Assembly: GCA_005804965.1 (NCBI GenBank)
Contig: SYOC01000311.1
Coordinates: forward strand, 1 to 60,249
Reading direction: 5' to 3'
DNA: 60,249 nt
Source: Pseudomonadota bacterium
Lineage (GTDB): Bacteria; Desulfobacterota; Binatia; Bin18
Shown here: piece by piece, positions 1-60,249 of the stretch
Numbering within the stretch: position 1 is the first letter of the stretch
How the letters are laid out: each line of letters opens with the position of its first letter
Program-made: the position numbers and the translations under genes
Notes under the pieces: generated by a model
Database searches by the model: none
What the model was told of the DNA's origin: nothing
The model's input: only the letters and a program-made list of their open reading frames with translations

Positions 1-633
1 AACACGCACCTTCTGGAGGATTGCGTGGAGGTGCTGCGCCTCGCCAAGCCAAGGTATTCCGGACTGGCCTTGCACGCCCGTCACCCCGTTCAGGCTCACA
101 CATCCGACAATGTCGAGTTCGGGAAATGGACGCAGCGCCGAGAGCGTACTCAGAAAGGTCCGTACTTCATCCGCCCCACCCACTAGCAAGATGGACAACG
201 GGCGCATCTGTCCTAACCGCACCCTCACCCACAAGCGCACCGCGACAACCGCAGAGGAATTCACTAGCCACAGGAGCACCAACACCGAGCGCGGTAGGTT
301 CAAATCACCCCGGAAAAAATAGTACGCAGAAATAGCTAAAAGCTGAATGCTCAGCGCAGCCACCGCCCGTATCGCCAATCGTAGACGCGGTTGCGGTCGC
401 TGCAAATCGTAGAACCCGAAGAAATAAAGCAGTGCCACTTGCGAGACCAGCAAGACAACAATCGGGTGATGCATGTCTTGCAGACGAGTCACAGGAAGCA
501 GATGTGAAGTAAACGGAATCGGGAAAGCAAGACGCAAAGCGAAAGCGCTAGCGTATGCACCGAGCACGCACAACACGTCGGCGACGACGAGCAACACTAA
601 AATAGTCTGAGCACTCCTCGTGCGTCGCGGCAC
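1..633 (-). CDS. Polyprenyl-phosphate glycosyl-1-phosphate transferase (priming sugar transferase), N-terminal membrane/linker part; the 3' end runs off the window
   Basis: Absent from the ORF track because it is open at the window edge. My translation of the minus strand from GTG 633 is stop-free to position 1 (211 codons): VPRRTRSAQTILVLLVVADVLCVLGAYASAFALRLAFPIPF...LSILLVGGADEVRTFLSTL...IPWLGEAQHLHAILQKVRV. TM helices followed by an 'ILLVGG' Rossmann-like linker is the usual N-terminal layout of WbaP/EpsB-type sugar transferases. The catalytic domain lies outside the window, so the call is by architecture only. Confidence 0.55.
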   Translation of the reverse strand, partial: MPRRTRSAQTILVLLVVADVLCVLGAYASAFALRLAFPIPFTSHLLPVTRLQDMHHPIVVLLVSQVALLYFFGFYDLQRPQPRLRLAIRAVAALSIQLLAISAYYFFRGDLNLPRSVLVLLWLVNSSAVVAVRLWVRVRLGQMRPLSILLVGGADEVRTFLSTLSALRPFPELDIVGCVSLNGVTGVQGQSGIPWLGEAQHLHAILQKVRV

Positions 634-650
634 GCCCTGACCCCTTACCC

Positions 651-1475
651 TCACGTCAGTATCGGTCGCGCCGGGAAACGCGCATAGAGACGACGGCGCG
701 ACAACCAATAGCCGTGCTTCCAAAAGTAATACAGCAGTCCGCGTAGATGCTGCCGCCCCAGAAACGAGAAAGCAGAGAGCATGGATCGCGTAAGGCGGCG
801 TTCGTGGTGCTCCACTATTGCTTCTGGATGATAGATCACACGCCAACCGGCTTGCTGAAGCCGCAGGCATAGATCAACATCTTCCGGGCCGTAGAAGATG
901 CGTTCATCGAGCAGCCCGACCTGCTCCAGCACCCTCCGCCGAATCACTTGGCACGCGCCAATCATGTAATCAACCTCGCGGACGGTGGCGTGATCCCAGT
1001 CCGCCATCTCCACCTTTCGTATCATGGCGCGGGCAAAGGAGAACGGCATGCGGCGCAGGAGTTTGTACGGCAACGTGGGAAAGAGACGACACGAAAGCTG
1101 GTAGCACCCGTCTCGGTCTACGAGCTGCGGACCACACAGTCCCACATCGGCATGCGCGTCCATATAGGCAACTAACTTATCGAACGCCTCGGCGCGGACA
1201 ACAGTATCGTCATCCAAAAGAATCACGTACTCGCCACGCGCGGCTCGTATCCCTTGATTCCGTGCGGGTGCGACGCCGCGATTACTCGGGTTGCTCAACA
1301 ACTGCACCTCGGGGTGACGCTTGCGTACCACCGCGAGCGTGTCATCACGCGAGCCATTATCCACAACGAGGACTTCGAACGAGGACGACGCTAACCCCGA
1401 CGCCAAGGATGATAGACAGGCGTCCACCATCTCTTGCGAATTCCAGGTTAAGATCACCACGGACACTTTGATCAT
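651..1475 (-). CDS. Glycosyltransferase family 2
   Basis: ORF 651..1613, trimmed to ATG 1475. MIKVSVVILTWNSQEMVDACLSSL...VVDNGSRDDT...ILLDDD is a canonical GT2 N-terminus with a DxD motif. ATG 1475 forms an ATGA start/stop overlap with the upstream gene (1472-1475). Confidence 0.85.
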   Translation of the reverse strand: MIKVSVVILTWNSQEMVDACLSSLASGLASSSFEVLVVDNGSRDDTLAVVRKRHPEVQLLSNPSNRGVAPARNQGIRAARGEYVILLDDDTVVRAEAFDKLVAYMDAHADVGLCGPQLVDRDGCYQLSCRLFPTLPYKLLRRMPFSFARAMIRKVEMADWDHATVREVDYMIGACQVIRRRVLEQVGLLDERIFYGPEDVDLCLRLQQAGWRVIYHPEAIVEHHERRLTRSMLSAFSFLGRQHLRGLLYYFWKHGYWLSRRRLYARFPARPILT

Positions 1476-2491
1476 TGTTCGTCGCTCTCGTGCGGGTTCC
1501 GTGACCACGTCTTCGTCGTCGGAAACGGGCGGTACAGAGCATAAAATTCTTTCTTGGTGAGCGCTAGCCTCGCCCGTGCCCGTGCCACAACACGCAGCAC
1601 GAGAGAGAAACACACCAGCGGATACTCATGCCACGTGATCTTCCGTAAGAAATCCGACCAGCGATACGTCGCGATAGGGCCTTGCTCTAACAGATGCCCA
1701 TGCACGCGGCGAATTTGCAGCTTGCCGCCTTCGGTGCGTACGCGCTCGGCAAAATAATCTCGTCCGGTCGCTGGTGGCAAGAAATAGACTTGAGCTTGCC
1801 ATTCCTTGGCTACACGAGTTTTGCCCACGGCGACGGTCAGCCAAGCATCTTCCAGCAACAGGTCTTCTGGCATAGTGCCAGGCAAGGCGTCTTTGCAGAT
1901 CACGAAGAGCCGCCCTCCGGCATTGCCGAAATCAAAACGGTAGGGCAAGGCGGCCATGCGACTCCACAACGTTCCTCGCCCGTTCAGTACCGGCACTTCA
2001 CGAGCCGCCACGACAGACAAGTGTGGAGCCTCGGCGAGCCGGGCTTGCAGGAGCCGCACCGCTTCCTGGTCCACGCGCACATCGGCATCACAAAACAAGA
2101 CAGATGTACCGCTCGCCTGCGACCACAACACATTCCACGCTAGCGGTTTCCCGCGTCTCTCGGTCAACAGCACTCGACACATGGGAATGGGAAGCGAATC
2201 CGTCGCTATCAAGTCGGCATCAATGGCGGGGCCGACCTCAGAGCTGTTCTCGCGGTCAGCAAGCCAGTACTCGTGCAGCGGAATGTCATGACGCCGGCAA
2301 AAGGCTCTCGTAGCCGTCAGCGCAGCACACTCACGATCAGGCACGAGACCGTTCATACAAATCAGCAACTCGGTAATTGGCGGCAGCTGCGGTGCGGAAT
2401 AACGACACGCGATCAACAAACTCTCTAAAGTCTCGACGAGGCTCGGTTCGTCGGCGCGACAGGGGATGGCTAAGGAAAGCCCGCGACGCAT
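1472..2491 (-). CDS. GT-A-type glycosyltransferase-like protein
   Basis: 339-aa ORF. LSLAIPCRADEPSLVETLESLL has a GT-A-like N-terminus, and LFCDADV is a DxD-type motif. It is tightly packed between two GT genes. Confidence 0.6.
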   Translation of the reverse strand: MRRGLSLAIPCRADEPSLVETLESLLIACRYSAPQLPPITELLICMNGLVPDRECAALTATRAFCRRHDIPLHEYWLADRENSSEVGPAIDADLIATDSLPIPMCRVLLTERRGKPLAWNVLWSQASGTSVLFCDADVRVDQEAVRLLQARLAEAPHLSVVAAREVPVLNGRGTLWSRMAALPYRFDFGNAGGRLFVICKDALPGTMPEDLLLEDAWLTVAVGKTRVAKEWQAQVYFLPPATGRDYFAERVRTEGGKLQIRRVHGHLLEQGPIATYRWSDFLRKITWHEYPLVCFSLVLRVVARARARLALTKKEFYALYRPFPTTKTWSRNPHESDEQ

Positions 2492-2496
2492 AGAGG

Positions 2497-3834
2497 TTAT
2501 GCAGCAAGCGCCTGATAGTGCGCAATCAGCGAGCGAGCATCGGCATCAATGGATTGCACGGCAGGAAATGCACCGGAGAGTCGCTGGACCAGAGTTGGGT
2601 CGGTGATAAACCGTGCCAGCGTGTGACGCAAATCGTCAACATCACGCGGCTGAAACAACAGCCCGTCGACGCCATCGCGCACCCATTCTTGCATCCCGCC
2701 AAACGCGGCCGTCACCACCGGCTTCCGCGCCAGAAACGCCTCACGAATCACCAGCGGCGCGTTCTCGTACCAGATGGACGGCACGACGACCACATCCACT
2801 TCATTCAGAATGCCCCCGACCTCGTGGTTCTCATATTTGCCCATCATGCGGATGTGCGGCGAAGCGTGTAATTGAGCGAGGAACCGCTTGCGATCTGGAT
2901 AGGGTGCGTATTGGGTTGTCCCACCGTAGATGCGCAACTCGGCGTCGCGGAGCTGCGTAAACGCTTCGACCAACACATGCACCCCTTTCACTGGATCGAC
3001 CACACCAATGTAACCAAAAATCAACCGGCGTGGATTCGCTACGCGTTGGGAGTGAGGCACAGTCAACGCTGGTAGTCCGCATTCCGAGAACAGCACCTTT
3101 TCTGGAGGAATACCGAAAGCCAGAAACTGTTCACGCAGAAAATGCGATGGAGCCAGAAAGAGCGAGACGGCGCGGCACAGCTCACGGACATGGGCCATCC
3201 GCTCACGAATCTGCTGCACTGCGGACTGAGGCGGCGGACGCCACGCCACATATTTTCCCTGCCAACGGCGCAAGAAATCGCGCACGCGCGCATATTTTTC
3301 TAGTATCGGCTTCAAATGGCGAAACGCAGAAGCCATCCGACGATCCAGCAGATGCGCAAAACATTGCGCACAGCCTTCATCACTCTGCCCTGGGCACACC
3401 GATAAATCAGGTTTGAGGAAACGTCCCCGCTGACAGATGAGCCAATAGTCATGCAACGTCATCACCACAGGGATATGGCGGCGCACGGCCTCGCCAATGC
3501 ACGACGTCGAAAGATACATGAGGTGGTGGAAGTGCACAACCTCGGGAACGAAGGTGTCAAGGAAAGTACCAAAGCGACGCGCCACTTCAGCATTCTCATA
3601 ACTCCGGGCAAACGGTGCCAGCCGCCCAAACGTATTGTTAATGCGCGTGACTTCATAGCCGCCCTGCACTCCGCACTCAATGGCATACTCCTCACGTGCG
3701 GTATCAGCAACACGTGCAAACACACCAACCGCATGCCCCTGACGAGCAAAGGCGCTCGCGAGGTGAGCAACATAGGTCTCGGTCCCCCCCAACGCCTCGG
3801 GAGGGACACCATGCACGACTTGAGCGATACGCAT
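2497..3834 (-). CDS. Glycosyltransferase family 4 (GT-B fold)
   Basis: ORF 2497..3921 begins with TTG. The likely start is ATG 3834, giving MRIAQVVHGVPPEALGGTETYVAHLASAFARQGHAV, the typical GT4 N-terminus. The C-terminal half has VVPSIWYENAPLVIREAFLARKPVV (E-x7-E-like). Confidence 0.85.
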   Translation of the reverse strand: MRIAQVVHGVPPEALGGTETYVAHLASAFARQGHAVGVFARVADTAREEYAIECGVQGGYEVTRINNTFGRLAPFARSYENAEVARRFGTFLDTFVPEVVHFHHLMYLSTSCIGEAVRRHIPVVMTLHDYWLICQRGRFLKPDLSVCPGQSDEGCAQCFAHLLDRRMASAFRHLKPILEKYARVRDFLRRWQGKYVAWRPPPQSAVQQIRERMAHVRELCRAVSLFLAPSHFLREQFLAFGIPPEKVLFSECGLPALTVPHSQRVANPRRLIFGYIGVVDPVKGVHVLVEAFTQLRDAELRIYGGTTQYAPYPDRKRFLAQLHASPHIRMMGKYENHEVGGILNEVDVVVVPSIWYENAPLVIREAFLARKPVVTAAFGGMQEWVRDGVDGLLFQPRDVDDLRHTLARFITDPTLVQRLSGAFPAVQSIDADARSLIAHYQALAA

Positions 3835-3973
3835 CGGGAATGAGAAAGGTTTCGTGGGGCTTGCTTCGGATCGCACGAGAATTTCGTTGCCATATTGAAG
3901 CAGAGGTCCGCCCTCAGTCAACCGGAGCTACTACAAAGCGAGGTGATTCCTCGTCTACAGGTTCGGTTTTAGT

Positions 3974-4936
3974 TCAACCGACGGAAAAGAACCGCAATAG
4001 CCACTCTGCCCAAGGCAGGTCGCGATACAAGAGAATGAGACCAAACGCCAATAGATACCAGGAGGGAAACAGGTGGTAGCGCACATCGCACTGCGCGACG
4101 CCCATGGCCAATAGGAGCCAACCGAACCCCGCCACCGTCGCAACAGCATACGTCGTCGCACAGAAAACAAGCAGCAAGATATGTCGCAGCCGGGAAATCC
4201 CGCGATCCACCGGCCAGAGAAAGGCGGCAGCGGTAATTCCCTCAATCCCGACGGTCCACCACGTCAGCATCCAAGCCAACCAGCGGAAGCGTTGCGGTTC
4301 GACAGGTGGTTGAGGAAGATCAAGGCTCGGGACATCAATGTGCTGCCGCACGAATACGCTCAAGTCCTCGAACTGTTCCGGTGCCAGACCGCCGGCAAGT
4401 TGGGCAAATCCGGCGAAACGTGGATCGATGAGCAAGGTGACGCGAAAAAAGCGACCGTCGAGATAATCTGGAGACAGCAACTTCCACAGTGTGGCAAAGG
4501 CGAACGCCCATCCGATCAAGAGCCGCCCGTTGAGAGCAAGGCAGGCGCGAGGATCGCGGGACACGAGTGCCAGAGTGACGGCCAAACACCAATAGCAGAG
4601 GAGATAGGCATGATTATCGGCGAGCTGCCACTCGACCGCGACCCGGAGCCCAGTCAGTGCGGTCAAAGTCCCCCACAACTTTGGGTTGAGCAGCAGGCTG
4701 GGGAAGATCAGTACACTCGCCGCTAGCCCGAGGATCGTCGGACGGAGCATCCAGTCGCCGATAGGCCGTAACATCAACGCCAGGACCGTCAGCCGCAGTG
4801 CCAGCGCGACGACGTCGAGGTTGGCGATGCTCGGAGCATCATCGCTACCCCTCGGCGGCTCGGTTCTCTCGTGAGTCAATCGCGACCTCAAGCGCCTGCA
4901 ACAGAACGCCACTGGGTTGTAATGTCTCGCGAGCAA
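3974..4936 (-). CDS. Polytopic membrane protein, function unknown
   Basis: 320-aa ORF with several hydrophobic helices (LALRLTVLALMLRP, LGLAASVLIFPSLLL, LLLVFCATTYAVATVAGFGWLLLAMGV). The true start is unclear. It overlaps the upstream ORF by 92 nt in another frame. Confidence 0.5.
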   Translation of the reverse strand: MLARHYNPVAFCCRRLRSRLTHERTEPPRGSDDAPSIANLDVVALALRLTVLALMLRPIGDWMLRPTILGLAASVLIFPSLLLNPKLWGTLTALTGLRVAVEWQLADNHAYLLCYWCLAVTLALVSRDPRACLALNGRLLIGWAFAFATLWKLLSPDYLDGRFFRVTLLIDPRFAGFAQLAGGLAPEQFEDLSVFVRQHIDVPSLDLPQPPVEPQRFRWLAWMLTWWTVGIEGITAAAFLWPVDRGISRLRHILLLVFCATTYAVATVAGFGWLLLAMGVAQCDVRYHLFPSWYLLAFGLILLYRDLPWAEWLLRFFSVG

Positions 4937-5294
4937 AGCGTACGGCCCAGACTTGGATTTCGATCGCGGCCACCGGCCCGGAGTCTGGCGTCGGAATCTC
5001 CGCGAGTTTCATGGCCAGCGCACGTAACGCTGCCTCGGAGGGAAAAGCCAGGACCTGCTGGACCTGGCGATACAAGCTCGCAGGAATCGCTAGCTCTCGG
5101 CGAATATCGGGTCGCAGTGCGAACGCGTGAAGATGGCGATTCCCTCGCATCTCAGCGGTCGAGAACATCCCGAAGCCGCCGCCAGCCCAGGGGCTGAGGG
5201 CGGTGATCGATACAAGTCGCTGTTGGTTTGCAGCGACAAGGCAGAGAAGGAGGCTAGGCACATACCAAAACCACGGAGACCGCATAAGCGTCAT
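4845..5294 (-). CDS. Hypothetical protein with one N-terminal TM helix
   Basis: 149-aa ORF: MTLMRSPWFWYVPSLLLCLVAANQ...GGGFGMFS. No family recognised. It may be the N-terminal part of 3974..4936 (see findings). Confidence 0.4.
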   Translation of the reverse strand: MTLMRSPWFWYVPSLLLCLVAANQQRLVSITALSPWAGGGFGMFSTAEMRGNRHLHAFALRPDIRRELAIPASLYRQVQQVLAFPSEAALRALAMKLAEIPTPDSGPVAAIEIQVWAVRFARETLQPSGVLLQALEVAIDSRENRAAEG

Positions 5295-5321
5295 GAGCTG
5301 CGGAACGCTGGTTCCGCTTTT

Positions 5322-5993
5322 TTATTTTGGCGAGCTGACGACAATGTAGGTGACATTGCCACTTTGATATGCTGGCTTGTACCATGTCGTGCCACACTGG
5401 TAGTAGGAGATGCCGTTGACCACCAGAGCACTGCACGACTTGGCCTGAGCATTAAACGCGGCAGCCGTGATGGTAGCACCAATCACCATGCCTGCCACGA
5501 CTCCCCCAGCCGGGTAGCCATAATACCCGCCATAGTAGCCCCCACCGTGGTAATGCTCCTCTGCCCAGTCGTCGGCAAAGTCTTGCCGATCTTCTTGAAC
5601 GTCCTTCGCGAAGTCTTGCCGATCTTCTTGGCGATCCGTCTGGTGTTGCTGCCGGTCTTCACGGTTCGCCGTGTCGCCGGCCTGTTTCCGGGCCTGCATG
5701 TCTTTTGCGGTGTTCTGGCGGCTGGCTTGACTGGCCGCGTTGCCTCGTAAACTCCCACTACTCGCCGCGCCGCCCCGGGAATAACTTCCTGCACCAGACG
5801 AAAAATTGCCACCGAGCGAACCGCTACTCGCGGCACCGCTACGGGAGAGGCCAGCGCCGCCACGGCTGCCTCCGCTGGAACTGCCACCGCCGCCACCACC
5901 GCGCCGTTGCGCTTCCACTTCAGTCACGAGAAAAACGCTCATACCCACCAGCGCAACCCATACTGAATGACGCATCCATGCTTTCGTTTTCAT
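5322..5993 (-). CDS. Secreted Gly/Ser/Arg-rich low-complexity protein with a Cys-containing C-terminal domain
   Basis: ATG 5993 is preceded by AAGGAG. The signal peptide is MKTKAWMRHSVWVALVGMSVFLVTEVEA. This is followed by RRGGGGGGSSSGGSRGG..., an 11-aa DRQDFA(K/D)D repeat and a C-terminal ...CSALVVNGISYYQCGTTWYKPAYQSGNVTYIVV. Confidence 0.7.
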   Translation of the reverse strand: MKTKAWMRHSVWVALVGMSVFLVTEVEAQRRGGGGGGSSSGGSRGGAGLSRSGAASSGSLGGNFSSGAGSYSRGGAASSGSLRGNAASQASRQNTAKDMQARKQAGDTANREDRQQHQTDRQEDRQDFAKDVQEDRQDFADDWAEEHYHGGGYYGGYYGYPAGGVVAGMVIGATITAAAFNAQAKSCSALVVNGISYYQCGTTWYKPAYQSGNVTYIVVSSPK

Positions 5994-6005
5994 GGTCGTG
6001 CTCCT

Positions 6006-6782
6006 TTACTGGTTTTTTCCCGCATCAGGGTCCATACCCGCGACAAACTGAATCCGACGAGCATCTTCAGCTGGCGTAAAAGTAAACAGGGAGTCCGGCG
6101 TCTCGGGTGCAAAGTTCCAGTCGCGAAAGTCCGACCAAAATTGCGGTTGGCCATTCTCAAGTTTATAAGTCAGCACGATCCGCTGGGGTGCCGGCTTATC
6201 TCCTTTGGCGACCCACACTTGAATATCGACGAGGTCATTGCGCAGGGCGAGTTGCTCACATGGCGTTCCACCAATGGTGGCATCTCCAACGACATAGGCT
6301 TCACTAACTCTCTCCTTTAAGATCTTCAGCAAATTATTCGAGAAGAGTTCTGCCAACGGCAAAGGCATGCGCAGGTCGCGAGTGAAATAGGTGATGACGG
6401 CGTCGAGGTCACCGGATTTTGGGGCTGTGGCATACACTTTTTCGTCCAAGCCGAAGAACGCGATCTGTTTACCATCGAACCGGAAACCGCGCCGATTGCC
6501 GTCGCGGTCAGTAATATCTATGGCTATCCGATCTGGGCGTCGCGCAACGATTTTGCGAGTGGCTCCAAACTCCAGCTTTTGGCCCCAGTCTTGCGCTACA
6601 TCATACCCGATATTCGCTGTGACACTGAACTGTTGGGCTTTGGCCAGAAACTCCGCCATGCGCGTGAGACTAGTCATCGCCTTCTCCTCAATTGCAGGAG
6701 CCTGGACGTTGTCCGCTGCTTTTGCTGGTACTACGAGGGCAGTGCCGACAATGGCAGCAAGTCCTAAAAAGAATGAACGCAT
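6006..6782 (-). CDS. DUF2092 family periplasmic protein (LolA-like fold)
   Basis: GGGAGG lies upstream of ATG 6782. The signal peptide is MRSFFLGLAAIVGTALVVPAKA. ...FSVTANIGYDVAQDWGQKLEFGATRKIVARRPDRIAID...QVWVAKGDKPAPQRIVLTYK...FWSDFRDWNF matches my memory of the DUF2092 pattern. Confidence 0.75.
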   Translation of the reverse strand: MRSFFLGLAAIVGTALVVPAKAADNVQAPAIEEKAMTSLTRMAEFLAKAQQFSVTANIGYDVAQDWGQKLEFGATRKIVARRPDRIAIDITDRDGNRRGFRFDGKQIAFFGLDEKVYATAPKSGDLDAVITYFTRDLRMPLPLAELFSNNLLKILKERVSEAYVVGDATIGGTPCEQLALRNDLVDIQVWVAKGDKPAPQRIVLTYKLENGQPQFWSDFRDWNFAPETPDSLFTFTPAEDARRIQFVAGMDPDAGKNQ

Positions 6783-6864
6783 ACGCTACCTCCCTTGGTT
6801 AGTGGTTTCTTAGGTGAAGGGAAAGAACAATTCCCGAGGAAAGTCCTTTCCTTGAAGGACAAAG

Positions 6865-8892
6865 TCACTTCGCCCCTACGGATTTGCCAGCAGCATCGAG
6901 ATGCTCGATCAAAATGCGGCGGACTTCTTCAATCGCTTTCGGATGTCCTTGTACCGAGTGGCCGAAACGCACCACCAGCTCGGACGCGACCCCTTCGATA
7001 TGAGCACTGTCATACGCCACGATTCCATCGTTTCCGCCAGCGAGAGGTCCGGTCCCTAAGACAGGAATGATCGAATGCGCGGTGATGTTGTCAGCCACGG
7101 GAAGCGAAGACAAGGTTTTAATGAAAGGATTCGAAGGATCCATGTTATCGACGCTCGTCGGCAGTTTAGCCATCTTCTGCCTCAATAATTCATCCTGATT
7201 TTGCGAGATCGTTGTCAGGGCCCTCTGGGTCAGGTCGCCGGGAAGCGTCACTAGCCAAGAAGCAAGGCGGCCCAAACGTAACGCGGCTTGGTAGCTGCCG
7301 TGATGAGGGGTTGCGATAAAAACGACCCGTGAAACGAACGGTAAAGGCGTAAAGAAAAGTGAACGCTGCAATAACTCCCGTGTCTCAGACTCCATCGTGA
7401 GCTGGTCGAGCGGAGTTTTGCTGAGGTTATCCCAAAAGTGGGTGCCACTCTCGACCGTCGTCAGCTTGGTGAGCAAGCCTCCTTGGCTGTGACCAATCAC
7501 AACCATACGGTGGAGTGCAGGAGCCTTCCCTTCTGGGTCGATTTCCTGCACGACGTTCTGTAGCGCCTGCCGTAAGCGCCCCCCCGAATAACCAATAGGG
7601 TTGCCGGTTTCATAGACAAAGAGCCAGATTTGATATTGCTCACGCAGCCGCAAATCTCCCTCGACCTCGTTCACCAGCTCTGCCCAGCGTGCCGGACTCG
7701 ACGCCGTGCCATGGACCAAGACGAGTGGAATGCGGTCAGGATAAGGAGGGTGGAGGAAAAACAGCCCATCTTGCGTTTTTAGCTGCGGCAAGGCGGAAGC
7801 AAGTGCCTGCTTGAGGAAGCCGCCAATCTCGAACGCATAGATGTTTTGTGCCTCCTCCAGGGTGTAGGCAAGAGCGGCAGTGGAATCAAACTCCAGCGGG
7901 CGCTCCTGACCGCCAATTCTTACGGTCCGTCCTCGGTCTGGAGCATAAAGTTCGAGGCGACCGTCTAAGGTCCCAGCCAAGAGACCGCGGCGTGGCTCAG
8001 TCAGGTGTAAGAAAGCCGTAATCGGCACTTTAAGGCGCGGTGGAATCCGATTCGTTGCCGGAGACGAGAGCGCCGTCGTCGTTTCGGCGAGACTCGCCGC
8101 CAGCGGCGCACCAATCCCTGGCTGGCGATAACGGTTGCGCAAGCCACGCACGGCCAGATCAACCGTCGGCACAAAGCGCTCCACCTGACGGCCAGCCCAA
8201 GAGAATTGTGCCGCCGTAGAGTCGATGTTCAGCACGCCAAAGGGAAGTGAGCGCTGGCCCGAGGCGAGGATAACCTCCTTAGACTCAGGCGACATCAAGC
8301 CTTCAGTCAGGCCGCGATTGTACAGGTCGTAAGCAAGGCGCAAACGGGGATCAGCTGGGTCAATAGGAATGCTGTGTGGATCTTCCGAAAATAAGAAGGC
8401 GTAGGCGTACACCGCAGCCGCCAAATAGTAGGAGCGAGATACCGAGGCCTCATCCTTTTGTGAATGGCGTTCGCGTACACATGCTTTCCCTTTGAGCGCC
8501 CAGCACTGATAATCGCTTTCATCACCACCAGGTTTACTTTTTTCAGCATGGAAAAAAGAAAGCTCGGCTAAGGCAAAGAGACGGATGTTAATTCGATCTG
8601 GATCGGACGTGGAAGCGAGAATCTGATGAAGCGCAGCCAAGGCTGCCGATGGGTCATCCTTAAATTGTGCGAGAAGGTCGAGGCGCGCAAGTACTTGCAA
8701 CGAATCAAGACTGGGCGTATCGCTCGAAAGTACACTTGCCGTCAGCAAATGATGCGCTTCTTTCGTGCTCACACGTTGCACACCAACCGGCGTGGAGCAA
8801 CCAGCTAGACACAGAAATAGGCTCAGCAGGGCGACCGGGGAGCGGAGCGACCAGGGCCTCCACAGGTACATAGGGATGCGGATACGTATCAT
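6865..8892 (-). CDS. Lipoprotein with a C-terminal alpha/beta-hydrolase (lipase/esterase-like) domain
   Basis: Lipobox LFLCLAG|CS. It has LVLVHGTASSPARW and the nucleophile elbow VVIGHSQGG (GxSxG). The ~350-aa N-terminal domain has unknown function. Confidence 0.75.
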   Translation of the reverse strand: MIRIRIPMYLWRPWSLRSPVALLSLFLCLAGCSTPVGVQRVSTKEAHHLLTASVLSSDTPSLDSLQVLARLDLLAQFKDDPSAALAALHQILASTSDPDRINIRLFALAELSFFHAEKSKPGGDESDYQCWALKGKACVRERHSQKDEASVSRSYYLAAAVYAYAFLFSEDPHSIPIDPADPRLRLAYDLYNRGLTEGLMSPESKEVILASGQRSLPFGVLNIDSTAAQFSWAGRQVERFVPTVDLAVRGLRNRYRQPGIGAPLAASLAETTTALSSPATNRIPPRLKVPITAFLHLTEPRRGLLAGTLDGRLELYAPDRGRTVRIGGQERPLEFDSTAALAYTLEEAQNIYAFEIGGFLKQALASALPQLKTQDGLFFLHPPYPDRIPLVLVHGTASSPARWAELVNEVEGDLRLREQYQIWLFVYETGNPIGYSGGRLRQALQNVVQEIDPEGKAPALHRMVVIGHSQGGLLTKLTTVESGTHFWDNLSKTPLDQLTMESETRELLQRSLFFTPLPFVSRVVFIATPHHGSYQAALRLGRLASWLVTLPGDLTQRALTTISQNQDELLRQKMAKLPTSVDNMDPSNPFIKTLSSLPVADNITAHSIIPVLGTGPLAGGNDGIVAYDSAHIEGVASELVVRFGHSVQGHPKAIEEVRRILIEHLDAAGKSVGAK

Positions 8893-8983
8893 AGCCTGGA
8901 CCGTTGCCTCTTTCGTTCAGCTCGCATGCTTCTCTTTTCTGAGGGCGCTGCACCAGATGAGATTATCCTTACAGGTCGCCTCA

Positions 8984-9022
8984 GTTCAGGTACAGTTGGA
9001 AGCGGTTCAGATTCCAGTTCAG
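8984..9022 (+). promoter_or_regulatory. Three-box GGTTCAG array A (candidate operator)
   Basis: aGTTCAGGTACAg-N8-GGTTCAGATTcc-aGTTCAG. GTTCAG starts at 8984, 9005 and 9017 (offsets 21 and 12). It is intergenic, 92 nt from ATG 8892 of the hydrolase lipoprotein gene. Confidence 0.6.
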
Positions 9023-10047
9023 TTCTTCTCTTCGAGCTTTCCACCAGCGATCCCTGGGATTTCAACACGAATTTTCCGTGAGAAATCCGGATCGTCATCT
9101 GCCGCTTTCGCCCGCGCGTTGATGTGGCTACGCACCTTGAATTCTGGAAAAGGCAGGCTGCGATCTACCACTCCGATGTCGTAGGCCAATTCATCGAGAT
9201 AGCCGTTGACGAACAACTTCCAACTCCACCACGACCGCACCGAATACGGTCGAGCGAGGCGATAAATGCCGGTCGTACAATTTTCCGTCAGAGCGTTGTA
9301 CCAAGCCGGGTGTATGGACAGTTCGTTGATATCTCGTAGGTATTGGAGAAACACGGCACGACTGACTTCACGCGACCCTTGCAACCGGTACAAATAGACA
9401 TCCTCACCGCGATAGTTCGTACGCAAACGCACGAGGTCACGTTCGTCGCCAACGACGTACATCAGTTCGTACTGTTTGAAGAAACCCCGGATGGCAGAAT
9501 ACTCTTCGCTTTTCTCTTTCCGGGTTTCGATAGAGATGGCGACGTACTCTCCACCCTCGAACCCGAAACTGAGGATAGTGTGGGCAATCAGCGTCGGCCC
9601 CCAGTACGACAGAAACAGATCGACGGTCTGCAACTTGGAGAGAGCAAACGTTTTGTCGTAGTACTGCGGCGTGAAGTCCGTTTCACTGCGATACGCGTTG
9701 TTGCGGATATGGTGGAGTGTCACTGTATCTCCAGCAAAGGTCGCGTACGGCAGCACGGCAACGTCAGGCTGCCAGTCGCGCTCAAGCGCAGGAGGGATCG
9801 TCAACCACCACAAGACCAAGATCGCAAAACCAGCAAGGAACCCTACGATGGCCCGACGACGCGGGCGGACAAAGAGCAGACCCATCACTGTGCCCGCAGC
9901 AAAGACGCTACTGAGCGCAAGGCGCACAGTCTCCGAGGTCGGGCCTGAGTAGTACAGCGCGAGCGTCCCCCAGATCGTCAGTCCGAGCAGAAAGAGGCTG
10001 ACAAAACCACGGAGGACGATGCGTACCATTGCGCGCACGAAGTTCAT
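9019..10047 (-). CDS. DUF4105 (Lnb N-terminal-like) domain membrane protein
   Basis: ORF 9019..10158, with the start moved to ATG 10047 (MNFVRAMVRIVLRGFVSLFLLGL). Motifs ...YWGPTLIAHTILSF..., ERD and ...YNALTENCTT resemble the DUF4105 signature as I recall it. Confidence 0.55.
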   Translation of the reverse strand: MNFVRAMVRIVLRGFVSLFLLGLTIWGTLALYYSGPTSETVRLALSSVFAAGTVMGLLFVRPRRRAIVGFLAGFAILVLWWLTIPPALERDWQPDVAVLPYATFAGDTVTLHHIRNNAYRSETDFTPQYYDKTFALSKLQTVDLFLSYWGPTLIAHTILSFGFEGGEYVAISIETRKEKSEEYSAIRGFFKQYELMYVVGDERDLVRLRTNYRGEDVYLYRLQGSREVSRAVFLQYLRDINELSIHPAWYNALTENCTTGIYRLARPYSVRSWWSWKLFVNGYLDELAYDIGVVDRSLPFPEFKVRSHINARAKAADDDPDFSRKIRVEIPGIAGGKLEEKN

Positions 10048-10063
10048 AAACACGAGGCCGTCG

Positions 10064-10837
10064 CTACTTACCGGTCTTGGCTTGTGTGGCCTTCTCTTGC
10101 GGAATCCAGCCTTGCTTGGCGAAGTATTGCGAGAGATACGCCACCGCCTGGTCGGCACTGCGTGCGGTCATCTCATCGACCTGCGAGCGATACCCTTTGA
10201 CACCGCTGACTGCCATGTTGGCCACCGCCGTACCAGCGGTGACGCCTCCGCTGGCCGCAGCCCCTGCAGCTCCGGTCACAGCAACACCTGGCATTGCACC
10301 ACTATCCGCGTGCGTCTTAAACTCCAGCAGCTTGGTCGGGCCACCGCTCGATGGCGCGTAGACTTCCACTTGGGCGTCCACTTTCGACTGCCCAGCACCA
10401 AACCCGACGACCGTCCGTTGCAGCTTGTTACCTTCATCGACATTGAGAAAGATCCCGCTGACAGCAACCGCTCCGGTAGGCAATGCTGCGCCGCGCGTCG
10501 CACGTTGTGCCGGCAGGCCGAGGTCGCGAATCTTCGCCACCAACTCCTCGGACATCCGCTCCCGCACTTCCCGGGCAATGGCCATCCCGCGTTCGTGTTC
10601 GCTCGTGTCACTCAAAGAATTACGTACAGCCGCAAAGAAGCCTTGATTCTCGCTCACGTCGGCAGCAGAAATGGCAAAATCGTAGACAAGGACTTGGCTA
10701 GGACGGGTTACCGCAACAGCAGTTGGTTGCTCGTACTTGGGTTGGACTACGGTTTTGGCACATCCGCCAATACTCGCCGCGAGCACGAACGCTGTCGTGA
10801 TCTGCACGCTCTTCCTCAGTAATCGCTTGCTTTTCAT
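10064..10837 (-). CDS. DUF4410-like lipoprotein
   Basis: ORF 10064..11014 trimmed to ATG 10837, which is preceded by GAAGGAGAA. Lipobox AASIGG|CAK. It also has VGFGAGQSKV...SGAMPG and a Gly/Ala-rich tail. Confidence 0.6.
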   Translation of the reverse strand: MKSKRLLRKSVQITTAFVLAASIGGCAKTVVQPKYEQPTAVAVTRPSQVLVYDFAISAADVSENQGFFAAVRNSLSDTSEHERGMAIAREVRERMSEELVAKIRDLGLPAQRATRGAALPTGAVAVSGIFLNVDEGNKLQRTVVGFGAGQSKVDAQVEVYAPSSGGPTKLLEFKTHADSGAMPGVAVTGAAGAAASGGVTAGTAVANMAVSGVKGYRSQVDEMTARSADQAVAYLSQYFAKQGWIPQEKATQAKTGK

Positions 10838-10886
10838 TATCAATATTTCTCCTTCACGAAAATTCAGGTACGGCCTGGCCCGATCC

Positions 10887-12191
10887 TTATGGCATTGTCC
10901 CTTCGCTGACACTCCAACCGTTGGCGACAATCTCAGTCTTCGCGCGCGGCGACATCTTTCCAGTGATCCACAGGGTGCGTTGCGGAGCAGCAAGAAGTTC
11001 AGAGTTTTTGGCAAAAAACGCTACGCGCTCGGTCCATGAAAGGTAGTCTACTGGCATGGGCACGATAAGGTTGCCAGCCCGGTCCCGTCCGAGGATCGGT
11101 CCAGGGGCAGTGACGGTCGCGAGCGGCTTCTTCTCATGATAGTCAGCCAGCATACGCACGGCAGTGGCGAGAAAGCGGGCCTGGGACTCGGTCGCGACAC
11201 TGCCCACTTGCCATATGACATCCTGACGCCCTTTAACATCTTTCAGACGGTCCAGATTCTCGACCACAGCCACCTGAAGACTCAAAGGCACCGCAGGATT
11301 ATGCAGGAATAAGCTCCTCTGGGCTTGTGTCACGTTCAACTCTTGGAGCTTCGTTTCGACCCGCACGATAAGATCCCCGCGCGGAGTATCCCACACTAAA
11401 TTGTCTATGGTTCTGACACCGGTGAGGAGCATTGAAGCCGGCACGGCCATTGAAATTGCGGTATTCACGCCAACCCGGCCATAAAAGGCGGCTGAGGCGA
11501 AGTCGTCCAGTTTCTTGGCTAGAATCGGATTCGAGGTGTAGGGGTCAACGCCTAACTTCTTTGCTAACGCACGGCGTTCCTGTTCGTACCCCAGCACGTC
11601 ACGAACAGCATTCGCAGCTCCGCCCTCCTCTCCTCCTGAGCCAGGGACAGCTTCAGAGCCTACGGCTCTCCCCACACCACTGCCCACGCGGTCAAAGAGT
11701 CGTCCAACGCCGCTGGGCAATCCAGTCACCGTGTCGATAGGATTCATGACCATATGACCAGTGGCCTCCAGCGGACGGACCGCCGTGGCCCCCATGGATT
11801 TCGCAAAGGTGCCGAGCTTGCTCGTGTCGTTGAGCTGCAAGATGGCTGGGACCTCAGCAAGACGGAGTTCGAGCAATTCACGGCTACGGACCTGATAGGA
11901 ACCAGCATCTTCACCAAACGTCGCTTTGTCCGCCTTGATTGTGTAGATCCCCATGATGCCGTCAGTGGGAACTTTTTCTTCAACTGTTAACCCCTTGCCT
12001 TGCAAGAGATCTTTTGCCACTAATTCCCCAACCTTGAGGGTCGGGGGGGTCTCAAAATTACCCTCTGTCTGAGCAGAGGCTATTGAGGCGATACCACACG
12101 CAAGTGCCGCGACGGTGGCGCAAGCTGCGCGCCTCCAGCGGGTGTAAACGGGATGTGGTCGAGACGGGTAAGGTAACGTGGTAGAAGACAT
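10887..12191 (-). CDS. Secreted protein, function unknown
   Basis: ORF 10887..12251 trimmed to ATG 12191, which is preceded by GGAGGAGAA. The N-terminal signal is ...AACATVAALACGIASIASAQ. No family recognised. Confidence 0.6.
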   Translation of the reverse strand: MSSTTLPYPSRPHPVYTRWRRAACATVAALACGIASIASAQTEGNFETPPTLKVGELVAKDLLQGKGLTVEEKVPTDGIMGIYTIKADKATFGEDAGSYQVRSRELLELRLAEVPAILQLNDTSKLGTFAKSMGATAVRPLEATGHMVMNPIDTVTGLPSGVGRLFDRVGSGVGRAVGSEAVPGSGGEEGGAANAVRDVLGYEQERRALAKKLGVDPYTSNPILAKKLDDFASAAFYGRVGVNTAISMAVPASMLLTGVRTIDNLVWDTPRGDLIVRVETKLQELNVTQAQRSLFLHNPAVPLSLQVAVVENLDRLKDVKGRQDVIWQVGSVATESQARFLATAVRMLADYHEKKPLATVTAPGPILGRDRAGNLIVPMPVDYLSWTERVAFFAKNSELLAAPQRTLWITGKMSPRAKTEIVANGWSVSEGTMP

Positions 12192-12258
12192 TTTCTCCTC
12201 CGTAGAGATCGTTAAAGTTGTGAGGTTTCCATTACGCCTTACGATAGGCAACCTTGTG

Positions 12259-12297
12259 GTTCAGGTACATGCGACGACGGTTCAGATCATGGTTCAG
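12259..12297 (+). promoter_or_regulatory. Three-box GGTTCAG array B (candidate operator)
   Basis: GGTTCAGGTACAt-N8-GGTTCAGATCat-GGTTCAG. GTTCAG starts at 12259, 12280 and 12292 (offsets 21 and 12). Box 1 lies 68 nt from ATG 12191. Confidence 0.6.
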
Positions 12298-12361
12298 TTT
12301 AGATCGTAAGCGCCTAGCGCAAAGAGAACCAAGAAAAAATTCGGCTTCGCGACACGCCTTA

Positions 12362-13219
12362 TCACTCCATGCTTTCCCGAAGCTCGACTAGGACTTGGTC
12401 GTACGCGTCTAGGCGGAACAACCCGGCACGGGGATACTCGATATCGAGGATAACGTAAACAGAAATCGCGGTGATGACTGTGAATGCCAAAATATGGAGC
12501 CAGTTCCGCCGCTGGCTACTCGCCGTGCCAAACCCCGTCAGCAACGAGCACAGCAACGCAAGCACGAACAAGAGCACGAAGATGATGAATGGCGGATGGA
12601 TTCTCATAGCCATCGTCCGCGTGGTGGTAATATCAATCATCTGGTTCAGCGCCGGCAAGAGCAATCTTCCTGCTTCTGGATGATTGCCCAGCAACCGAGT
12701 TGCCGCCGTAGCCTCGGTCCAGATCTCTCTTTGAATTCTTGCCGATTGGGCGAGCACGACTTTCGCCGCTGCGATATCAGGAAGTTTTCGGTACGCTTCC
12801 AGCCGCAAATCCAAGTGCTTGCGAAGCAGTTCGCGCAGTGTCGGCTGCGCTTCAGCCGACAAGAGATCAAGCCGCAAATACGCGGTACCGATGTTATTGG
12901 CCTCCTCTGCAATCAATTGCCTGCGAACGTCCAACCGCGACGCCGCTCCAGAAAAAGTGAACGCGACGAGAAGGCCATAGAGGGCAAATACCGCTCCACT
13001 AATTGTGCCGAGCCCGGCCATAGCCCCGCCGGGGTCTCTGGCAAGGCGGCGGATTCCCAACCGACGCCCGATTTCCAAACACGCCAGCATGCCAGCAAAT
13101 AAGACGGCGACGAACGGCGGCGCTGTGATGATGCTATCCACAAATTCCTTTCTGTCTTTCGTCTCGCCGTGAGATTCTTCGCTGCGCTGCTCAGAAACAA
13201 AATCTTCGATCCAGATCAC
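12362..13219 (-). CDS. Membrane protein (DUF4239-like)
   Basis: 285-aa ORF with a GTG start. It has two N-terminal and two C-terminal TM helices around a helical soluble region. The family assignment is from memory only. Confidence 0.5.
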   Translation of the reverse strand: MIWIEDFVSEQRSEESHGETKDRKEFVDSIITAPPFVAVLFAGMLACLEIGRRLGIRRLARDPGGAMAGLGTISGAVFALYGLLVAFTFSGAASRLDVRRQLIAEEANNIGTAYLRLDLLSAEAQPTLRELLRKHLDLRLEAYRKLPDIAAAKVVLAQSARIQREIWTEATAATRLLGNHPEAGRLLLPALNQMIDITTTRTMAMRIHPPFIIFVLLFVLALLCSLLTGFGTASSQRRNWLHILAFTVITAISVYVILDIEYPRAGLFRLDAYDQVLVELRESME

Positions 13220-13237
13220 AGCTACTCATGGCAGCCC

Positions 13238-13311
13238 GTCATTCCGGACGAGCAACGCGAGACCCGGACTCCAGGGGCAAAAATCTGGATTCCCGCCTGC
13301 GCGGGAATGAC
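13238..13311. repeat. REP/MITE-like intergenic palindromic element (GTCATTCC...GGAATGAC termini)
   Basis: gtcattccggacgagcaacgcgagacccggactccaggggcaaaaatctggattcccgcctgcgcgggaatgac. The terminal inverted repeats are GTCATTCC/GGAATGAC. The internal hairpin is attcccgc-ctgc-gcgggaat (13289-13308). It produces the junk translations 'IPACAGMT' and 'LDSRLRGND' typical of such elements. Confidence 0.6.
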
Positions 13312-13427
13312 CGCCAGGGATATGCACTCGGTTTCTACTCATTTGCTGCGGGTGTAACCCTCTGGACAGCTCAGCATGATAGTCCTGGGGGGCATGAGGT
13401 AAAGTGTACGAAGGCTTTGCCTTTGGT

Positions 13428-14720
13428 TCAGAATTTCTGGGTCATATTAAATGCGACGAAATGGACGAGATTAGAGGAGTAGTCTCCTTGCAAGGCACCA
13501 CCCAACGGACCCCGTTCGAGATGGGCAATCTCGCCATCCCCGGCTTGGAGAAACTCGTAGGCGAGACCAATAGTGGTGTCTTCGCTCCAGTCGTAGCGGA
13601 GCCCCGTCCCAAAGCGAAACGTCTCATCCAACGGCATGGAGGGAGTACGATGAAATTTCGACACCGGAGAACTGTCGTAGGCGAAGCCCATAGAAAGCAA
13701 CCAGGGCACACCGATGCGATATTGGGTGCCGATCGCTCCATGCCACGTGTCATGAAAATGAGCGTCTGCCGTCCCACTTTTCGACGAGGTGTCAGAACTG
13801 ATCGTCACATCGACATTGCCGAAATCTTCCCAATTTTGCCAGCCGAAATTACCCATCACTGCCCACCGGTCGGTGAGCGCATGATAGCCACTGAGCATCA
13901 CGGTTTGCGGGGCCGTCTGGTCCATTTGGATCTTTTTATTCAAGAGCCGCGATAATCCAGGCCCGGCATTGGTCACTTTGGGCTTGTCTTTGTAGGAAAA
14001 ATCAACGGGGGAACGATAGGTCAATCCAAATCGGGTCTGTGCGGTCGGCTCGATCAACACGCCAGCGTTCCCACCGAAGCCGAAGTCATCATCTTTGAAT
14101 TTGAGCCGCCCGTCGGGGAGTCGGTCCATGATATTGTTGAGGGCGGTTGTGTAAGAAAAGAGCGCATAGTTGACGCTGAACCCGGCACCGACGGACAGCC
14201 ACGGGTTAATGCGATAGGCAAACCCGGGGTTGAGCGTCGTAGTGAAAAGCTGGGTTTTCTGGATGTAATAGCGCCCCGCCCATTCCTTGCCATAGTTCAT
14301 GCCAGCACCAAATCCCGAGCCTACGCCGACCCCAAGTTTCAAGTCTGGCGAGAGACTGTGGACATAAAAAAAGCCTCCCGCCGGGATCGGAATACTGGCA
14401 ACCCCAGAGGAGGGAATGGACGTTCCCCCATTGAACCCGTCGCCACCACTCGCCGTCGTTCCACGCCCTCGGTCGAACTGGATAGAGGGGAAGATCGAAT
14501 ACAAGGTGGTGGTCAGTTCTGAACGGTCGAGGCGGGTCATCCCAGCGGGGTTGCCTATGACCGTCGAGGCATCTTGCGCCAGTGCCGCGCGACCGGCGGC
14601 CGCCGTGCCGAGGTCAGGAGTCCCTAATTCATACAGAAAGACTCCTCCGGCCCACGCCACCGAAGCCGCAAGACTGGCCCAAAAAGCAACACTGAGCATC
14701 CATACTACATGCCAAAACAT
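13428..14720 (-). CDS. Outer-membrane transport protein, OMPP1/FadL/TodX family
   Basis: AAGGAG lies before ATG 14720. After the signal peptide comes GGVFLYELGTPDLGTAAAGRAALAQDASTVIGNPAGMTRL, the typical FadL-family N-terminus. The C-terminal residue is aromatic (F). Confidence 0.85.
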   Translation of the reverse strand: MFWHVVWMLSVAFWASLAASVAWAGGVFLYELGTPDLGTAAAGRAALAQDASTVIGNPAGMTRLDRSELTTTLYSIFPSIQFDRGRGTTASGGDGFNGGTSIPSSGVASIPIPAGGFFYVHSLSPDLKLGVGVGSGFGAGMNYGKEWAGRYYIQKTQLFTTTLNPGFAYRINPWLSVGAGFSVNYALFSYTTALNNIMDRLPDGRLKFKDDDFGFGGNAGVLIEPTAQTRFGLTYRSPVDFSYKDKPKVTNAGPGLSRLLNKKIQMDQTAPQTVMLSGYHALTDRWAVMGNFGWQNWEDFGNVDVTISSDTSSKSGTADAHFHDTWHGAIGTQYRIGVPWLLSMGFAYDSSPVSKFHRTPSMPLDETFRFGTGLRYDWSEDTTIGLAYEFLQAGDGEIAHLERGPLGGALQGDYSSNLVHFVAFNMTQKF

Positions 14721-14829
14721 TCTCGTTTTCTCCTTCTCGTGTCCTTGCCGTTTTTCGCTTTGCCGGAGAGGCTCACGACTGTCGGTCCATTGCCTTCTTC
14801 TCGCCTGTCCGTCCTAGGCCTCGCGCGAC

Positions 14830-17193
14830 TCATTGCCGCGCCATGGCCACCCGCAGCCGCTCGTCAGGACTGATGAAGTGATCGGCGTCATCTTTGCCGA
14901 GGTCGATTTGCACCCAATTAACTTTGCCGGTGAAGACACTGCTGTGACGGTCATAATCCGCACTGACCGGCGTGCCAGTCTCGTGGCCGATATCCGTGGT
15001 CTCGTCGGCGGAAAAGAGCAGCGGTACGGTGCGCTCGACGCGCCCCTCGCCGACTTTGCTGCCGTCGTAGTACAGCGCCACGTTACCGCCCTTGGCCAAC
15101 CCGCCGCCGTCATAGGCAAACTCCATGCGCACTTGATGCTTGCCAGCGGAGATGGCTTGGCTTGCCTCCGTCGTGAAGGTTTCGAGGCCGAAGAAGTTGT
15201 AGGCGAACTTGGCTTTTCCGCCCTTGGTGTACAGACTGAGGCCGCCAAACTTCCCGCCCTGAGCGATGATGACACCCTCGGCACCTTTGCTGGGGACCTC
15301 CACTTCAGCCGTGATCGAAAAGGAACGATTCTTCATCACCACGACACTATTCTCAGTCAGCCGCCCCATGCCGCCGAACAGCAGTTGCGAGTTGCCCTTA
15401 ATGAGCTGTGGTCGCCCGGCCACAGCAGGATTGAAACGTTCGACTCTACGGTCATCCAGCGGAATGACGTTGTACTTGGTCGCTTCAATCAACCACAGCC
15501 GCTGCAATTCGTGCAACTTCTCAGGCATTTCTTTGGAGAGATCGTGCGCCTGGGTCCAGTCCTTGCTGCCGTCGTACAGTTCCCAGACATCATCATCAAA
15601 AGCTGGTAATTTTTCGATGACCCACGGCGTGGAGTGCCGGGTCACCGCGCTCCAGCCTTTATAGTAGATGCCGCGATTGCAGAACATCTCGAAATATTGC
15701 AAGTCGTGCCGCTCTGGAGCAGTGGCATCGTCGAAGCTGTAGAGCATGCTCGTGCCCTCCAGCGGGCTTTGTTGCACGCTGTTGACGATGGTCGGCTGTG
15801 GAATACCGGCAGCTTCCAGTATGGTCGGGGCGATATCAATCACGTGACAGAACTGGCTGCGGATCTCTCCTTTCGCCTTAATACCTAATGGCCAATGCAC
15901 GACCGTGCCATTGCGCGTACCGCCCCAGTGTGACGCCACCTGCTTGGTCCATTGATAGGGAGTATCCATCGCATGCGCCCAACCCACGGCATAGTGGTTG
16001 AATGAGTCCGGGCCGCCAAAGTCGTCGATACGTGCAGTCAAAAATTCCGGCGTCTCCACACCGGTGATGCCGTTTAACATCAGCCCTTCGTTAAACGAGC
16101 CGTTGGGCGTACCTTCCGCCGAGGAACCGTTGTCGCCGACAATGACGTAGATCAGCGTATCGTCGAGAATTTCGAGATCCTTCAGCGTATCAATGAGTCG
16201 GCCCACGTGATGATCGGTGTGTTCGAGAAATCCAGCGTAGCACTCCATCTGCCGCGCCAGCACCGGTTTCATTTTCGGGTCAACCTCGTCCCACGCTTGA
16301 ATCTCTTTGGGCCGCTGCGTTAACTCAGCATTCGCCGGAATGACGCCAAGCGCCTTCTGCCGCGCAAAAATCTCCTCGCGCAGCTTGTCCCAGCCTTGGT
16401 CGAATTGACCTTTGTACTTATCCGCCCACTCTTTCGGCACGTGATGGGGCGCATGACACGCACCCGGCGCGAAGTAGACAAAGAACGGTTTGTCCGCCAT
16501 CAGTGCCTTCTGCTGACGCACGTAGGCAATTGCTTTGTCCGTCATATCTTCGGTGAAGTGGTAGCCTTCCTGAGCGGTCTTCGGTGGTTCGAGTGGCGTC
16601 GTGCCTTCGTAAATGGCCGGATCATACTGATTGGTCTCACCACCGATGAACCCGTAAAAATGTTCGAAGCCGCCGCCGCCGGTCGGCCACTGGTTGAACG
16701 GCCCTAACGGGCTGGTTTCCCAAACCGGCACTTCATGACACTTGCCAAACTGCGCGGTCGAATAGCCGTTTAACTTGAGCGTCATCGCCACAGGCGCTTT
16801 GTTCTTAGGCAGAACTGACGTGTAGCCGGGTGCCGAGGTTGCGATCTCACAGACCCCACCCATATTGACGGAATGGTGATTCCGCCCGGTGAGCAACGCC
16901 TGCCGTGTCGGTGAACACAGAGCTGTGGTGTGGAAGCGATTATACTTCAGCCCGTTCGCTGCCAGCTTCTCGAAGGTTGGCGTCTGGCATGGCCCACCAA
17001 AGGCGCTGGAGGAAGCAAAGCCAACATCGTCAAGCAACACGATCAGCACGTTCGGTGCGCCTTTGGGCGGACGTAACGCTTCAATTGGCGGGAATTTCGT
17101 GTCTGGGTCCTTGGCATCATATGTGACCAAGCCTGTGTGCTGCCGATCCGGAATCGGCAGAATCGCGCGTTGAATGTGGTCTTGATTACTCAT
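14830..17193 (-). CDS. Arylsulfatase (Cys-type, formylglycine-dependent sulfatase family)
   Basis: NVLIVLLDDVGF and the sulfatase signature CSPTRQALLTGRNHH are present. The start is moved to ATG 17193 (GAGGAG 9 nt upstream) rather than 17223. No signal peptide is visible. Confidence 0.9.
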   Translation of the reverse strand: MSNQDHIQRAILPIPDRQHTGLVTYDAKDPDTKFPPIEALRPPKGAPNVLIVLLDDVGFASSSAFGGPCQTPTFEKLAANGLKYNRFHTTALCSPTRQALLTGRNHHSVNMGGVCEIATSAPGYTSVLPKNKAPVAMTLKLNGYSTAQFGKCHEVPVWETSPLGPFNQWPTGGGGFEHFYGFIGGETNQYDPAIYEGTTPLEPPKTAQEGYHFTEDMTDKAIAYVRQQKALMADKPFFVYFAPGACHAPHHVPKEWADKYKGQFDQGWDKLREEIFARQKALGVIPANAELTQRPKEIQAWDEVDPKMKPVLARQMECYAGFLEHTDHHVGRLIDTLKDLEILDDTLIYVIVGDNGSSAEGTPNGSFNEGLMLNGITGVETPEFLTARIDDFGGPDSFNHYAVGWAHAMDTPYQWTKQVASHWGGTRNGTVVHWPLGIKAKGEIRSQFCHVIDIAPTILEAAGIPQPTIVNSVQQSPLEGTSMLYSFDDATAPERHDLQYFEMFCNRGIYYKGWSAVTRHSTPWVIEKLPAFDDDVWELYDGSKDWTQAHDLSKEMPEKLHELQRLWLIEATKYNVIPLDDRRVERFNPAVAGRPQLIKGNSQLLFGGMGRLTENSVVVMKNRSFSITAEVEVPSKGAEGVIIAQGGKFGGLSLYTKGGKAKFAYNFFGLETFTTEASQAISAGKHQVRMEFAYDGGGLAKGGNVALYYDGSKVGEGRVERTVPLLFSADETTDIGHETGTPVSADYDRHSSVFTGKVNWVQIDLGKDDADHFISPDERLRVAMARQ

Positions 17194-17258
17194 GGCTATG
17201 TACTCCTCTCTGTAATTCGTCATTCACGCAATGCTGAGTATTCATGGAAAGCTGAGGC

Positions 17259-17654
17259 TCAATGGCGAAAGAGCACGACGATCAACACTAGTAAGCCGAG
17301 CAGTGAAATCAAACCCGCGAGTATCGACGCTATCGAACGGGGGAGAGGCGGGTAGAGTGACCGCAGATGCTGGAGACTCGTGACATGCTGTATCGTGCCG
17401 GCAAGTAACGACACTAAGCCGAAGGTGATCATCAGCAAGGCAAACCCGCGCGGCGTGACCAAGGGGTCAACGTGCTCAGCACCTCGCGTCTCGAATTGAA
17501 AAAACTTGTACACGCTGAAACCAAACGTAATCAGCGACGTCGCCGTCCGCACCCACGCCATCATTGTGTTTTCGTAGGCAAGGCGGGTGCGCTCATACGC
17601 GAGCCTCGTAGCGATGTCGATCTCTCGTGTTTCAGTGTCAGTCGAACTTGCCAT
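17259..17654 (-). CDS. DUF202 (YidH-like) membrane protein
   Basis: LAYERTRLAYENTMMAWVRTATSLITFGFSVYKF is the DUF202 motif. There are three TM helices. Confidence 0.75.
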   Translation of the reverse strand: MASSTDTETREIDIATRLAYERTRLAYENTMMAWVRTATSLITFGFSVYKFFQFETRGAEHVDPLVTPRGFALLMITFGLVSLLAGTIQHVTSLQHLRSLYPPLPRSIASILAGLISLLGLLVLIVVLFRH

Positions 17655-17708
17655 GTTGCGGTATTCCTTTGAGCAGACGCCGCTTGGGACGGTCTTCGGA
17701 AACGGCCT

Positions 17709-18107
17709 CTACGATCTTTCGATCTCCACCCCGCTGACGTGTGCGAAGCGCGTCACAAGGCCGCGGAGCAAAAGGTAAGGGAGAAGAGCCAAGACCGTGG
17801 CGGTAATGAGCGTCTCTAGCGGGTAGAACCAGCGCACAGTGATGAACTGGTAGATGATGTCGAGGACGGTGGCCATGATGAACACCTTCCCAACATCCTT
17901 CCACCCTTGCTGGAGCAAGTCGCGTCGGTGTGCCGGATTGGTGAAGATAGTCCAGAGGTAAGGCGGACGTCCGGTTCGTGCATCTTTCAGTCCGGCGCGA
18001 ATCGCGAGGAGCGTCGCCATCGTTGGCTGGAGGAACAGTCGCAGGGTGAGAGGTCCATCGGCACGACCAAGGAGGTTTTCCCAAATGCGTATCAGCGTTT
18101 CTTCCAT
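17709..18107 (-). CDS. Small membrane protein, unknown function
   Basis: 132-aa ORF with two C-terminal TM helices (KVFIMATVLDIIYQFI, LITATVLALLPYLLL). Preferred over the overlapping 177-aa Arg/Pro-rich frame. Confidence 0.5.
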   Translation of the reverse strand: MEETLIRIWENLLGRADGPLTLRLFLQPTMATLLAIRAGLKDARTGRPPYLWTIFTNPAHRRDLLQQGWKDVGKVFIMATVLDIIYQFITVRWFYPLETLITATVLALLPYLLLRGLVTRFAHVSGVEIERS

Positions 18108-18157
18108 TCCTTCCGCTCTCCGTTCCGTTTGTGTTCAACCATGGCGCACCTGAGTGT

Positions 18158-18565
18158 CTATTTGCCCGCATTATTGGCGCGGGCTTCTGCCTGTGCTTGC
18201 CACGGCCAGCAGCCTTCGAGTTCGACGACTAAGGACCAGCTCAGGAAGGTGCGGATGAGCACCAGGAGGCCGAGCACCGTAACATTATGCAGCATGGGTT
18301 CGAGCGCGACCGTTCTGACCAAATCAGCGGCCACGAGCAGATCAAGCCCCAGCAAAATGCCTTTGCTGAGTTGATGCTTGTAGCTCTCATAGGCACCGGC
18401 CTCATCGAGGTGAAAGAGATACCGGACCGTCCCGCGCGTGACCGCGAGAATGACCACCGCAGCCACGATGACCACCACAGCCAACACCTCAATGCCGAGG
18501 GCCATCCACTCGATGCCATAGCGAATCATTGCTACCAGTTCACCGCCAGCGTTTGCCTGCGTCAT
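18158..18565 (-). CDS. DUF1622 membrane protein
   Basis: GILLGLDLLVAADLVRTVALEP resembles the DUF1622 core motif. There are four predicted TM helices. Confidence 0.65.
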   Translation of the reverse strand: MTQANAGGELVAMIRYGIEWMALGIEVLAVVVIVAAVVILAVTRGTVRYLFHLDEAGAYESYKHQLSKGILLGLDLLVAADLVRTVALEPMLHNVTVLGLLVLIRTFLSWSLVVELEGCWPWQAQAEARANNAGK

Positions 18566-18578
18566 CTCCGCACCCTCC

Positions 18579-19244
18579 TCATTCCTGCGCCAGCGGCAAA
18601 AACGCCAGAGCCATCGTCGTGACCGTCAGCATGGCTGCCGCCAAGACGAGTAATACGATGCGCAGCCTCGGTTCCTCGAACACAGCGGCGATGCCACCCA
18701 GGAACAGCACGATGCCGTACAAAACCGTCAACAACAGGTAGGTATCCGAAATCTCGTCGGCATCTCGCGCCTCGGCGAAATTCTTCGTTTCGTCCATCTG
18801 CAACTGGCGTGCTTCCTTCCCCGCAGCCAGGACGTATGCGTCCATGCTAAAGGGTGTGAGCGGAGCCGAAGGGTTGTGCCAGGGTTTCGTGGCTAACCAC
18901 GCTTCGACAGCGACGCGCATCTCCGGACGGAAGCGTTGAAAGAGAAATTCCGCCAGTTGATCGTTTTTTTCGATGATCGCGCTGACATAACGCTCAAAGA
19001 GGACGGCATCGAGGCTGCGCAGTTGGTTCGAGTACAAGTCCTTACCTGCGGCCTGCCGACCAGCAGCGTTGGCTTCGGCAATGCGGAAGGTCTGGATACC
19101 CTCCCACAGCGCGGCTTGATATGCACTCCAGGCGGAGGCCAACGTGGCCACCCCCAAAAGAACAGCGGCAAGGACATCGAACCAACCTGCCCAAGAATCG
19201 ACCTCGTAGCGAAATGCATCCGCTCTGCTCTCGGTTTCCGTCAT
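18579..19244 (-). CDS. Membrane protein, unknown function (DUF4337-like layout)
   Basis: 221-aa ORF with one N-terminal TM, a long helical region and two C-terminal TMs. The family is uncertain. Confidence 0.5.
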   Translation of the reverse strand: MTETESRADAFRYEVDSWAGWFDVLAAVLLGVATLASAWSAYQAALWEGIQTFRIAEANAAGRQAAGKDLYSNQLRSLDAVLFERYVSAIIEKNDQLAEFLFQRFRPEMRVAVEAWLATKPWHNPSAPLTPFSMDAYVLAAGKEARQLQMDETKNFAEARDADEISDTYLLLTVLYGIVLFLGGIAAVFEEPRLRIVLLVLAAAMLTVTTMALAFLPLAQE

Positions 19245-19310
19245 AACGTCATCTTTCTGAACATTCCGCCCGCGCCGGTTTGCCTCAGCAAAGGCAACCT
19301 CGTGTCTCAG

Positions 19311-19568
19311 TCAGTCCTCGTCCACTTGTTGTTCAGCCAGTACTTGAGCAATGAAGTTCAGCAGCTCCTCAAGTGACTGAAAATGCAGGACTTGGGCGGA
19401 CAGCAAGTGTTCAACTCGCCCCTGCCACTGCCCTCGCTCGGGCTGAGCGGCGGCATGCAGCTGCAGAACAAACCCACGATTAGCTGGGAGAGAAGGCTTT
19501 TGTTTCGGTGACATTCCGTTTTTCGTTCTATCGACAGAAAAATTGAGCGACGCCCGTTTGACACTCAC
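19311..19568 (-). CDS. Small hypothetical protein (85 aa from GTG 19568, or 67 aa from ATG 19514)
   Basis: ...RGFVLQLHAAAQPERGQWQGRVEHLLSAQVLHFQSLEELLNFIAQVL. It is the first gene of the long minus-strand gene string and is divergent from the regulator gene. Coding status is not proven. Confidence 0.45.
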   Translation of the reverse strand: MSVKRASLNFSVDRTKNGMSPKQKPSLPANRGFVLQLHAAAQPERGQWQGRVEHLLSAQVLHFQSLEELLNFIAQVLAEQQVDED

Positions 19569-19620
19569 AACCGTTTAGGGGCGTTGTCGGTTCTGCGCCA
19601 AAACAGTAAGGTAGCCTGCG

Positions 19621-19669
19621 GTTCAGGTACAGAAGAGAAACGTAAATTACGGTTCAGATTCCGGTTCAG
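19621..19669 (+). promoter_or_regulatory. Three-box GGTTCAG array C (candidate operator, divergent intergenic region)
   Basis: GGTTCAGGTACAg-N18-GGTTCAGATTcc-GGTTCAG. GTTCAG starts at 19621, 19652 and 19664 (offsets 31 and 12, one extra helical turn). It ends 23 nt before ATG 19692 of the regulator gene. Confidence 0.6.
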
Positions 19670-19691
19670 ATACGTGGAGCAGGATAGTTGA

Positions 19692-22600
19692 ATGGCACAA
19701 AAAATTGGCAACCCCGCTTACGAGACAACTCAGACGGAGCTGCGCTTTGGCCCGTTTCGTTTGGAAGGCAGCAAGCGGCTGTGGCGTGGAGATCACGCAG
19801 TGGAGATCCGACCGCGTCCCTTAGCCATGTTGCGCTATTTAGCCGAACGCCCAGGCCAACTCATCGCCAAGAACGAGTTGCTCAAGCAGTTGTGGCCAGG
19901 CATCTACGTGTCGGACACTGTCGTCAAAGTGTGTACACGTGAGATCCGCCAAGCGCTGCAGGATGACGTGGCGACACCGCAGTTTATCGAAACTGCCGGG
20001 ACGCGGGGGTATCGGTTCATTGCCCCTCTCATCACAGCCACCCCGGTTGCAAGCCCACAGACTGAGCCACCCCCAAGCCCCCCTCAGTCTCTCATCCCCA
20101 ATTTCACCGGACGAGAAGAGGAACTCGCGCAGCTCCAGGACTGGTACGACCAAATGCAACAGGGTGCGCAGCAGATCGTTTTCGTTTCTGGCGAGGCGGG
20201 CATCGGGAAAACCACGCTCGTGGAACGTTTTTTAGCGCAAGTGTCAGGGCAAGACGCTATTCGTATCGGGCGTGGTCATTGCCTCGAACAGCAAGAGCGA
20301 GGAGAAGCCTACTTGCCGGTCTTGCAAGCCTTGCAACAATTATGTCGGACGGCCGATGGGGAGGCGGTCATCGCAGTGCTGCGTCGCTATGCGCCGCTGT
20401 GGTTGCTCCAGCTCTCGGGCGTTATTGAGGCGGATGAGAGGGAAACGTTGCAGCGACAACTGCAAGGCAGCAACCCGCAACGCATGTTACGCGAGTTCGG
20501 AGAAGCCATCGCCCATTTAACGTCTGAGCAGGTATTGTTCCTTGTTTTCGAGGACTTGCACTGGAGTGATGTTGCGACCCTAGAACTCTTGTCATATCTA
20601 GGTCAGCGACGAGAGCAGACCCGACTCATGGTGCTCAGCACCTATCGGCCAGCAGAAACGGTAGCCAGCCAACATCCGCTCCGCAGAATCGAACAGGAAA
20701 TGATTGGGCGGGGGCAGTGCCATGAACTGGCGCTCGAACTGTGGACTGAAGCAGAAGTCGAGCGCTACTTGACTTCCCGTTTGTCGGCAAGCCCAGTCGT
20801 GGCCGCCTTGTGGCCAGTGATTCATCGTTGTACCGATGGCAATGCGCTGTTTGTCGCACATTTTCTGGACTATCTGCTGCACCAGAAGCTGCTAGTCGCC
20901 ACTCAAGACGGCTGGGAACTCCGCCTGGAGCCTACGGCCATCGAAGAACTCATCCCTGACCACGTGCAACGGCTCATTACCAAGCAGATTGAAGGGCTCA
21001 GCAAAGACGCGCAGCAGGCGCTGGAAGTGGCCAGTATGGTCGGGAGGACCTTCACCGCGTATGAGGCGGCAGCCGTACTCGGGAGCGACCCGGAAACACT
21101 CGAAGTGCTTTACGAGGAACTCGAAAATCAAGAGCGACTGATCAACATACAAGAAATTGCCGAATGGCCCAATGGAACGATGGCCGTGCGCTATCGCTTT
21201 CGCCATGCTTTGCATCGCCATGTTGTGTATCAGAGGATTGGACCGGCACGACGAATGCGCTGGCACCGGCAATTGGGCGAGCACTTGAGCAATGTTTATG
21301 GAGAACACGCCCCGGAGGTGGCCAGCGCAATCGCCTTCCACTTCGAACGGGGGCGAGATTATCCACACGCCATCCGCTATTACCAGCAGGCCGGGGAAAG
21401 TGCGTTACGCCGCAGTGCTCATGTCGAGGCGGCACAACACCTCACGCAAGGTTTGGCACTGTTGTCCACCTTGCCGGAGACCTCGGAACGGATGCGGCAA
21501 GAACTCGCCTTGCGGATTCCGCTTCATGTCGCCTTATTGGCCAGTCATGGGCTGTCGGCCCCTGAACTAGAAGAAAACCTGGAACGCGCACAGTCATTGT
21601 GCAACATCTTGGATGACCTCCCCCAATTTACCACAGTTTTGATCGGTCTAGCACGGCTGTATATCACTCGTTCAGATCGCCTCAAAGCCGAAGCAGCCAT
21701 CGAGCAAGAACAGCACTTGCTCCTACGGCTCACTGATCCAGCGATCTTGGTAAAACTCCATACCCAGCTAGGCGTGCTGGAGCTGGTGCGTGGTGCGCAC
21801 CGCCGGGTGCAAGAGCACCACGCGCAAGTCTTTGCGCTCTATGACGCCACGGCGCAGAGCACCCTACGGTTTTCCTTCGGCATAGATCCGCACGCGCTTG
21901 CGTTGGTGATGTCGGGCGTGAGTCTGTGGCTCCGAGGCTGGCCGGAGCAAGCCTGGAGTGCTGCTGAGCGGGGCATTGCCCGCGCCCAGGAGATTGCTCA
22001 CCCGTTTTCTTTGGCGAATGTACTCTCCTTTGCTGTGTGGGTGCGGCAGTTCCGCAGCGAACTCGATCAAGCCTGGAGCCTAACGCAAACGCTGGTGACA
22101 TTGGAGCGCGAGTACGGCTTTGCGACGAATGTCTCGCGAACAGCCATAGAACAAGGCTGTGTTTTGGTGCGACGCGGTGAACTGACCGAAGGCATTCAGT
22201 TGCTTGTCGAAGGCATCAATCAGCATCGAGCTACGGGCGCACAGATCATGCTGCCGTACTCCCTCTCTTTCCTCGCCGAAGCCTACGGACAGCAAGGACA
22301 GTTTGCCGAAGGGCTCGCCACGATTAATGAAGCCATCCATCTAACAGAAACGAGCTTCGACCGCCTGTGGGCGGCGGAGGTGCATCGCATCAAAGGCGAA
22401 TTGACTCTGCAACAGGCCTGCTTTCAAGAAAGTCAAAAGGCAAAGGGCAAAAGTCAAAAACTGCCAACCGCCAATCTCCAGGCAGAAGCTGAGACGTGTT
22501 TTCATAAGGCCGTTGAGATTGCTCGGCAACAAGAAGCGAAATCGCTGGAATTGCGCGCGGCGATGAGCCTCGCACGGCTGTGGCGGACCCAGGGCAAAAC

Positions 22601-22706
22601 CACCGACGCGAAGCAGGTGTTGGCGGACATCTACGGCTGGTTTACCGAGGGATTCGATACGGCGGATTTGCAACAGGCAAGGACGCTGCTCACTGAACTC
22701 TCCTAA
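19692..22706 (+). CDS. Transcriptional regulator: OmpR/PhoB-type winged-helix DNA-binding domain + P-loop NTPase + TPR/helical repeats (STAND-type)
   Basis: The N-terminus LRFGPFRLE...RPLAMLRYLAERPGQLIAKNELLKQLWPGIYVSDTVVKVCTREIRQAL...TAGTRGYRF matches a trans_reg_C winged helix. Walker A is VSGEAGIGKTTL and Walker B-like is LVFEDLHWSD. A ~600-aa helical/TPR-like C-terminus follows. Confidence 0.85.
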   Translation: MAQKIGNPAYETTQTELRFGPFRLEGSKRLWRGDHAVEIRPRPLAMLRYLAERPGQLIAKNELLKQLWPGIYVSDTVVKVCTREIRQALQDDVATPQFIETAGTRGYRFIAPLITATPVASPQTEPPPSPPQSLIPNFTGREEELAQLQDWYDQMQQGAQQIVFVSGEAGIGKTTLVERFLAQVSGQDAIRIGRGHCLEQQERGEAYLPVLQALQQLCRTADGEAVIAVLRRYAPLWLLQLSGVIEADERETLQRQLQGSNPQRMLREFGEAIAHLTSEQVLFLVFEDLHWSDVATLELLSYLGQRREQTRLMVLSTYRPAETVASQHPLRRIEQEMIGRGQCHELALELWTEAEVERYLTSRLSASPVVAALWPVIHRCTDGNALFVAHFLDYLLHQKLLVATQDGWELRLEPTAIEELIPDHVQRLITKQIEGLSKDAQQALEVASMVGRTFTAYEAAAVLGSDPETLEVLYEELENQERLINIQEIAEWPNGTMAVRYRFRHALHRHVVYQRIGPARRMRWHRQLGEHLSNVYGEHAPEVASAIAFHFERGRDYPHAIRYYQQAGESALRRSAHVEAAQHLTQGLALLSTLPETSERMRQELALRIPLHVALLASHGLSAPELEENLERAQSLCNILDDLPQFTTVLIGLARLYITRSDRLKAEAAIEQEQHLLLRLTDPAILVKLHTQLGVLELVRGAHRRVQEHHAQVFALYDATAQSTLRFSFGIDPHALALVMSGVSLWLRGWPEQAWSAAERGIARAQEIAHPFSLANVLSFAVWVRQFRSELDQAWSLTQTLVTLEREYGFATNVSRTAIEQGCVLVRRGELTEGIQLLVEGINQHRATGAQIMLPYSLSFLAEAYGQQGQFAEGLATINEAIHLTETSFDRLWAAEVHRIKGELTLQQACFQESQKAKGKSQKLPTANLQAEAETCFHKAVEIARQQEAKSLELRAAMSLARLWRTQGKTTDAKQVLADIYGWFTEGFDTADLQQARTLLTELS

Positions 22707-22762
22707 GAAGCACAAGTCAGGGCTTCACCAGCAGCGCTTTCCCTTCCTCGGCACAGGTCAAT

Positions 22763-22801
22763 CCGAACCGCAATCTGAACCACAGATCTCTATTCCTGAA
22801 C
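22763..22801 (-). promoter_or_regulatory. Three-box GGTTCAG array D (inverted orientation)
   Basis: The minus strand reads GGTTCAGGAATAg-N8-GGTTCAGATTgc-GGTTCGG. Box starts are at 22801, 22780 and 22768 (offsets 21 and 12). Box 1 lies 68 nt from ATG 22869, the same distance as array B. An extra plus-strand GTTCAGGCAC sits at 22823. Confidence 0.55.
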
Positions 22802-22868
22802 CGAGGGTAGACATACGGTGTCGTTCAGGCACGGAAAATTGCCCTCAGAAAAGAAAGGAGATCCTATC

Positions 22869-23594
22869 ATGCAAAAGCTTACATCACTGAGACTTGCAGG
22901 CGCACTCATCGCTTGCCTCAACTGCGGCAGTGCTCTTGCCGCCGATAAACCGGAGTATTCAGGGTTTCTCGCGGACTATTCGCAGTTACAGTCCCGTGCT
23001 GACTCCAACATGCTCTACAATTACATCTACGAAAAACCTGGGACCGATTTTGCCCAGTACAGTAAATTTCTCATTGAGTCCGTGACCGTTTTCCCGAGTA
23101 AAGAGGCTAACTTTAAGGGCATTAACGCCAACGACCTGACGCTCTTGCAGAAGTACTTCCACGATGCCGTGGCTAAAGCCCTGACCGAGAATAACGGCTA
23201 CCAAGTCGTCGAGGAACCCGGCCCTGGCACGGTCCGTATTCGCGCAGCGTTTACCGATTTGGTGCCAGTGAATGCAGCGATGAATACCGCGACAACCATC
23301 GTACCACAGATGCGCATAGTGTCCGGAATCATCGGCGCGGCCACTAGTTCCAACCTCTTTGTCGGGCAAATCGGCATGGAGCTCGAGTTTCTTGACGCAC
23401 AAAGCAACGAACGCATCGCGGCAGCGGTGACCAAGCAAGCGGGAAAGAAGTATATTCCGCTGACCGACAGAAAATTTGACCCGACCAGCACTTGGGGACA
23501 GGTCGAACAAGAAATGGACTATCTAGCAAAGAAATTGCGCACCCGGGTCGATCAGTTGCACGGGAAAGCCCCTGCTGCCGAGAAGGCCAACTAG
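22869..23594 (+). CDS. DUF3313-like lipoprotein
   Basis: ORF 22818..23594 trimmed to ATG 22869, which is preceded by AAAGGAGA. Lipobox ACLN|CGS. YSGFLADYSQLQ resembles the DUF3313 N-terminal motif. Confidence 0.6.
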   Translation: MQKLTSLRLAGALIACLNCGSALAADKPEYSGFLADYSQLQSRADSNMLYNYIYEKPGTDFAQYSKFLIESVTVFPSKEANFKGINANDLTLLQKYFHDAVAKALTENNGYQVVEEPGPGTVRIRAAFTDLVPVNAAMNTATTIVPQMRIVSGIIGAATSSNLFVGQIGMELEFLDAQSNERIAAAVTKQAGKKYIPLTDRKFDPTSTWGQVEQEMDYLAKKLRTRVDQLHGKAPAAEKAN

Positions 23595-23642
23595 GACAAG
23601 AACAACAAATCCGTATAGGCAAACGCACCGACGTCTTGGAGT

Positions 23643-23663
23643 GCGGAGCAGCAGCTCCGCTTT
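23643..23663 (+). terminator. Candidate intrinsic terminator after the DUF3313 gene
   Basis: gcggagc-agca-gctccgc is a 7-bp GC-rich stem with a 4-nt loop, followed by TTTGTCT. It sits in the convergent intergenic gap. Confidence 0.45.
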
Positions 23664-23731
23664 GTCTCCCGGTGGCCGATGAACACAAAAGCGCTGCTCA
23701 TGCGGCGCACTCCACAGTAGAGCCGCCTTGC

Positions 23732-24664
23732 TCAGTCAAACCCGATTCGTTCATCAAGCAAATAGAGCGGACGCTGTTTCACCTCTTCGTACACGCGCCC
23801 GAGGTACTCACCAATAATGCCCAGCGCGACCAATTGCACGCCACCTAAAAAAAGCACGGCGACCATGAGCGAGGTCCACCCCGGCACTGTCTGCGTGGTA
23901 AAAAGCCGCAAGATGATCGCATACACGGCATAGAGAAAACTGAGTACGGAAATACTCACCCCCAGATACGTAGCAACTTGCAACGGCGCGAACGAGAACG
24001 CCGTCAAGCCGTCGAGTGCGAATTTGAGCATTTTGCGCAGCGGATATTTCGTCTCTCCAGCCATGCGTTCTTTGCGAGTGTAGGTCACGCCGGTCTGCCG
24101 GTACCCGACCCAGCTCACAAGCCCACGCACGAAGCGGCTGCGCTCACGCGCGGATTGCAGCGCATCTACCGCCCGCCGACTCATGAGGCGAAAGTCGCCA
24201 GTATCAAGAGGAATATCCACTTGCGTCATAGCTCGTAGCAGACGATAGAATACCGCTGCCGTCCCTAGCTTGAAGGCACTCTCACCTTCCCGTTTATCGC
24301 GCACAGCATAGACGACGTCGTAGCCTTCTCGCCATTTATCGAGCAGTTGTGGCAATACCTCTGGCGGGTCTTGCAAATCCGCATCCATCACTATGACGGC
24401 TGCGCCTGTAGCTTGATCAAGGCCACAGGTAATCGCTGTCTGATGGCCGAAATTACGCGAGAGGCTCACCACTTTCACGTGAGAATCATCAGTATGGAGA
24501 CGCTTCAGCGAGGCAAGGCTCCCATCGCGACTGCCATCGTTCACGAACACGATCTCATACGCCTCGCCATACGCGCCCAGCACTTCGCTCAGACGCTGAT
24601 ATAAGATGGGCAGGATTTGCTCTTCATTGAAGACGGGAATAACAACAGAAACAGTCGGTGGCAC
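23732..24664 (-). CDS. GT2 polyprenyl-phosphate glycosyltransferase (ArnC / Dpm1-like)
   Basis: VSVVIPVFNEEQILPILYQRL...YEIVFVNDGSRDGS...VMDADLQDPPE plus two C-terminal TM helices is the typical ArnC/GtrB architecture. Confidence 0.85.
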   Translation of the reverse strand: MPPTVSVVIPVFNEEQILPILYQRLSEVLGAYGEAYEIVFVNDGSRDGSLASLKRLHTDDSHVKVVSLSRNFGHQTAITCGLDQATGAAVIVMDADLQDPPEVLPQLLDKWREGYDVVYAVRDKREGESAFKLGTAAVFYRLLRAMTQVDIPLDTGDFRLMSRRAVDALQSARERSRFVRGLVSWVGYRQTGVTYTRKERMAGETKYPLRKMLKFALDGLTAFSFAPLQVATYLGVSISVLSFLYAVYAIILRLFTTQTVPGWTSLMVAVLFLGGVQLVALGIIGEYLGRVYEEVKQRPLYLLDERIGFD

Positions 24665-24706
24665 TCAGGTTCTCCCTTTCGATTACAAACGTCTCAGGGC
24701 ATCCCG

Positions 24707-26878
24707 TTAAGAGGAGGGTTCACGCGCAGGAGCAGAAGGAGCAATGGCACCGATGGCTGCGCGCGACCCACCTTCATCGAGCGTCACTTCCGCAGGCGCA
24801 TTGGTAATGGCGAGACGAGTGCCGGAGTCACGAAAAAAAACGCCGACGCGCAGGGCAAGGCTTTCCTCAGAGAGATGTTTCGGCAGAAAGTAGAGATCCC
24901 GGTCTTTCAGCAGCGCACCTGGTAGCCACCACGAGGTCGGGTAGCGTCCCCGCGCCGGCGCATGATCCCAGTTCGTACGCGTCTGCGGCTCTGCATCCGC
25001 CGTAACGTGGACGAACATATGATAATCCTTCGTCAACGTCTTCAGCGCTCGCCAATAATACGTCACCACAAAGGCATGCCCTCGTGTCAGCGTCCCTTTG
25101 TCTTCCAGGTCGTAGCCAACTAACTCCAGCTCATCACCAAAACGCACCGGCGTGGAAAAGCGGAAAGACGGCTCGTCGGGAGCCGTTAGGTCGACTTGCC
25201 GCTCGTACAAGATCGCTTCCGAGCCATCCGGTAAAGGAAAACGCGGCGTTACTTCGGCAAAGCCGGATTCAGGAGAACGTAAAAAAGCGAGGATCTCGTC
25301 GTTGTAGGTCGTCAGCCAGCGCTCGCCCGGGCTGCCCGTCTTCACTACCGCAAAATCCACGCCTTGTAGGTGGATGCGATATTCCGGCCCTTCGGAAAAA
25401 CGCGGATCGCCAGGATGTGTCACACCGACCGGAAGCTGCAGCAAGGTCGTGAAATAGGTAAAGGTGCTGGCATTCAACAACGGAGCATCGGGGATGATGC
25501 CGAGCACCGCCGGGCGGGCCATCGTCCGTCTATCGTCGAGTCCCAGCGACCCTCCTACGACACGTTGCAAAATCTCCGCTATCGGCCAGTGTTCTTGTTG
25601 GGGCAAGGCGAAATAGGGCGCAGATTCGGGAGACCCTTGCCGGAGGAGAGCAAGACGCGGTAACGCTTCATGGAGCGAGATCTCAATCAGACCGGGCAAA
25701 GCCCGCCACCCGTACGAGGCGAGCCAAAATTGCATGAGGAGTAACACCACGACTCCACCGCCAGCAAAGCTTCGCCATTTCGACTTGGGGACAAAAGCGC
25801 TGCCCCAGGCGGCAACCACTGCCATAGCCGGCAGAACAGGCGTGATGTTTTTCTGATCTTGCGAGGGCAAGGTCGAGAAAAAAAGATAGGCAACAGCAAT
25901 CGAAACGAACAACAGGACAAAGCCGTGGAGTGCACTAGAGGGAGCGGCGATTTTCTGCCTAGCGAATGCCATTCGGTTATGCCACAGCAAGGCCACACCT
26001 GCGAGAAACAGCCCCAGCCCAACGAGCGTCAAATGCCCATTCACAAACCCAATGCCATACGACGCCAACGCCTGCCACGTGAATGGGTTCGAAGGACCAT
26101 AGCCGACCGCTTCCTCACCGTAGGCAGCGCTGAGCGAACGCGCGATAAGCGGCTTGAGATTGAGCAAATACCATGGTGCTGCCACCAGCGCCGCAATGCC
26201 CAGGGAAGGCACGAGATAGCGTCCGAGTCGTGGCGGCCCAGACTTTGAGCGTCCGAGTATCAAACCTCCGCCCTTCCATATCGCCCATACACTCACGCTC
26301 AAAGGTCCGATTAAAAAAATCGGAAAGAACGCACGACACAACCACCCCAACCCCAAGGTCACGCCCAACGCGACTGAGGGCCATTTGTGAGCAAACCCTT
26401 CCGTCCGCACTAACCAGTACAGCGCAGCGGCAACCAACGCCGTGTTCCAAAAATCGAAGAGAAATATCCGTGAGAGCCCGAATGCCGCCGGATAGGTTGC
26501 GACGAAAAAAGCGGCAAGAACCCCAGTGGCCGGTGAACGCAGCCGTGCACCCAAACCATAAGTAGCCAATACCAGGATGACAAATGCAATCAGGTTGATC
26601 GACAAAGCCGCGCTTGCCGATTTGCCGAAGAGGAAATACGTCGGCACGGCTAGGAGCGGCAAGAATGGTGGTCGCGAGCGATCAACCGACAGCACGGAGG
26701 TGAAGAACCCGGAGAGTCCGTCCTCAAAAAGTGCCTCGTGATATTTGAAGCTGGAAGTGAGATACGCAGCGTCGTCCCAGCGTGGCGGACGAGTGTCAAT
26801 ATGGAGCCAGAGCAGATTAGCAATGAGGCTCCCGGCAATAATCATCCCCAACCACAAGCGGGGCGAACGTACATTCAC
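24707..26878 (-). CDS. ArnT/PMT-like (GT39/GT83-type) membrane glycosyltransferase with a ~300-aa C-terminal soluble extension
   Basis: The N-terminus LWLHIDTRPPRWDDAAYL is followed by more than 10 TM helices, giving a PMT_2-like layout. It lies adjacent to the ArnC-like gene. Confidence 0.7.
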   Translation of the reverse strand: MNVRSPRLWLGMIIAGSLIANLLWLHIDTRPPRWDDAAYLTSSFKYHEALFEDGLSGFFTSVLSVDRSRPPFLPLLAVPTYFLFGKSASAALSINLIAFVILVLATYGLGARLRSPATGVLAAFFVATYPAAFGLSRIFLFDFWNTALVAAALYWLVRTEGFAHKWPSVALGVTLGLGWLCRAFFPIFLIGPLSVSVWAIWKGGGLILGRSKSGPPRLGRYLVPSLGIAALVAAPWYLLNLKPLIARSLSAAYGEEAVGYGPSNPFTWQALASYGIGFVNGHLTLVGLGLFLAGVALLWHNRMAFARQKIAAPSSALHGFVLLFVSIAVAYLFFSTLPSQDQKNITPVLPAMAVVAAWGSAFVPKSKWRSFAGGGVVVLLLMQFWLASYGWRALPGLIEISLHEALPRLALLRQGSPESAPYFALPQQEHWPIAEILQRVVGGSLGLDDRRTMARPAVLGIIPDAPLLNASTFTYFTTLLQLPVGVTHPGDPRFSEGPEYRIHLQGVDFAVVKTGSPGERWLTTYNDEILAFLRSPESGFAEVTPRFPLPDGSEAILYERQVDLTAPDEPSFRFSTPVRFGDELELVGYDLEDKGTLTRGHAFVVTYYWRALKTLTKDYHMFVHVTADAEPQTRTNWDHAPARGRYPTSWWLPGALLKDRDLYFLPKHLSEESLALRVGVFFRDSGTRLAITNAPAEVTLDEGGSRAAIGAIAPSAPAREPSS

Positions 26879-26897
26879 GTGCGATACCCGCCAGTCC

Positions 26898-29210
26898 TCA
26901 GGATGCTTTGTCTCGCAAAAGCATGCGTTTCACCCGATCTTTCAAGGACAAGAGCCCCGGGAGCTTCCAATGAAGCGCGGCTTGGTAATAGGGCAGTGCT
27001 AGCCGACGCAAAGAGAAATAGGCCAAGGTGCGCCACGAGTCACTGTGTGGGTCAAGCAGATGCGGCGGCAGTAAGAAGCGCTCTTCACGTCCGGTGGAGC
27101 GCCAGAGTCCATCGGCGACTGTCCACAACCGCTGATACTCGATGGCTTGCGCCGCGCAGATTTGCCCAATTTCGCGACTTGGCGGGACGTGCGGGTGGGC
27201 CTCGTGCAGGCGGCGAAACTCGCGTAACAGCCCGTCCATGCGCTCGCCCATCTGTTCCAAACGGAACCCAGCTTCGATGCGCTGCCGTGCGGCGTGTCCC
27301 ATGCGTCGCAAGCGCTCCGGGTCACGCAACAGCGCAGCAAGCGTCTGCGCATACGCCTCAGCTTCAGCCGCTTCCTCACTGCGCGGCAGCAACACGCCGC
27401 ATTCCGGCGTCACCAGCTCGCGCTGTCCGCCAACATCTGCCCCGACCACCGGCACGGCGCAGGCCATAGCTTCATAGATCGACAGGGCAATGCCTTCCCA
27501 CTGCGAAGGCAAGAAGAACACATCGACAGCAGTCATGAGATCACGCACCCGCTCGCTGGATACCGCACCGAGCATATGCACAGTCGCCTGCAAACCATGG
27601 CTTTTCACAAAAGCACGCAGCCAGTCGCCATCAGGACCATCACCAGCAACCAGTGCCTGCAACGGAATACCACTACGCACAAGATGGAGCATCGTTTGCG
27701 CGAAAACTCGCGGCTGCTTCTGCTCGCACAAGCGTCCGGCGTAGAACACCACTGGCGTTTCGTTGGACAAATGCAGTTCGTGTCGCACCTGCGCACGCCG
27801 TTCAGCATCAGGTCGCCAGCGTTCGGGATCGGCATTGGTGTAGCAAGAGTGAATGCGCTGGGGATCGGCACCACGCGCTCCCATCCACCGCTTCAAATGC
27901 TCTGACGTTACGACGTTGCCGTCCAGCAAACTTTGATACTCATATGCGAAGCGCGGATGCCCGCCGTTTTTCCATTCTTCCTCTTCCATATGGCAGAGAT
28001 CGACAAAGGTCACATGCGGACAGTGCGCCCGCAAATACGGCAACAGCAAATAGCCCAACTCACTATTCGAGATCAACACCACGTCGACCTGGCGCGACTG
28101 AATCAGGTAGCGCAAGAAGCGCGGATAATCGACCAAGCGTAAAAAATGCTGGAGCACGAAGATGTCCGGCGTACGGCGGGCAAACGCTGGCAACCAGGAA
28201 TGATCGCCCTCTAACGTCGTAGCAATGGAAACCTCCCAGCCACGGCGGGTCAGTTGCCCCAGGAGGTCCAGATTAAATTTGTCCGCTCCGCCTAAGGTCA
28301 GCCAGGGGACGATCATCAACAGGCGAGGCGCCTCTTTCTGCAAGAGATTGTCGTAAGGTAATGTCGCAGGGACCGTATCGCAGGGCATGTGCCACCGTGG
28401 CTGAATCTGCGGAAATCCACCATTCCAGAGAGACGAATAACGTTGCCGGAGACTGGTAGAAAATGCGCGTTGTCGATCACCGTTATCCCAATTCGTCCAA
28501 CGGTCGCCATGGCGCGGGTGCCGCCGATACCAATCCAAGTACTCGGGTACGGTGCCACCCCAATATCCAGCATGAGCGCAACGCAACCAGAAATCCCAGT
28601 CTTCGAGTCCAGCCCGGTTTTCTTCTTCATAGCCCTGCACGGCGGCATGCACCGCCGTACGAATAGCACCGGTAGCAGCGATGAGGTTTTCTTCGAGAAA
28701 AGCGCCGCCATCGTGAAAACCACGCGTCCACAGATACTCTTGAGCGCCGAATCCCACAGTGAAACCTTTGACGAAAGAGAACTCCGGGTACGATTCGAGG
28801 AACCATACCCATTTCTCCACCGCCGTAGGCTCCAACAAATCGTCGCCATCGAGTTGCACCACATACGGGGCGCACGCCGCCCGAAACCCGGTATTGCGCG
28901 CTGCACTCAGTCCTTTGTTGACCTCGTGGTCGAGCACGCGAATACGGGGATCACAGTCACGATATACGTCCAGCAAGGCAAGTGACTCAGCATCGGTGGA
29001 GCCGTCGTTGACGATCAACCACTCCCATTGTTGCATCGACTGCTGGAGTACGGACTGTGCCGTTTCACGAAACACGGCTCCAGTATTATAGAAGGGCGTG
29101 ACAATCGTGACCGCCGGTGGTGTGGTTGGATCTGCTGGCGCGTATAAAAACGACGGACGCTGCGGATCTATTGGAGTATTGGTGTAATCCGGCTGGACAG
29201 GGTCAATCAT
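26898..29210 (-). CDS. Bifunctional glycosyltransferase (N-terminal GT2 + C-terminal GT4 domains)
   Basis: The GT2 part is VTIVTPFYNTGAVFRETAQSVLQQSMQQWEWLIVNDGSTD...QLDGDDL. The GT4 part is ...FLPSQWEGIALSIYEAMACAVPVVGADVGGQRELV. It is a paralogue of 29293..32145. Confidence 0.85.
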   Translation of the reverse strand: MIDPVQPDYTNTPIDPQRPSFLYAPADPTTPPAVTIVTPFYNTGAVFRETAQSVLQQSMQQWEWLIVNDGSTDAESLALLDVYRDCDPRIRVLDHEVNKGLSAARNTGFRAACAPYVVQLDGDDLLEPTAVEKWVWFLESYPEFSFVKGFTVGFGAQEYLWTRGFHDGGAFLEENLIAATGAIRTAVHAAVQGYEEENRAGLEDWDFWLRCAHAGYWGGTVPEYLDWYRRHPRHGDRWTNWDNGDRQRAFSTSLRQRYSSLWNGGFPQIQPRWHMPCDTVPATLPYDNLLQKEAPRLLMIVPWLTLGGADKFNLDLLGQLTRRGWEVSIATTLEGDHSWLPAFARRTPDIFVLQHFLRLVDYPRFLRYLIQSRQVDVVLISNSELGYLLLPYLRAHCPHVTFVDLCHMEEEEWKNGGHPRFAYEYQSLLDGNVVTSEHLKRWMGARGADPQRIHSCYTNADPERWRPDAERRAQVRHELHLSNETPVVFYAGRLCEQKQPRVFAQTMLHLVRSGIPLQALVAGDGPDGDWLRAFVKSHGLQATVHMLGAVSSERVRDLMTAVDVFFLPSQWEGIALSIYEAMACAVPVVGADVGGQRELVTPECGVLLPRSEEAAEAEAYAQTLAALLRDPERLRRMGHAARQRIEAGFRLEQMGERMDGLLREFRRLHEAHPHVPPSREIGQICAAQAIEYQRLWTVADGLWRSTGREERFLLPPHLLDPHSDSWRTLAYFSLRRLALPYYQAALHWKLPGLLSLKDRVKRMLLRDKAS

Positions 29211-29243
29211 GTGATTTCTTTCGGTGGCTTTCAGTAGCTATAC

Positions 29244-29270
29244 GGCACTGCTGGACCAGCCAGCAGTGCC
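29244..29270 (-). other. Strong intercistronic hairpin (11-bp stem, 5-nt loop)
   Basis: ggcactgctgg-accag-ccagcagtgcc lies between the two paralogous GT genes. No U-tract follows it on the transcribed strand. Confidence 0.4.
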
Positions 29271-29292
29271 GCCCAATAGCCAAATCGGCAAA

Positions 29293-32145
29293 TTATTTCT
29301 CAACGAGGCCGAAGCGTTTTCCGAGCCGCCCCCAGAGGCTTTGCCGGTAGCGAGCTGCCTCAGCTTGCCAGTAATCTTGTTGCGCCTCCGCGCGTATCAG
29401 CGATTGTTCTAACTGGCGCATCATGAGTTGTTGCTCGTGGAGCGTACGTTCTCGTTCCTCCACAGCAGCACGCCAGCGCTGGACTTGTTCCTCCAACCAC
29501 GCCTTGCCGCGTTCAAGTTCGCTCGCCCAGGTCTGTTGTTCATGGAGCAGGCACTCGCGTTCTACGGCTGCGGCTCGCCAGTTCTGCGCCTGCTCTTCCA
29601 GCCACGCCTTGCCCCGCTCTAACTCGTGCGTCCACGCTCGTTGCTCCCGTAGCAAACGCTCCCGTTCCTCAGCGGCAGCACGCCAGCTCTGCACCTGTTC
29701 TTCCCACCACACCTTGCTCTGCTCCAGCTCACCAACCCACTGCTGTTGCTCGTGCAAGAGTCGCTCGCGTTCCTCGGCGGCAGTGCGCCAATTCTGCACC
29801 TGTTCTTCCAGCCACGTCCGACCGTGTTCCAACTCGCCAATCCAGGCTTGTTGTTCCCGTAGCAAACCCTCCCGCACCTCGGCGGCAGTGCGCCAATTCT
29901 GCACCTGTTCTTCCAGCCACGTCCGACCGTGTTCCAACTCGCCAATCCAGGCATACAAGGTCTGCGAGAAGTCGTGGCGGTCCTGCGGACGAGCCTGTTG
30001 TTCCGGCAGCGCACGCTCTCGCTGGAGATGTTCGCTCCACAGTCCGTCTGCAGCTTCGGCAAGGCGAGTGTACTCGATGGCGCGCGCGGCACAGAGGAGC
30101 GCCACCCCGCGACTCGGCAGTGGACGCAAGGCTTCAGTTCGCAACCGCGTTGCTTCATGGAGCGCTTCCACCAAACGGTCTCCCATTTGCTCCAAACGAA
30201 AATGTTCCTCAATCCTCCGGCGGCTTGCCACCCCCATCGCTTGGCAGCGTGATTGATCTTGTACCAGATCGCTCAAAGCAGCCACGTACGCGAAGGCTTC
30301 AGTTTCTTCGTCGCTCTTGGCGATGAGTATCCCACACTCGGGAGTGACCAGCTCGCGTTGCCCACCAACGTCGGTACCGACAATTGGCACCCCGCAGGCC
30401 ATGGCCTCATAAACAGCAAGGGCAATGCCTTCCCACTTCGAGGGTAAAAAGAAAATGTCGGCGGCCGCAAGGAGTTCACGCACTTGCGCATTGGGCAAGG
30501 CTCCCAATAGTCGCAGTCGGTCGCCGAGCCCTTCTTGCCGTATGAAGGCTTCTACCCCTTCCCGCTCCGCGCCATCGCCGACCACCAACGATAAGAAAGG
30601 CGTTTGCCGTTGAGCAAGTTGCCGCACGGTCTGCGCCAGCATGGCCGGCGCTTTCTCGGCATCAAGGCGGCTGACAGACAGGATGACGGGAGTTTCCTCA
30701 TGCACTCCCAACCTCTGCCGCACGACGTAGCGTTGCTGCGGATCGGGACGCCAGTCGTTCGCATCAATGTTGATGTGACAGACACGAATGCGGCTCTGGT
30801 CAGCACCCCGCTGCACCATCCACTCACGCAAATGTGCGGAAGCAACAAGATTGAGGTCGAGCAACTCTTGATGTTCCACCGCCATGCGCGGATAGCCGCC
30901 ATTTTTCCAGTTCTCGGCCTCGGCATGACAGAAATCGAGAAAGGCCACCTCCGGGCACGCTGCCCGGAGATAAGGAAGCAGTTGATATCCCAACTCGCTA
31001 TGCGACACCATGACTACATCAATGCTGCGAGACACGATGAGGTAACGCAGGAAGCGGGGATAATCCGTCAGCCGCAGAAAGTGCGGTAGCACAAAAATAT
31101 CCGGCGTCACGCGTGCGAATTGCGGAAGCCACGGTTGCTCGCCTCTCAAGGTCGTGGCGATTGTCACCTCCCAGCCGCGCTCGCTCAGTTGACTGATCGC
31201 ATTCAAGTTAAACTTGTCGGCACCACCGATCGCCAACCACGGAGCGATGAGCAAGAGCCGAGGCCGGTCTTTACGCAGACGGTTGGCGCACGGCAAAACC
31301 TCCGACACTGAATCGTTCGGCATGTGCCAGCGCGGCTGAATACGTGGAAATTCTCCTTCCCACAAACTCGGGTAGCGCCGCCGTAGTTGTTCACGAAAGG
31401 CTTGCCATTGCCCAGTCTCGTCTAGGTTGGCCCAACGGTCGCTGTGTGTTTGCCGGCAGCGATACCAAACGAGATATTCGGGCACCGAGGCACCCCAATA
31501 ACCCAAACTGGCACAGCGCAGCCAGAAGTCCCAGTCTTCTCCGCCAGCACTAATGGTCTCGTCATAACCGCCAACTTCTCGATGGACAGCAACACGCACC
31601 ATGCACTTATTGTCGATGACGTTTTGCTGCAGAGCAGTGACGCCATCGTGGAAACCGCGTGGCCACAGATATTCCCTGCCTTCAAAACCAACGGAATAGG
31701 AACCAGCAAAAGCGAACTCGGGATAACTCTCAAGAAACCAAAACCACTTTTCTACGGTAGTGGGCTCGAGCAAGTCATCGCTGTCGAGCTGCACGACGTA
31801 GGGCGTGCGGGCAGCAGCGAACCCGGTGTTACGCGCAGCACTCAAGCCTTTATTGACGTTGTGGTCGATCACGCGAATGCGTGGATCGCCCGAGCGATAG
31901 GGTTCCAGCAGCGCTAACGCCTCCGGGTCGCTAGAGCCATCGTTGACAATCAGCCACTCCCACTGTTGGAAGGATTGCTGCAGAACGGAACGTGCCGTTT
32001 CCAGAAACACGGCTCCGGTGTTATAGAAAGGCGTGACGATCGTCACTGCTGGTGGCACATCGCTTGCCAGTGGGGCATGCAGAAACAACGGACGCTGCGC
32101 ACTGGCTGGAGTATTCGTATAGTCTGGGCGTTCGGGGTCGATCAT
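29293..32145 (-). CDS. Bifunctional glycosyltransferase (GT2 + GT4) with a C-terminal coiled coil of five tandem 35-aa units
   Basis: ORF 29293..32211. The likely start is ATG 32145 (MIDPERPDYTNTP, parallel to the paralogue's MIDPVQPDYTNTP), which forms an ATGA overlap with the upstream gene. GT2 and GT4 motifs are as in the paralogue. The C-terminus is (EQQAWIGELEHGRTWLEEQVQNWRTAAEVREGLLR)x5, diverging between units. Confidence 0.85.
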   Translation of the reverse strand: MIDPERPDYTNTPASAQRPLFLHAPLASDVPPAVTIVTPFYNTGAVFLETARSVLQQSFQQWEWLIVNDGSSDPEALALLEPYRSGDPRIRVIDHNVNKGLSAARNTGFAAARTPYVVQLDSDDLLEPTTVEKWFWFLESYPEFAFAGSYSVGFEGREYLWPRGFHDGVTALQQNVIDNKCMVRVAVHREVGGYDETISAGGEDWDFWLRCASLGYWGASVPEYLVWYRCRQTHSDRWANLDETGQWQAFREQLRRRYPSLWEGEFPRIQPRWHMPNDSVSEVLPCANRLRKDRPRLLLIAPWLAIGGADKFNLNAISQLSERGWEVTIATTLRGEQPWLPQFARVTPDIFVLPHFLRLTDYPRFLRYLIVSRSIDVVMVSHSELGYQLLPYLRAACPEVAFLDFCHAEAENWKNGGYPRMAVEHQELLDLNLVASAHLREWMVQRGADQSRIRVCHINIDANDWRPDPQQRYVVRQRLGVHEETPVILSVSRLDAEKAPAMLAQTVRQLAQRQTPFLSLVVGDGAEREGVEAFIRQEGLGDRLRLLGALPNAQVRELLAAADIFFLPSKWEGIALAVYEAMACGVPIVGTDVGGQRELVTPECGILIAKSDEETEAFAYVAALSDLVQDQSRCQAMGVASRRRIEEHFRLEQMGDRLVEALHEATRLRTEALRPLPSRGVALLCAARAIEYTRLAEAADGLWSEHLQRERALPEQQARPQDRHDFSQTLYAWIGELEHGRTWLEEQVQNWRTAAEVREGLLREQQAWIGELEHGRTWLEEQVQNWRTAAEERERLLHEQQQWVGELEQSKVWWEEQVQSWRAAAEERERLLREQRAWTHELERGKAWLEEQAQNWRAAAVERECLLHEQQTWASELERGKAWLEEQVQRWRAAVEERERTLHEQQLMMRQLEQSLIRAEAQQDYWQAEAARYRQSLWGRLGKRFGLVEK
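29437..29961 (-). repeat. In-frame tandem repeat, 5 x 105 bp (35-aa heptad-compatible units)
   Basis: There is a perfect 76-nt direct repeat at 105-nt offset (29772-29847 = 29877-29952). The three further units are progressively diverged. Confidence 0.85.
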
Positions 32146-33449
32146 AGGTCGGTCTTCTGCTCCGGCTCGGAAGGCACGAAAGTTCCCAAGCGGTTTCCCA
32201 ATTTGCCCCATGCGCTGGCACGGTAACGCTCGGCCTCAGCTTGCCACGCACGTCGGCGCTCATCGCTTCGAGCTAGGTTACGCTCCAAAGTTGCAACGCG
32301 TTCACGCTGATTGCTCAAGATCTCTTCTCGTTCGGCAACCGCATGCTGCTCATGTTCCAGTTGCTGCACTGCCCGGCGGTGTTCTTGCGTCAAGTGGTCA
32401 TGCTCCTGTGTCAAGCGACGATGTTCCTGCGCTACACTCTCGGCACGCTCGCCGCGCTCTTCTGCCGTCGTCTGCCAGTGGCGCATTTGTTCCTCAATCC
32501 ACGCTTTCCCCTGCTCCAGCGTCTCCGCCCAACGGCCTCGTTCTTCCGCTGAGCTGCGCCAATTTTCGACTTGTTGTTCGAGCCACAGCTTGTACTGTTC
32601 GAGCTCCTCAATCCGCGCCCTCGCCTTCTGGAGTGCAAAGGCAGCGTCCGTGATGATCCCACCTTCTTCCGACTGCGGCTGCTTGGCCCGATAGAAATCG
32701 AGTGCCCGCTGACGCGCAAGCGCACATTCTTCTTCTCCGCGCCCGAAGCGAAAGAGATGTGAGGCATTCTTCTCGTGCCATCGATAGCGCACCAAGGGTT
32801 GAGCCAGAAAACCCACACGGTTTCCCACACTCAACTTCATCCACATCTCGTAGTCGCACGCATACCCAAGGTCTTCATCGAATCCACCCAGTGCCAGCAA
32901 AGCCTCGCGTCGCGTCACCACCGTCGGGGCACAGATACAGTTCTCATCGAAGAGCAGCTTGCGGAAATAGCGCAGACCGGCAACGACAAAATCCTCCGAC
33001 GCACTCTCCACCCACGTGCGCGGAGTCGTGGGGGCCGTACCATCGCGCACCAGATCAATGGCAGAATGCACGAATCCGATATCGCTCGCATGCGCTAGGA
33101 GTTGGACTTTGTGCGCCAGATTATCCGGCAGCATCACGTCGTCTTGATGAAAAATGGTGAGGAACTCTCCCTGCGCCAAGGCCACGCAGCGATTCCAATT
33201 TCCTGGGATGCCTAACCGGCGTTCGTTCTGATGGACATGGAGTCGGGGATCGGTGAACGAGTGAAGAATCTCCAGCGTGCCATCGCTCGACCCATCATCG
33301 ACCACCACCAATTCGAAATCGGGAAACGACTGCGCCAACACGCTCGTGAGCGCCTCGGCGACAAAAGTCGCGCCGTTATAGGTCGGGATACACACGCTGA
33401 CACGCGCTGGCCGAGTCACGCTGGTTTGTTCTCCGTCCCCGACAGCCAT
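32142..33449 (-). CDS. Glycosyltransferase family 2 with a C-terminal coiled-coil domain
   Basis: VSVCIPTYNGATFVAEALTSVLAQSFPDFELVVVDDGSSDGT...FHQDD. The C-terminal ~170 aa are coiled coil, with LEQ(Y/G)K(L/A)W(L/I)E.Q...W...AEERG x2. An alternative start at GTG 33419 would give a GTGA overlap with the upstream stop. Confidence 0.85.
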   Translation of the reverse strand: MAVGDGEQTSVTRPARVSVCIPTYNGATFVAEALTSVLAQSFPDFELVVVDDGSSDGTLEILHSFTDPRLHVHQNERRLGIPGNWNRCVALAQGEFLTIFHQDDVMLPDNLAHKVQLLAHASDIGFVHSAIDLVRDGTAPTTPRTWVESASEDFVVAGLRYFRKLLFDENCICAPTVVTRREALLALGGFDEDLGYACDYEMWMKLSVGNRVGFLAQPLVRYRWHEKNASHLFRFGRGEEECALARQRALDFYRAKQPQSEEGGIITDAAFALQKARARIEELEQYKLWLEQQVENWRSSAEERGRWAETLEQGKAWIEEQMRHWQTTAEERGERAESVAQEHRRLTQEHDHLTQEHRRAVQQLEHEQHAVAEREEILSNQRERVATLERNLARSDERRRAWQAEAERYRASAWGKLGNRLGTFVPSEPEQKTDL

Positions 33450-34903
33450 CGCATCAGCGGTCGGACAAATTTGTGCGTGAGCGTGCGCAGGCAGGTCTCA
33501 TAGCCACGATACAACTTCCACGTCGTCGAAGCGTAAATCGCATTCAGGCGGGCCTCTCGTTCGCGCAACGTCTGCGAGGTGGCTCGTAACTCATCGTGCT
33601 GGCGCTCGTTCTGTCGCTGCAAAGCCAGGAGTTCATGGTGTTGCGCTACCAAGCGCTGGGGAAGCGTCGCGCCGACACCCGGAGTCGTACACAGTTCATT
33701 GTAGACGGTCTCGATATCGTCGGCATACTCGGCCACGGTTTTGACGGTAGGAGGTCGGCTTTGCAGTTGCACGTATAACTCCGGCTGTTCAAGCAATCGC
33801 GACAAACACCGGCGAAGCTCATCCGTGTTTTCTGGCTCGAATAGCAATCCATTCTCGCCGTCGACCACAGCTTCTGTCAGGGCACCGCGTCGTGCGGCCA
33901 CCACCGGCACACCAGCGAGCAGAGCCTCACGGGTCATGAGTGAAAACGTTTCCTCACAGACGCCGGGCATGACCAACACGTCATGTTGCGCCAAGACTGT
34001 GCCAAGGTCTTCGTGGTCGTACACCCCGCGAAAATGGACCGGAAGCCCAGCCGCAAGTGTAGCGAGGCGGTCAGCATACCACTGCCATCCCGACAGGGCC
34101 ATGCCGTAGAACGACGCCTCGAAGGCGTTGGTCGACAAACCACGCAACGCTTCTAACAAAACATGCGCTCCTTTATGGGGAATGAGGACGCCAACATATA
34201 GGATGCGCAAAGGACGACTGCCATCGTAGAGCACTCGACTTGGCACGACCGGGCGCGGCACCCCGAGCGGCACGGTGCGCAACCGTGGCCCGAGATCTGG
34301 CATGTACTCCAACATGCGCTGCTGCAAAAATCGCGAGGGCACAAGCACAACGTCCGGAGCGTGCAGAGCTTGCTCCATGAACGGGAAGCGATGACGCGCG
34401 GTCTCCGCCGGGACATGTTCTTGCAGGCAGGGCACGCAACGCTCGCCGCGTTCGGGTCCAGCACACAAGCGCTGTTGATCGTCGACCAAGTGGATACGAT
34501 GACACACAAAATAGAAGTCGTGCAGGCTCAACACCGTCGGATAGCCCAGTGCTGTGGCCAGGGGGATCAAGTTCACGGACAGATGCGCGACGTGTTGGAA
34601 GTGTACAACATCCGGACGCAGCCGTTCCAACACTTGCACGAACACGTCGTCGAAAAACGGGTTATCGTAGGTCAATCGCGACGTCGTCGTTTTCGTATAA
34701 TTGTTGACGACAGCGACGATGGGCAGACCGTAGCGTCGCTCTTCGCGTACCGACAATTCTTCGGCAGCCGGGTCGGCAACGCGCAACAGAATCGTCACCT
34801 CGTGGCCGCGCGCCTGTAGGGTCTGCGACAGATGCAAGGTGACAAGTTCTGTTCCGGCCCACGCTTCGGGGGGAAATTCATGCACGACTTGGAGAATGCG
34901 CAT
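33416..34903 (-). CDS. Glycosyltransferase family 4 with a short C-terminal coiled coil
   Basis: ORF 33416..35107 trimmed to ATG 34903 (MRILQVVHEFPPEAWAGTELVTLHLSQTLQARGHEV). It has ...MPGVCEETFSLMTREALLAGVPVV. The C-terminus is LVAQHHELLALQRQNERQHDELRATSQTLREREARL. Confidence 0.85.
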   Translation of the reverse strand: MRILQVVHEFPPEAWAGTELVTLHLSQTLQARGHEVTILLRVADPAAEELSVREERRYGLPIVAVVNNYTKTTTSRLTYDNPFFDDVFVQVLERLRPDVVHFQHVAHLSVNLIPLATALGYPTVLSLHDFYFVCHRIHLVDDQQRLCAGPERGERCVPCLQEHVPAETARHRFPFMEQALHAPDVVLVPSRFLQQRMLEYMPDLGPRLRTVPLGVPRPVVPSRVLYDGSRPLRILYVGVLIPHKGAHVLLEALRGLSTNAFEASFYGMALSGWQWYADRLATLAAGLPVHFRGVYDHEDLGTVLAQHDVLVMPGVCEETFSLMTREALLAGVPVVAARRGALTEAVVDGENGLLFEPENTDELRRCLSRLLEQPELYVQLQSRPPTVKTVAEYADDIETVYNELCTTPGVGATLPQRLVAQHHELLALQRQNERQHDELRATSQTLREREARLNAIYASTTWKLYRGYETCLRTLTHKFVRPLMRWLSGTENKPA

Positions 34904-34932
34904 TGCTTCGTTCTCGGGCTTCGATCCTCTTT

Positions 34933-35904
34933 TTACTGCCGCTTGATGTGTTCTTGTAGCGATAGGAACCGACAGACACCATATGGCAGCCGATCCGCCC
35001 GTTCTCCAAGCCACACACCAAGATTCGCCGCCAAGTGCCAACTCACCGCTGCGACGCCCCATTCTGCCGCCACCCGCGCTCGGCCCGAGCCAGTCGCCCA
35101 ACGCCAAAACGAGAGATCACGCCGTGCCGCACTCACAGCCAAAGGCAAGCAAGAGCGCAAGGTCCGTTGACGCGCTAACACCATCTTTTGAGAGAGCGCC
35201 CAGAAATGGTCGAAGTGACGGCGCAAATTGGGCCACGGTCCGTAGCTGTGCGAATGATACACCAGCGAATCTGCGCAATACGCGGTGCGATACCCAGCTT
35301 CGAGCACCTGCTGCGCCCACAGTTGGTCCTCGCCAAACTCGACCACCGGAAAAGGCCACTGCTCCCAAGTCGTGCGACGGAGGACGGAACTGACGTTGGC
35401 GAAAAAATAATACAGCCCAGGATTCTGGGCATACGCAGGGTTGTCGTGCATACGATTGATGCGCGACTCTGGCTGTCCGGACAATTCTTCCTGCACGATA
35501 CGTCGCCACTCCATCGGATGGCAGTGCGAGCGCGGCAGGTGGCGGCTGAAAGCCCCGACGACGAGATCATCAACCAGCAGCGGAGCAACAAGATGATGCA
35601 GCCACTGCTCGTTGGCTGGCGTCGCATCTTGCGTCAAGAAGACCAGGACATCGCCTTGCGCTTGTGCCGCAGCCAAGTTGCGGGTTTTCCCGTGGCCGAA
35701 CTCGTGCGGCGGAATGCGTATGATCTTCACTTCGTGGCGCTGCAGGATGTCCAACGTGCGATCACGCGAGCCTGAGTCAACCGCGATAATCTCCACGACC
35801 GCGACTGGCCCGGTTTGCGCTTTCACAGATACGAGCAATTCGTCGAGGTAGCGCTCGCCATTTTTCGTCACTAGAAGAATTGAGGCATGTACTTGGCCAC
35901 TCAC
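34933..35904 (-). CDS. Glycosyltransferase family 2
   Basis: ORF 34933..36009. The probable start is GTG 35904, giving a GTGA overlap with the upstream stop. HASILLVTKNGERYLDELLVSVKAQ...IIAVDSGSRDRT...FLTQDA. Confidence 0.8.
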   Translation of the reverse strand: MSGQVHASILLVTKNGERYLDELLVSVKAQTGPVAVVEIIAVDSGSRDRTLDILQRHEVKIIRIPPHEFGHGKTRNLAAAQAQGDVLVFLTQDATPANEQWLHHLVAPLLVDDLVVGAFSRHLPRSHCHPMEWRRIVQEELSGQPESRINRMHDNPAYAQNPGLYYFFANVSSVLRRTTWEQWPFPVVEFGEDQLWAQQVLEAGYRTAYCADSLVYHSHSYGPWPNLRRHFDHFWALSQKMVLARQRTLRSCLPLAVSAARRDLSFWRWATGSGRARVAAEWGVAAVSWHLAANLGVWLGERADRLPYGVCRFLSLQEHIKRQ

Positions 35905-36809
35905 GAAACGAGGTCCCCGTTCTCTGCTAGTGGCTTCCGACACACGATCAGAGCGTTGTCGTGCCACGCCCACATGCGGTTCAGCGCAAAGTCCGCGCGA
36001 GCTGCCCAATCGAGGAATTCTTGCGGCAACGCCGTGTTCCTCTGATGGACATAGGCTTCCAACGCTGCCACGTCTCCACGCGAAGCCAGCCGTAGAGTGC
36101 GCAGCAGCTTGCGATACATCTGCCTCCCCAATTCCCGCAGGCCGGTTGCTGGCTCTTTTCGCCCTGGTTCAGCAGCAAGACTCAAACTCGGCGGCACAAC
36201 AGGTGCCGACGGTGGTGGTATCGCAAACGGTGCCTCGCGCCAGTTGGAAGCGATAACCGAGAGGCCGTAATGGGTGCACACCGATTCAATCAACTCGGGA
36301 TGATAAAAGCGCACGTGTTCAGGGTCGCGCCAGAAGCCGAACAGTTGCATACGAATGGATTCGGGGTTGGGAAACACCAGGACGAAAGTCCCGCCGGGTG
36401 CGAGCCGCTCGCCAATCGCTTCGATTAAACTCAGCACTTTCTCGAACGGCAAATGCTCGATGAAATGCGAACAAAAGACTCCGTCGTAGACATCAGACGA
36501 CTCGGCGAGGAAGGTGAAGACATCCGCCTCGACAACGCTCCCGCCGTGTTCGCGCACGAGGCGCACCGCCTCCGGGTTGCGCTCGACTCCCAGCGCGGGA
36601 ATGCCATTCTCGGCCAGCAATTCCAAGAACAGACCAGGACCACAGGCGAGGTCCAGCACCTGACGGCACCCGCGAAAATGCGCGACATACGGGAGCGACA
36701 ACTCCCGGTTCCAGCGACGATCTCGACATTGCCGCTCGTAATCCGCGTAGTCGAAAGGAGTTCTTAGTTTCTTGCTTGGATCTTTGTCTGCCATGTCTGC
36801 TATTCGCAT
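35901..36809 (-). CDS. Class I SAM-dependent methyltransferase
   Basis: Motif I is VLDLACGPGLFLELLAENG. The TTG at 36854 in the ORF track lies inside the predicted promoter, so ATG 36809 (or 36794) is the more likely start. Confidence 0.8.
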   Translation of the reverse strand: MRIADMADKDPSKKLRTPFDYADYERQCRDRRWNRELSLPYVAHFRGCRQVLDLACGPGLFLELLAENGIPALGVERNPEAVRLVREHGGSVVEADVFTFLAESSDVYDGVFCSHFIEHLPFEKVLSLIEAIGERLAPGGTFVLVFPNPESIRMQLFGFWRDPEHVRFYHPELIESVCTHYGLSVIASNWREAPFAIPPPSAPVVPPSLSLAAEPGRKEPATGLRELGRQMYRKLLRTLRLASRGDVAALEAYVHQRNTALPQEFLDWAARADFALNRMWAWHDNALIVCRKPLAENGDLVS

Positions 36810-36839
36810 TCGCTTCGCCGTAAGCGGAGATGCCGAGCG

Positions 36840-36868
36840 AATATAAAAGGGCAATGGTCAGTGGTCAA
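36840..36868 (-). promoter_or_regulatory. Sigma-70-like promoter for the methyltransferase/GT operon
   Basis: The minus strand reads TTGACC (36868-36863), a 17-nt spacer, then TATATT (36845-36840). It sits directly downstream of the defence islet. Confidence 0.5.
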
Positions 36869-36946
36869 CCAGCAGCAGTCAGCAGGGCCAATCATTGAGA
36901 AAAGGTGCAAGCAAGAATAGAGTAAGCCGTCTGTTGATAGCAGTGC

Positions 36947-37117
36947 TCAATCGTGTGCAGCTTCAGCGAGTACCTCGGTCGCCCATTGATTGAGGCTCTT
37001 GCCAGCAGCCTGCGCAGCAACTAAGGCCGCACCATGCACCTCTGGCGGCACACGCAACATGAACTTGCCGGATGCAGGCTTCTCAGGACGAATTCCTTGT
37101 TCCTTTTCCACTTTCAT
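36947..37117 (-). CDS. Ribbon-helix-helix protein of the short HicB/Arc-like antitoxin type (56 aa), with no adjacent toxin gene
   Basis: Below the 60-aa cut-off of the ORF track. My translation is MKVEKEQGIRPEKPASGKFMLRVPPEVHGAALVAAQAAGKSLNQWATEVLAEAAHD. The 'GKFxLRxPxxxHxxLxxxAxxxGxSLNQW' pattern is typical of short RHH antitoxins. Confidence 0.6.
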   Translation of the reverse strand: MKVEKEQGIRPEKPASGKFMLRVPPEVHGAALVAAQAAGKSLNQWATEVLAEAAHD

Positions 37118-37176
37118 AAAAATCTATTGCTTTACGCTTCATCCAATACCTTTTCAGCAGAAGATGCCCGATGGCG

Positions 37177-38229
37177 TCAGTCGGAGACGTCATCGGGAAG
37201 GTCTTCCTGATCAGCATCGACGAAATCACCGGTACGCTCAACTCGGAGCTTGTCATTGCCGACCTTGAACTCGACATGCCCGTCATCGCCTATCCGCACT
37301 GTCATCGGTGGCAACAGGTCAGAAGCATCGCTCAACAGTGCGGCAAGGGGTTGCCGAACGTATCGCTCCAGAAATACGCTCATCACTGGCCCGGCCTGAG
37401 CTTCGAGGTGCTGCCAAGCTGAGTCGCCAACGAATGTCTGGCCGCTGGCTTCGTCAAACGCCTTGACGAGTTCCGTGAGCTTAGGGTTGGGAGTCGGATC
37501 AAGGACGACCAACACCGGAGTGAAGCCCGACTCGACGCAGTCGATTGGAAATTGGAGTTCTTCCCCCCACCGACCCTGGCCCGACGCTGCGATGGTCACG
37601 CGCATCTTAAATTCGTAGGCCAACTTCTGCTTCACACAATCGACTTGGCGGCCCTTCCCTCGGTCGTGCTGCCGTTTCACTGGGCTTCTCTTCGCGCTCA
37701 CCGGCGTGCCGCCGATGGCGTTCGCTAGGATTGGCTCGAACAGGTATCCCGTCTCCTGAGCCGCTCGATTGTCCAAGTCGTAGAGCCACTTTCGCCAGTA
37801 CAGCATGCCCGCGAGCGCCGGAGATGGCATGCTACCGAATTGCAAGAGTCCGCGAGGGCCAACTTGATCGAAGGTGGGAAATGCCTGTCGCTGCAGGATC
37901 TGCTCATACTTCAGACGGCTCTTGTGCAGGGTTGCCAAGCACGAGAAGTATGTGTCCGAGTCAGGCTTGAGGGCGAACACCTTCGCGGCCAAGTCCTCGA
38001 AGGGGATCCCCGCCAATGCGAGAGAAGAGACCGGCCAAGTCTCAAAGAACGGAGGAACGTATTGAGGGATCTCGGGAATTTTGGAGACGAGGTTGAGGTC
38101 TTTGACGACGACACTGCAGAGATAAGCACAGACCTCAGAAGAGAGAGGTACGGCCATATCGCTGTTGCCCACGTTGCGTGCCTTCTCAATGAGCGTCTTC
38201 TGGGCGAGCGTTAGTTTGTACGTTGTCAT
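37177..38229 (-). CDS. Putative type II restriction endonuclease (PD-(D/E)xK candidate)
   Basis: ATGA overlap (38226-38229) with the upstream C5-MTase gene. GRQVDCVKQKLAYEFKMR supplies a D...ExK arrangement. No other family signature was recognised. Confidence 0.6.
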   Translation of the reverse strand: MTTYKLTLAQKTLIEKARNVGNSDMAVPLSSEVCAYLCSVVVKDLNLVSKIPEIPQYVPPFFETWPVSSLALAGIPFEDLAAKVFALKPDSDTYFSCLATLHKSRLKYEQILQRQAFPTFDQVGPRGLLQFGSMPSPALAGMLYWRKWLYDLDNRAAQETGYLFEPILANAIGGTPVSAKRSPVKRQHDRGKGRQVDCVKQKLAYEFKMRVTIAASGQGRWGEELQFPIDCVESGFTPVLVVLDPTPNPKLTELVKAFDEASGQTFVGDSAWQHLEAQAGPVMSVFLERYVRQPLAALLSDASDLLPPMTVRIGDDGHVEFKVGNDKLRVERTGDFVDADQEDLPDDVSD

Positions 38230-39482
38230 TGGTCCTGTCCTGCTTGCGCAGTCTTGGCATCCGCAAACAGAAGAAGCTGTTGGGATCGAGTAAGGGTGCG
38301 ATATCTGCTTTCGACGGCCTCAACGGCTTTCTGAAGCGCTGGACTCATGCCGGTTGAGTTCGTTGGTACGAAGCTCTTCAGGCCTGGGTCCGACCTCCGG
38401 TTTATCACCTCGCGGAACGCACGGGTCAGGTGAGCAGCGATTGCGTTTGCGAAACGAGGAGGCACGGCATTGCCGATGAGAAGCGCTCGTTGCGCCTGCG
38501 TACCAGCGAACTCAAAGTCGTCTGGAAAGGTTTGGAGCCGCGCACACTCGCGAAGAGTCAGGTTGCGATGTGCGGTCGGATGAACGAACTCGGAAGTCGC
38601 TCCGCTGGTGATCGCTTTCGAAGGCAGATTCGGTTCGAGCCGCCGAAGCCCGGAGGGTGCGCCACCTCTACGTTCTGTTGGGGTCCCGTCCATCACCCTC
38701 CTGAAGGCACGGCGTCGGTAGGTCTCATGCCAGAGTTCCTCCGGAATGTCCTTCATGATTTGGCCAACACCAAGTGCCTCGAAACGAAGGCGGTCCATCT
38801 CATTGGGCGGACGGGAGCAGTGATCCGAAACGGCGGCGGTTTCTGGATCGTCAGCCGCAGGTGGCAGGCCCGCGAGTGCCTGCATAACGCTGTCGCACCA
38901 TGGGAGGTTGCCCGCAACGAGGTCTGCCCCAGGAGCACCAGTGGCACGATGTGTCGCTTCAGGAAATCCGGGGTCCCAACCAAGACCGCCAATCGCCAAC
39001 ACCCGCTTGCGGTGTTGCGGAACACCGTAGTTGGCAGCATTCACTTTGCGAAGGTGAATGCAGTAGCCAGCTTTTACAAGCGGAGCAAGCAGGTCGGTCA
39101 CCCATCGACCACCCTCGCCAGTCAGGAAGCCTTCGACGTTCTCGAAAACGAAGGCCCTGGGTCGATGTCGCTCTACAAGGTAAGCGAAGACCGCCACAAG
39201 CGTGTTGCGAGCATCACCCGGCTTCCGCAAACCGGCCGACGAGAAGCCCTGACATGGAGGGCCGCCAATGATGATATCGGACGAAGGCAGCACGGTGTTC
39301 CAGTCGAGCTTTATCTCTTCGATGTGGCCTCCCATGTTCTTCTTGTACGTTTCCACCGCAGCCGGAAACGCATCGGCTGCCCAGACGAGATTGAAGCCCT
39401 GAGCGCGGAATCCCAATCCCATCCCGCCAGCACCACAGAAAAGGTCCACCACTGTCCGGCCTCGTCTTGCATCCATGTCCAA
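38226..39482 (-). CDS. dcm: DNA (cytosine-5)-methyltransferase
   Basis: All classical C5-MTase motifs are present: I DLFCGAGGMGLGF, IV GGPPCQGFS, VI FVFENV, VIII QHRKR, IX REC.RLQTFPD and X GNAVPP. Confidence 0.92.
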   Translation of the reverse strand: MDMDARRGRTVVDLFCGAGGMGLGFRAQGFNLVWAADAFPAAVETYKKNMGGHIEEIKLDWNTVLPSSDIIIGGPPCQGFSSAGLRKPGDARNTLVAVFAYLVERHRPRAFVFENVEGFLTGEGGRWVTDLLAPLVKAGYCIHLRKVNAANYGVPQHRKRVLAIGGLGWDPGFPEATHRATGAPGADLVAGNLPWCDSVMQALAGLPPAADDPETAAVSDHCSRPPNEMDRLRFEALGVGQIMKDIPEELWHETYRRRAFRRVMDGTPTERRGGAPSGLRRLEPNLPSKAITSGATSEFVHPTAHRNLTLRECARLQTFPDDFEFAGTQAQRALLIGNAVPPRFANAIAAHLTRAFREVINRRSDPGLKSFVPTNSTGMSPALQKAVEAVESRYRTLTRSQQLLLFADAKTAQAGQDQ

Positions 39483-39836
39483 TCGCTGCTCCTTCTCGTC
39501 TCCGCTTCACATCGCACGGGGTTTCCCACCCCAACCACGAAGTCGAGGCTATTGAATTGCGGACCTGCGATGGTCAACCCTACGAGTCGGTAGGGCTTGA
39601 TGTCAAGAGAGAAGTTTTACCACGGGCAAACGCGGAGAACTCGGGCATTCCAAGGCCAGGAGCAACAAAAGACAGACGAGGTGGGCTATATTTAGGAACA
39701 ACGTCTGAGTGGGAAGCTATGGAAACTCGCTCGAAATGGGCAAGGTTCAAGCCACTTCCAGCGACAGCCTTTCAAGTCTAGGAGATGAGACCAGAGAGGT
39801 CTTCAGCGTGGCCCGAGCAGAAGCGGCAGATCCTAG

Positions 39837-40268
39837 TTACGCAGCCTGTACCTCCACCACTAACCGATGCCCAAGGGCCTGCAACCCAGCTTCGATCTGA
39901 CCAATGTGGGAGCGATGATCCAAATCCAACAGTCGCTGGACTGCTCCCTCGCTGACCCCGAGGCGTCGCCCTAGCTCGATAGTGTTGAGGCCAGCCTCAC
40001 GCATCGCCTCATACAGCGATAGCTTAGCGGTGACGAGAGTCGGTAAGGGGATCATCACCTGCCCTGGTTTCGCTTTCGAGGGCTTGGGGATTGGCCAGTG
40101 CGCGTGTACGTATCCGCCTAGCGCTGCGATCAGCGCATCGACAGCCTCGCGCAACGCTTCCTCCCGAGTGGTGGCGTCAGTCCCAGCTTCGGGGACATCC
40201 GGAAACGTCACCAAATAAAAGCCGGCAGGATCAACTTTCACCGTGGCTGGATAGCGAAAGGGACTCAT
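39837..40268 (-). CDS. hicB: HicB-family antitoxin (HicB N-domain + C-terminal HTH)
   Basis: YPATVKVDPAGFYLVTFPDVPEAGTDATTREEALREAVDAL is a HicB fold. The C-terminus is LNTIELGRRLGVSEGAVQRLLD (XRE-like HTH). Its start lies 3 nt after the hicA stop codon. Confidence 0.85.
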   Translation of the reverse strand: MSPFRYPATVKVDPAGFYLVTFPDVPEAGTDATTREEALREAVDALIAALGGYVHAHWPIPKPSKAKPGQVMIPLPTLVTAKLSLYEAMREAGLNTIELGRRLGVSEGAVQRLLDLDHRSHIGQIEAGLQALGHRLVVEVQAA

Positions 40269-40271
40269 GTG

Positions 40272-40490
40272 CTACTCCTCGATATCGTTTCGACTTAAGC
40301 CCAGGTCGGCCAGCATCTTCTGCAATAGCCCGGGACCAATCTCTTTCTTCCGATCCTTCACAGTCGTAAAGCGACCACCATAATACAACCTTCCATGGCT
40401 GCCTTTCCCGTGACGCGCCTCAAATCGGATCGTGACATTCCGGGCTCCAGCTACGCTCCTCACCCGCCGAATGAATTCTGCTCCTGTCAC
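40272..40490 (-). CDS. hicA: HicA-family mRNA-interferase toxin
   Basis: 72 aa with a GTG start. ...RHGKGSHGRLYYGGRFTTVKD...IGPGLLQKMLADLGL is HicA/YcfA-like with the catalytic GSH. Confidence 0.8.
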   Translation of the reverse strand: MTGAEFIRRVRSVAGARNVTIRFEARHGKGSHGRLYYGGRFTTVKDRKKEIGPGLLQKMLADLGLSRNDIEE

Positions 40491-40593
40491 TCAGGTACGG
40501 TCACACACAAGGGTACGATTGGCAAGACCAGGTTAGAGCCGTCCATCAGGATTTTCTCACGACAGGCTCTGCTACTGCTGCGGCGGAATCAAA

Positions 40594-41391
40594 TTACAGA
40601 TAATCCGCGAAAAATCCCCGGCAACGGCGAAACACTCGGTCGCCTGCCCACAGGAAAATGCCGGTCACCACGATAGAGTACCCCAGTTCCAGCGATACGG
40701 CAAAATTATGCGAAAGAATCAGAGATCGGTAGAGCGCCAGAATCGGTGATATCGGGTTCCAGCGCAGAATCGGCTGGAGCGTCTCCGGTAGCAACGAGAG
40801 AGGATACATCACTGGCGAGAGGAAAAGCCAGATGCTGAAACCCGCCGCCGTCAACTGACCAACGTCGCGAAAGAACACGTTGCAACACGCCAGCATCATG
40901 CCAATGCCAACAGCCAGGGCAATATGCAGCGTGATGGGTACGATCAACAGCGCGATACTCAGGATCGAGATCGACCCCTTCCAGAGCATCAACCCCACGA
41001 GAAACAAAAAGAACCCGGCCCCGTGTATGACGAAGCTCGACAGGATGACGGAGAACACCAGCAGCTCTGAAGGAAATTGCAGCTTCTTGACCATATTAGC
41101 GTTTTCGACGATGGCACTAACCGCCCGCTGGCACGCCTCCTGAAACGCCATCCACGGCCATAGTCCGCAGAACACAAACTCGGTAAACCCAAATCCACTT
41201 TCCACCTTTTGCACGCGATAAATGTAGGTGAACACTAATGTGTACAGGCTCAACGTAATGGCCGGGTTAATCAGCGTCCACAATCCACCCAGGCTCGATC
41301 CGGCAAAACGTGCGCCGATCTCCCGGCGCACCATTGTGCCCAGCAAATGACGCTGCGACAGAAGTAGTGCGGCTCGTCCCATATACGGCAT
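40594..41391 (-). CDS. wzm: ABC-2 type polysaccharide export permease (Wzm/KpsM/TagG family)
   Basis: LLGTMVRREIGARFAGSSLGGLWTLINP is the typical ABC-2 N-terminal motif, followed by six TM helices. The start is trimmed to ATG 41391, after the carbamoyltransferase stop. Confidence 0.85.
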   Translation of the reverse strand: MPYMGRAALLLSQRHLLGTMVRREIGARFAGSSLGGLWTLINPAITLSLYTLVFTYIYRVQKVESGFGFTEFVFCGLWPWMAFQEACQRAVSAIVENANMVKKLQFPSELLVFSVILSSFVIHGAGFFLFLVGLMLWKGSISILSIALLIVPITLHIALAVGIGMMLACCNVFFRDVGQLTAAGFSIWLFLSPVMYPLSLLPETLQPILRWNPISPILALYRSLILSHNFAVSLELGYSIVVTGIFLWAGDRVFRRCRGFFADYL

Positions 41392-41408
41392 TGGCAGGGG
41401 CACACTGC

Positions 41409-43097
41409 TCAGCGGCGCACCACAAAGTCGCCGAGAATCAACTCGTCCATCTCGGTCGTACAAAACATGGTGATCGCATCCAGAGGAGTATGCACAATCG
41501 GCTGACCTTTGAGATTGAAGGACGTATTCAACACGCCGTAGACTCCGGTGCGTTTGCCGAACTCGGAGATCAGCGCGTGATACAAGGCGTTCGCCTCTGC
41601 CGTCACCGTCTGCGCTCGTGCCGTACCATCGACATGCACCGACGCTGCAAGCGCCCGCTGTCCTTCTGGCGTCGTGCGCAACGCTTTGGTCATGAAGGGT
41701 GCGTCAGGAGCATCGACAAAATATCGCGCCCGCTGCTCTGCCAAGACTGAAGGGCCGAACGGACGCCACGGCTCTCGATGTTTCACTTTGTTATTCACCA
41801 AGTCTTTCATGTCCAGCAATGAAGGATGGGAAGGATGGGCAAGAATGGAACGGTTCCCCAGCGCACGCGGACCCATCTCCATGCGTCCTTGGAACCAGCC
41901 GAGGATTTTCCCCTCTGCCAACCGCTCTGCCCCGTAGCTCGCGACATCCGCGCACGGTGCGTAGCGCACTCCAGCCTGCTCCAAGGCTGCACGAATCGCG
42001 TCGTTGCTATATTGCGGCCCCCAATAGGCGTGCGCGAGCGGACGCGGGCGCTTGCCGGTGAGTCGGGCATAGAGCAAATACGCAGCACCGATGGCGCAGC
42101 CAGGATCATTCGAGACTGGCGGGACGTAGAGACGATCCACATCTGGATGCGTGAGCAACTCGCCATTCATCTTGGCGTTGAGCGCGACGCCACCAGCCAG
42201 ACAGAAGTCACGCCAACCGGTTTCCTGAGCTAACAAGGTAAACAGGTGAGCGCCAATCCGTTCGGTCTGAGCCTGCAACGAAGCAGCGATATGCTCGTCG
42301 ATGTCGTTGAAAGGATGCGCACGATACGGTCGCGGCTCGCCGAAGAAGCGCGTCAGTCCGTTAGGAATATGCGACAGCCACCCGACGGTCGCCCGCGACC
42401 AGTAACATTCAGGCCGCGTCACAAAGCCCTCTGCCGTAGGTGTCACCATCTCGGCAAACGCCTCAGCAAAGCGATCCTCACCATAGGAGGCAAAACCCAT
42501 AACCGAGCCTTCACCATCAAGAGGCGCGAAGCCGAGGAACTGAGTCACCGCCGAGTAGAGCATGCCTAATGAATGCGGCATAGGAATCTCGCGTAGGCGA
42601 GTGAGCGACGCACCTTCACCTTTAGCCAGCACGGCGGTCACGGTCTCGCCGCGTGCGTCCAGCGACACGACATTGGCTTGTGCAAACGGCGAGAGAAAAA
42701 ATGCCGCTGCCAGATGGCAATCGTGATGGTCTATGACTGCGAGCTTTACGCCGACGGCTGCCGCGTAGGCTTCGACGTAGGTTTTGATGAGCTGCAAGTT
42801 CTGCATGTACCCAAAGAGGTCACGCGGTTGCTGGCGGAAACCAGAATAAAACGGTTCCACGCGCCAATCGTAGAGCAAACTGCGATCAACGTCGTAGTAA
42901 AATGCCAAGTAATCGACATCACGAAAATCGAGGTCAGCCTGGTCCAGACACCAACGAATGGCATGATGGGGAAACTGACCGTGGGCATGCTTCTGCCGCA
43001 GCAAGCGTTCTTCTTCAACAAACGCGACCAGCTCCCCGTCGCGTACAAGCGCTGCCGCCGCATCATGAAACAAACCAGCGATGCCGAGAATAATCAT
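41409..43097 (-). CDS. Carbamoyltransferase (NodU/CmcH family)
   Basis: MIILGIAGLFHDAAAALVRDGELVAFVEEERLLRQKH..., the C-terminal ...VLNTSFNLKGQPIV and a length of 562 aa are all typical of the family. Confidence 0.88.
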   Translation of the reverse strand: MIILGIAGLFHDAAAALVRDGELVAFVEEERLLRQKHAHGQFPHHAIRWCLDQADLDFRDVDYLAFYYDVDRSLLYDWRVEPFYSGFRQQPRDLFGYMQNLQLIKTYVEAYAAAVGVKLAVIDHHDCHLAAAFFLSPFAQANVVSLDARGETVTAVLAKGEGASLTRLREIPMPHSLGMLYSAVTQFLGFAPLDGEGSVMGFASYGEDRFAEAFAEMVTPTAEGFVTRPECYWSRATVGWLSHIPNGLTRFFGEPRPYRAHPFNDIDEHIAASLQAQTERIGAHLFTLLAQETGWRDFCLAGGVALNAKMNGELLTHPDVDRLYVPPVSNDPGCAIGAAYLLYARLTGKRPRPLAHAYWGPQYSNDAIRAALEQAGVRYAPCADVASYGAERLAEGKILGWFQGRMEMGPRALGNRSILAHPSHPSLLDMKDLVNNKVKHREPWRPFGPSVLAEQRARYFVDAPDAPFMTKALRTTPEGQRALAASVHVDGTARAQTVTAEANALYHALISEFGKRTGVYGVLNTSFNLKGQPIVHTPLDAITMFCTTEMDELILGDFVVRR

Positions 43098-43363
43098 GCC
43101 AGTCGTCCGGTGGCTTCAGGAGGAAACGCTTGCGCTCGCGCCAATTCTTCTTGCATACGAGCGACGATCTTCCCCTGCTCGACAAATGCCCCGTCGCGCA
43201 GCAAGGCAAAAAACAGGGTGGCGGCCTGAAACACTTCTTCTTCCGTGATGGTCATATGAAATTGGTGCGCCAAAGTATCGAGCGTGGCTTGCCGCTGCGT
43301 CTCGCTCCATGTTGCGGGTACGGCAGGCATGCGTGTCTCTTGCGTATCTCCAGGCACTGACAT
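43094..43363 (-). CDS. Small hypothetical protein (89 aa)
   Basis: It has an ATGA overlap with the carbamoyltransferase start (43094-43097), and GGGGAAG lies upstream of ATG 43363. No family recognised. Confidence 0.45.
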   Translation of the reverse strand: MSVPGDTQETRMPAVPATWSETQRQATLDTLAHQFHMTITEEEVFQAATLFFALLRDGAFVEQGKIVARMQEELARAQAFPPEATGRLA

Positions 43364-43376
43364 GGTTGTTCTTCCC

Positions 43377-44600
43377 CTATTCTACGATCCAGCGATGTGG
43401 CATGCGACAGATGCCAAGCTCCCGCGAGTCTCCCCGCACGAGAAAATCTTTCTCAATGGTGTCAAACATGCGCAATCCCGGTGGATCAAGGACGTGAATG
43501 CGAAAGGTGTAGCTGCCAGGAAGCAAACTCAAATCGAGCATTTCGTAGGTGATCGCAAACAAGCGATTGCCAACATGGCGGGGCGTGACGCGATCAATGT
43601 CGCTGAAGATACCATAGATGGCGGTCTTGTCGTTTCTAATCATGCCAATGGCAATGACTGGTGCGAGTCCGTCACCGGTCTCGGCCTCCACGTGAATGCG
43701 AATCGTGTCGCCCATATGGAACACCGAGGCTTCGTCACCCGTGCTCGCGCACACCCGCACGGTTCGCAAACGACTGGAGGCCGCAGACTCTTCCCCACCG
43801 TCAGCCGCCAAGGGCGCGGACCGGGCCGCAGCACGCTCGGCCTCAGTGAGTTGCTGAGCGCGAGCTTCGCGTTCACGAATGAAATCTTCATACGAGTTAG
43901 CAATCTCTGCAGCTTCGCCAGCCGCACGGACACGGCCATGTTCCAGCCAAACCGCCTTCTGACAGAGCTTGCGGACATGATACATGCTGTGGGAACAGAA
44001 CAGCATGCTCTTACCTTGCTCCAGAAAGCCTTCCATGCGACGAATACATTTCTTCTGAAAGGCTTCGTCGCCAACGGCCAACACCTCGTCGGTGATGAGC
44101 ACCTCAGGGTTGATCGAGGTCGCAACGGAAAATCCCAGGCGCGTGAACATCCCTGACGAATATGTTTTGACAGGGCGATCAATGAACTCGCCTAGCCCGG
44201 AGAAGTTGAGGATCTCCGGCAGTAAGGCGTCGACTTCGGGCTTGGCCAAGCCCATCATCGCCGCAGAGAAATAGATATTCTCGCGCCCGGTGTATTCGGG
44301 ATGAAACCCCATGCCTAATTCGAGCAACGCGCCAACCCGGCCCTGCACCTCGACTTGTCCTTGGCTCGGGCGTGTCACCCCGGTAATGAGTTTCAGCAAC
44401 GTAGACTTCCCTGCTCCGTTCTCACCGATGATGCCCCACGATTCTCCTGGCTCGACCGAGAAGCTCACACCTTGCAAAGCCCAGAAGTCACGATGCCGAC
44501 TTCTTTGCGAGAACGAGCACCACTCCCACAGTCGGTCCAACGGATGACTATAGAGTTTGTAGCATTTGCCAAGGTCGCGAACTTGGATAACCGATGTCAT
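43377..44600 (-). CDS. wzt: Polysaccharide ABC exporter ATPase (Wzt/TagH-like) with a C-terminal beta-rich, carbohydrate-binding-like domain
   Basis: Walker A is GENGAGKST, the signature is YSSGM and Walker B is LITDE. A ~120-aa C-terminal extension (VRVCASTGDEASVFHMGDTIRIHVEAE...GSYTFRIHVLD) resembles the Wzt C-domain. The start is trimmed to ATG 44600. Confidence 0.85.
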   Translation of the reverse strand: MTSVIQVRDLGKCYKLYSHPLDRLWEWCSFSQRSRHRDFWALQGVSFSVEPGESWGIIGENGAGKSTLLKLITGVTRPSQGQVEVQGRVGALLELGMGFHPEYTGRENIYFSAAMMGLAKPEVDALLPEILNFSGLGEFIDRPVKTYSSGMFTRLGFSVATSINPEVLITDEVLAVGDEAFQKKCIRRMEGFLEQGKSMLFCSHSMYHVRKLCQKAVWLEHGRVRAAGEAAEIANSYEDFIREREARAQQLTEAERAAARSAPLAADGGEESAASSRLRTVRVCASTGDEASVFHMGDTIRIHVEAETGDGLAPVIAIGMIRNDKTAIYGIFSDIDRVTPRHVGNRLFAITYEMLDLSLLPGSYTFRIHVLDPPGLRMFDTIEKDFLVRGDSRELGICRMPHRWIVE

Positions 44601-44693
44601 AGGCCAACTATGCAGAGCCGCCCGAGCTAGGCGTCTCTGCCAAAATCCAGAAGAATTGCACACATTTCAGGCGGGACGCTCCAGAGCCTTGGG

Positions 44694-47108
44694 CTAGCGT
44701 TTCTCGTCGGCTGGCGGCGGTGACTGCGCACTTTGCACGCGCTCGATCATCCCTTTCAAGCTGCGGATGCGATTCTCGAATTGCGTAGTGATGGTATGCG
44801 CCTCCTGGCGATCACGGATGACATACGGCGTAATGAGAATAATCAGCTCAGTACGGTCGAGCTGCTCGCTCTCAGAACGGAAGAGACGCCCAAGCACAGG
44901 GATATCCATCAGAAAAGGTACCCCCGAGCGAGAACGCAGCATCTGGTCGTCGATAATACCGCCAATCAGCACCGACTCGCCATTTTGCACGACCACTGTC
45001 GTTTCTGCCTCGCGTGAAGTGAAACTCGGCGAGTTAGTGTCGCCAAAAGAGGCCGCTCCGACAGCGCTGACCTCTTGCCGGATCTCCATATTGACGAGTC
45101 CAGCGGAGTTCACTTGCGGAATGATGGTCAAGATCTTCCCCGTATCACGATATTGAATGCTGTTGTAACTACGCGCCGTGTCCGTCAACAAGCTCGTCGA
45201 GGTCGAAGACAAGATCGGCACCTCTTCGCCGATTAAGATGTGCGCTTCACGATTGTCGGCAGCGATGATATGCGGCGTCGCCAAGCTCTTCACCATGGAA
45301 CGAGAAGCCAGCGCTTTGAGCAAGACAAGGAAATGCCTCTTGTCAGTAATAAAACCGAAGAGACCTTGCCCACCCATGTTGACCGCGCGTTTCGAGTTTT
45401 GCAGGAGGGTATTGTCATCAATTGTCAGGGTACCATCGCCCGTCACCCCGGCACCTGGGGTTGTCCCATCGTTACCACCCGTGCCGCCGGTGCTGCCGAT
45501 GACCGTACCAATGACTTTATCAATGCCATTGTTGGCGATCGCATACTCGACCCCGAATTCCAATTCACCTTTGAGGCCGATTTCCGCGATCATCGTTTCG
45601 ATGAGTACCTGCCGCGGCACCACATCGAGTCGCCGCAAGACATCGCGAATCATTTCAAAGTCGCGTCCAGTCGCAAGGATGACGAGGGAGTTGGTGATTT
45701 CATCGGCAACGATGCGAACTTCTTCTTTAAAAATCGGTTTCTCACCCTCTTTCGGGGCAATGAGAATGGTCTGCATTCCACCACCACCGCCGCCATCAAA
45801 TCCCCCACCAAATCCGCCGCCGCCACTGCTCCCGCCATAGCCGCCGCTGGAGCCACCACGGCGGCTGCCACGACTGCCGCCGCCACTGCCACTGCTCAAC
45901 CCACTACTCGATCCCGAGCCGCTGCCAAACCCACTGCGACTCGAAGAACCGCTACGCCCCATCCCACCGCTAGAGCCACCGCTTGATCCTCCGGAACCAA
46001 ATCCTCCCTCACTGTTACTGCTACCAAATCCACCACCACCGCCACCACCGAATCCGCCACCACCACCGCCACTCGCAAACCCACCGCCGGAGCGACCACC
46101 ACGGCCTCCACTGCCACCGCTTCGGCTACTGCCTCCACCGCCACTCCCGTCGCCACCATATAAGCCGCTCAGGACACTCGCCAAGTCCGCAGCTTTAGCG
46201 TTCTCCACATGATAGACATGCACAGTGCGACCACCGCCACGCTCTGGCGGCACATCGAGAATCTGTAACCAGCGTTCGACTTGTACGAAAATCTCGGGAC
46301 TGAATCCCACCACCACAATCGAGTTGAGCCGGGGCAGCGGAATGACGAACACCCCGCGATCCGCAGCATTTTTGGGCGTGACACCAAAAGGCTCGAGCAC
46401 CCCTTTGAGTTCATCGCCGAGGTCCTCAACGTTAGCGTTTTCAATGTGATACACCTGCGAGCGCAATTCCCGGAAGGTATTGGTATCAAATGCCGTCACC
46501 AACTCTTTGAGCCGCGCCACGCTTTCCGCAAGGTCGGTCAAGACAATGAGATTGCCGCGTGGATACGCGATCACGTCACCCCCGGGCGAGACGAACGGCT
46601 GGAGCACTTTGGCAATTTCTTCCGACGACACATGCTCCACTTTCACCAACTCGACAATGAAACGATCTTCAGCCCGTGCCGAACGTTGATCGGCAACGCT
46701 GCTCGACAGAAAAGTGCGTGTCTTGCCCTCCCCTACCGGCGCGATCTGGTAGAGGTCTCCCATCTTGGTCGCGACAAAGCCATTACTACGCAGAATTTGG
46801 TGAAAAATAGGGAACAGGTCGCGACGTGCGATCTTCCCAGTGGTGCGAATCGTCACCTGCCCCTGCACTCGCGGGTCGATGCTGTAGTTGAGGCCCAACG
46901 CGGTCGCAAGGCTGTGAATGACTTCACGGATGTCCGCACCTTCAAAATTGAGCACGATGGCTTCATCCGTGTCCGCCCCTCCTGTAGACGGAGCAGCCGG
47001 CGCGGGCGGCGCTTGTGCGACACTCCAGGCCACGGGCGTGAGGAGGAAAGCCACGAGGCTAACGATGCATATATATTGAGTTCGCGTCACACTTTTCTCC
47101 CAATTCAT
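44694..47108 (-). CDS. gspD: Secretin (GspD/PilQ family) with a ~129-aa Gly/Ser/Arg-rich insertion
   Basis: It has a signal peptide, an N0-like IVLNFEGADIREVIHSLATALGLNYSIDPRV and the secretin core ...VVVQNGESVLIGGIIDDQ...SGVPFLMDIPVLGRLF. The insert spans aa 317-445. Confidence 0.88.
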   Translation of the reverse strand: MNWEKSVTRTQYICIVSLVAFLLTPVAWSVAQAPPAPAAPSTGGADTDEAIVLNFEGADIREVIHSLATALGLNYSIDPRVQGQVTIRTTGKIARRDLFPIFHQILRSNGFVATKMGDLYQIAPVGEGKTRTFLSSSVADQRSARAEDRFIVELVKVEHVSSEEIAKVLQPFVSPGGDVIAYPRGNLIVLTDLAESVARLKELVTAFDTNTFRELRSQVYHIENANVEDLGDELKGVLEPFGVTPKNAADRGVFVIPLPRLNSIVVVGFSPEIFVQVERWLQILDVPPERGGGRTVHVYHVENAKAADLASVLSGLYGGDGSGGGGSSRSGGSGGRGGRSGGGFASGGGGGGFGGGGGGGFGSSNSEGGFGSGGSSGGSSGGMGRSGSSSRSGFGSGSGSSSGLSSGSGGGSRGSRRGGSSGGYGGSSGGGGFGGGFDGGGGGGMQTILIAPKEGEKPIFKEEVRIVADEITNSLVILATGRDFEMIRDVLRRLDVVPRQVLIETMIAEIGLKGELEFGVEYAIANNGIDKVIGTVIGSTGGTGGNDGTTPGAGVTGDGTLTIDDNTLLQNSKRAVNMGGQGLFGFITDKRHFLVLLKALASRSMVKSLATPHIIAADNREAHILIGEEVPILSSTSTSLLTDTARSYNSIQYRDTGKILTIIPQVNSAGLVNMEIRQEVSAVGAASFGDTNSPSFTSREAETTVVVQNGESVLIGGIIDDQMLRSRSGVPFLMDIPVLGRLFRSESEQLDRTELIILITPYVIRDRQEAHTITTQFENRIRSLKGMIERVQSAQSPPPADEKR

Positions 47109-47902
47109 TCCTCATCCTCCTCATCGTCGCTATCGTCCTCATCCTCATTGTCGTCCTCGTCGTCGCTGTCGTCCTCGTCAGCATCCTCGTCGGCAGCGTG
47201 CTTACGAATCTGGCGCAAGCGCTGTTGCAACTGCTGAATGTTCTGACGAATCGCCCGAGCTTCGGCGGGAGGCTGAGATTCGGTCCCCGGAGGAGTCGCG
47301 CCGACGCGGGCTCCCCCCTGAGGAGGTGGTTGTGCGCCTTGGCGCATCTGTTGCGCGAGGCGACCAGGGCTTTGTCGCATCTGCGCCGGCATCAGCCGTT
47401 GAGCTTGCACGGCGGTGTTACTATCGAGCACAAGTAGGGGCATGCTGACTTCGTCGCCATCCTGCCCCAAGGCAAGCGTGGCTTGCACAGGGCTGACGCC
47501 AACCAATTTATACGCACCGAGCGCTTCGCCTTTTCTGGCGCGGACGACCTTACCTCCTTGCGAGGAATCGGCAAAGAAGGCTTCTTCCTTCCCCTGCGCC
47601 AGGATGACCCCGACTAATTTCAAATGCGAAGGCGGGGGAACCGCCGCTACGGCCTGCGCCGCCACCAGGGCACGGGTTCGACTCGGCACGAAGAGATCTT
47701 TATCAGCAATCACATCGGCGTAGCGTTTGCCTACCTGTGGAGAGAAGACATGTGTAGCCGGCAGTGGAGTTTCTTCTTCTACGCCGGACTGCCCGGCTGG
47801 TCGTGGCTCCTCCAATGGCCGCCACCACGTCTCGGCAATCCGCCACGACAACAGTGCCACCACAAAGAACAAGAAAAAGTGCAAAAATTTCCGAACGCGC
47901 AC
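47105..47902 (-). CDS. PilP/GspC-like inner-membrane anchored protein with a poly-Asp/Glu C-terminal tail
   Basis: GTG start. It has an N-terminal TM (FLHFFLFFVVALLSW) and a beta-rich core LKLVGVILAQGKEEAFFADSSQGGKVVRARKGEALGAYKLVGVSP. The tail is DEDADEDDSDDEDDNEDEDDSDDEEDEE. There is an ATGA overlap with the secretin start. Confidence 0.6.
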   Translation of the reverse strand: MRVRKFLHFFLFFVVALLSWRIAETWWRPLEEPRPAGQSGVEEETPLPATHVFSPQVGKRYADVIADKDLFVPSRTRALVAAQAVAAVPPPSHLKLVGVILAQGKEEAFFADSSQGGKVVRARKGEALGAYKLVGVSPVQATLALGQDGDEVSMPLLVLDSNTAVQAQRLMPAQMRQSPGRLAQQMRQGAQPPPQGGARVGATPPGTESQPPAEARAIRQNIQQLQQRLRQIRKHAADEDADEDDSDDEDDNEDEDDSDDEEDEE

Positions 47903-48633
47903 TATTCCTCCTGGAGGCCATCCGTACCAGAGGTCTCAGCCTCAGGTGCTGATTCGTCAGTTGGCGATGCATCATCAGTTGCAGCGGCGGCGTCATCAGC
48001 CTCTGAAGGGTCAGCCTCAGGATTGTCCGCTACTACTGGGGCTTCGGCTCCCTGCATTACACCGCTCACTTCAAGCGTAATGGTCAAAGGTCCACGGTTT
48101 CCCGTCTGAGCGAGGCGCGGGGTGTAGGCACTGCGTACCTCCAAGGTAGCAACTGCGAGTCGCCAATCACCGTACTCAACCCCAGCCAGAAAATTAGCAG
48201 CCGCTGGCAGATCGCCACGCAGCGTCACCTGCACCGTCGCCTTACGAAATTCGCCAATCGCTTCGTCGCGCATCACCTGCGTCGTCACCAGATCAAGACC
48301 ATTCTGCGACGCCAAGGTGCGCACCCGTTCTTGGAGGTTGGCTGCTGCAACCGAAGGCGTCGCTCCAGGAATGAGTTTCAGCCACGTCGTATTAAACTGT
48401 TGGCGTAGGAGATTGAGCCGCTCGCCAACTTGTTGGACGCGGGTACTTTGGCGCTCCATTTTGAATACGCGTTGCCAGTCTTGTTCCATTTCTTCCTCCA
48501 GAGCGGAGGTGTAATCCAAGTACGGACCGACAACGCCGTAGCGCACAACGACGAGAAACAAGGCCACGCCCGCAAGGCCAGCCAGCAATTGTTCGCGCGG
48601 AGAGAGCCGCTGCCACCACTGCGCTAGGCGCAT
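47902..48633 (-). CDS. PilO/GspM-like assembly protein
   Basis: The start is trimmed to ATG 48633 (MRLAQWWQRLSPREQLLAGLAGVALFLVVV). One TM is followed by a coiled coil and a ferredoxin-like part. The C-terminal tail is acidic and Ala-rich. Confidence 0.6.
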   Translation of the reverse strand: MRLAQWWQRLSPREQLLAGLAGVALFLVVVRYGVVGPYLDYTSALEEEMEQDWQRVFKMERQSTRVQQVGERLNLLRQQFNTTWLKLIPGATPSVAAANLQERVRTLASQNGLDLVTTQVMRDEAIGEFRKATVQVTLRGDLPAAANFLAGVEYGDWRLAVATLEVRSAYTPRLAQTGNRGPLTITLEVSGVMQGAEAPVVADNPEADPSEADDAAAATDDASPTDESAPEAETSGTDGLQEE

Positions 48634-50042
48634 GGCTCCACCTGCGCTCCGAGGGTAAAGGTTTCCCCTTGGGCAGTTTTGGTGAACGGGGCCTTGGGAG
48701 CCACGTTGCGTAAGCACGGCGAACTTTCGAGCAGTCCTACCAGTTCGGAGGCTGGACGCGTGGCCGCAGCCACACCACTCACTTCAACGTCACCCTCTTT
48801 GTAGCGAAAATTCGTGACATACACGTCGGTGGGAATCACTTCGGATAAGTTCTTGAGCAGAGGAACCACGCGCTTCTGCGTCGAGTCTTCAACCAGTTTC
48901 AAGCGCTCGATCAAGCGCGTGGCTTCGCTTTCCTGCGCTTGGACTTTCTTGACGCTAGGCTCTAAGTCCGCCGTACGCTGTGCCACCGCACTGAGACTAC
49001 GGTGCTGGTACACGATCACGCTGATCGGCCACACAAGTGCCAAGAGGCAGAGTAGCCCAGCCAAACCTACCGTGAGTGGAGAAAGCGTTTTCTCACGGTG
49101 GGCACGTTTCTCAGGCGGCAGGAGGTTGATGCCTACCACGTCCTCCCCGACGGCTTGGAGCGCAGCCCCTAAGGCCGCAAGCCCATCAGGAGGGAGAACG
49201 TCGGCACCGGCACCAGTAAACCGTGCGATGGCCAACGCCAGTAAATCATGCTCAGGGCTCGCAGAAAGAAGCGGAGCATCGGTAGTAGGGCAGACGAAGA
49301 TCGGCACTTCGTCCACGGCGTGCCCAGGCAAGTTCCGGGAGATGCCTTGGGCAATAAGGTCCGTCAGGATGTCTTCATTCCGTGCCTGGGCTTGCGAGAA
49401 CGTGTGGCTCGCCACCAAATGTTTTTTCTCAACGAAACTCAGCTCCACGGCACCGTGGGTGCGCCCGACCAGTACACACGGCCCGTCCGACAACGGGATG
49501 CAATACGCTGCCGTGCTGATAAACGCCGCACTGCTGAAAGTGACGGTCTGTGGAGGCAACTGCGCGGACTCGAGCACTGCGAGGTAGTCGTCCACCACAC
49601 GCCGAGGCATGGCCAATATCACAATTCCGAGACGCCGCTCTTCACCGCCGGTCTCATACACTAAAGAATCATAGTAGATTTCCTCTTTGGGCAGCGGCAC
49701 GAGCCGCTCGATTTCATACTCGACCACTTGCGAGAGCGAACCACGGGCCGTTTCAGGAATCACAAGCCGACTGACAAACGCCAATTGGCGAGGAAGGCAC
49801 ACGACGACTTGTTCCGGCCTCACCTGGAGTTCTTGCAGAAACAGCGCCAGGGCGTTTTCTAAAGCTGCTGTGCGTTCAGTACCAGCTTCGGGCAGAGAAA
49901 ATGAGCGCGCATGCAGGAGCGTAACGCGCAGAAACCGTTTAGAGATGTGGGCGAAGCTGACCTCATGGGCACCTATAGCAATGCCGAGTCCATTGACGTA
50001 ATCGATCTTGGTCAGCCCCTGTACTGTAGTAGCGACATCCAC
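48624..50042 (-). CDS. PilM-PilN fusion (GspL-like) assembly protein
   Basis: The N-terminal part is actin-like: GLGIAIGAHEVSFAHISKR...VVVCLPR...VEYEIERLVPLPKEEIYYD. After a central TM comes a PilN-like C-terminus: YVTNFRYKEGDVEVSGVA. Confidence 0.65.
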   Translation of the reverse strand: MDVATTVQGLTKIDYVNGLGIAIGAHEVSFAHISKRFLRVTLLHARSFSLPEAGTERTAALENALALFLQELQVRPEQVVVCLPRQLAFVSRLVIPETARGSLSQVVEYEIERLVPLPKEEIYYDSLVYETGGEERRLGIVILAMPRRVVDDYLAVLESAQLPPQTVTFSSAAFISTAAYCIPLSDGPCVLVGRTHGAVELSFVEKKHLVASHTFSQAQARNEDILTDLIAQGISRNLPGHAVDEVPIFVCPTTDAPLLSASPEHDLLALAIARFTGAGADVLPPDGLAALGAALQAVGEDVVGINLLPPEKRAHREKTLSPLTVGLAGLLCLLALVWPISVIVYQHRSLSAVAQRTADLEPSVKKVQAQESEATRLIERLKLVEDSTQKRVVPLLKNLSEVIPTDVYVTNFRYKEGDVEVSGVAAATRPASELVGLLESSPCLRNVAPKAPFTKTAQGETFTLGAQVEPCA

Positions 50043-50062
50043 CCGTCACGCCTCCCCTCGCC

Positions 50063-50536
50063 TTACCCTTCCCAACTTTTGATATCTCCAGCGATCCCCG
50101 TCCCGCCAGCTACACCATCGGCACCATACGACAACAATTCGTAGGGTTCACTATCACCAGGGCTCCGGTAGAGGAAGGGATTTCCCCAGCCATCTCCTGG
50201 CACCGCTTTTTTCAAGTACGGCCCATCCCAGCGGTCGGCCCCTGAAGGCCGCTCGCGCAAGGCGTCTAATCCTTCCTGCGTCGTCGGATACCGTCCGATA
50301 TCGAGGCGAAACGTGTCCAGTGCAGTCCCCAGCATTTCGATCTGCGCTCGGGTCGTCTTCACACGAGCGTTATCACCTTGTTTCATATAGTTGGGAACCA
50401 CGAGCGCCGCCAGTAGCCCCAAGATGACCATCACGACAAGCAATTCGATCAGTGTGAATCCTGCTTGCCTCGCCCCTTGTCTCACAAGCCTCTCCATCGA
50501 GGAAATTTTTTCTTGTCCCAACATTGCTTTCTCCAC
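50063..50536 (-). CDS. gspG: Type II secretion major pseudopilin GspG
   Basis: The prepilin site is QAG|FTLIELLVVMVILGLLAALVVP. The GspG-specific core is ARVKTTRAQIEMLGTALDTFRLDIGRYPTTQEGLDAL...WDGPYL...DGWGNPFLY. The true start may be an internal Met. Confidence 0.9.
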   Translation of the reverse strand: MEKAMLGQEKISSMERLVRQGARQAGFTLIELLVVMVILGLLAALVVPNYMKQGDNARVKTTRAQIEMLGTALDTFRLDIGRYPTTQEGLDALRERPSGADRWDGPYLKKAVPGDGWGNPFLYRSPGDSEPYELLSYGADGVAGGTGIAGDIKSWEG

Positions 50537-50547
50537 TTTCAGCCTCG

Positions 50548-51780
50548 TTAGATCGACACATTATTGATGCTGAACACCGCCGACAGCATGGAAATCACCA
50601 CAAACCCTACCGCCAGACCCATGACGAGAATCAAGACTGGCTCTAACAGCGAGGTCAGCCGTTTCACCTGCATGAAGGTATCACGCTCGTAATACTCGGC
50701 CACGCGCATGAGCATTTCGTCGAGCCTCCCGGTTTCTTCGCCGACACTCACCATTTGCAAGGCTAAGGTGGGAAAGACGCCGCTCCGTCCCAACGGCCCA
50801 GAAATCCCTTGCCCTTCGCGCACTCCCACCCGGACATCCTTGAGTGCTCGGCTGACCATCTCATTGCCGACGATATCTTGCACAACTTCGAGCGCTTGGA
50901 GAAGTGGCACCCCACTTTTGAGCAACGTACCTAACGTGCGGGCGAATCGCCCGACTTCCATTTTCGTGATCAATTGCCCCATCAACCACATGCGCAACCG
51001 CCAGCGGTCCCAGAGCAAGCGTCCTTGGGGGGTTGCTAGGTATTGGCGGATACCTAACCAGACGCCTACGCCGATCATCAGCAACAACCACCAGTAGGAC
51101 TGCAAGCCTTCACTAATCCCCAATAAGATGCGCGTCGAGGTCGGCAGCGCTTGCCCGAGGTCGCCAAAGATGGAAGAAAACTTCGGCAAGACGTAGGTGA
51201 GTAAGATGAGGATCGACGCGCCGCCGGTGAAGGAGAGCAGCACCGGATAGGTGAGTGCAGATTTGATTTCATCCTGCACTTGCTGAGACCGATCCATATA
51301 CTCGGCCAATCGCTGCAAGGCAGTTTCCAAGAACCCCCCAACCTCACCAGCTTTCACCATATTGATGTAGAGGGGCGGAAAAATCTTCGGATACTCGGCG
51401 AGCGCTTCGGCAAGAGATTTCCCTTGTTGCACGGCACGTAAGATCTGGCTCACGGCTTTCTTCAATTCCTCTTTCGCCGTGAGTCCGTTCAGTACGGACA
51501 AGGCGCGGTCGAGAGGCAAGCCTGAAGAAATCAACGTGGCTAATTCTTGTGTCAGCACGAGCAAGTCGCGTTGGCGTATTTTGCCACGGAACGAGAGTTC
51601 TGGGAGTGCCAGTCGCGAGAACGTCGCCTTGGCCTTTACTTGGCCAGGCAAGCCAATGCGCAGCGGAAGATAGCCCTGATCGTGGAGCCGAGCCACCACG
51701 GTTCGCTCTTCGCCAGCCTCCATGACGCCTTCAATAATTTGCCCTTGTGGCGTGGTCGCTTGGTAGTGAAACTGCGGCAT
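50548..51780 (-). CDS. gspF: Type II secretion / type IV pilus platform protein GspF/PilC
   Basis: 410 aa with duplicated T2SSF domains (...LATLISSGLPLDRAL... and ...LGTLLKSGVPLLQAL...) and three TM segments. Confidence 0.9.
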   Translation of the reverse strand: MPQFHYQATTPQGQIIEGVMEAGEERTVVARLHDQGYLPLRIGLPGQVKAKATFSRLALPELSFRGKIRQRDLLVLTQELATLISSGLPLDRALSVLNGLTAKEELKKAVSQILRAVQQGKSLAEALAEYPKIFPPLYINMVKAGEVGGFLETALQRLAEYMDRSQQVQDEIKSALTYPVLLSFTGGASILILLTYVLPKFSSIFGDLGQALPTSTRILLGISEGLQSYWWLLLMIGVGVWLGIRQYLATPQGRLLWDRWRLRMWLMGQLITKMEVGRFARTLGTLLKSGVPLLQALEVVQDIVGNEMVSRALKDVRVGVREGQGISGPLGRSGVFPTLALQMVSVGEETGRLDEMLMRVAEYYERDTFMQVKRLTSLLEPVLILVMGLAVGFVVISMLSAVFSINNVSI

Positions 51781-51801
51781 GATGCTATCCTCGCTGGGTC
51801 A

Positions 51802-53064
51802 TTATATGCGGCCACGACTGGTTTCATCGTGCATCCGCCGGTAGCGCGGGAGGATGTGCGTGCCAAAGGTTTCGAGCTGCCGCTTGAGTTCAGCTCGCGG
51901 CAGCAAGCCTTGATCAAACAGCCAAGCAAACCATTCGGGATTTGCGGTTTCCACCATTTCGTCCATTCCTTCGGTAACTGCGCTAACTGAACCAGCAAAC
52001 AAGTACTGCGAACGCAACATGCGTTCAACCGTCCACTCCCGAGGAGGCAGAGGCTGCTGTGGATAATTGAACTCATCTTCGGGAAAGCGAAACGCCTCCC
52101 AAAAGCCAAAATGCCCCCAGAACCGTTGGTAGCCAACACCGACCAGACCTTGAGCAGCGAGGCGCTCGACTGCACGCGGCGAATCGGCAAAGTAGATCTG
52201 TCGCAACACACCCACACCTTCTCCGAGAGCCAGCCAGCGACCAGCGCGGCCAGCCTCTTCCATGTAGATACGAGCCAAGTGCCGTAATTGTTCAGACCGC
52301 GACAAAAGAATCATCGGAGTAATGTTCTCGCGGGCGCACCAGCGGATGGTCGATTCGCTGGTCGAGAACGCCTGAAAGAGCGGTGGATGCGGCTTTTGGT
52401 AGGGTTTAGGAACCACGGCAATCTTCTGAATGCGCCCTTGGGCGTCAACTTCGCCGGGCGCACCATATTTGCGCGTCCAGATATGCGGCGGCCACGGCGT
52501 GCCCGTCTCGTAGGGATAGGGATACTCGTAGAACTCGCCGCGAAAGCGAAAGGGTTCGTCACCCCAGGCGAGTTTGAGGAGTTGATAGGCCTCTTCGAAT
52601 GCCCGCCGGTTGGTTTCGTCAGGTTCGGAGCGGTCGCCGGTCGCTGCAGAGATATGAATTTTCTGCGCCATTTGGTCGAGCCAACGTTGCTGATAGCCGC
52701 GCGCCAAGCCGACAAACGAGCGCCCTGCCGTCAACTGATCCAACCAAGCGGTGGTAATCGCCAAGCGCAACGGGTCCCAGCTTGGCAGCACATAGCCAAT
52801 GGGGCCAACTTTGATGCGTTTGGTCTGCATGGCGACATACAGCAAAAACTCGGGCGGACCGCCGATCTCGAACCCTTCGCTGTGTAGATGATGCTCGGGA
52901 AACGCCACGGCATCGAAGCCGACCTGCTCAGCCAGTTGCGCGATTTCCGTGACTTCCTCGATCATGGCTTGCCAACGATCTGTCCGGCTGGCAATGGGAC
53001 GCAGGCGCTTTCTTTCCGCTAAAGTGGCGGGAATCGTCGGCAGGAGGAAGAGGATAAATTTCAT
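51802..53064 (-). CDS. LLM-class (luciferase-like) flavin-dependent oxidoreductase
   Basis: MKFILFLLP...AQLAEQVGFDAVAFPEHH... has the TIM-barrel LLM pattern. Length is 420 aa. Confidence 0.75.
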   Translation of the reverse strand: MKFILFLLPTIPATLAERKRLRPIASRTDRWQAMIEEVTEIAQLAEQVGFDAVAFPEHHLHSEGFEIGGPPEFLLYVAMQTKRIKVGPIGYVLPSWDPLRLAITTAWLDQLTAGRSFVGLARGYQQRWLDQMAQKIHISAATGDRSEPDETNRRAFEEAYQLLKLAWGDEPFRFRGEFYEYPYPYETGTPWPPHIWTRKYGAPGEVDAQGRIQKIAVVPKPYQKPHPPLFQAFSTSESTIRWCARENITPMILLSRSEQLRHLARIYMEEAGRAGRWLALGEGVGVLRQIYFADSPRAVERLAAQGLVGVGYQRFWGHFGFWEAFRFPEDEFNYPQQPLPPREWTVERMLRSQYLFAGSVSAVTEGMDEMVETANPEWFAWLFDQGLLPRAELKRQLETFGTHILPRYRRMHDETSRGRI

Positions 53065-53120
53065 AGGCGCGTCGAAGTTTCGTCAGTGACCGTGTACTGT
53101 AGCTGAATTTTCCCCAACAT

Positions 53121-54077
53121 TCAGGATGGCGAGGACGCTAATGCTTCAAGCACGGCCGCGCACAGGAGCGGGAACATAATTTCATGATGTCCGGTCAACT
53201 GGAAGCCGCGCCCACCTTGCAGCGTCGGGCGCGTGACGACATTGACGGCGGGACGATAGTGACGCACGAAGTCGAGGTCCGCCGTGGTGAAATTCTCCAC
53301 ACGATGCCCGAGATTACGCGCCAAATTCAGCGCTTTCAGAAACACTTCGGGGATAACGACAGCAGAACCGAGGTTGAGAAAGACGCCGCCTTCCAGATGG
53401 GCAACGACTCCGGCCAACGCATAAAAATCGCGCAGACTCCCCTCGCCGATGGCAGCACCATCGGTCTGCGGATGCATGTGGATGATGTCCGCCCCGATGG
53501 TGACATGGACAGAGACCGGCAGGCCGAGACGCGCCCCTGCCGCTACAATACTCAAGTGTTGATGCGGAAGTTGCGCGGCCAAGACCTGCTCGCCGACGGC
53601 TTGCCCAATGCCCAGCCCCTGCTCCTTCACGCCGATCCGCATGGCCGTATTCAGAAACTCACCGGTCTCGCGCACCATACCAAAGCTTCCGTCAGCCAAA
53701 GTCGCGGTCACATCTTCGGAAGTTTGCCCTTGATAGGCCAACTCAAAATCGTGAACGATGCCGGCACCGTTCATGGCCACAGCGGAAAAGATGCCTCGGT
53801 CAAGGAAATCGATGATCAATGGAGAAAGGCCGACTTTAATAGGATGCGCCCCCATGCCGAGAATGACTGGGCGTTGGGTCTGCACTGCCGTGGCGATGCG
53901 TCGGGCAAGCTCACGCAGATCGGCTGCGGCTAACGTCTGCGGCAAAGAACGCAAAAACTCGTGGAGCTGCCCTCCCAACGTCCAAGGCGATCCCAAAATT
54001 GCAGTGTCAACCTTGCTGGCTCGTTGAGCGAGGGGATACGTCGCAGCCAGGGAGGGGTCCAAAGGAGGAAATTTCAC
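53121..54077 (-). CDS. Conserved hypothetical protein (possibly deoxyhypusine-synthase-like fold)
   Basis: 318-aa ORF whose start overlaps the gmhA stop (54074-54077). The family assignment is from weak memory only. Confidence 0.45.
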   Translation of the reverse strand: MKFPPLDPSLAATYPLAQRASKVDTAILGSPWTLGGQLHEFLRSLPQTLAAADLRELARRIATAVQTQRPVILGMGAHPIKVGLSPLIIDFLDRGIFSAVAMNGAGIVHDFELAYQGQTSEDVTATLADGSFGMVRETGEFLNTAMRIGVKEQGLGIGQAVGEQVLAAQLPHQHLSIVAAGARLGLPVSVHVTIGADIIHMHPQTDGAAIGEGSLRDFYALAGVVAHLEGGVFLNLGSAVVIPEVFLKALNLARNLGHRVENFTTADLDFVRHYRPAVNVVTRPTLQGGRGFQLTGHHEIMFPLLCAAVLEALASSPS

Positions 54078-54664
54078 ACGCGGCCGCTTTCTGAACCGAA
54101 CAGAATCTGATCCACCATCTCACAGATCACATGCCCAACGAGAATGTGCGTCTCTTGGATGCGCGGTGTACTTGATGTTGCCGACACACACAACAACGCA
54201 TCGACAAGCGCGGCCATCTTGCCACCAGATCCGCCAGTCAACCCCACGGTATAAATGCCTAATGCACGACAAACTTCGAGCGCACGCAAGACATTCGCTG
54301 AATTGCCACTGGTAGAAAGCGCCAGAGCGACATCGCCGCGCCGGCCTAGCGCCTGTATTTGTTTCGCGAACACCTCAGCCACAGAATAATCGTTGGCAAT
54401 AGCGGTCAACGTCGAAGTATCCGTGGTCAGTGCCAGAGCCGGCAGAGGCGGGCGTTCGATCACATAACGATTCACAAATTCCGCTGCGAGATGTTGGGCA
54501 TCGGCAGCGCTGCCGCCATTGCCGAACAAGAGGAGCTTCCCGCCAGCCCGAAAAGTGCGAACAATGGTGTTAATCACCTGCTCAAGGGTAGCAGCATTAT
54601 CGGAGAGGAATTGCTGTTTCGCGGCAATGCTTGCGGCGAAGATCGTGCCGATTGACGTTTTCAT
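54074..54664 (-). CDS. gmhA: D-sedoheptulose-7-phosphate isomerase (SIS domain)
   Basis: KLLLFGNGGSAADAQHLAAEFVNRY...ALSTSGNSANV...TGG.GGK are classic GmhA motifs. Confidence 0.88.
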   Translation of the reverse strand: MKTSIGTIFAASIAAKQQFLSDNAATLEQVINTIVRTFRAGGKLLLFGNGGSAADAQHLAAEFVNRYVIERPPLPALALTTDTSTLTAIANDYSVAEVFAKQIQALGRRGDVALALSTSGNSANVLRALEVCRALGIYTVGLTGGSGGKMAALVDALLCVSATSSTPRIQETHILVGHVICEMVDQILFGSESGRV

Positions 54665-54726
54665 AAAGATTCTCGGATCTTAGGGACCGCTAGAAAACCA
54701 GTCAACCCACAGGGCTTCGTGCCCGC

Positions 54727-54756
54727 TTGACACCGCACGGAATTTCGTGAATAACA
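54727..54756 (+). promoter_or_regulatory. Candidate sigma-70 promoter for the 5S rRNA gene
   Basis: TTGACA (54727-54732), an 18-nt spacer, then an extended -10 TGaATAACA (54748-54756). It lies about 18 nt upstream of the 5S 5' end. Confidence 0.45.
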
Positions 54757-54773
54757 TCCCCACAACAAAATTA

Positions 54774-54891
<118 letters not shown>

Positions 54892-54940
54892 TTTTTCATT
54901 TCTGACGCCAGCCTCCAAGCTGGACGAGGAAACGACCTGA

Positions 54941-55016
54941 GCGGGCGTAATTCAGCTGGCAGAATGCCAGCTTCCCAAGCTGGACGTCGCCGGTTCGAAT
55001 CCGGTCGCCCGCTCCA
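54941..55016 (+). tRNA. tRNA-Gly (anticodon CCC), CCA encoded
   Basis: GCGGGCG-TA-ATTC-AGCTGGCA-GAAT-G-CCAGC-TTCCCAA-GCTGG-ACGTC-GCCGG-TTCGAAT-CCGGT-CGCCCGC-T-CCA folds as a cloverleaf by hand. Confidence 0.9.
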
Positions 55017-55042
55017 CCTCAACCCTAGCTCCTGACTGCCCT

Positions 55043-55258
55043 ATGCGCTCCGTGAAGTGCCCAACCTGCCGAACGCCAGTGCTCTGGCAAGGTAATCCCT
55101 ATCGCCCATTCTGTTCAGACCGTTGCCGCCTCCTCGACCTCGGAGCCTGGGCGGACGAATCTTATCGACTGCCAGGGGAACACATCTCGGAGGACGAAGA
55201 TGCTCTAGACCCCTCAGCCGCTACGGCAAAGCAAAAGCCCTCCTCTAAACGAGCATAA
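55043..55258 (+). CDS. yacG: DNA gyrase inhibitor YacG (zinc finger)
   Basis: [40 protein letters not shown] matches the YacG consensus. Confidence 0.85.
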
Positions 55259-55295
55259 CCTTCACTTTCCACCCCTTATTTTCGACAGGCCCTCC

Positions 55296-56099
55296 ATGCC
55301 TATCCACCCTACCGCGTTGATTGACCCCCGAGCCGACATTCACTCAGAGGCAGACATTGGCCCGTATGTCGTTATTGATGGGCCGGTGCGCATCGGTCGC
55401 AAGACCAAAATTCTGGCGCACGCGGTACTGACCGGGAACACAGACATCGGAACGGAGAATGAGATTCACATGGGCGCGGTCATCGGCCATGTTCCGCAAG
55501 ATCTTGCGTACAATGGTGCCCCGACTGCGCTCATCATCGGTCATCGCAACATCATCCGTGAGCACAGCCAAATTCATCGTGGCACCAAGGAAGGCAGCGC
55601 GACCATCATCGGCGACGATAACTTCCTGATGCATCACTCGCACGTGGCGCACAACTGCCAGATCGGTAATCACACGATCATCGCCGGTGGCGCGTTATTG
55701 GCCGGGTACGTGCAGGTCGAAGATCGCGCTTTTGTGTCTGGTAACTGCGTCGTCCATCAGTTCGTGCGCATCGGCACGCTCGCCATTTTGCGCGGGCTGT
55801 CGCGTACCAGCCGCGACGTACCGCCGTTCTGCATTATGGACGGTACCCACACGGTGCGGGGCATTAACATCGTTGGGCTGCGGCGAGCGGGCTTTGACCG
55901 CGAGCGCATCCGTGCACTCCGGCACGCATTCATGCGGCTGTTCCATCAGCGCGTCAACCTCCGGCGCGTGGTCGAAGAATTACGCCAAGAATCCTGCACG
56001 GCGGATGTAACCTACCTGCTTGATTTCATCCAGCAATCCACGCGCGGGGTGTGTTTTGGCCCGAAGAGCGGACAGGCAGAAGAAGAGCTTGGGGAATGA
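55296..56099 (+). CDS. lpxA: Acyl-ACP--UDP-N-acetylglucosamine O-acyltransferase
   Basis: MPIHPTALIDPRADIHSEADIGPYVVIDGPVRIG has hexapeptide repeats. It also has ...GINIVGLRRAGF...I..L..AF. Length is 267 aa. Confidence 0.9.
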   Translation: MPIHPTALIDPRADIHSEADIGPYVVIDGPVRIGRKTKILAHAVLTGNTDIGTENEIHMGAVIGHVPQDLAYNGAPTALIIGHRNIIREHSQIHRGTKEGSATIIGDDNFLMHHSHVAHNCQIGNHTIIAGGALLAGYVQVEDRAFVSGNCVVHQFVRIGTLAILRGLSRTSRDVPPFCIMDGTHTVRGINIVGLRRAGFDRERIRALRHAFMRLFHQRVNLRRVVEELRQESCTADVTYLLDFIQQSTRGVCFGPKSGQAEEELGE

Positions 56100-56257
56100 G
56101 AAGGCAGCGACCATGCTGAAGAGGGCACGACAATCCGGATGGCTTTGTTGCAGACATCAGCAGTGACCACGCCCGGCTCCTGTTTCCGGTCCGAGCTACG
56201 CTCGATAGCTATCGAACAGGCCCGCATCTCCTCTGTGCCGTCGTGCTACAAACGTGG

Positions 56258-56869
56258 TCAGCGCTCGCCGTGCGTAATAGGAATGTGTCGCGGTTGTAAT
56301 CGCACCCGCTCCAGCCATGCACGGATGTAGGGATAACGACTCAAGTCAAACTCGCCTTCATGCGCAACATGAGTGTAGGCATACAGGGCAATGTCAGCGA
56401 TGGAGTAGCGGCCGCCGACAAAGAAGGTGCACTCAGTGAGATGTTTCTCCATCACGTCCAACGCGGCATAGCCGAGCGCCTGTTTCTGTGGCAACTGCGC
56501 ACGTCGCTCCGGGGTCAGGAGCTGATGCGAGATCCAGAAGCGCGAGGTCGCGATATTCGGCTCGTGACTATACTGCTCAAAACCCATCCACTGGAGGACC
56601 TGCGCTCGCTGCCAACGATCCGACGGCAGCAGCGGCGTCCCCTCGGCCAGATAGAAAAGGATCGCATTCGACTCCGCTAAAAATTCCCCTGGCGCAACCT
56701 CCAAGACGGGAATGCGTCCATTAGGATTCTTTGCCAGAAAATCCGGGGTGCGCGTTTCACCCTTGACGATGTCTAGCTCGACTCTGTCAAAAGGGATACC
56801 GAGCTGCGTCAACAGCAAGCGCACTTTGTAGCCATTGCCAGATTCCAAGTAGTCGTACAAACGGAACAT
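56258..56869 (-). CDS. Glutathione S-transferase
   Basis: ORF trimmed to ATG 56869, which is preceded by GGAGGAA. MFRLYDYLESGNGYKVRLLLTQLGIPFDRVELDIVKGETRTPDFLAKNPNGRIPVLE is a GST N-terminal thioredoxin-like domain. Confidence 0.85.
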   Translation of the reverse strand: MFRLYDYLESGNGYKVRLLLTQLGIPFDRVELDIVKGETRTPDFLAKNPNGRIPVLEVAPGEFLAESNAILFYLAEGTPLLPSDRWQRAQVLQWMGFEQYSHEPNIATSRFWISHQLLTPERRAQLPQKQALGYAALDVMEKHLTECTFFVGGRYSIADIALYAYTHVAHEGEFDLSRYPYIRAWLERVRLQPRHIPITHGER

Positions 56870-56928
56870 CACCGATTCCTCCAATCTCCTCAGCAAAGAC
56901 ATTTCCAAGAGATGATAGCGACGAACGA

Positions 56929-56969
56929 AGGGGCTCGCAGCGAGATTCCTCGCTGCGCTCGGAATGACA
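56929..56969. repeat. REP-like palindromic element ending in GGAATGAC (same family as 13238..13311)
   Basis: aggggctcgcagcgagattcctcgctgcgctcggaatgac. The hairpin is gcagcgag-attc-ctcgctgc (56937-56956). It is intergenic between the acyl-CoA synthetase and the GST gene, and may double as a terminator. Confidence 0.5.
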
Positions 56970-57017
56970 TTCCTGAAAAGCTCCATCGTACAGCGTACGA
57001 AGGTCATGCACTCTGGC

Positions 57018-58550
57018 TTAGCTCTCGCGTAGCTTATTACGTTCGACCTTGCCCATAGCATTGCGCGGGACAGCGTCGAGAAAGCGGTAGACGCGCGGAC
57101 GTTTGTACGGTGCCAAATCCTTCTCCGCTTTGGCGCGTAACCGTTGCTCTAACGCTTCCGGTGCTTCTCCGCTACGTGCCACGATGAACGCGGCGATGCG
57201 CTCGCCTAGGTCCGGGTCCGGTATACCGACGACTGCACACTCGGCCACTCCTTCGTCGGTTTCCAACACGGCTTCAACTTCGCCTGGGGTCACGTTGGTG
57301 CCACCAACGATGATGAGTTCTTTCATGCGGCCAAGAATAGCAACGTAGCCATCAGTCGAGAACGCGCCGAGGTCGCCGGTGCGAAACCATTTGCCAGAGA
57401 AGGCTGCCGCTGTCGCTTCTGGGTTATGCCAGTACCCACCAAACACGTTTGGTCCGCGCACCCAAATCTCGCCAGTTTCCCCGAGCTGCAACTGCTGTTG
57501 CGTTTGTGGGTCGAAGATACCAACCTCCACTCCCGGCAATGGGAGACCAACGCTGCCAGGTTTTTGCTGACCACGCGGCGGCAACGGATTGGACGTGTTG
57601 ATGGCAGTTTCCGTGAGACCGTAGCGTTCCACCAGCGTAAACCCGAAGCGTTCCTGAAAACGACGAAAGGTTTCCGGCGAGAGTGGGGCCGAGCCGCAGG
57701 TGAGCAAACGTATAGACGAAAGATCGACAACCCCATCTACGTCAAGCATGCGGTGATACATGGTTGGCACCCCCATAAACACCGTCACGCGCTGGGGTCC
57801 GAACGCCTGTACAACCACCGCAGGGTCGAAGCGCTCTAATAGCACGACCGAGTTACCGACATAGAGCGAGCCGTAGATTCCCAAGCCCAAGCCATGCAAA
57901 TGATGCGGAGGCAAGGTATGGAGGAGACGATCCTGCTCGGTCATTGCCCACGTATCGACCAACAGGGCTTGAAGATTAGAGCGCAAGTTCGCATGCGTAA
58001 GCCCCACACCTTTGGGCACGCCAGTCGTGCCGCTGGTAAACAACAATAAGGCGAGATCATCGTCATTGCGCTTAACCGGCTCTGCTCCAGGCTGATGAGC
58101 AGCGAGAACTTCGCCCATAGCAATCGTACCGGGTGGTAACACTTCGTCTTGGCCGACGATCCACCACGGGCCGTGTACAGCAGACACGATCTGCGGGGAG
58201 CGCGTCACAGTATCAGCATGAGAGATCGCTAACCGCACCTCAGCCTTCTCCAGCACAGCCTCGGTTTCGCGCGCGGTCAGCGCCGGGTTGAGCGGGACCA
58301 CGCCAGCACCGATGCCTAAGACCGCGAGATGCGCCGTGACCAGTCCAGAGGCTTTGCCGAGAGACAATGCCACGCGGTCACCGGGGCCGACCCCTGCGGC
58401 CTGGAGCGCCGCCATCCAGCGCGAGGCCTCGGCCTGTAACCCGCTCCGAGTTTGTCGCCACGTGATAGTGCCATTGGCTTCGAGTCGTTCGAGGATGACT
58501 CGCTCGCCCTGCTGCTGCAAATGTTGCCAGAAATGTTGTGCCAAATTCAT
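57018..58550 (-). CDS. AMP-dependent acyl-CoA synthetase/ligase
   Basis: The AMP-binding motifs are LLFTSGTTGVPKGV, ...YGLTET... and ...WFRTGDLG...GR.KE. The start is uncertain (58550, 58568 or 58622). Confidence 0.85.
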   Translation of the reverse strand: MNLAQHFWQHLQQQGERVILERLEANGTITWRQTRSGLQAEASRWMAALQAAGVGPGDRVALSLGKASGLVTAHLAVLGIGAGVVPLNPALTARETEAVLEKAEVRLAISHADTVTRSPQIVSAVHGPWWIVGQDEVLPPGTIAMGEVLAAHQPGAEPVKRNDDDLALLLFTSGTTGVPKGVGLTHANLRSNLQALLVDTWAMTEQDRLLHTLPPHHLHGLGLGIYGSLYVGNSVVLLERFDPAVVVQAFGPQRVTVFMGVPTMYHRMLDVDGVVDLSSIRLLTCGSAPLSPETFRRFQERFGFTLVERYGLTETAINTSNPLPPRGQQKPGSVGLPLPGVEVGIFDPQTQQQLQLGETGEIWVRGPNVFGGYWHNPEATAAAFSGKWFRTGDLGAFSTDGYVAILGRMKELIIVGGTNVTPGEVEAVLETDEGVAECAVVGIPDPDLGERIAAFIVARSGEAPEALEQRLRAKAEKDLAPYKRPRVYRFLDAVPRNAMGKVERNKLRES

Positions 58551-58697
58551 GACCAGATTCTGTACCATACTGAGGCTGACCGTCACAAGGCACATCTCGC
58601 CTGCTGCAAAAACTGTTGACAATTTCTCGCCAATAAGGCAATACCCGGCTCAGGGCCGCATCTTTCCCCTGGATCCCTCGAAGGAGGAGAAATAACG

Positions 58698-60249
58698 ATG
58701 TTGCGAGAGAACCGTCCCAAAACTCGCCTGGAATCGCTCCAAGCGCAAGTCGCGTATGGCGAGCGCGTGCGGCGTGTCATCAACCGCATCCACGCCGCCA
58801 AAGATTTGGACCAACTCTTCATTGAGCTGCACGACGAGATTCTCGGTTTGTTCGATGCCGAACGGTTGGCACTGTACGCCGTCGATTACGACCAGAAGGA
58901 AGTGTACTCGCGCTTCTCCGACCTTAATACCGTGCGTGAGGTGCGGGTCGCACTCAACGACCAGAGCCTCGTTGGCTTCGTGGCGCGTAATGGCTTGACC
59001 GTCAATGTCGCCAACGCCTACGACAAAACCGAACTTGCCACAATTAGCCCAACACTCGCTTTCGATAACTCGTGGGACCAACGCAGCGGTATGCGGACCA
59101 CACAAGTGCTGACCGTACCGGTGCGCGTCTCCGGTCAAGCCTTGATTGGCGTCATCCAAATCATTAACAAGAAATCTACTGAACGCTTCACCCGTGACGA
59201 CGAAGAGCGGGTCCAAGAGATTGCCGCCACCCTCGGCATTGCTTTGCAACGACAGTATCAACTGGCGCAGCGGAAACCGTCGCGCTTCGATGGTCTTCTG
59301 TCTTCCAGTCTGCTGACGCAGGCTGAATTAGACGCGGCCATCGCCACCGCCCGCGACACGCAGCGCCCGCTCGAAATTGTCCTGCTAGAGACCTACAAAA
59401 TCGCGCGTGCCGACTTAGGGCGTTCGTTGAGCGCGTTTTATAAATGTCCGTTCTTTACTGCCAACGAGCGAGTGCGCATCCCATCAGCGCTGCTGAAAAA
59501 CCTGAATCTCAACTACCTCAAAGCCAATATCTGGGTGCCGCTCCGGGCCACGGAACGAATTGTCGAAGTGGTGATCGACGACCCACACGCGATGAAAGTG
59601 CAGGATATCAAACGCCGCTTTCCGTTGCAGGAAGTCCAATTTCAGGTCGGCTTGCGCGATGATATTGAACGCCTCATTGTCACGGCCAGCGGGGAAGCCA
59701 TTGCCGACGGGCGGAGTGATGTGTCGGCACGTTCTGGCTTGATGGGCGGGGAGCGAGCCGCTCGCAAAGAGTCAATGACCGGACTTTCATTAGATGAAAA
59801 TGCCAACGACGTTGTGCGCCTTGTGAATAAAATGGTGCTCGATGCCCACACGAGAGGCGCATCGGATATTCACATCGAGCCGTATGGAGACAAAGCCGAA
59901 ACCGTGATCCGCTTTCGCATCGACGGCCATTGCCACGAGTATCAAAAGGTGGCGGCAGACTACCGCCGTCCGCTCGCTTCGCGACTCAAAATCTTGGCGC
60001 AGCTCGACATCGCCGAGCGTCGCAAACCGCAAGACGGCAAGATCAAATTCGCGTTACCGGATCGCGAGATCGAACTCCGTGTCGCTACGATTCCCACGGC
60101 CGGCGAGGAAAACGAAGATGTCATTCTCCGGCTGTTGACCACAGGCGAACCACGCCCACTCGAACAACTGGCCATGTCAGAGCGGAACCTGCGCGAGTTC
60201 CTCAAACTGCTGAGCAAGCCCTATGGGATTATTCTATGTGTCGGGCCGA
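58698..60249 (+). CDS. gspE: GAF-domain-fused GspE/PilB-type secretion ATPase (5' part; runs off the window)
   Basis: Absent from the ORF track because it is open-ended. AAGGAGGAGA lies before ATG 58698. My translation is MLRENRPKTRLESLQAQVAYGERVRRVINRIHAAKDLDQLFIELHDEILGLFDAERLALYAVD...LIGVIQIINKK (GAF-like), then ...VVRLVNKMVLDAHTRGASDIHIEPYGDKAETVIRFRIDGHCHEY...LKILAQLDIAERRKPQDGKIKF...LRVATIPTAGEENEDVILRLL (the GspE N2/ATPase entry region). Confidence 0.8.
   Translation, partial: MLRENRPKTRLESLQAQVAYGERVRRVINRIHAAKDLDQLFIELHDEILGLFDAERLALYAVDYDQKEVYSRFSDLNTVREVRVALNDQSLVGFVARNGLTVNVANAYDKTELATISPTLAFDNSWDQRSGMRTTQVLTVPVRVSGQALIGVIQIINKKSTERFTRDDEERVQEIAATLGIALQRQYQLAQRKPSRFDGLLSSSLLTQAELDAAIATARDTQRPLEIVLLETYKIARADLGRSLSAFYKCPFFTANERVRIPSALLKNLNLNYLKANIWVPLRATERIVEVVIDDPHAMKVQDIKRRFPLQEVQFQVGLRDDIERLIVTASGEAIADGRSDVSARSGLMGGERAARKESMTGLSLDENANDVVRLVNKMVLDAHTRGASDIHIEPYGDKAETVIRFRIDGHCHEYQKVAADYRRPLASRLKILAQLDIAERRKPQDGKIKFALPDREIELRVATIPTAGEENEDVILRLLTTGEPRPLEQLAMSERNLREFLKLLSKPYGIILCVGP

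Follow-up and report, generated by a model that had tools for sequence, protein, structure and literature searches.

In the stretch of DNA analysed here (60,249 nucleotides, called the window), four arrays of GGTTCAG heptamers, named A to D, are likely to be cooperative binding sites of the large wHTH protein encoded at 19692-22706 and to form the upstream halves of activator-dependent promoters that together make up a local regulon. The arrays are genuine, do not arise by chance and go specifically with the gene of the neighbouring regulator, and some sixteen cell-envelope and sulfatase genes nearby appear to be switched on by them.

Four arrays in the neighbourhood of one regulator gene

There are exactly four three-box GGTTCAG arrays, each within 11 kb of the gene 19692-22706, all upstream of genes and all in one orientation relative to the gene:

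Array A, 8983-9022, boxes on the plus strand and gene sense minus: 33-bp span, offsets 21+12; profile E 1.4e-13
Array B, 12258-12297, boxes on the plus strand (starts 12258, 12279 and 12291) and gene sense minus: 33-bp span; profile E 1.2e-11
Array C, 19620-19669, boxes on the plus strand and gene sense minus: 43-bp span, offsets 31+12; profile E 2.6e-11
Array D, 22802-22763, boxes on the minus strand and gene sense plus: 33-bp span; profile E 2.6e-13

An earlier note on this DNA had described four arrays with a common sequence and geometry, and all of them were recovered with the offsets that it gave, 21+12 for A, B and D and 31+12 for C; its coordinates of A, B and D began one base inside box 1. 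The arrays had also been called always intergenic, which is true of all four, with box 3 of array A sharing 4 nt with the stop codon of ORF 9019-10158. Boxes 1 and 3 of array A read AGTTCAG, and array D, which starts 57 nt past the regulator stop codon, reads CCGAACC-N5-CTGAACC-N14-CTGAACC on the plus strand. The equal distance from box 1 to the start codon in B and D was also found, and it is 67 nt when counted between the first G of the box and the A of the ATG; a separate gene caller also picks the starts 12191 and 8892.

The window contains 16 copies of the heptamer GGTTCAG, where shuffles contain 7.6 +/- 2.8, and the full array pattern gave no match in 100 shuffles. No other near-perfect pair of heptamers at helical spacing was found in the 60-kb window. 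We then searched the window with an nhmmer profile whose 17 source arrays all came from elsewhere, and it returned A-D at E values of 1.4e-13 to 2.6e-11, with the next window match at E = 0.45; this independent profile thus agrees with the earlier statement that the 60 kb holds no further full array. The left end of the window is the end of the 82,982-nt contig, and the scan was extended rightward by 6.6 kb, with no fifth array in the resulting 66.9 kb of contig. Among the matches listed in a scan of the genome contigs with the pattern GGTTCAG-N14-24-GGTTCAG-N5-GGTTCAG, there were Gly-Ser-type coding repeats and no true array.

The regulator is a wHTH-STAND-TPR protein

Judging from its domains, the regulator is a soluble one-component wHTH-STAND-TPR protein, and not a response regulator, a SARP, a LAL or a ToxR-like protein. 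Its predicted features are the following:

19692-22706, plus strand: regulator, 1004 aa, with wHTH, STAND NTPase and TPR
19797-20018, plus strand, residues 36-109: OmpR-type wHTH (PF00486, Trans_reg_C), E 1.5e-13
19914-19958, plus strand, residues 75-89: predicted recognition helix DTVVKVCTREIRQAL
Residues 138-314, plus strand: AAA_16 STAND NTPase, E 8.8e-27
20190-20213, plus strand, residues 167-174: Walker A, GEAGIGKT
20538-20555, plus strand, residues 283-288: Walker B, FLVFED

The PF00486 match reaches 51.1 bits against a gathering cut-off of 26.2. Matches to PDB sequences cover the wHTH only, the best being the DNA-binding domains of CadC (5ju7, E 2.9e-8, the best of all), ToxR, PhoB and OmpR, and the NCBIfam models of CadC and HilA also match the wHTH. 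The P-loop NOD with its Walker A and B motifs is followed by a repeat-type sensor, the arrangement that defines a STAND protein: there are weak NB-ARC and nSTAND3 matches, the C-terminus has TPR repeats, residues 138-962 align to the ATPase-TPR portion of TIGR03903 ("TOMM kinase/cyclase fusion"), and homologues of the regulator carry precomputed TPR_MalT matches. No receiver domain was found, the wHTH lies at the N-terminus, and response-regulator models match only residues ~10-112 and far under their cut-offs; there was no BTAD (PF03704) match at E <= 0.01, with only ~28 residues between the end of the wHTH (109) and the start of AAA_16 (138); no LuxR/GerE HTH was matched in Pfam or NCBIfam; and no membrane segment was detected, the maximal 19-residue Kyte-Doolittle hydropathy being 1.3 against the usual threshold of 1.6. 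The earlier description of an OmpR/PhoB-type protein near array C therefore stands for the OmpR-type wHTH, but not for the protein as a whole, which is a wHTH-STAND-TPR fusion and not an OmpR/PhoB response regulator. The family is large, with more than 2,500 homologues at E <= 1e-20 among 8,000 candidates examined.

Arrays and regulators occur together and vary together

A pattern scan of metagenomes gave 53 loci, namely 27 canonical arrays and 26 unrelated 12-nt coding repeats, (GTTCAGATACAG)n tandem repeats that served solely as negative controls; pooling yielded 28 non-redundant arrays. The scan pattern fixed NNANA after box 1 and AT after box 2, and conservation at these positions is not independent evidence. 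A regulator homologue adjoins the array in 11 of the 27 canonical loci and in none of the 26 controls (Fisher p = 2.7e-4). No regulator is seen on the other 16 canonical-array contigs, many of which are short, and some of which may be distant targets. In the opposite direction, when loci were fetched by the protein identity of the homologue (41-86%), a direct-repeat array stood just upstream of the regulator gene in all 11. The array is present in each of the three closer homologue loci (86%, 59% and 55% identity), and seven remoter homologues (41-49% identity) have, upstream of the regulator, an array of lineage-specific boxes:

L177: box GGTTCAA, four copies, period 12 nt
L178: box GTTCAG/A, period 12 nt
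L179: box GGTAAGG, period 11 nt
L180: box CTGTAAT, period 11 nt
L181: box CGTTAR, period 9-12 nt
L182: box GGATAAGCTT, four copies, period 10 nt
L183: box GGTTAGG / CGGTTTG, period about 10-11 nt

In the lineages with GGTTCAG/A boxes, the predicted recognition helix is near-constant, and its KVC becomes KVA in L179 and TTC in L180; the boxes (GGTTCAG, GGTAAGG, CCTAACC-type and GGATAAGCTT) and the helices seem to diversify in step. This co-location and co-variation are the strongest computational support for the regulator reading the boxes, and the arrays are very probably binding sites of the wHTH protein encoded beside array C, marking a local regulon. The proposal that they are candidate sites of the adjacent wHTH protein is in this way backed by both the co-occurrence in canonical loci and the homologue loci, and conservation upstream of orthologues, for which a check had been suggested, is found with the box changing by lineage.

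A promoter grammar of box 1, 11 nt and a -10-like hexamer

Arrays A and B are each flanked by minus-strand genes in tandem, and D lies between the regulator stop codon and a plus-strand gene; because of this arrangement of the flanking genes, A, B and D can each serve only the gene from which they had been said to point away. That description turns out to be an artefact of the strand used for writing the arrays. Read in gene sense, the array is CTGAACC-N5-CTGAACC-N14-CTGAACC, with N24 in array C, that is, CTGAACC (19669-19663)-N5-CTGAACC (19657-19651)-N24-CTGAACC (19626-19620), and box 1 falls 11 nt before a -10-like hexamer. The sequence TAnnnT is found exactly 11 nt after box 1 in 25 of the 28 non-redundant arrays, and in three of the four window arrays against a background of 0.0053 per position (P = 6e-7). 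The putative hexamers of the window are:

12241-12246, minus strand: -10-like hexamer of B, TATCGT, 11 nt after box 1
19603-19608, minus strand: -10-like hexamer of C, TACTGT, 11 nt after box 1, identical in L001
22814-22819, plus strand: -10-like hexamer of D, TACGGT, 11 nt after box 1
8966-8971, minus strand: hexamer of A at +11, TAAGGA, deviant, without the final T
8960-8965, minus strand: alternative hexamer of A, TAATCT

The -10 assignment and the positions of the transcription starts are computational predictions, from which array A deviates with its TAAGGA. If the hexamer is taken as -12 to -7, the three boxes would span about -30 to -24 (box 1), -51 to -45 (box 2) and -63 to -57 (box 3). 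The hexamer 17 bp upstream of the -10 is TATTCC or TGTACC, which is not -35-like, and a promoter scan gave no full sigma-70 consensus promoter near any array. The same 11-nt gap to TAnnnT is kept in six of eight arrays of lineages with diverged or different boxes, as in L177 (TTGAACC..TATAGT), L178 (twice), L179 (CCTTACC..TACTAT) and L183 (CCTAACC..TATAGT); L181 is a near-match (TATAAC), and L180 and L182 are without a clear TAnnnT. We also considered single-box promoters at the seven isolated GGTTCAG heptamers of the window (e.g. 13425 and 36166) and rejected them, since none has TAnnnT at +11.

A fixed distance to the -10 and the lack of a -35 consensus, the marks of a class II activator site, are thus both found computationally, and box 1 placed 11 nt upstream of a conserved -10-like hexamer is the geometry of an activator site rather than that of a repressor operator. 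The arrays accordingly look like activator sites overlapping the -35 region, and not like operators pointing away from their genes.

Alternative explanations

The strongest competing reading is that the regulator represses from these sites, blocking RNA polymerase at otherwise constitutive promoters until a signal releases it. The boxes do cover the -35/spacer region, where repressors also work, and array C spans the 5' region of the regulator gene, which is compatible with negative autoregulation. On the other hand, neither a -35-like hexamer 17 bp upstream of the conserved -10 nor a consensus promoter was seen; besides, the strict distance between box and -10, kept across differing boxes, fits an activator contacting RNA polymerase and not a steric block, and the architectural relatives SARP/AfsR, PimR, PhoB, MalT, CadC and HilA activate at such sites. 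We therefore judge repression unlikely.

Less likely still is that some other transcription factor, e.g., an OmpR-family response regulator encoded elsewhere, binds the arrays and that the wHTH-STAND gene is merely one of its targets. The 16 array-bearing contigs without a regulator homologue would agree with this, but an array lies directly upstream of the regulator family in every homologue locus examined, and box sequence, regulator lineage and recognition helix change in concert, which is hard to explain if an unlinked factor read the boxes. We give the least credence of all to the arrays being promoters of an ECF-type alternative sigma factor, or else a repeat, dispersed or mobile, that plays no part in regulation. 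TGAACC does resemble ECF -35 motifs, a G often precedes the TA, and some -10 regions read CGTA; ECF promoters, however, have a spacing of 16-17 nt, while the distance here from TGAACC to CGTA/TAnnnT is 9-12 nt, on which ground the ECF promoter was rejected, and sigma promoters do not come with three or four copies in phase. As for a repeat, the likeness among A-D is limited to the boxes and the extension of box 1, with unrelated flanks and no sign of the REP/MITE features looked for (terminal inverted repeats or conserved flanks), the arrays have no Rfam match, and only four copies occur in 66.9 kb, all of them at promoters, where such an element would be expected in many copies without promoter context. 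Activator sites of the neighbouring regulator are the reading that we follow below.

Geometry classes and autoregulation

Arrays fall into two span classes, 33 bp (21+12) and 43 bp. The longer class comes either as 31+12, in array C of the window, L001 and L139/L166, or filled by a fourth box as 19+12+12, in L137, L143, L156, L160 and L175; in L139, extra boxes extend to the regulator ATG. The "one helical turn more" that had been pointed out for array C is, then, a geometry class that recurs in other loci.

Box 3 of array C ends 22 nt before the regulator ATG, a gap found identically in six loci and ranging from 9 to 20 nt in other lineages. With box 3 only 22 nt from the ATG, the promoter or leader of the regulator gene must overlap the array, making feedback likely, and occupancy of array C probably acts back on the regulator's own expression. 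Autoregulation, as proposed before, is in this sense likely by position, but not through the TAAATT that had been offered as the regulator -10, given that this sequence is TAAATC in the 86%-identical L001 and is absent from the common 39-nt arrays that lie 22 nt from the ATG. A weak promoter might be formed in the 39-nt arrays (TTCAGG of box 1 as -35 and CAGATT of box 2 as -10, with a 17-bp spacer), but it misfits array C and is speculative.

The predicted regulon

Array C has the same orientation and geometry with respect to ORF 19514..19311 as A, B and D have with respect to theirs, which makes the operon beginning there its primary target; array C would thus mainly serve a divergent operon that starts with a 67-aa protein. 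The predicted targets of the four arrays are:

19311-19514, minus strand: 67-aa protein of no known family, first gene downstream of array C in gene sense
12362-19244, minus strand: remainder of the predicted C operon
18579-19244, minus strand: 221-aa membrane protein (C operon)
18158-18565, minus strand: DUF1622 (C operon)
17638-18171, minus strand: 177-aa protein (C operon)
17259-17654, minus strand: DUF202 (C operon)
14830-17223, minus strand: sulfatase, 797 aa (C operon)
13428-14720, minus strand: FadL/TodX porin, after a 109-nt gap (C operon)
12362-13219, minus strand: bestrophin-like protein, after a 208-nt gap (C operon)
9019-12191, minus strand: predicted B operon, three genes
10887-12191, minus strand: 434-aa protein, family unassigned by search (B operon)
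10064-10837, minus strand: DUF4410 lipoprotein (B operon)
9019-10047, minus strand: Lnb_N protein (B operon)
5322-8892, minus strand: predicted A operon
6865-8892, minus strand: 675-aa protein with an alpha/beta-hydrolase C-terminus (A operon)
6006-6782, minus strand: DUF2092 (A operon)
5322-5993, minus strand: 223-aa ORF, possibly in the A operon
22869-23594, plus strand: DUF3313 lipoprotein, 241 aa, target of array D, with SD GGAG 9 nt before the ATG

The gaps in the C operon are short or overlapping through to the sulfatase, and its gene order is also found in L001; co-transcription of the FadL/TodX porin and the bestrophin-like gene is less certain, because of the gaps of 109 and 208 nt that precede them. 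The 67-aa protein is conserved (58-72% identity) and adjoins the regulator in 13 loci or more, some of them from lineages whose boxes differ; its AlphaFold2 model is poor (pLDDT 64). An RNA element in the leader of the small gene was considered and rejected, there being no Rfam match and the leader folding no better than its shuffles (z = +0.87).

In other loci, the genes that follow arrays encode FadL-like porins (behind four-box arrays), a SulP transporter, lipoproteins and a fragment of a sulfatase, and sulfatases cluster near the regulator in L001 and L177. Such gene content hints at a regulon that might handle sulfated hydrophobic substrates at the envelope, by uptake and hydrolysis. The rest of the window, with glycosyltransferases, a restriction-modification-like pair and type II secretion genes, is free of arrays.

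Comparison with known systems

Our literature search on the wHTH-STAND-TPR architecture or the motif turned up papers on SARPs and MalT only. In SARP sites, direct repeats recur every 11 or 22 bp, and 8 bp separate the 3' repeat from the -10; AfsR, a wHTH-BTAD-NOD-TPR protein whose prime target is the afsS promoter, occupies a box lying over a poor -35 and holds on to region 4 of sigma (PMC10936776). PimR, a SARP-LAL, binds three heptamers with 4-bp spacers in its main operator (PMC5930380), and in MalT, inducer and ATP drive the multimerisation that leads to cooperative binding to boxes in the target promoters (PMC4381067).

The predicted system resembles SARP-LAL proteins and AfsR in joining an N-terminal OmpR-type wHTH to a P-loop NOD/AAA_16 ATPase and then to TPR-type repeats, and in its heptameric direct repeats, phased by full turns of the helix; in AfsR and the classical SARPs the 3' repeat abuts the -10 and overlaps a poor -35. 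The gene of the 67-aa protein beside the regulator parallels afsS, which is an adjacent gene for a small protein, and the divergent 64-67-aa protein of the family may be, by this analogy, a co-factor or relay like AfsS for AfsR. The differences are just as clear: the regulator here has no BTAD, its wHTH being ~28 residues from the ATPase; the sites depart from those of SARPs, with offsets of 12 and 21 (or 19/31) and not 11/22 bp, and with 11 nt and not 8 bp to the -10; the host is an uncultured diderm (FadL porin, secretin) and not an actinomycete; and the targets are envelope and sulfatase genes and not antibiotic clusters.

With PhoB the regulator shares the DNA-binding fold. PhoB binds direct repeats that take the place of the -35, some 10 bp before the -10, and it activates through sigma region 4. 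The regulator here, however, lacks a receiver and phosphorylation control, carries its DNA-binding domain at the N-terminus, and has three or four boxes at 12/21 in place of two 11-bp repeats; given this 12/21-bp spacing against the 11/22 bp of PhoB and the SARPs, their protein-DNA geometry is not simply transferable. MalT is similar in its STAND NOD with a superhelical-repeat sensor, but it has a C-terminal LuxR-type HTH in contrast to the N-terminal OmpR-type wHTH found here, and its boxes and layout are unrelated. CadC, ToxR and HilA give the best matches of the DNA-binding domain and also have an N-terminal wHTH and no receiver; CadC and ToxR are, nevertheless, membrane-anchored, whereas the present protein has no hydrophobic segment and ends in ATPase and TPR, and HilA is without an ATPase. 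By its predicted features, then, this system works like those of SARP/AfsR, PimR and MalT but lacks the features that define each known type, that is, the BTAD, the LuxR HTH and the receiver.

Proposed mechanism and significance

Each array would be the upstream half of an activator-dependent, sigma-70-type promoter. A signal sensed by the TPR/NOD module would lead to nucleotide-dependent multimerisation of the regulator; the multi-box arrays hint at such an inducer- or nucleotide-dependent multimerisation. The phased boxes would then be filled cooperatively by three or four wHTH domains, with the distal boxes one helical turn farther upstream in array C and the four-box arrays (the 43-bp class), and the promoter-proximal wHTH would replace the missing -35 contact and recruit RNA polymerase. 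The promoters so served would be those of the C operon (67-aa protein, membrane proteins, sulfatase, FadL porin and probably the bestrophin-like protein), the B operon (434-aa protein, DUF4410 and Lnb_N), the A operon (675-aa hydrolase-like protein and DUF2092) and the DUF3313 gene at D. Binding, oligomerisation, activation and the transcription start positions are what we infer from the arrays and their geometry.

Environmental bacteria have an abundance of large STAND-type transcription factors, and beyond MalT and the actinomycete SARPs we know of almost none with a known DNA site or regulon. This family now gains a candidate binding motif, a promoter grammar that holds across lineages, and a predicted regulon comprising a sulfatase, a FadL-type porin and lipoproteins or periplasmic proteins (DUF3313, DUF4410, DUF2092 and Lnb_N) of unassigned function, and the motif and grammar together permit regulon prediction in metagenome-assembled genomes from sequence alone. 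What this amounts to is a testable cis-regulatory code for a large uncharacterised regulator family, and not a new principle.

A wider proposal, which we regard as evenly poised between right and wrong, is that these proteins represent a widespread and uncharacterised class of BTAD-less wHTH-STAND-TPR activators in uncultured diderms, which would read three to five lineage-specific heptamers followed by 11 nt and a -10, with the regulator gene abutting its own array and a large subfamily accompanied by the divergent 64-67-aa protein. If true, this class would provide natural orthogonal, signal-gated activator/promoter pairs, and it would represent an independent, non-actinobacterial route to the SARP-like activation by sigma adaptation.

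A small protein encoded beside the regulator

The operon divergent from the regulator gene (the wHTH-STAND-TPR protein adjoining array C) has as its conserved first gene one that encodes a small protein of 64–67 aa, with the consensus PSLPAKRAFVVQxHADAKVEQGQWQGRVEHVVSYQATRFQSLEELLAFIVKVL, and this gene was located in the window as well as in other loci, including those of distant regulator homologues (L177, L181 and L183):

window 19311-19514, (-), small-protein gene
L002 906-1100, small-protein gene
L003 9628-9828, small-protein gene
L177 9529-9708 and 894-1073, small-protein genes, two copies
L181 3425-3604, small-protein gene
L183 5594-5776, small-protein gene

Pfam and NCBIfam searches returned no match to this protein, and its AlphaFold2 model is unreliable (pLDDT 64). 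In L182, which belongs to the GGATAAGCTT-box lineage, it is not the small-protein gene that lies divergent to the regulator:

L182 3226-5883, (-), gene of an 885-aa AAA_16 protein that has weak PKD-like matches

There, the small-protein copy adjoins a sigma-54 activator rather than heading the regulator-divergent operon. We also found a canonical array locus with an adjacent regulator in another metagenome contig:

L126 12100-12424, canonical array locus

Its leader resembles those of other loci, but the small protein gave no tblastn hit in this locus, and its gene may have been lost or frameshifted there.

Four-box arrays and false pattern matches

Five metagenome loci (L137, L143, L156, L160 and L175) carry arrays of four boxes with offsets of 19, 12 and 12, and in L137, L143 and L175 these precede genes of FadL/TodX-like outer-membrane proteins, whose SD-supported ATG lies 57–58 nt past box 1, the promoter-proximal heptamer. 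The false positives of the array pattern came from long tandem repeats of a 12-nt unit, (GTTCAGATACAG)n; these occur in many unrelated metagenome contigs and appear to be coding:

L129-L136, L140, L142, L144, L147, L151, L155, L157-L159, L164, L165, L169-L174, (GTTCAGATACAG)n loci

Surroundings of the regulon

The regulon is flanked by a glycosyltransferase cluster, which includes a PMT_2 protein and GT2/GT4 fusion proteins 770 and 972 aa long, and by a type II secretion or pilus-like cluster, and no arrays were found within either of them. The window also contains a tRNA gene and two overlapping genes, the methylase and a 350-aa ORF without a family match, which possibly form a restriction-modification pair:

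23732-36000, (-), large glycosyltransferase cluster
37177-38229, (-), 350-aa ORF
38226-39482, (-), C-5 cytosine DNA methylase
44694-51780, (-), type II secretion / pilus-like cluster with secretin, T2SS F and PilM/N
54941-55016, tRNA-Gly(CCC)

A repeated 14-mer and an upstream ORF

Array A faces a 675-aa ORF and array D a DUF3313 lipoprotein gene, and the 5' leaders predicted to follow these two arrays share the exact 14-mer GCCCTCAGAAAAGA, present in only two copies in the whole window, both of them 36–38 nt downstream of box 1:

8933-8946, (-), GCCCTCAGAAAAGA copy 1, array A leader
22841-22854, (+), GCCCTCAGAAAAGA copy 2, array D leader
8890-8928, (-), upstream ORF of 12 codons, MRAERKRQRSRL

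In the array A leader, this upstream ORF starts 5 nt past the 14-mer, and its TGA overlaps the ATG of the 675-aa ORF at 8892 (ATGA), for which no SD of its own is obvious, and translational coupling is possible. The 14-mer itself, not found in the leaders of arrays B and C, could be a common leader/RBS element or the site for a second regulator.

Follow-up and report, generated by a model that had tools for sequence, protein, structure and literature searches.

Coiled-coil rulers are an accepted means of setting polysaccharide length in ABC-transporter-dependent pathways, and most work on them has used engineered insertions and deletions in a small number of enterobacterial proteins. The precedents are WbdD (Escherichia coli O9a, Klebsiella pneumoniae O3 and O5) and WbbB (K. 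pneumoniae O12 and Raoultella) (PMC11231755; PMC5082667). In systems of this type, experiments have shown coil length to set chain length (PMC11231755). WbdD furthermore recruits its polymerase via a membrane-proximal coil, and chain length responds to the stoichiometry (cited in PMC11231755). A ruler built from repeats is known from Helicobacter pylori. There, the glycosyltransferases FutA and FutB carry 1–17 C-terminal heptad repeats, which vary within strains and have been called an “enzymatic ruler” (attributed to Nilsson et al. 2006, as described in PMC2583950). The same repeats are also required for dimerisation and stability (PMC2583950). Our literature search on tandem-repeat coiled-coil polysaccharide rulers returned nothing relevant beyond the WbdD and Klebsiella papers.

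The window, that is, the whole stretch of DNA analysed here, is a contig of 60,249 bp from an uncultured environmental bacterium. It encodes a glycosyltransferase with a long repetitive C-terminus, which consists of the following parts:

29293..32145, minus strand: gene of the GT2+GT4 enzyme with repeat stalk, 950 aa (open reading frame list; gene callers use the 950-aa form)
31609..32043, minus strand: GT2 (GT-A) catalytic domain, residues 57–201 (Pfam PF00535, E 6e-27; AF2 pLDDT >90)
30217..31230, minus strand: GT4 (GT-B, retaining type) catalytic domain, residues 328–665 (Pfam PF13439 and PF00534, E 4e-33)
29314..29985, minus strand: single continuous predicted alpha-helix of 224 residues (743–966), ~33 nm (AF2, tail alone)
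29437..29961, minus strand: five tandem units of 35 aa (105 nt), residues 751–925 (Tandem Repeats Finder and unit alignment)
29877..29952, no strand: perfect 76-nt repeat, copy in unit 1 (identical to 29772–29847)
29772..29847, no strand: perfect 76-nt repeat, copy in unit 2 (identical to 29877–29952; a unitig of its own in the sequencing run)
29335..29436, minus strand: degenerate sixth unit and terminal coil, residues 926–959 (84/105 nt shared with the last coil segment of a relative)
29296..29334, minus strand: conserved basic and hydrophobic C-terminal motif WGRLGKRFGLVEK, candidate membrane or partner anchor (fixed heptad phase)

Judged by its sequence, this enzyme is an analogue of FutA/FutB, not a member of their family. 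In both systems, a glycosyltransferase catalytic part is followed by a C-terminal stalk of tandem heptad-based repeats and then by a short basic or amphipathic end. In both, the number of repeats differs among close strains via slippage or recombination, although one of the variants that we found, a four-unit metagenome-assembled genome (MAG), is possibly an assembly collapse. The proposed logic may be shared as well, with repeat number deciding on which chain lengths the enzyme acts. However, the repeated unit is a 7-aa heptad in FutA/FutB and a 35-aa Trp-rich module here, and the quoted unit sequences have no resemblance. The catalytic part is GT10 there and GT2+GT4 here, where the context is a pathway with a Wzm/Wzt ABC transporter bearing a carbohydrate-binding domain. 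The stalk is also far longer here (~235 residues, as known from sequence and prediction). An earlier note on this DNA had presented a copy-number-variable repeat ruler on a glycosyltransferase as new. With FutA/FutB as precedent (PMC2583950), a repeat-number ruler on a glycosyltransferase is an already known concept and no new principle; the present stalk would be a new variation on it.

The longest open reading frame of the enzyme (29293..32211, minus strand) has 972 aa counted from its first ATG, and the unit residues 751–925 follow this numbering. The start ATG of the 950-aa form (32145–32143) and the stop codon of the GT2 gene upstream share an ATGA. Both catalytic domains assign the enzyme, by their family matches, to the CAZy classes GT2 and GT4. 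For the GT4 domain, Foldseek found PimB', MshA, BshA and HepE, all retaining GT4 enzymes, at E ~1e-20. The AF2 model of the full-length enzyme had a mean pLDDT of 85.5.

The suggestion that the C-terminus forms a coiled coil was followed up with AF2, run for monomers only. The tail alone was predicted as a helix spanning positions 22–245 of 251 residues, 162 of them at pLDDT of at least 90. The heptad core of the unit places positions 6, 13, 20, 27 and 34 at a, and positions 2, 9, 16, 23 and 30 at d, and the unit profile shows a hydrophobic a/d seam (I6, L9, L16, W23, A27, L/I34). The long continuous helix, this seam and the heptad quantisation described below point to an extended coiled coil in an assembly enzyme, which probably is oligomeric. 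A helix break at residues 798–806 of the full-length model was rejected as a monomer fold-back artefact, as the tail-only model is unbroken there. A helical hairpin in each unit, turning at its conserved Gly-Lys, was rejected too, since neither model breaks the helix there. No family covers the tail, because the Pfam and NCBIfam scans gave just weak and generic coiled-coil cross-matches (ATG16, CENP-F, SMC, Rad50).

At the DNA level, Tandem Repeats Finder reported the array with a period of 105, 4.8 copies and 75% matches. The five units were borne out with the sequences quoted earlier, and a degenerate sixth follows them. The latter is orthologous to the fifth and last coil segment of a congeneric relative (84/105 nt, level with the 82% of the catalytic part). 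The 76-nt repeat is likewise exact, and the identity between units 1 and 2 extends no further on either side. At an identity of ~70%, the chance of 76 matches in a run is ~2e-12, and the remaining unit pairs share 62–75 of their 105 nt. “Identical modules”, as the units had been called, is thus an overstatement, since they are only 59–82% identical in their DNA. Because the 29 nt that separate the two 76-mers and the unit edges diverge strongly between units 1 and 2, the identity is better read as gene conversion or as a mosaic of older units than as a simple fresh duplication of 105 nt.

The units are instances of a Trp-rich module that lacks annotation. Its consensus is E-x3-W-I-x-E-L-E-x-G-K-A-W-L-E-E-Q-x-x-N-W-Q-x-x-A-E-E-R, and the module occurs in versions of 28, 35 or 42 residues. 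It is found mostly in Candidatus Binatia, at the C-termini of glycan-building and capping enzymes, namely GT2s (21 of 81 carriers), SAM methyltransferases (19 of 81), GT4s and pyruvyl-, sulfo- and carbamoyltransferases. Only one relative, from the Chloroflexota, has it internally, upstream of a methyltransferase. A degenerate DNA pattern for ELExGKAWLEEQ retrieved 16 loci, 11 of them labelled Binatia, three from other phyla, and two from Lachnospiraceae that we rejected as out-of-frame chance matches. In all eight testable genomes, the module lies 6–16 kb from a Wzt with carbohydrate-binding domain. This signature can be used to find stalk-bearing glycan enzymes in metagenomes. The conservation outside the core (W15 at c, Q19 at g, E10, E17, E18) exceeds the needs of a passive spacer.

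Module spacing is quantised in heptads. Among 150 database proteins, 70 of the 72 distances between modules were multiples of seven: 35 (46 times), 28 (11), 42 (four), 70 (four), 56 (three), 105 (once) and 140 (once). The first module lay 20, 27 or 34 residues past the catalytic domain in ten of 11 homologues. Likewise, the distance from module to tail motif (W-x-R-L-G or W-G-R-L-G) ran through 19, 26, 33 and so on to 96 residues, and was 5 mod 7 in 33 of 34 proteins. Within the enzyme family, stalks range from ~88 to 235 residues, in heptad steps only.

Copy number differs among relatives. Homologues of the enzyme that bear the module have one to five units, and the common form (~770 aa, among ~1,000 homologues) is without it. 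The congeneric orthologue (82% nucleotide identity) has four units as compared with five here. Each lineage has homogenised its own units: units 1 and 2 share 76 perfect nucleotides here, and units 3 and 4 of the orthologue share 96 of 105 nt, whereas orthologous units of the two lineages, at 84/105 nt, are below these pairs. A near-identical MAG contig, with two SNPs over 10.7 kb, has exactly one unit fewer (four), and the deletion falls exactly between the two 76-nt copies; this allele could be an assembly collapse. Of the earlier view that the unit number changed recently and can change again, the labile copy number therefore stands (five here, four in the congener, four in the near-identical MAG), and the simple fresh duplication does not. 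The locus and its relatives form a natural series of the engineered ruler experiment, including a one-unit difference between near-identical genomes (possibly a collapse), and these natural length variants are a ready set for testing the ruler model outside Enterobacteriaceae.

The surroundings of the enzyme resemble an ABC-transporter-dependent export locus:

26898..29210, minus strand: coil-less 770-aa GT2+GT4 paralogue, candidate membrane-proximal polymerase (Pfam)
32145..32666, minus strand: coiled-coil tail of the upstream 435-aa GT2, two 28-aa module units within ~150 residues of coil (ends WGKLGNRLG)
33419..33691, minus strand: short coiled-coil tail (~57 residues) and basic C-terminus of a GT4 gene (weak generic coiled-coil Pfam cross-matches)
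35901..36854, minus strand: SAM-dependent methyltransferase, candidate capping enzyme, no long coil (Pfam; tail sequence)
40594..41463, minus strand: Wzm ABC-2 permease (Pfam PF01061, ABC2_membrane)
41409..43097, minus strand: NodU/CmcH-type carbamoyltransferase, candidate capping enzyme, no coil (Pfam PF02543 and PF16861)
43377..44663, minus strand: Wzt ABC ATPase with C-terminal carbohydrate-binding domain (Pfam ABC_tran; PF14524 in homologues)

The hallmarks previously ascribed to the locus, Wzm, a Wzt with carbohydrate-binding domain, a methyltransferase and a carbamoyltransferase, are all present, and NCBIfam also matches the exporter (TagH, Wzt). The Wzt_C match of the locus Wzt itself is below the cutoff (27.1 vs 30.4 bits). 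However, homologues with 73% identity carry PF14524, and the family profile and full-length Aquifex aeolicus Wzt align over their whole lengths (7k2t, 8dku; E 1e-94). The locus Wzt carries the domain, with recognition of a cap as its putative role.

The enzyme is laid out like WbdD, with catalytic domains at its N-terminus, then an extended coiled coil, and an anchoring region (putative here) at its C-terminus; both also come from a locus with Wzm and a Wzt bearing a carbohydrate-binding domain. The stalks are of similar order, ~20 nm in WbdD and a predicted ~33 nm here, and in other species methyltransferases carry the same module family. The distal enzymes differ, a kinase and a methyltransferase in WbdD against two glycosyltransferases here: the modules at the coil end are a GT2 and a GT4 of unassigned specificity, and the methyltransferase and carbamoyltransferase are without coil. 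There is no sequence similarity to WbdD in a PDB search with the tail, which gave one marginal irrelevant match and no glycan-enzyme coil. Furthermore, a tandem repeat with natural copy-number variation is not described for WbdD in PMC11231755 and PMC5082667. WbbB, O7 ORF6 and O4 ORF7 are, like the proteins here, multi-module glycan-assembly proteins with a coiled coil between enzyme modules, and K. pneumoniae O4 ORF7, a single glycosyltransferase with C-terminal coil, resembles our 435-aa GT2. In WbbB and ORF6, though, the coil joins terminator and polymerase modules of one polypeptide, whereas here it is terminal, and three separate glycosyltransferases each have their own coil of different length (~57, ~150 and ~235 residues). 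The module cores of the 435-aa GT2 lie 131 and 103 residues before the Trp of its tail motif, and their phase matches that of the long enzyme.

The C-terminal motif, from its sequence and fixed phase, is a candidate membrane or partner anchor. Taken as a helix, the motif of the enzyme has a muH of 0.70, a borderline amphipathicity reached by 5% of shuffles, and in the tails of relatives helical amphipathicity was not significant in the shuffle test. The case for membrane anchoring is weak: the tail of the enzyme is basic yet only borderline amphipathic, and the motif is absent from the congeneric orthologue of the 435-aa GT2.

We lean, with moderate confidence, towards a heptad-quantised stalk that serves as a ruler, resembling WbdD and most closely FutA/FutB. 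The five units would be part of a parallel coiled-coil stalk (~235 residues, ~33–35 nm) spanning the stretch between the GT4 domain and the W-G-R-L-G motif. This stalk is built from the conserved Trp-rich module and probably oligomerises the enzyme. If its C-terminal end is anchored to the membrane or to a membrane-proximal assembly complex, the GT2+GT4 catalytic pair would be held at a set height and act only on polyprenol-linked chains already long enough to reach it. The coil-bearing enzyme would then be late-acting or terminating, or the polymerase of a second block, and work close to the membrane would fall to the 770-aa paralogue without a coil. Whole units could be gained or lost when repeats recombine unequally, slip or undergo gene conversion. 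Each such step would change the stalk by ~5 nm per unit with the heptad register intact, and so retune the chain length required for action. The idea that the ruler sits on the polymerase itself is weakened, as the coil-bearing enzyme is more likely the distal, late-acting one and the paralogue the membrane-proximal polymerase. To call the distal enzyme a terminator is guesswork, as it has the look of a polymerase with two modules and not of a classic terminator. The stalk cassettes could serve as modular parts for chain-length glycoengineering.

It is possible, if rather unlikely, that the stalk only oligomerises or tethers the enzyme, with its length having no measuring role and units being gained and lost by near-neutral drift that keeps the heptad phase. 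Heptad quantisation is needed for any coiled coil to fold, ruler or not, and the common 770-aa homologues and the neighbouring paralogue work without a coil. In addition, the congeneric orthologue of the 435-aa GT2 has lost the tail motif together with 70 residues of coil, and the FutA/FutB repeats themselves have the second role mentioned above (PMC2583950). What speaks for a ruler instead is that ~235 residues are far beyond the needs of dimerisation, that three enzymes of one locus have clearly different stalk lengths, and that the same module is found on capping-type enzymes near exporters with a carbohydrate-binding Wzt, a context in which length control was shown experimentally (PMC11231755).

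We find it doubtful that partner enzymes or the nascent glycan dock onto the individual units of a coiled-coil scaffold, so that copy number would set valency or stoichiometry instead of, or besides, distance. The non-core positions W15, Q19, E10, K13, E17 and E18 are near-invariant among proteins with <50% identity, although this invariance is inflated by the regular expression used to collect units, which forced several of these positions, and the conservation may also stem from concerted evolution and the exchange of cassettes. Sugar binding typically involves Trp, Gln and Glu, WbdD offers a parallel in its coil-mediated polymerase recruitment and stoichiometry (cited in PMC11231755), and the upstream GT2 shares the module, the tail motif and the phase between them. 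Binding of a partner or glycan is putative. A more far-reaching version of the ruler reading, which we offer as speculation with a small chance of being right, takes the stalks of ~57, 150 and 235 residues, with their shared heptad phase and related C-terminal motifs, as a graded and possibly hetero-oligomeric set. The growing chain might thereby pass through an assembly line of several tiers, encountering each enzyme at a different height. The Trp/Gln/Glu surface of the units might then be a docking or glycan-tracking site, with height as well as valency depending on unit number. By exchanging and expanding such cassettes, Binatia and other uncultured bacteria might have a general, fast-evolving way to reprogram block-polysaccharide architecture.

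A stable single alpha-helix of the ER/K type, acting as a spacer and not as an oligomeric coiled coil, is very improbable. The AF2 monomer is indeed one straight high-confidence helix, and E, R and Q abound in the units (as in EERERLL). However, the conserved hydrophobic a/d seam, which includes Leu, Ile and Trp, argues against it, and the strict seven-residue quantisation fits the 3.5-residue repeat of a coiled coil, not a free helix with 3.6 residues per turn.

That the repeat number in the window is an assembly artefact is barely credible, even though the perfect 76-nt repeat breaks k=31 unitigs and a near-identical contig has one unit fewer, since five units were obtained in two separate assemblies and a unitig bridges the two 76-mers. 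The five-unit form was assembled at least twice: the 82,982-bp ENA contig and the 60,249-bp contig are one amino acid apart. The read-level check of public runs used k=31 Logan unitigs, in which the four-unit allele cannot be confirmed because it has no unique 31-mers. The depths in one run (5 for the bridge, 10 for the 76-mer unitig, 6.6 for the flanks) are noisy but compatible with a mixture of four- and five-unit forms. In that run, the separate unitig 29818–29906 covers the unique 29 nt between the 76-mers, the 76-mer unitig is deeper than its flanks, and the bridge, at or below flank depth, gives no sign of extra copies.

The long GT2+GT4 glycosyltransferase of the window is encoded on the minus strand by an open reading frame (29293..32211) of 972 aa, counted from its first ATG and used here for residue numbers. 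The start chosen by gene callers, and by alignment with the coil-less paralogue, is the ATG at 32145-32143, giving 950 aa. It shares an ATGA with the stop codon of the upstream GT2 gene, an overlap that makes translational coupling of the two genes probable. By Pfam, residues 57-201 form a GT2 domain and residues 328-665 a GT4 domain. The five in-register 35-aa units described in the earlier note were recovered at residues 751-925 (29437-29961), with the unit sequences quoted there, and are followed by a degenerate sixth. For this stalk region, Tandem Repeats Finder gave a period of 105, 4.8 copies and 75% matches. The perfect internal repeat (29772-29847 = 29877-29952) was also confirmed, with identity over exactly 76 nt. 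The remaining unit pairs have 62-75 of 105 nt in common, and at this similarity 76 matches in a row would arise by chance with a probability of ~2e-12. Since the 29-nt bridge between the 76-mers and the unit edges differ strongly, the identity looks like gene conversion within a mosaic of older units, rather than a clean new duplication.

The repeated unit is one version of a Trp-rich module, with the consensus E-x3-W-I-x-E-L-E-x-G-K-A-W-L-E-E-Q-R-x-N-W-Q-x-x-A-E-E-R. Neither Pfam, NCBIfam nor the PDB sequences have a family that covers the tail; a recognisable stalk cassette missing from the domain databases is new here. A phmmer search of 1.84 billion representative proteins returned 269 matches at E <=0.001. 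Each protein carries between one and at least seven copies, nearly always close to the C-terminus, and some arrays are near-perfect (four identical 42-aa units in the homologue P0133, about nine 28-aa units in P0146). Among 81 carrier proteins scanned, the N-terminal domains were GT2 (21), SAM methyltransferase (19), GT4 (8), pyruvyltransferase (3), sulfotransferase (3) and carbamoyltransferase (1), all of them classes of enzyme for glycan building or capping. When 40 relatives of the window genome were searched, the module was present in 15 of 25 genomes of the same family, the window's own counted, and absent from all 16 that belong to other families of the class. Sixteen genome contigs matched a degenerate DNA pattern encoding ELExGKAWLEEQ; 11 are labelled Candidatus Binatia, and Blastocatellia, Chloroflexota and Thermodesulfobacteriota contributed one each. 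The source organism of the window itself probably belongs to Binatia, and the nearest relatives that bear a name are MAGs labelled 'Deltaproteobacteria bacterium' or 'Candidatus Binatia'. In a Chloroflexota MAG contig (JAEWYL010000132.1, ~1220-1255) the module is internal, and after it come a Pro/Ala-rich linker and a methyltransferase-like domain at the C-terminus. This arrangement is WbbB/ORF6-like, whereas the Binatia modules are C-terminal.

The strongest new result is that stalk length is quantised in heptads. Module-module spacings were 35 (n=46), 28 (11), 42 (4), 70 (4), 56 (3), 105 (1) and 140 (1) residues, and only two were off-phase (45 and 52). Most module proteins close with a conserved terminal motif, W-(G)-R-L-G-x-R-L. 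From the core Leu of the module to the tail Trp, the distances were 19, 26, 33, 40, 47, 54, 61, 68, 89 and 96 residues; of 34 proteins, 33 have a distance of 5 mod 7. At the other end, the first module begins 20, 27 or 34 residues after the invariant Trp that ends the catalytic part in 10 of 11 properly aligned GT2+GT4-family sequences. All three sets of counts include some close relatives, and more than 20 sequences are independent. Because all three sets of distances are in phase, the rod keeps a single heptad register from enzyme to tail over lengths of ~88 to 235 residues. The window stalk is the longest of its GT2+GT4 family. To this extent, the analysis offers new quantitative evidence of a stalk length evolving by heptad quanta only.

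In the AlphaFold2 model of the full protein (99-sequence alignment, mean pLDDT 85.5) the GT-A and GT-B domains are confident and the tail is all-helical apart from a single low-confidence break at residues 798-806. Modelled by itself, the 251-residue tail was predicted as one unbroken helix over fragment residues 22-245 (224 residues, ~33 nm; 162 of the 224 at pLDDT >=90), and the break was therefore rejected as a monomer fold-back artefact. The Gly-Lys conserved in every unit does not break the predicted helix. A profile of 57 units from many proteins has hydrophobic a (6, 13, 20, 27, 34) and d (2, 9, 16, 23, 30) positions, with I6, L9, L16, W23, A27 and L/I34 along the seam and several g positions likewise hydrophobic. 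For the coiled coil that the earlier note had proposed to check, the monomer model gives a continuous helix and the profile an a/d seam. By Foldseek, the GT4 part resembles the retaining GT-B enzymes PimB', MshA, BshA and HepE.

The enzyme is embedded in a glycan locus, the genes of which all lie on the minus strand.

Genes of the glycan locus in the window
43377-44663, minus strand: wzt
41409-43097, minus strand: carbamoyltransferase
40594-41463, minus strand: wzm
~36.8-40.6 kb, minus strand: inserted islet, with a C5 DNA methyltransferase at 38226-39482
35901-36854, minus strand: methyltransferase
34933-36009, minus strand: GT2
33416-35107, minus strand: GT4 with a coil of ~57 residues
32142-33449, minus strand: GT2 (435 aa) with a coil of ~150 residues, including two 28-aa module units
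29293-32145, minus strand: long GT2+GT4
26898-29210, minus strand: coil-less 770-aa GT2+GT4 paralogue
24707-26878, minus strand: GT-C/PMT_2 membrane protein, 723 aa
23732-24664, minus strand: polyprenyl-phosphate glycosyltransferase, PgfS/ArnC-like (E 7e-88)

The Wzt family profile aligns end to end with full-length A. aeolicus Wzt, carbohydrate-binding domain included, and the module lies 6-16 kb from a Wzt of this type in all eight genomes whose contigs permit the test. Two Wzt-family matches in relatives (G023:C14:244332-245510 and G015:C2:13574-14218) contain an in-frame TGA, which may be a sequencing error or mark a pseudogene. Three stalks of differing length within one locus are a further novelty. 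The long enzyme and the 435-aa GT2 have a common closing sequence, W-Q-A-E-A-x-R-Y-R-x-S-x-W-G-(R/K)-L-G, and their modules stand in the same phase before the tail Trp, at 201, 166, 131, 96 and 61 residues and at 131 and 103 residues, respectively.

Other features of the locus concern its organisation. The C5 DNA methyltransferase and small genes at 36840-40593 separate wzm from the methyltransferase/GT genes of the glycan operon; in the congeneric MAG L001 (GCA_016197285.1), the equivalent edge is occupied by HNH-like and unknown small genes instead. The polyprenyl-phosphate glycosyltransferase adjoins the GT-C/PMT_2 protein (23732-26878), and together the two suggest a step of side-chain glycosylation, outside the cytoplasm, for this same glycan. 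An 82-nt gap between the long enzyme gene and its paralogue holds a perfect 11-bp stem with a 5-nt loop (29244-29270, minus strand; GGCACTGCTGG ctggt CCAGCAGTGCC), with no T-run after the stem; the congener lacks this gap and its two genes overlap by 4 nt. Six homologues of the long enzyme (P0006, P0007, P0019, P0035, P0045 and P0090) are 1450-1530 aa long and resemble two GT2+GT4 enzymes joined end to end; the tandem paralogue pair of the window would there be a single polypeptide.

Taken as a whole, the stalk is best read, with a modest lean in favour, as a heptad-quantised coiled coil that retunes the chain length at which the long enzyme acts. With the C-terminal motif bound to its target, the GT2+GT4 pair would stand ~33-35 nm away and could act only on chains that had already grown to sufficient length; gain or loss of a unit (~5 nm each) would shift that length. 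Anchoring by the tail is proposed by analogy with WbdD and FutA/FutB, and this tail is basic, with only borderline helical amphipathicity. The concept of a ruler is already known. Coiled-coil rulers in Wzm/Wzt pathways were established by WbdD and WbbB (PMC11231755; PMC5082667). The closest analogue is Helicobacter pylori FutA/FutB, glycosyltransferases with 1-17 tandem heptads behind the catalytic part and amphipathic helices at the C-terminus; through slippage or recombination their repeat number varies within strains, and it correlates with how large the fucosylated O-chains are (PMC2583950). The long enzyme is homologous to none of these, having other catalytic domains and its own 35-aa Trp-rich unit, and its stalk would be a different version of the ruler. 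Wherever such systems have been characterised, the coil carries a terminator or late-acting enzyme at its far end (PMC11231755). For this reason, we think that the long enzyme is late-acting and the coil-less paralogue the membrane-proximal polymerase, which reverses the earlier proposal of a ruler on the polymerase itself. The earlier observation stands, its interpretation only in part.

Alternatively, the stalk could serve only for oligomerisation and tethering, with neutral drift in its length, an explanation that we find unlikely, though the most serious of the rivals. A docking or glycan-tracking scaffold would account for the near-invariance of non-core W15, Q19 and acidic residues, and seems rather improbable. 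A left-handed coiled coil requires a constant heptad register; the register kept from catalytic end to tail argues against a free single alpha-helix as spacer, which we regard as highly improbable.

That the repeat number is an assembly artefact, a concern of the earlier note, is barely credible. Five units are present in two different assemblies, the window contig and an 82,982-bp ENA contig (proteins differing at one residue), and the k=31 unitig graph of the public sequencing run X1 has the shape expected of two tandem 76-mer copies (depth 10 for the 76-nt unitig, 5 for a separate bridge unitig at 29818-29906, 6.6 for the flanks), with no sign of more than two. The five-unit form is no artefact. 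An opposite-strand ORF of 277 aa (29423-30256, plus strand) crosses the repeats and mirrors them in a Ser/Cys/Arg-rich product; it is almost certainly a by-product of repeat composition and no gene.

Copy number is labile, as previously claimed. L001, with the same gene order and a catalytic part 82% identical in nucleotides, has four units, more distant module-bearing homologues and relatives have 1 to 5, and the common ~770-aa homologue form has no module. The first and the last unit of the window have orthologues in L001 (84 of 105 nt), and internal units were homogenised separately per lineage (76 perfect nt between W1 and W2 of the window, 96 of 105 nt between L3 and L4 of L001). A near-identical MAG contig (L022, GCA_005778255.1; 2 SNPs in 10.7 kb) encodes a 915-aa, four-unit counterpart, P0271, which equals the window cluster representative P0001 except for a clean loss of 35 residues. 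This 105-nt deletion falls exactly between the two 76-nt repeats. The near-identical pair one unit apart would be new, yet a real allele (recombination or slippage between the 76-mers) and assembler collapse are about equally probable, and k=31 unitigs are indifferent between them because the four-unit form has no unique 31-mers. X1 carries the alternative allele at one SNP site and its unitig breaks at the other, which indicates more than one strain. Species-level variation in copy number is independent of whether the L022 form is real.

Length changes are also found in other stalks. The coil of the 435-aa GT2 (32145-32666) is 70 residues, or ten heptads, longer than that of its 365-aa orthologue in L001 (8907-10004), which keeps the final ~13 residues and lacks the last coil segment and the WGKLGNRLG motif; this coil is a second stalk of the locus with an in-frame length change. 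In two Binatia chromosomes (L030 and L035), partial-unit duplications within modules look like snapshots of the slippage process: one of 10 aa breaks the heptad phase (spacing 45) and one of 21 aa keeps it (spacing 56).
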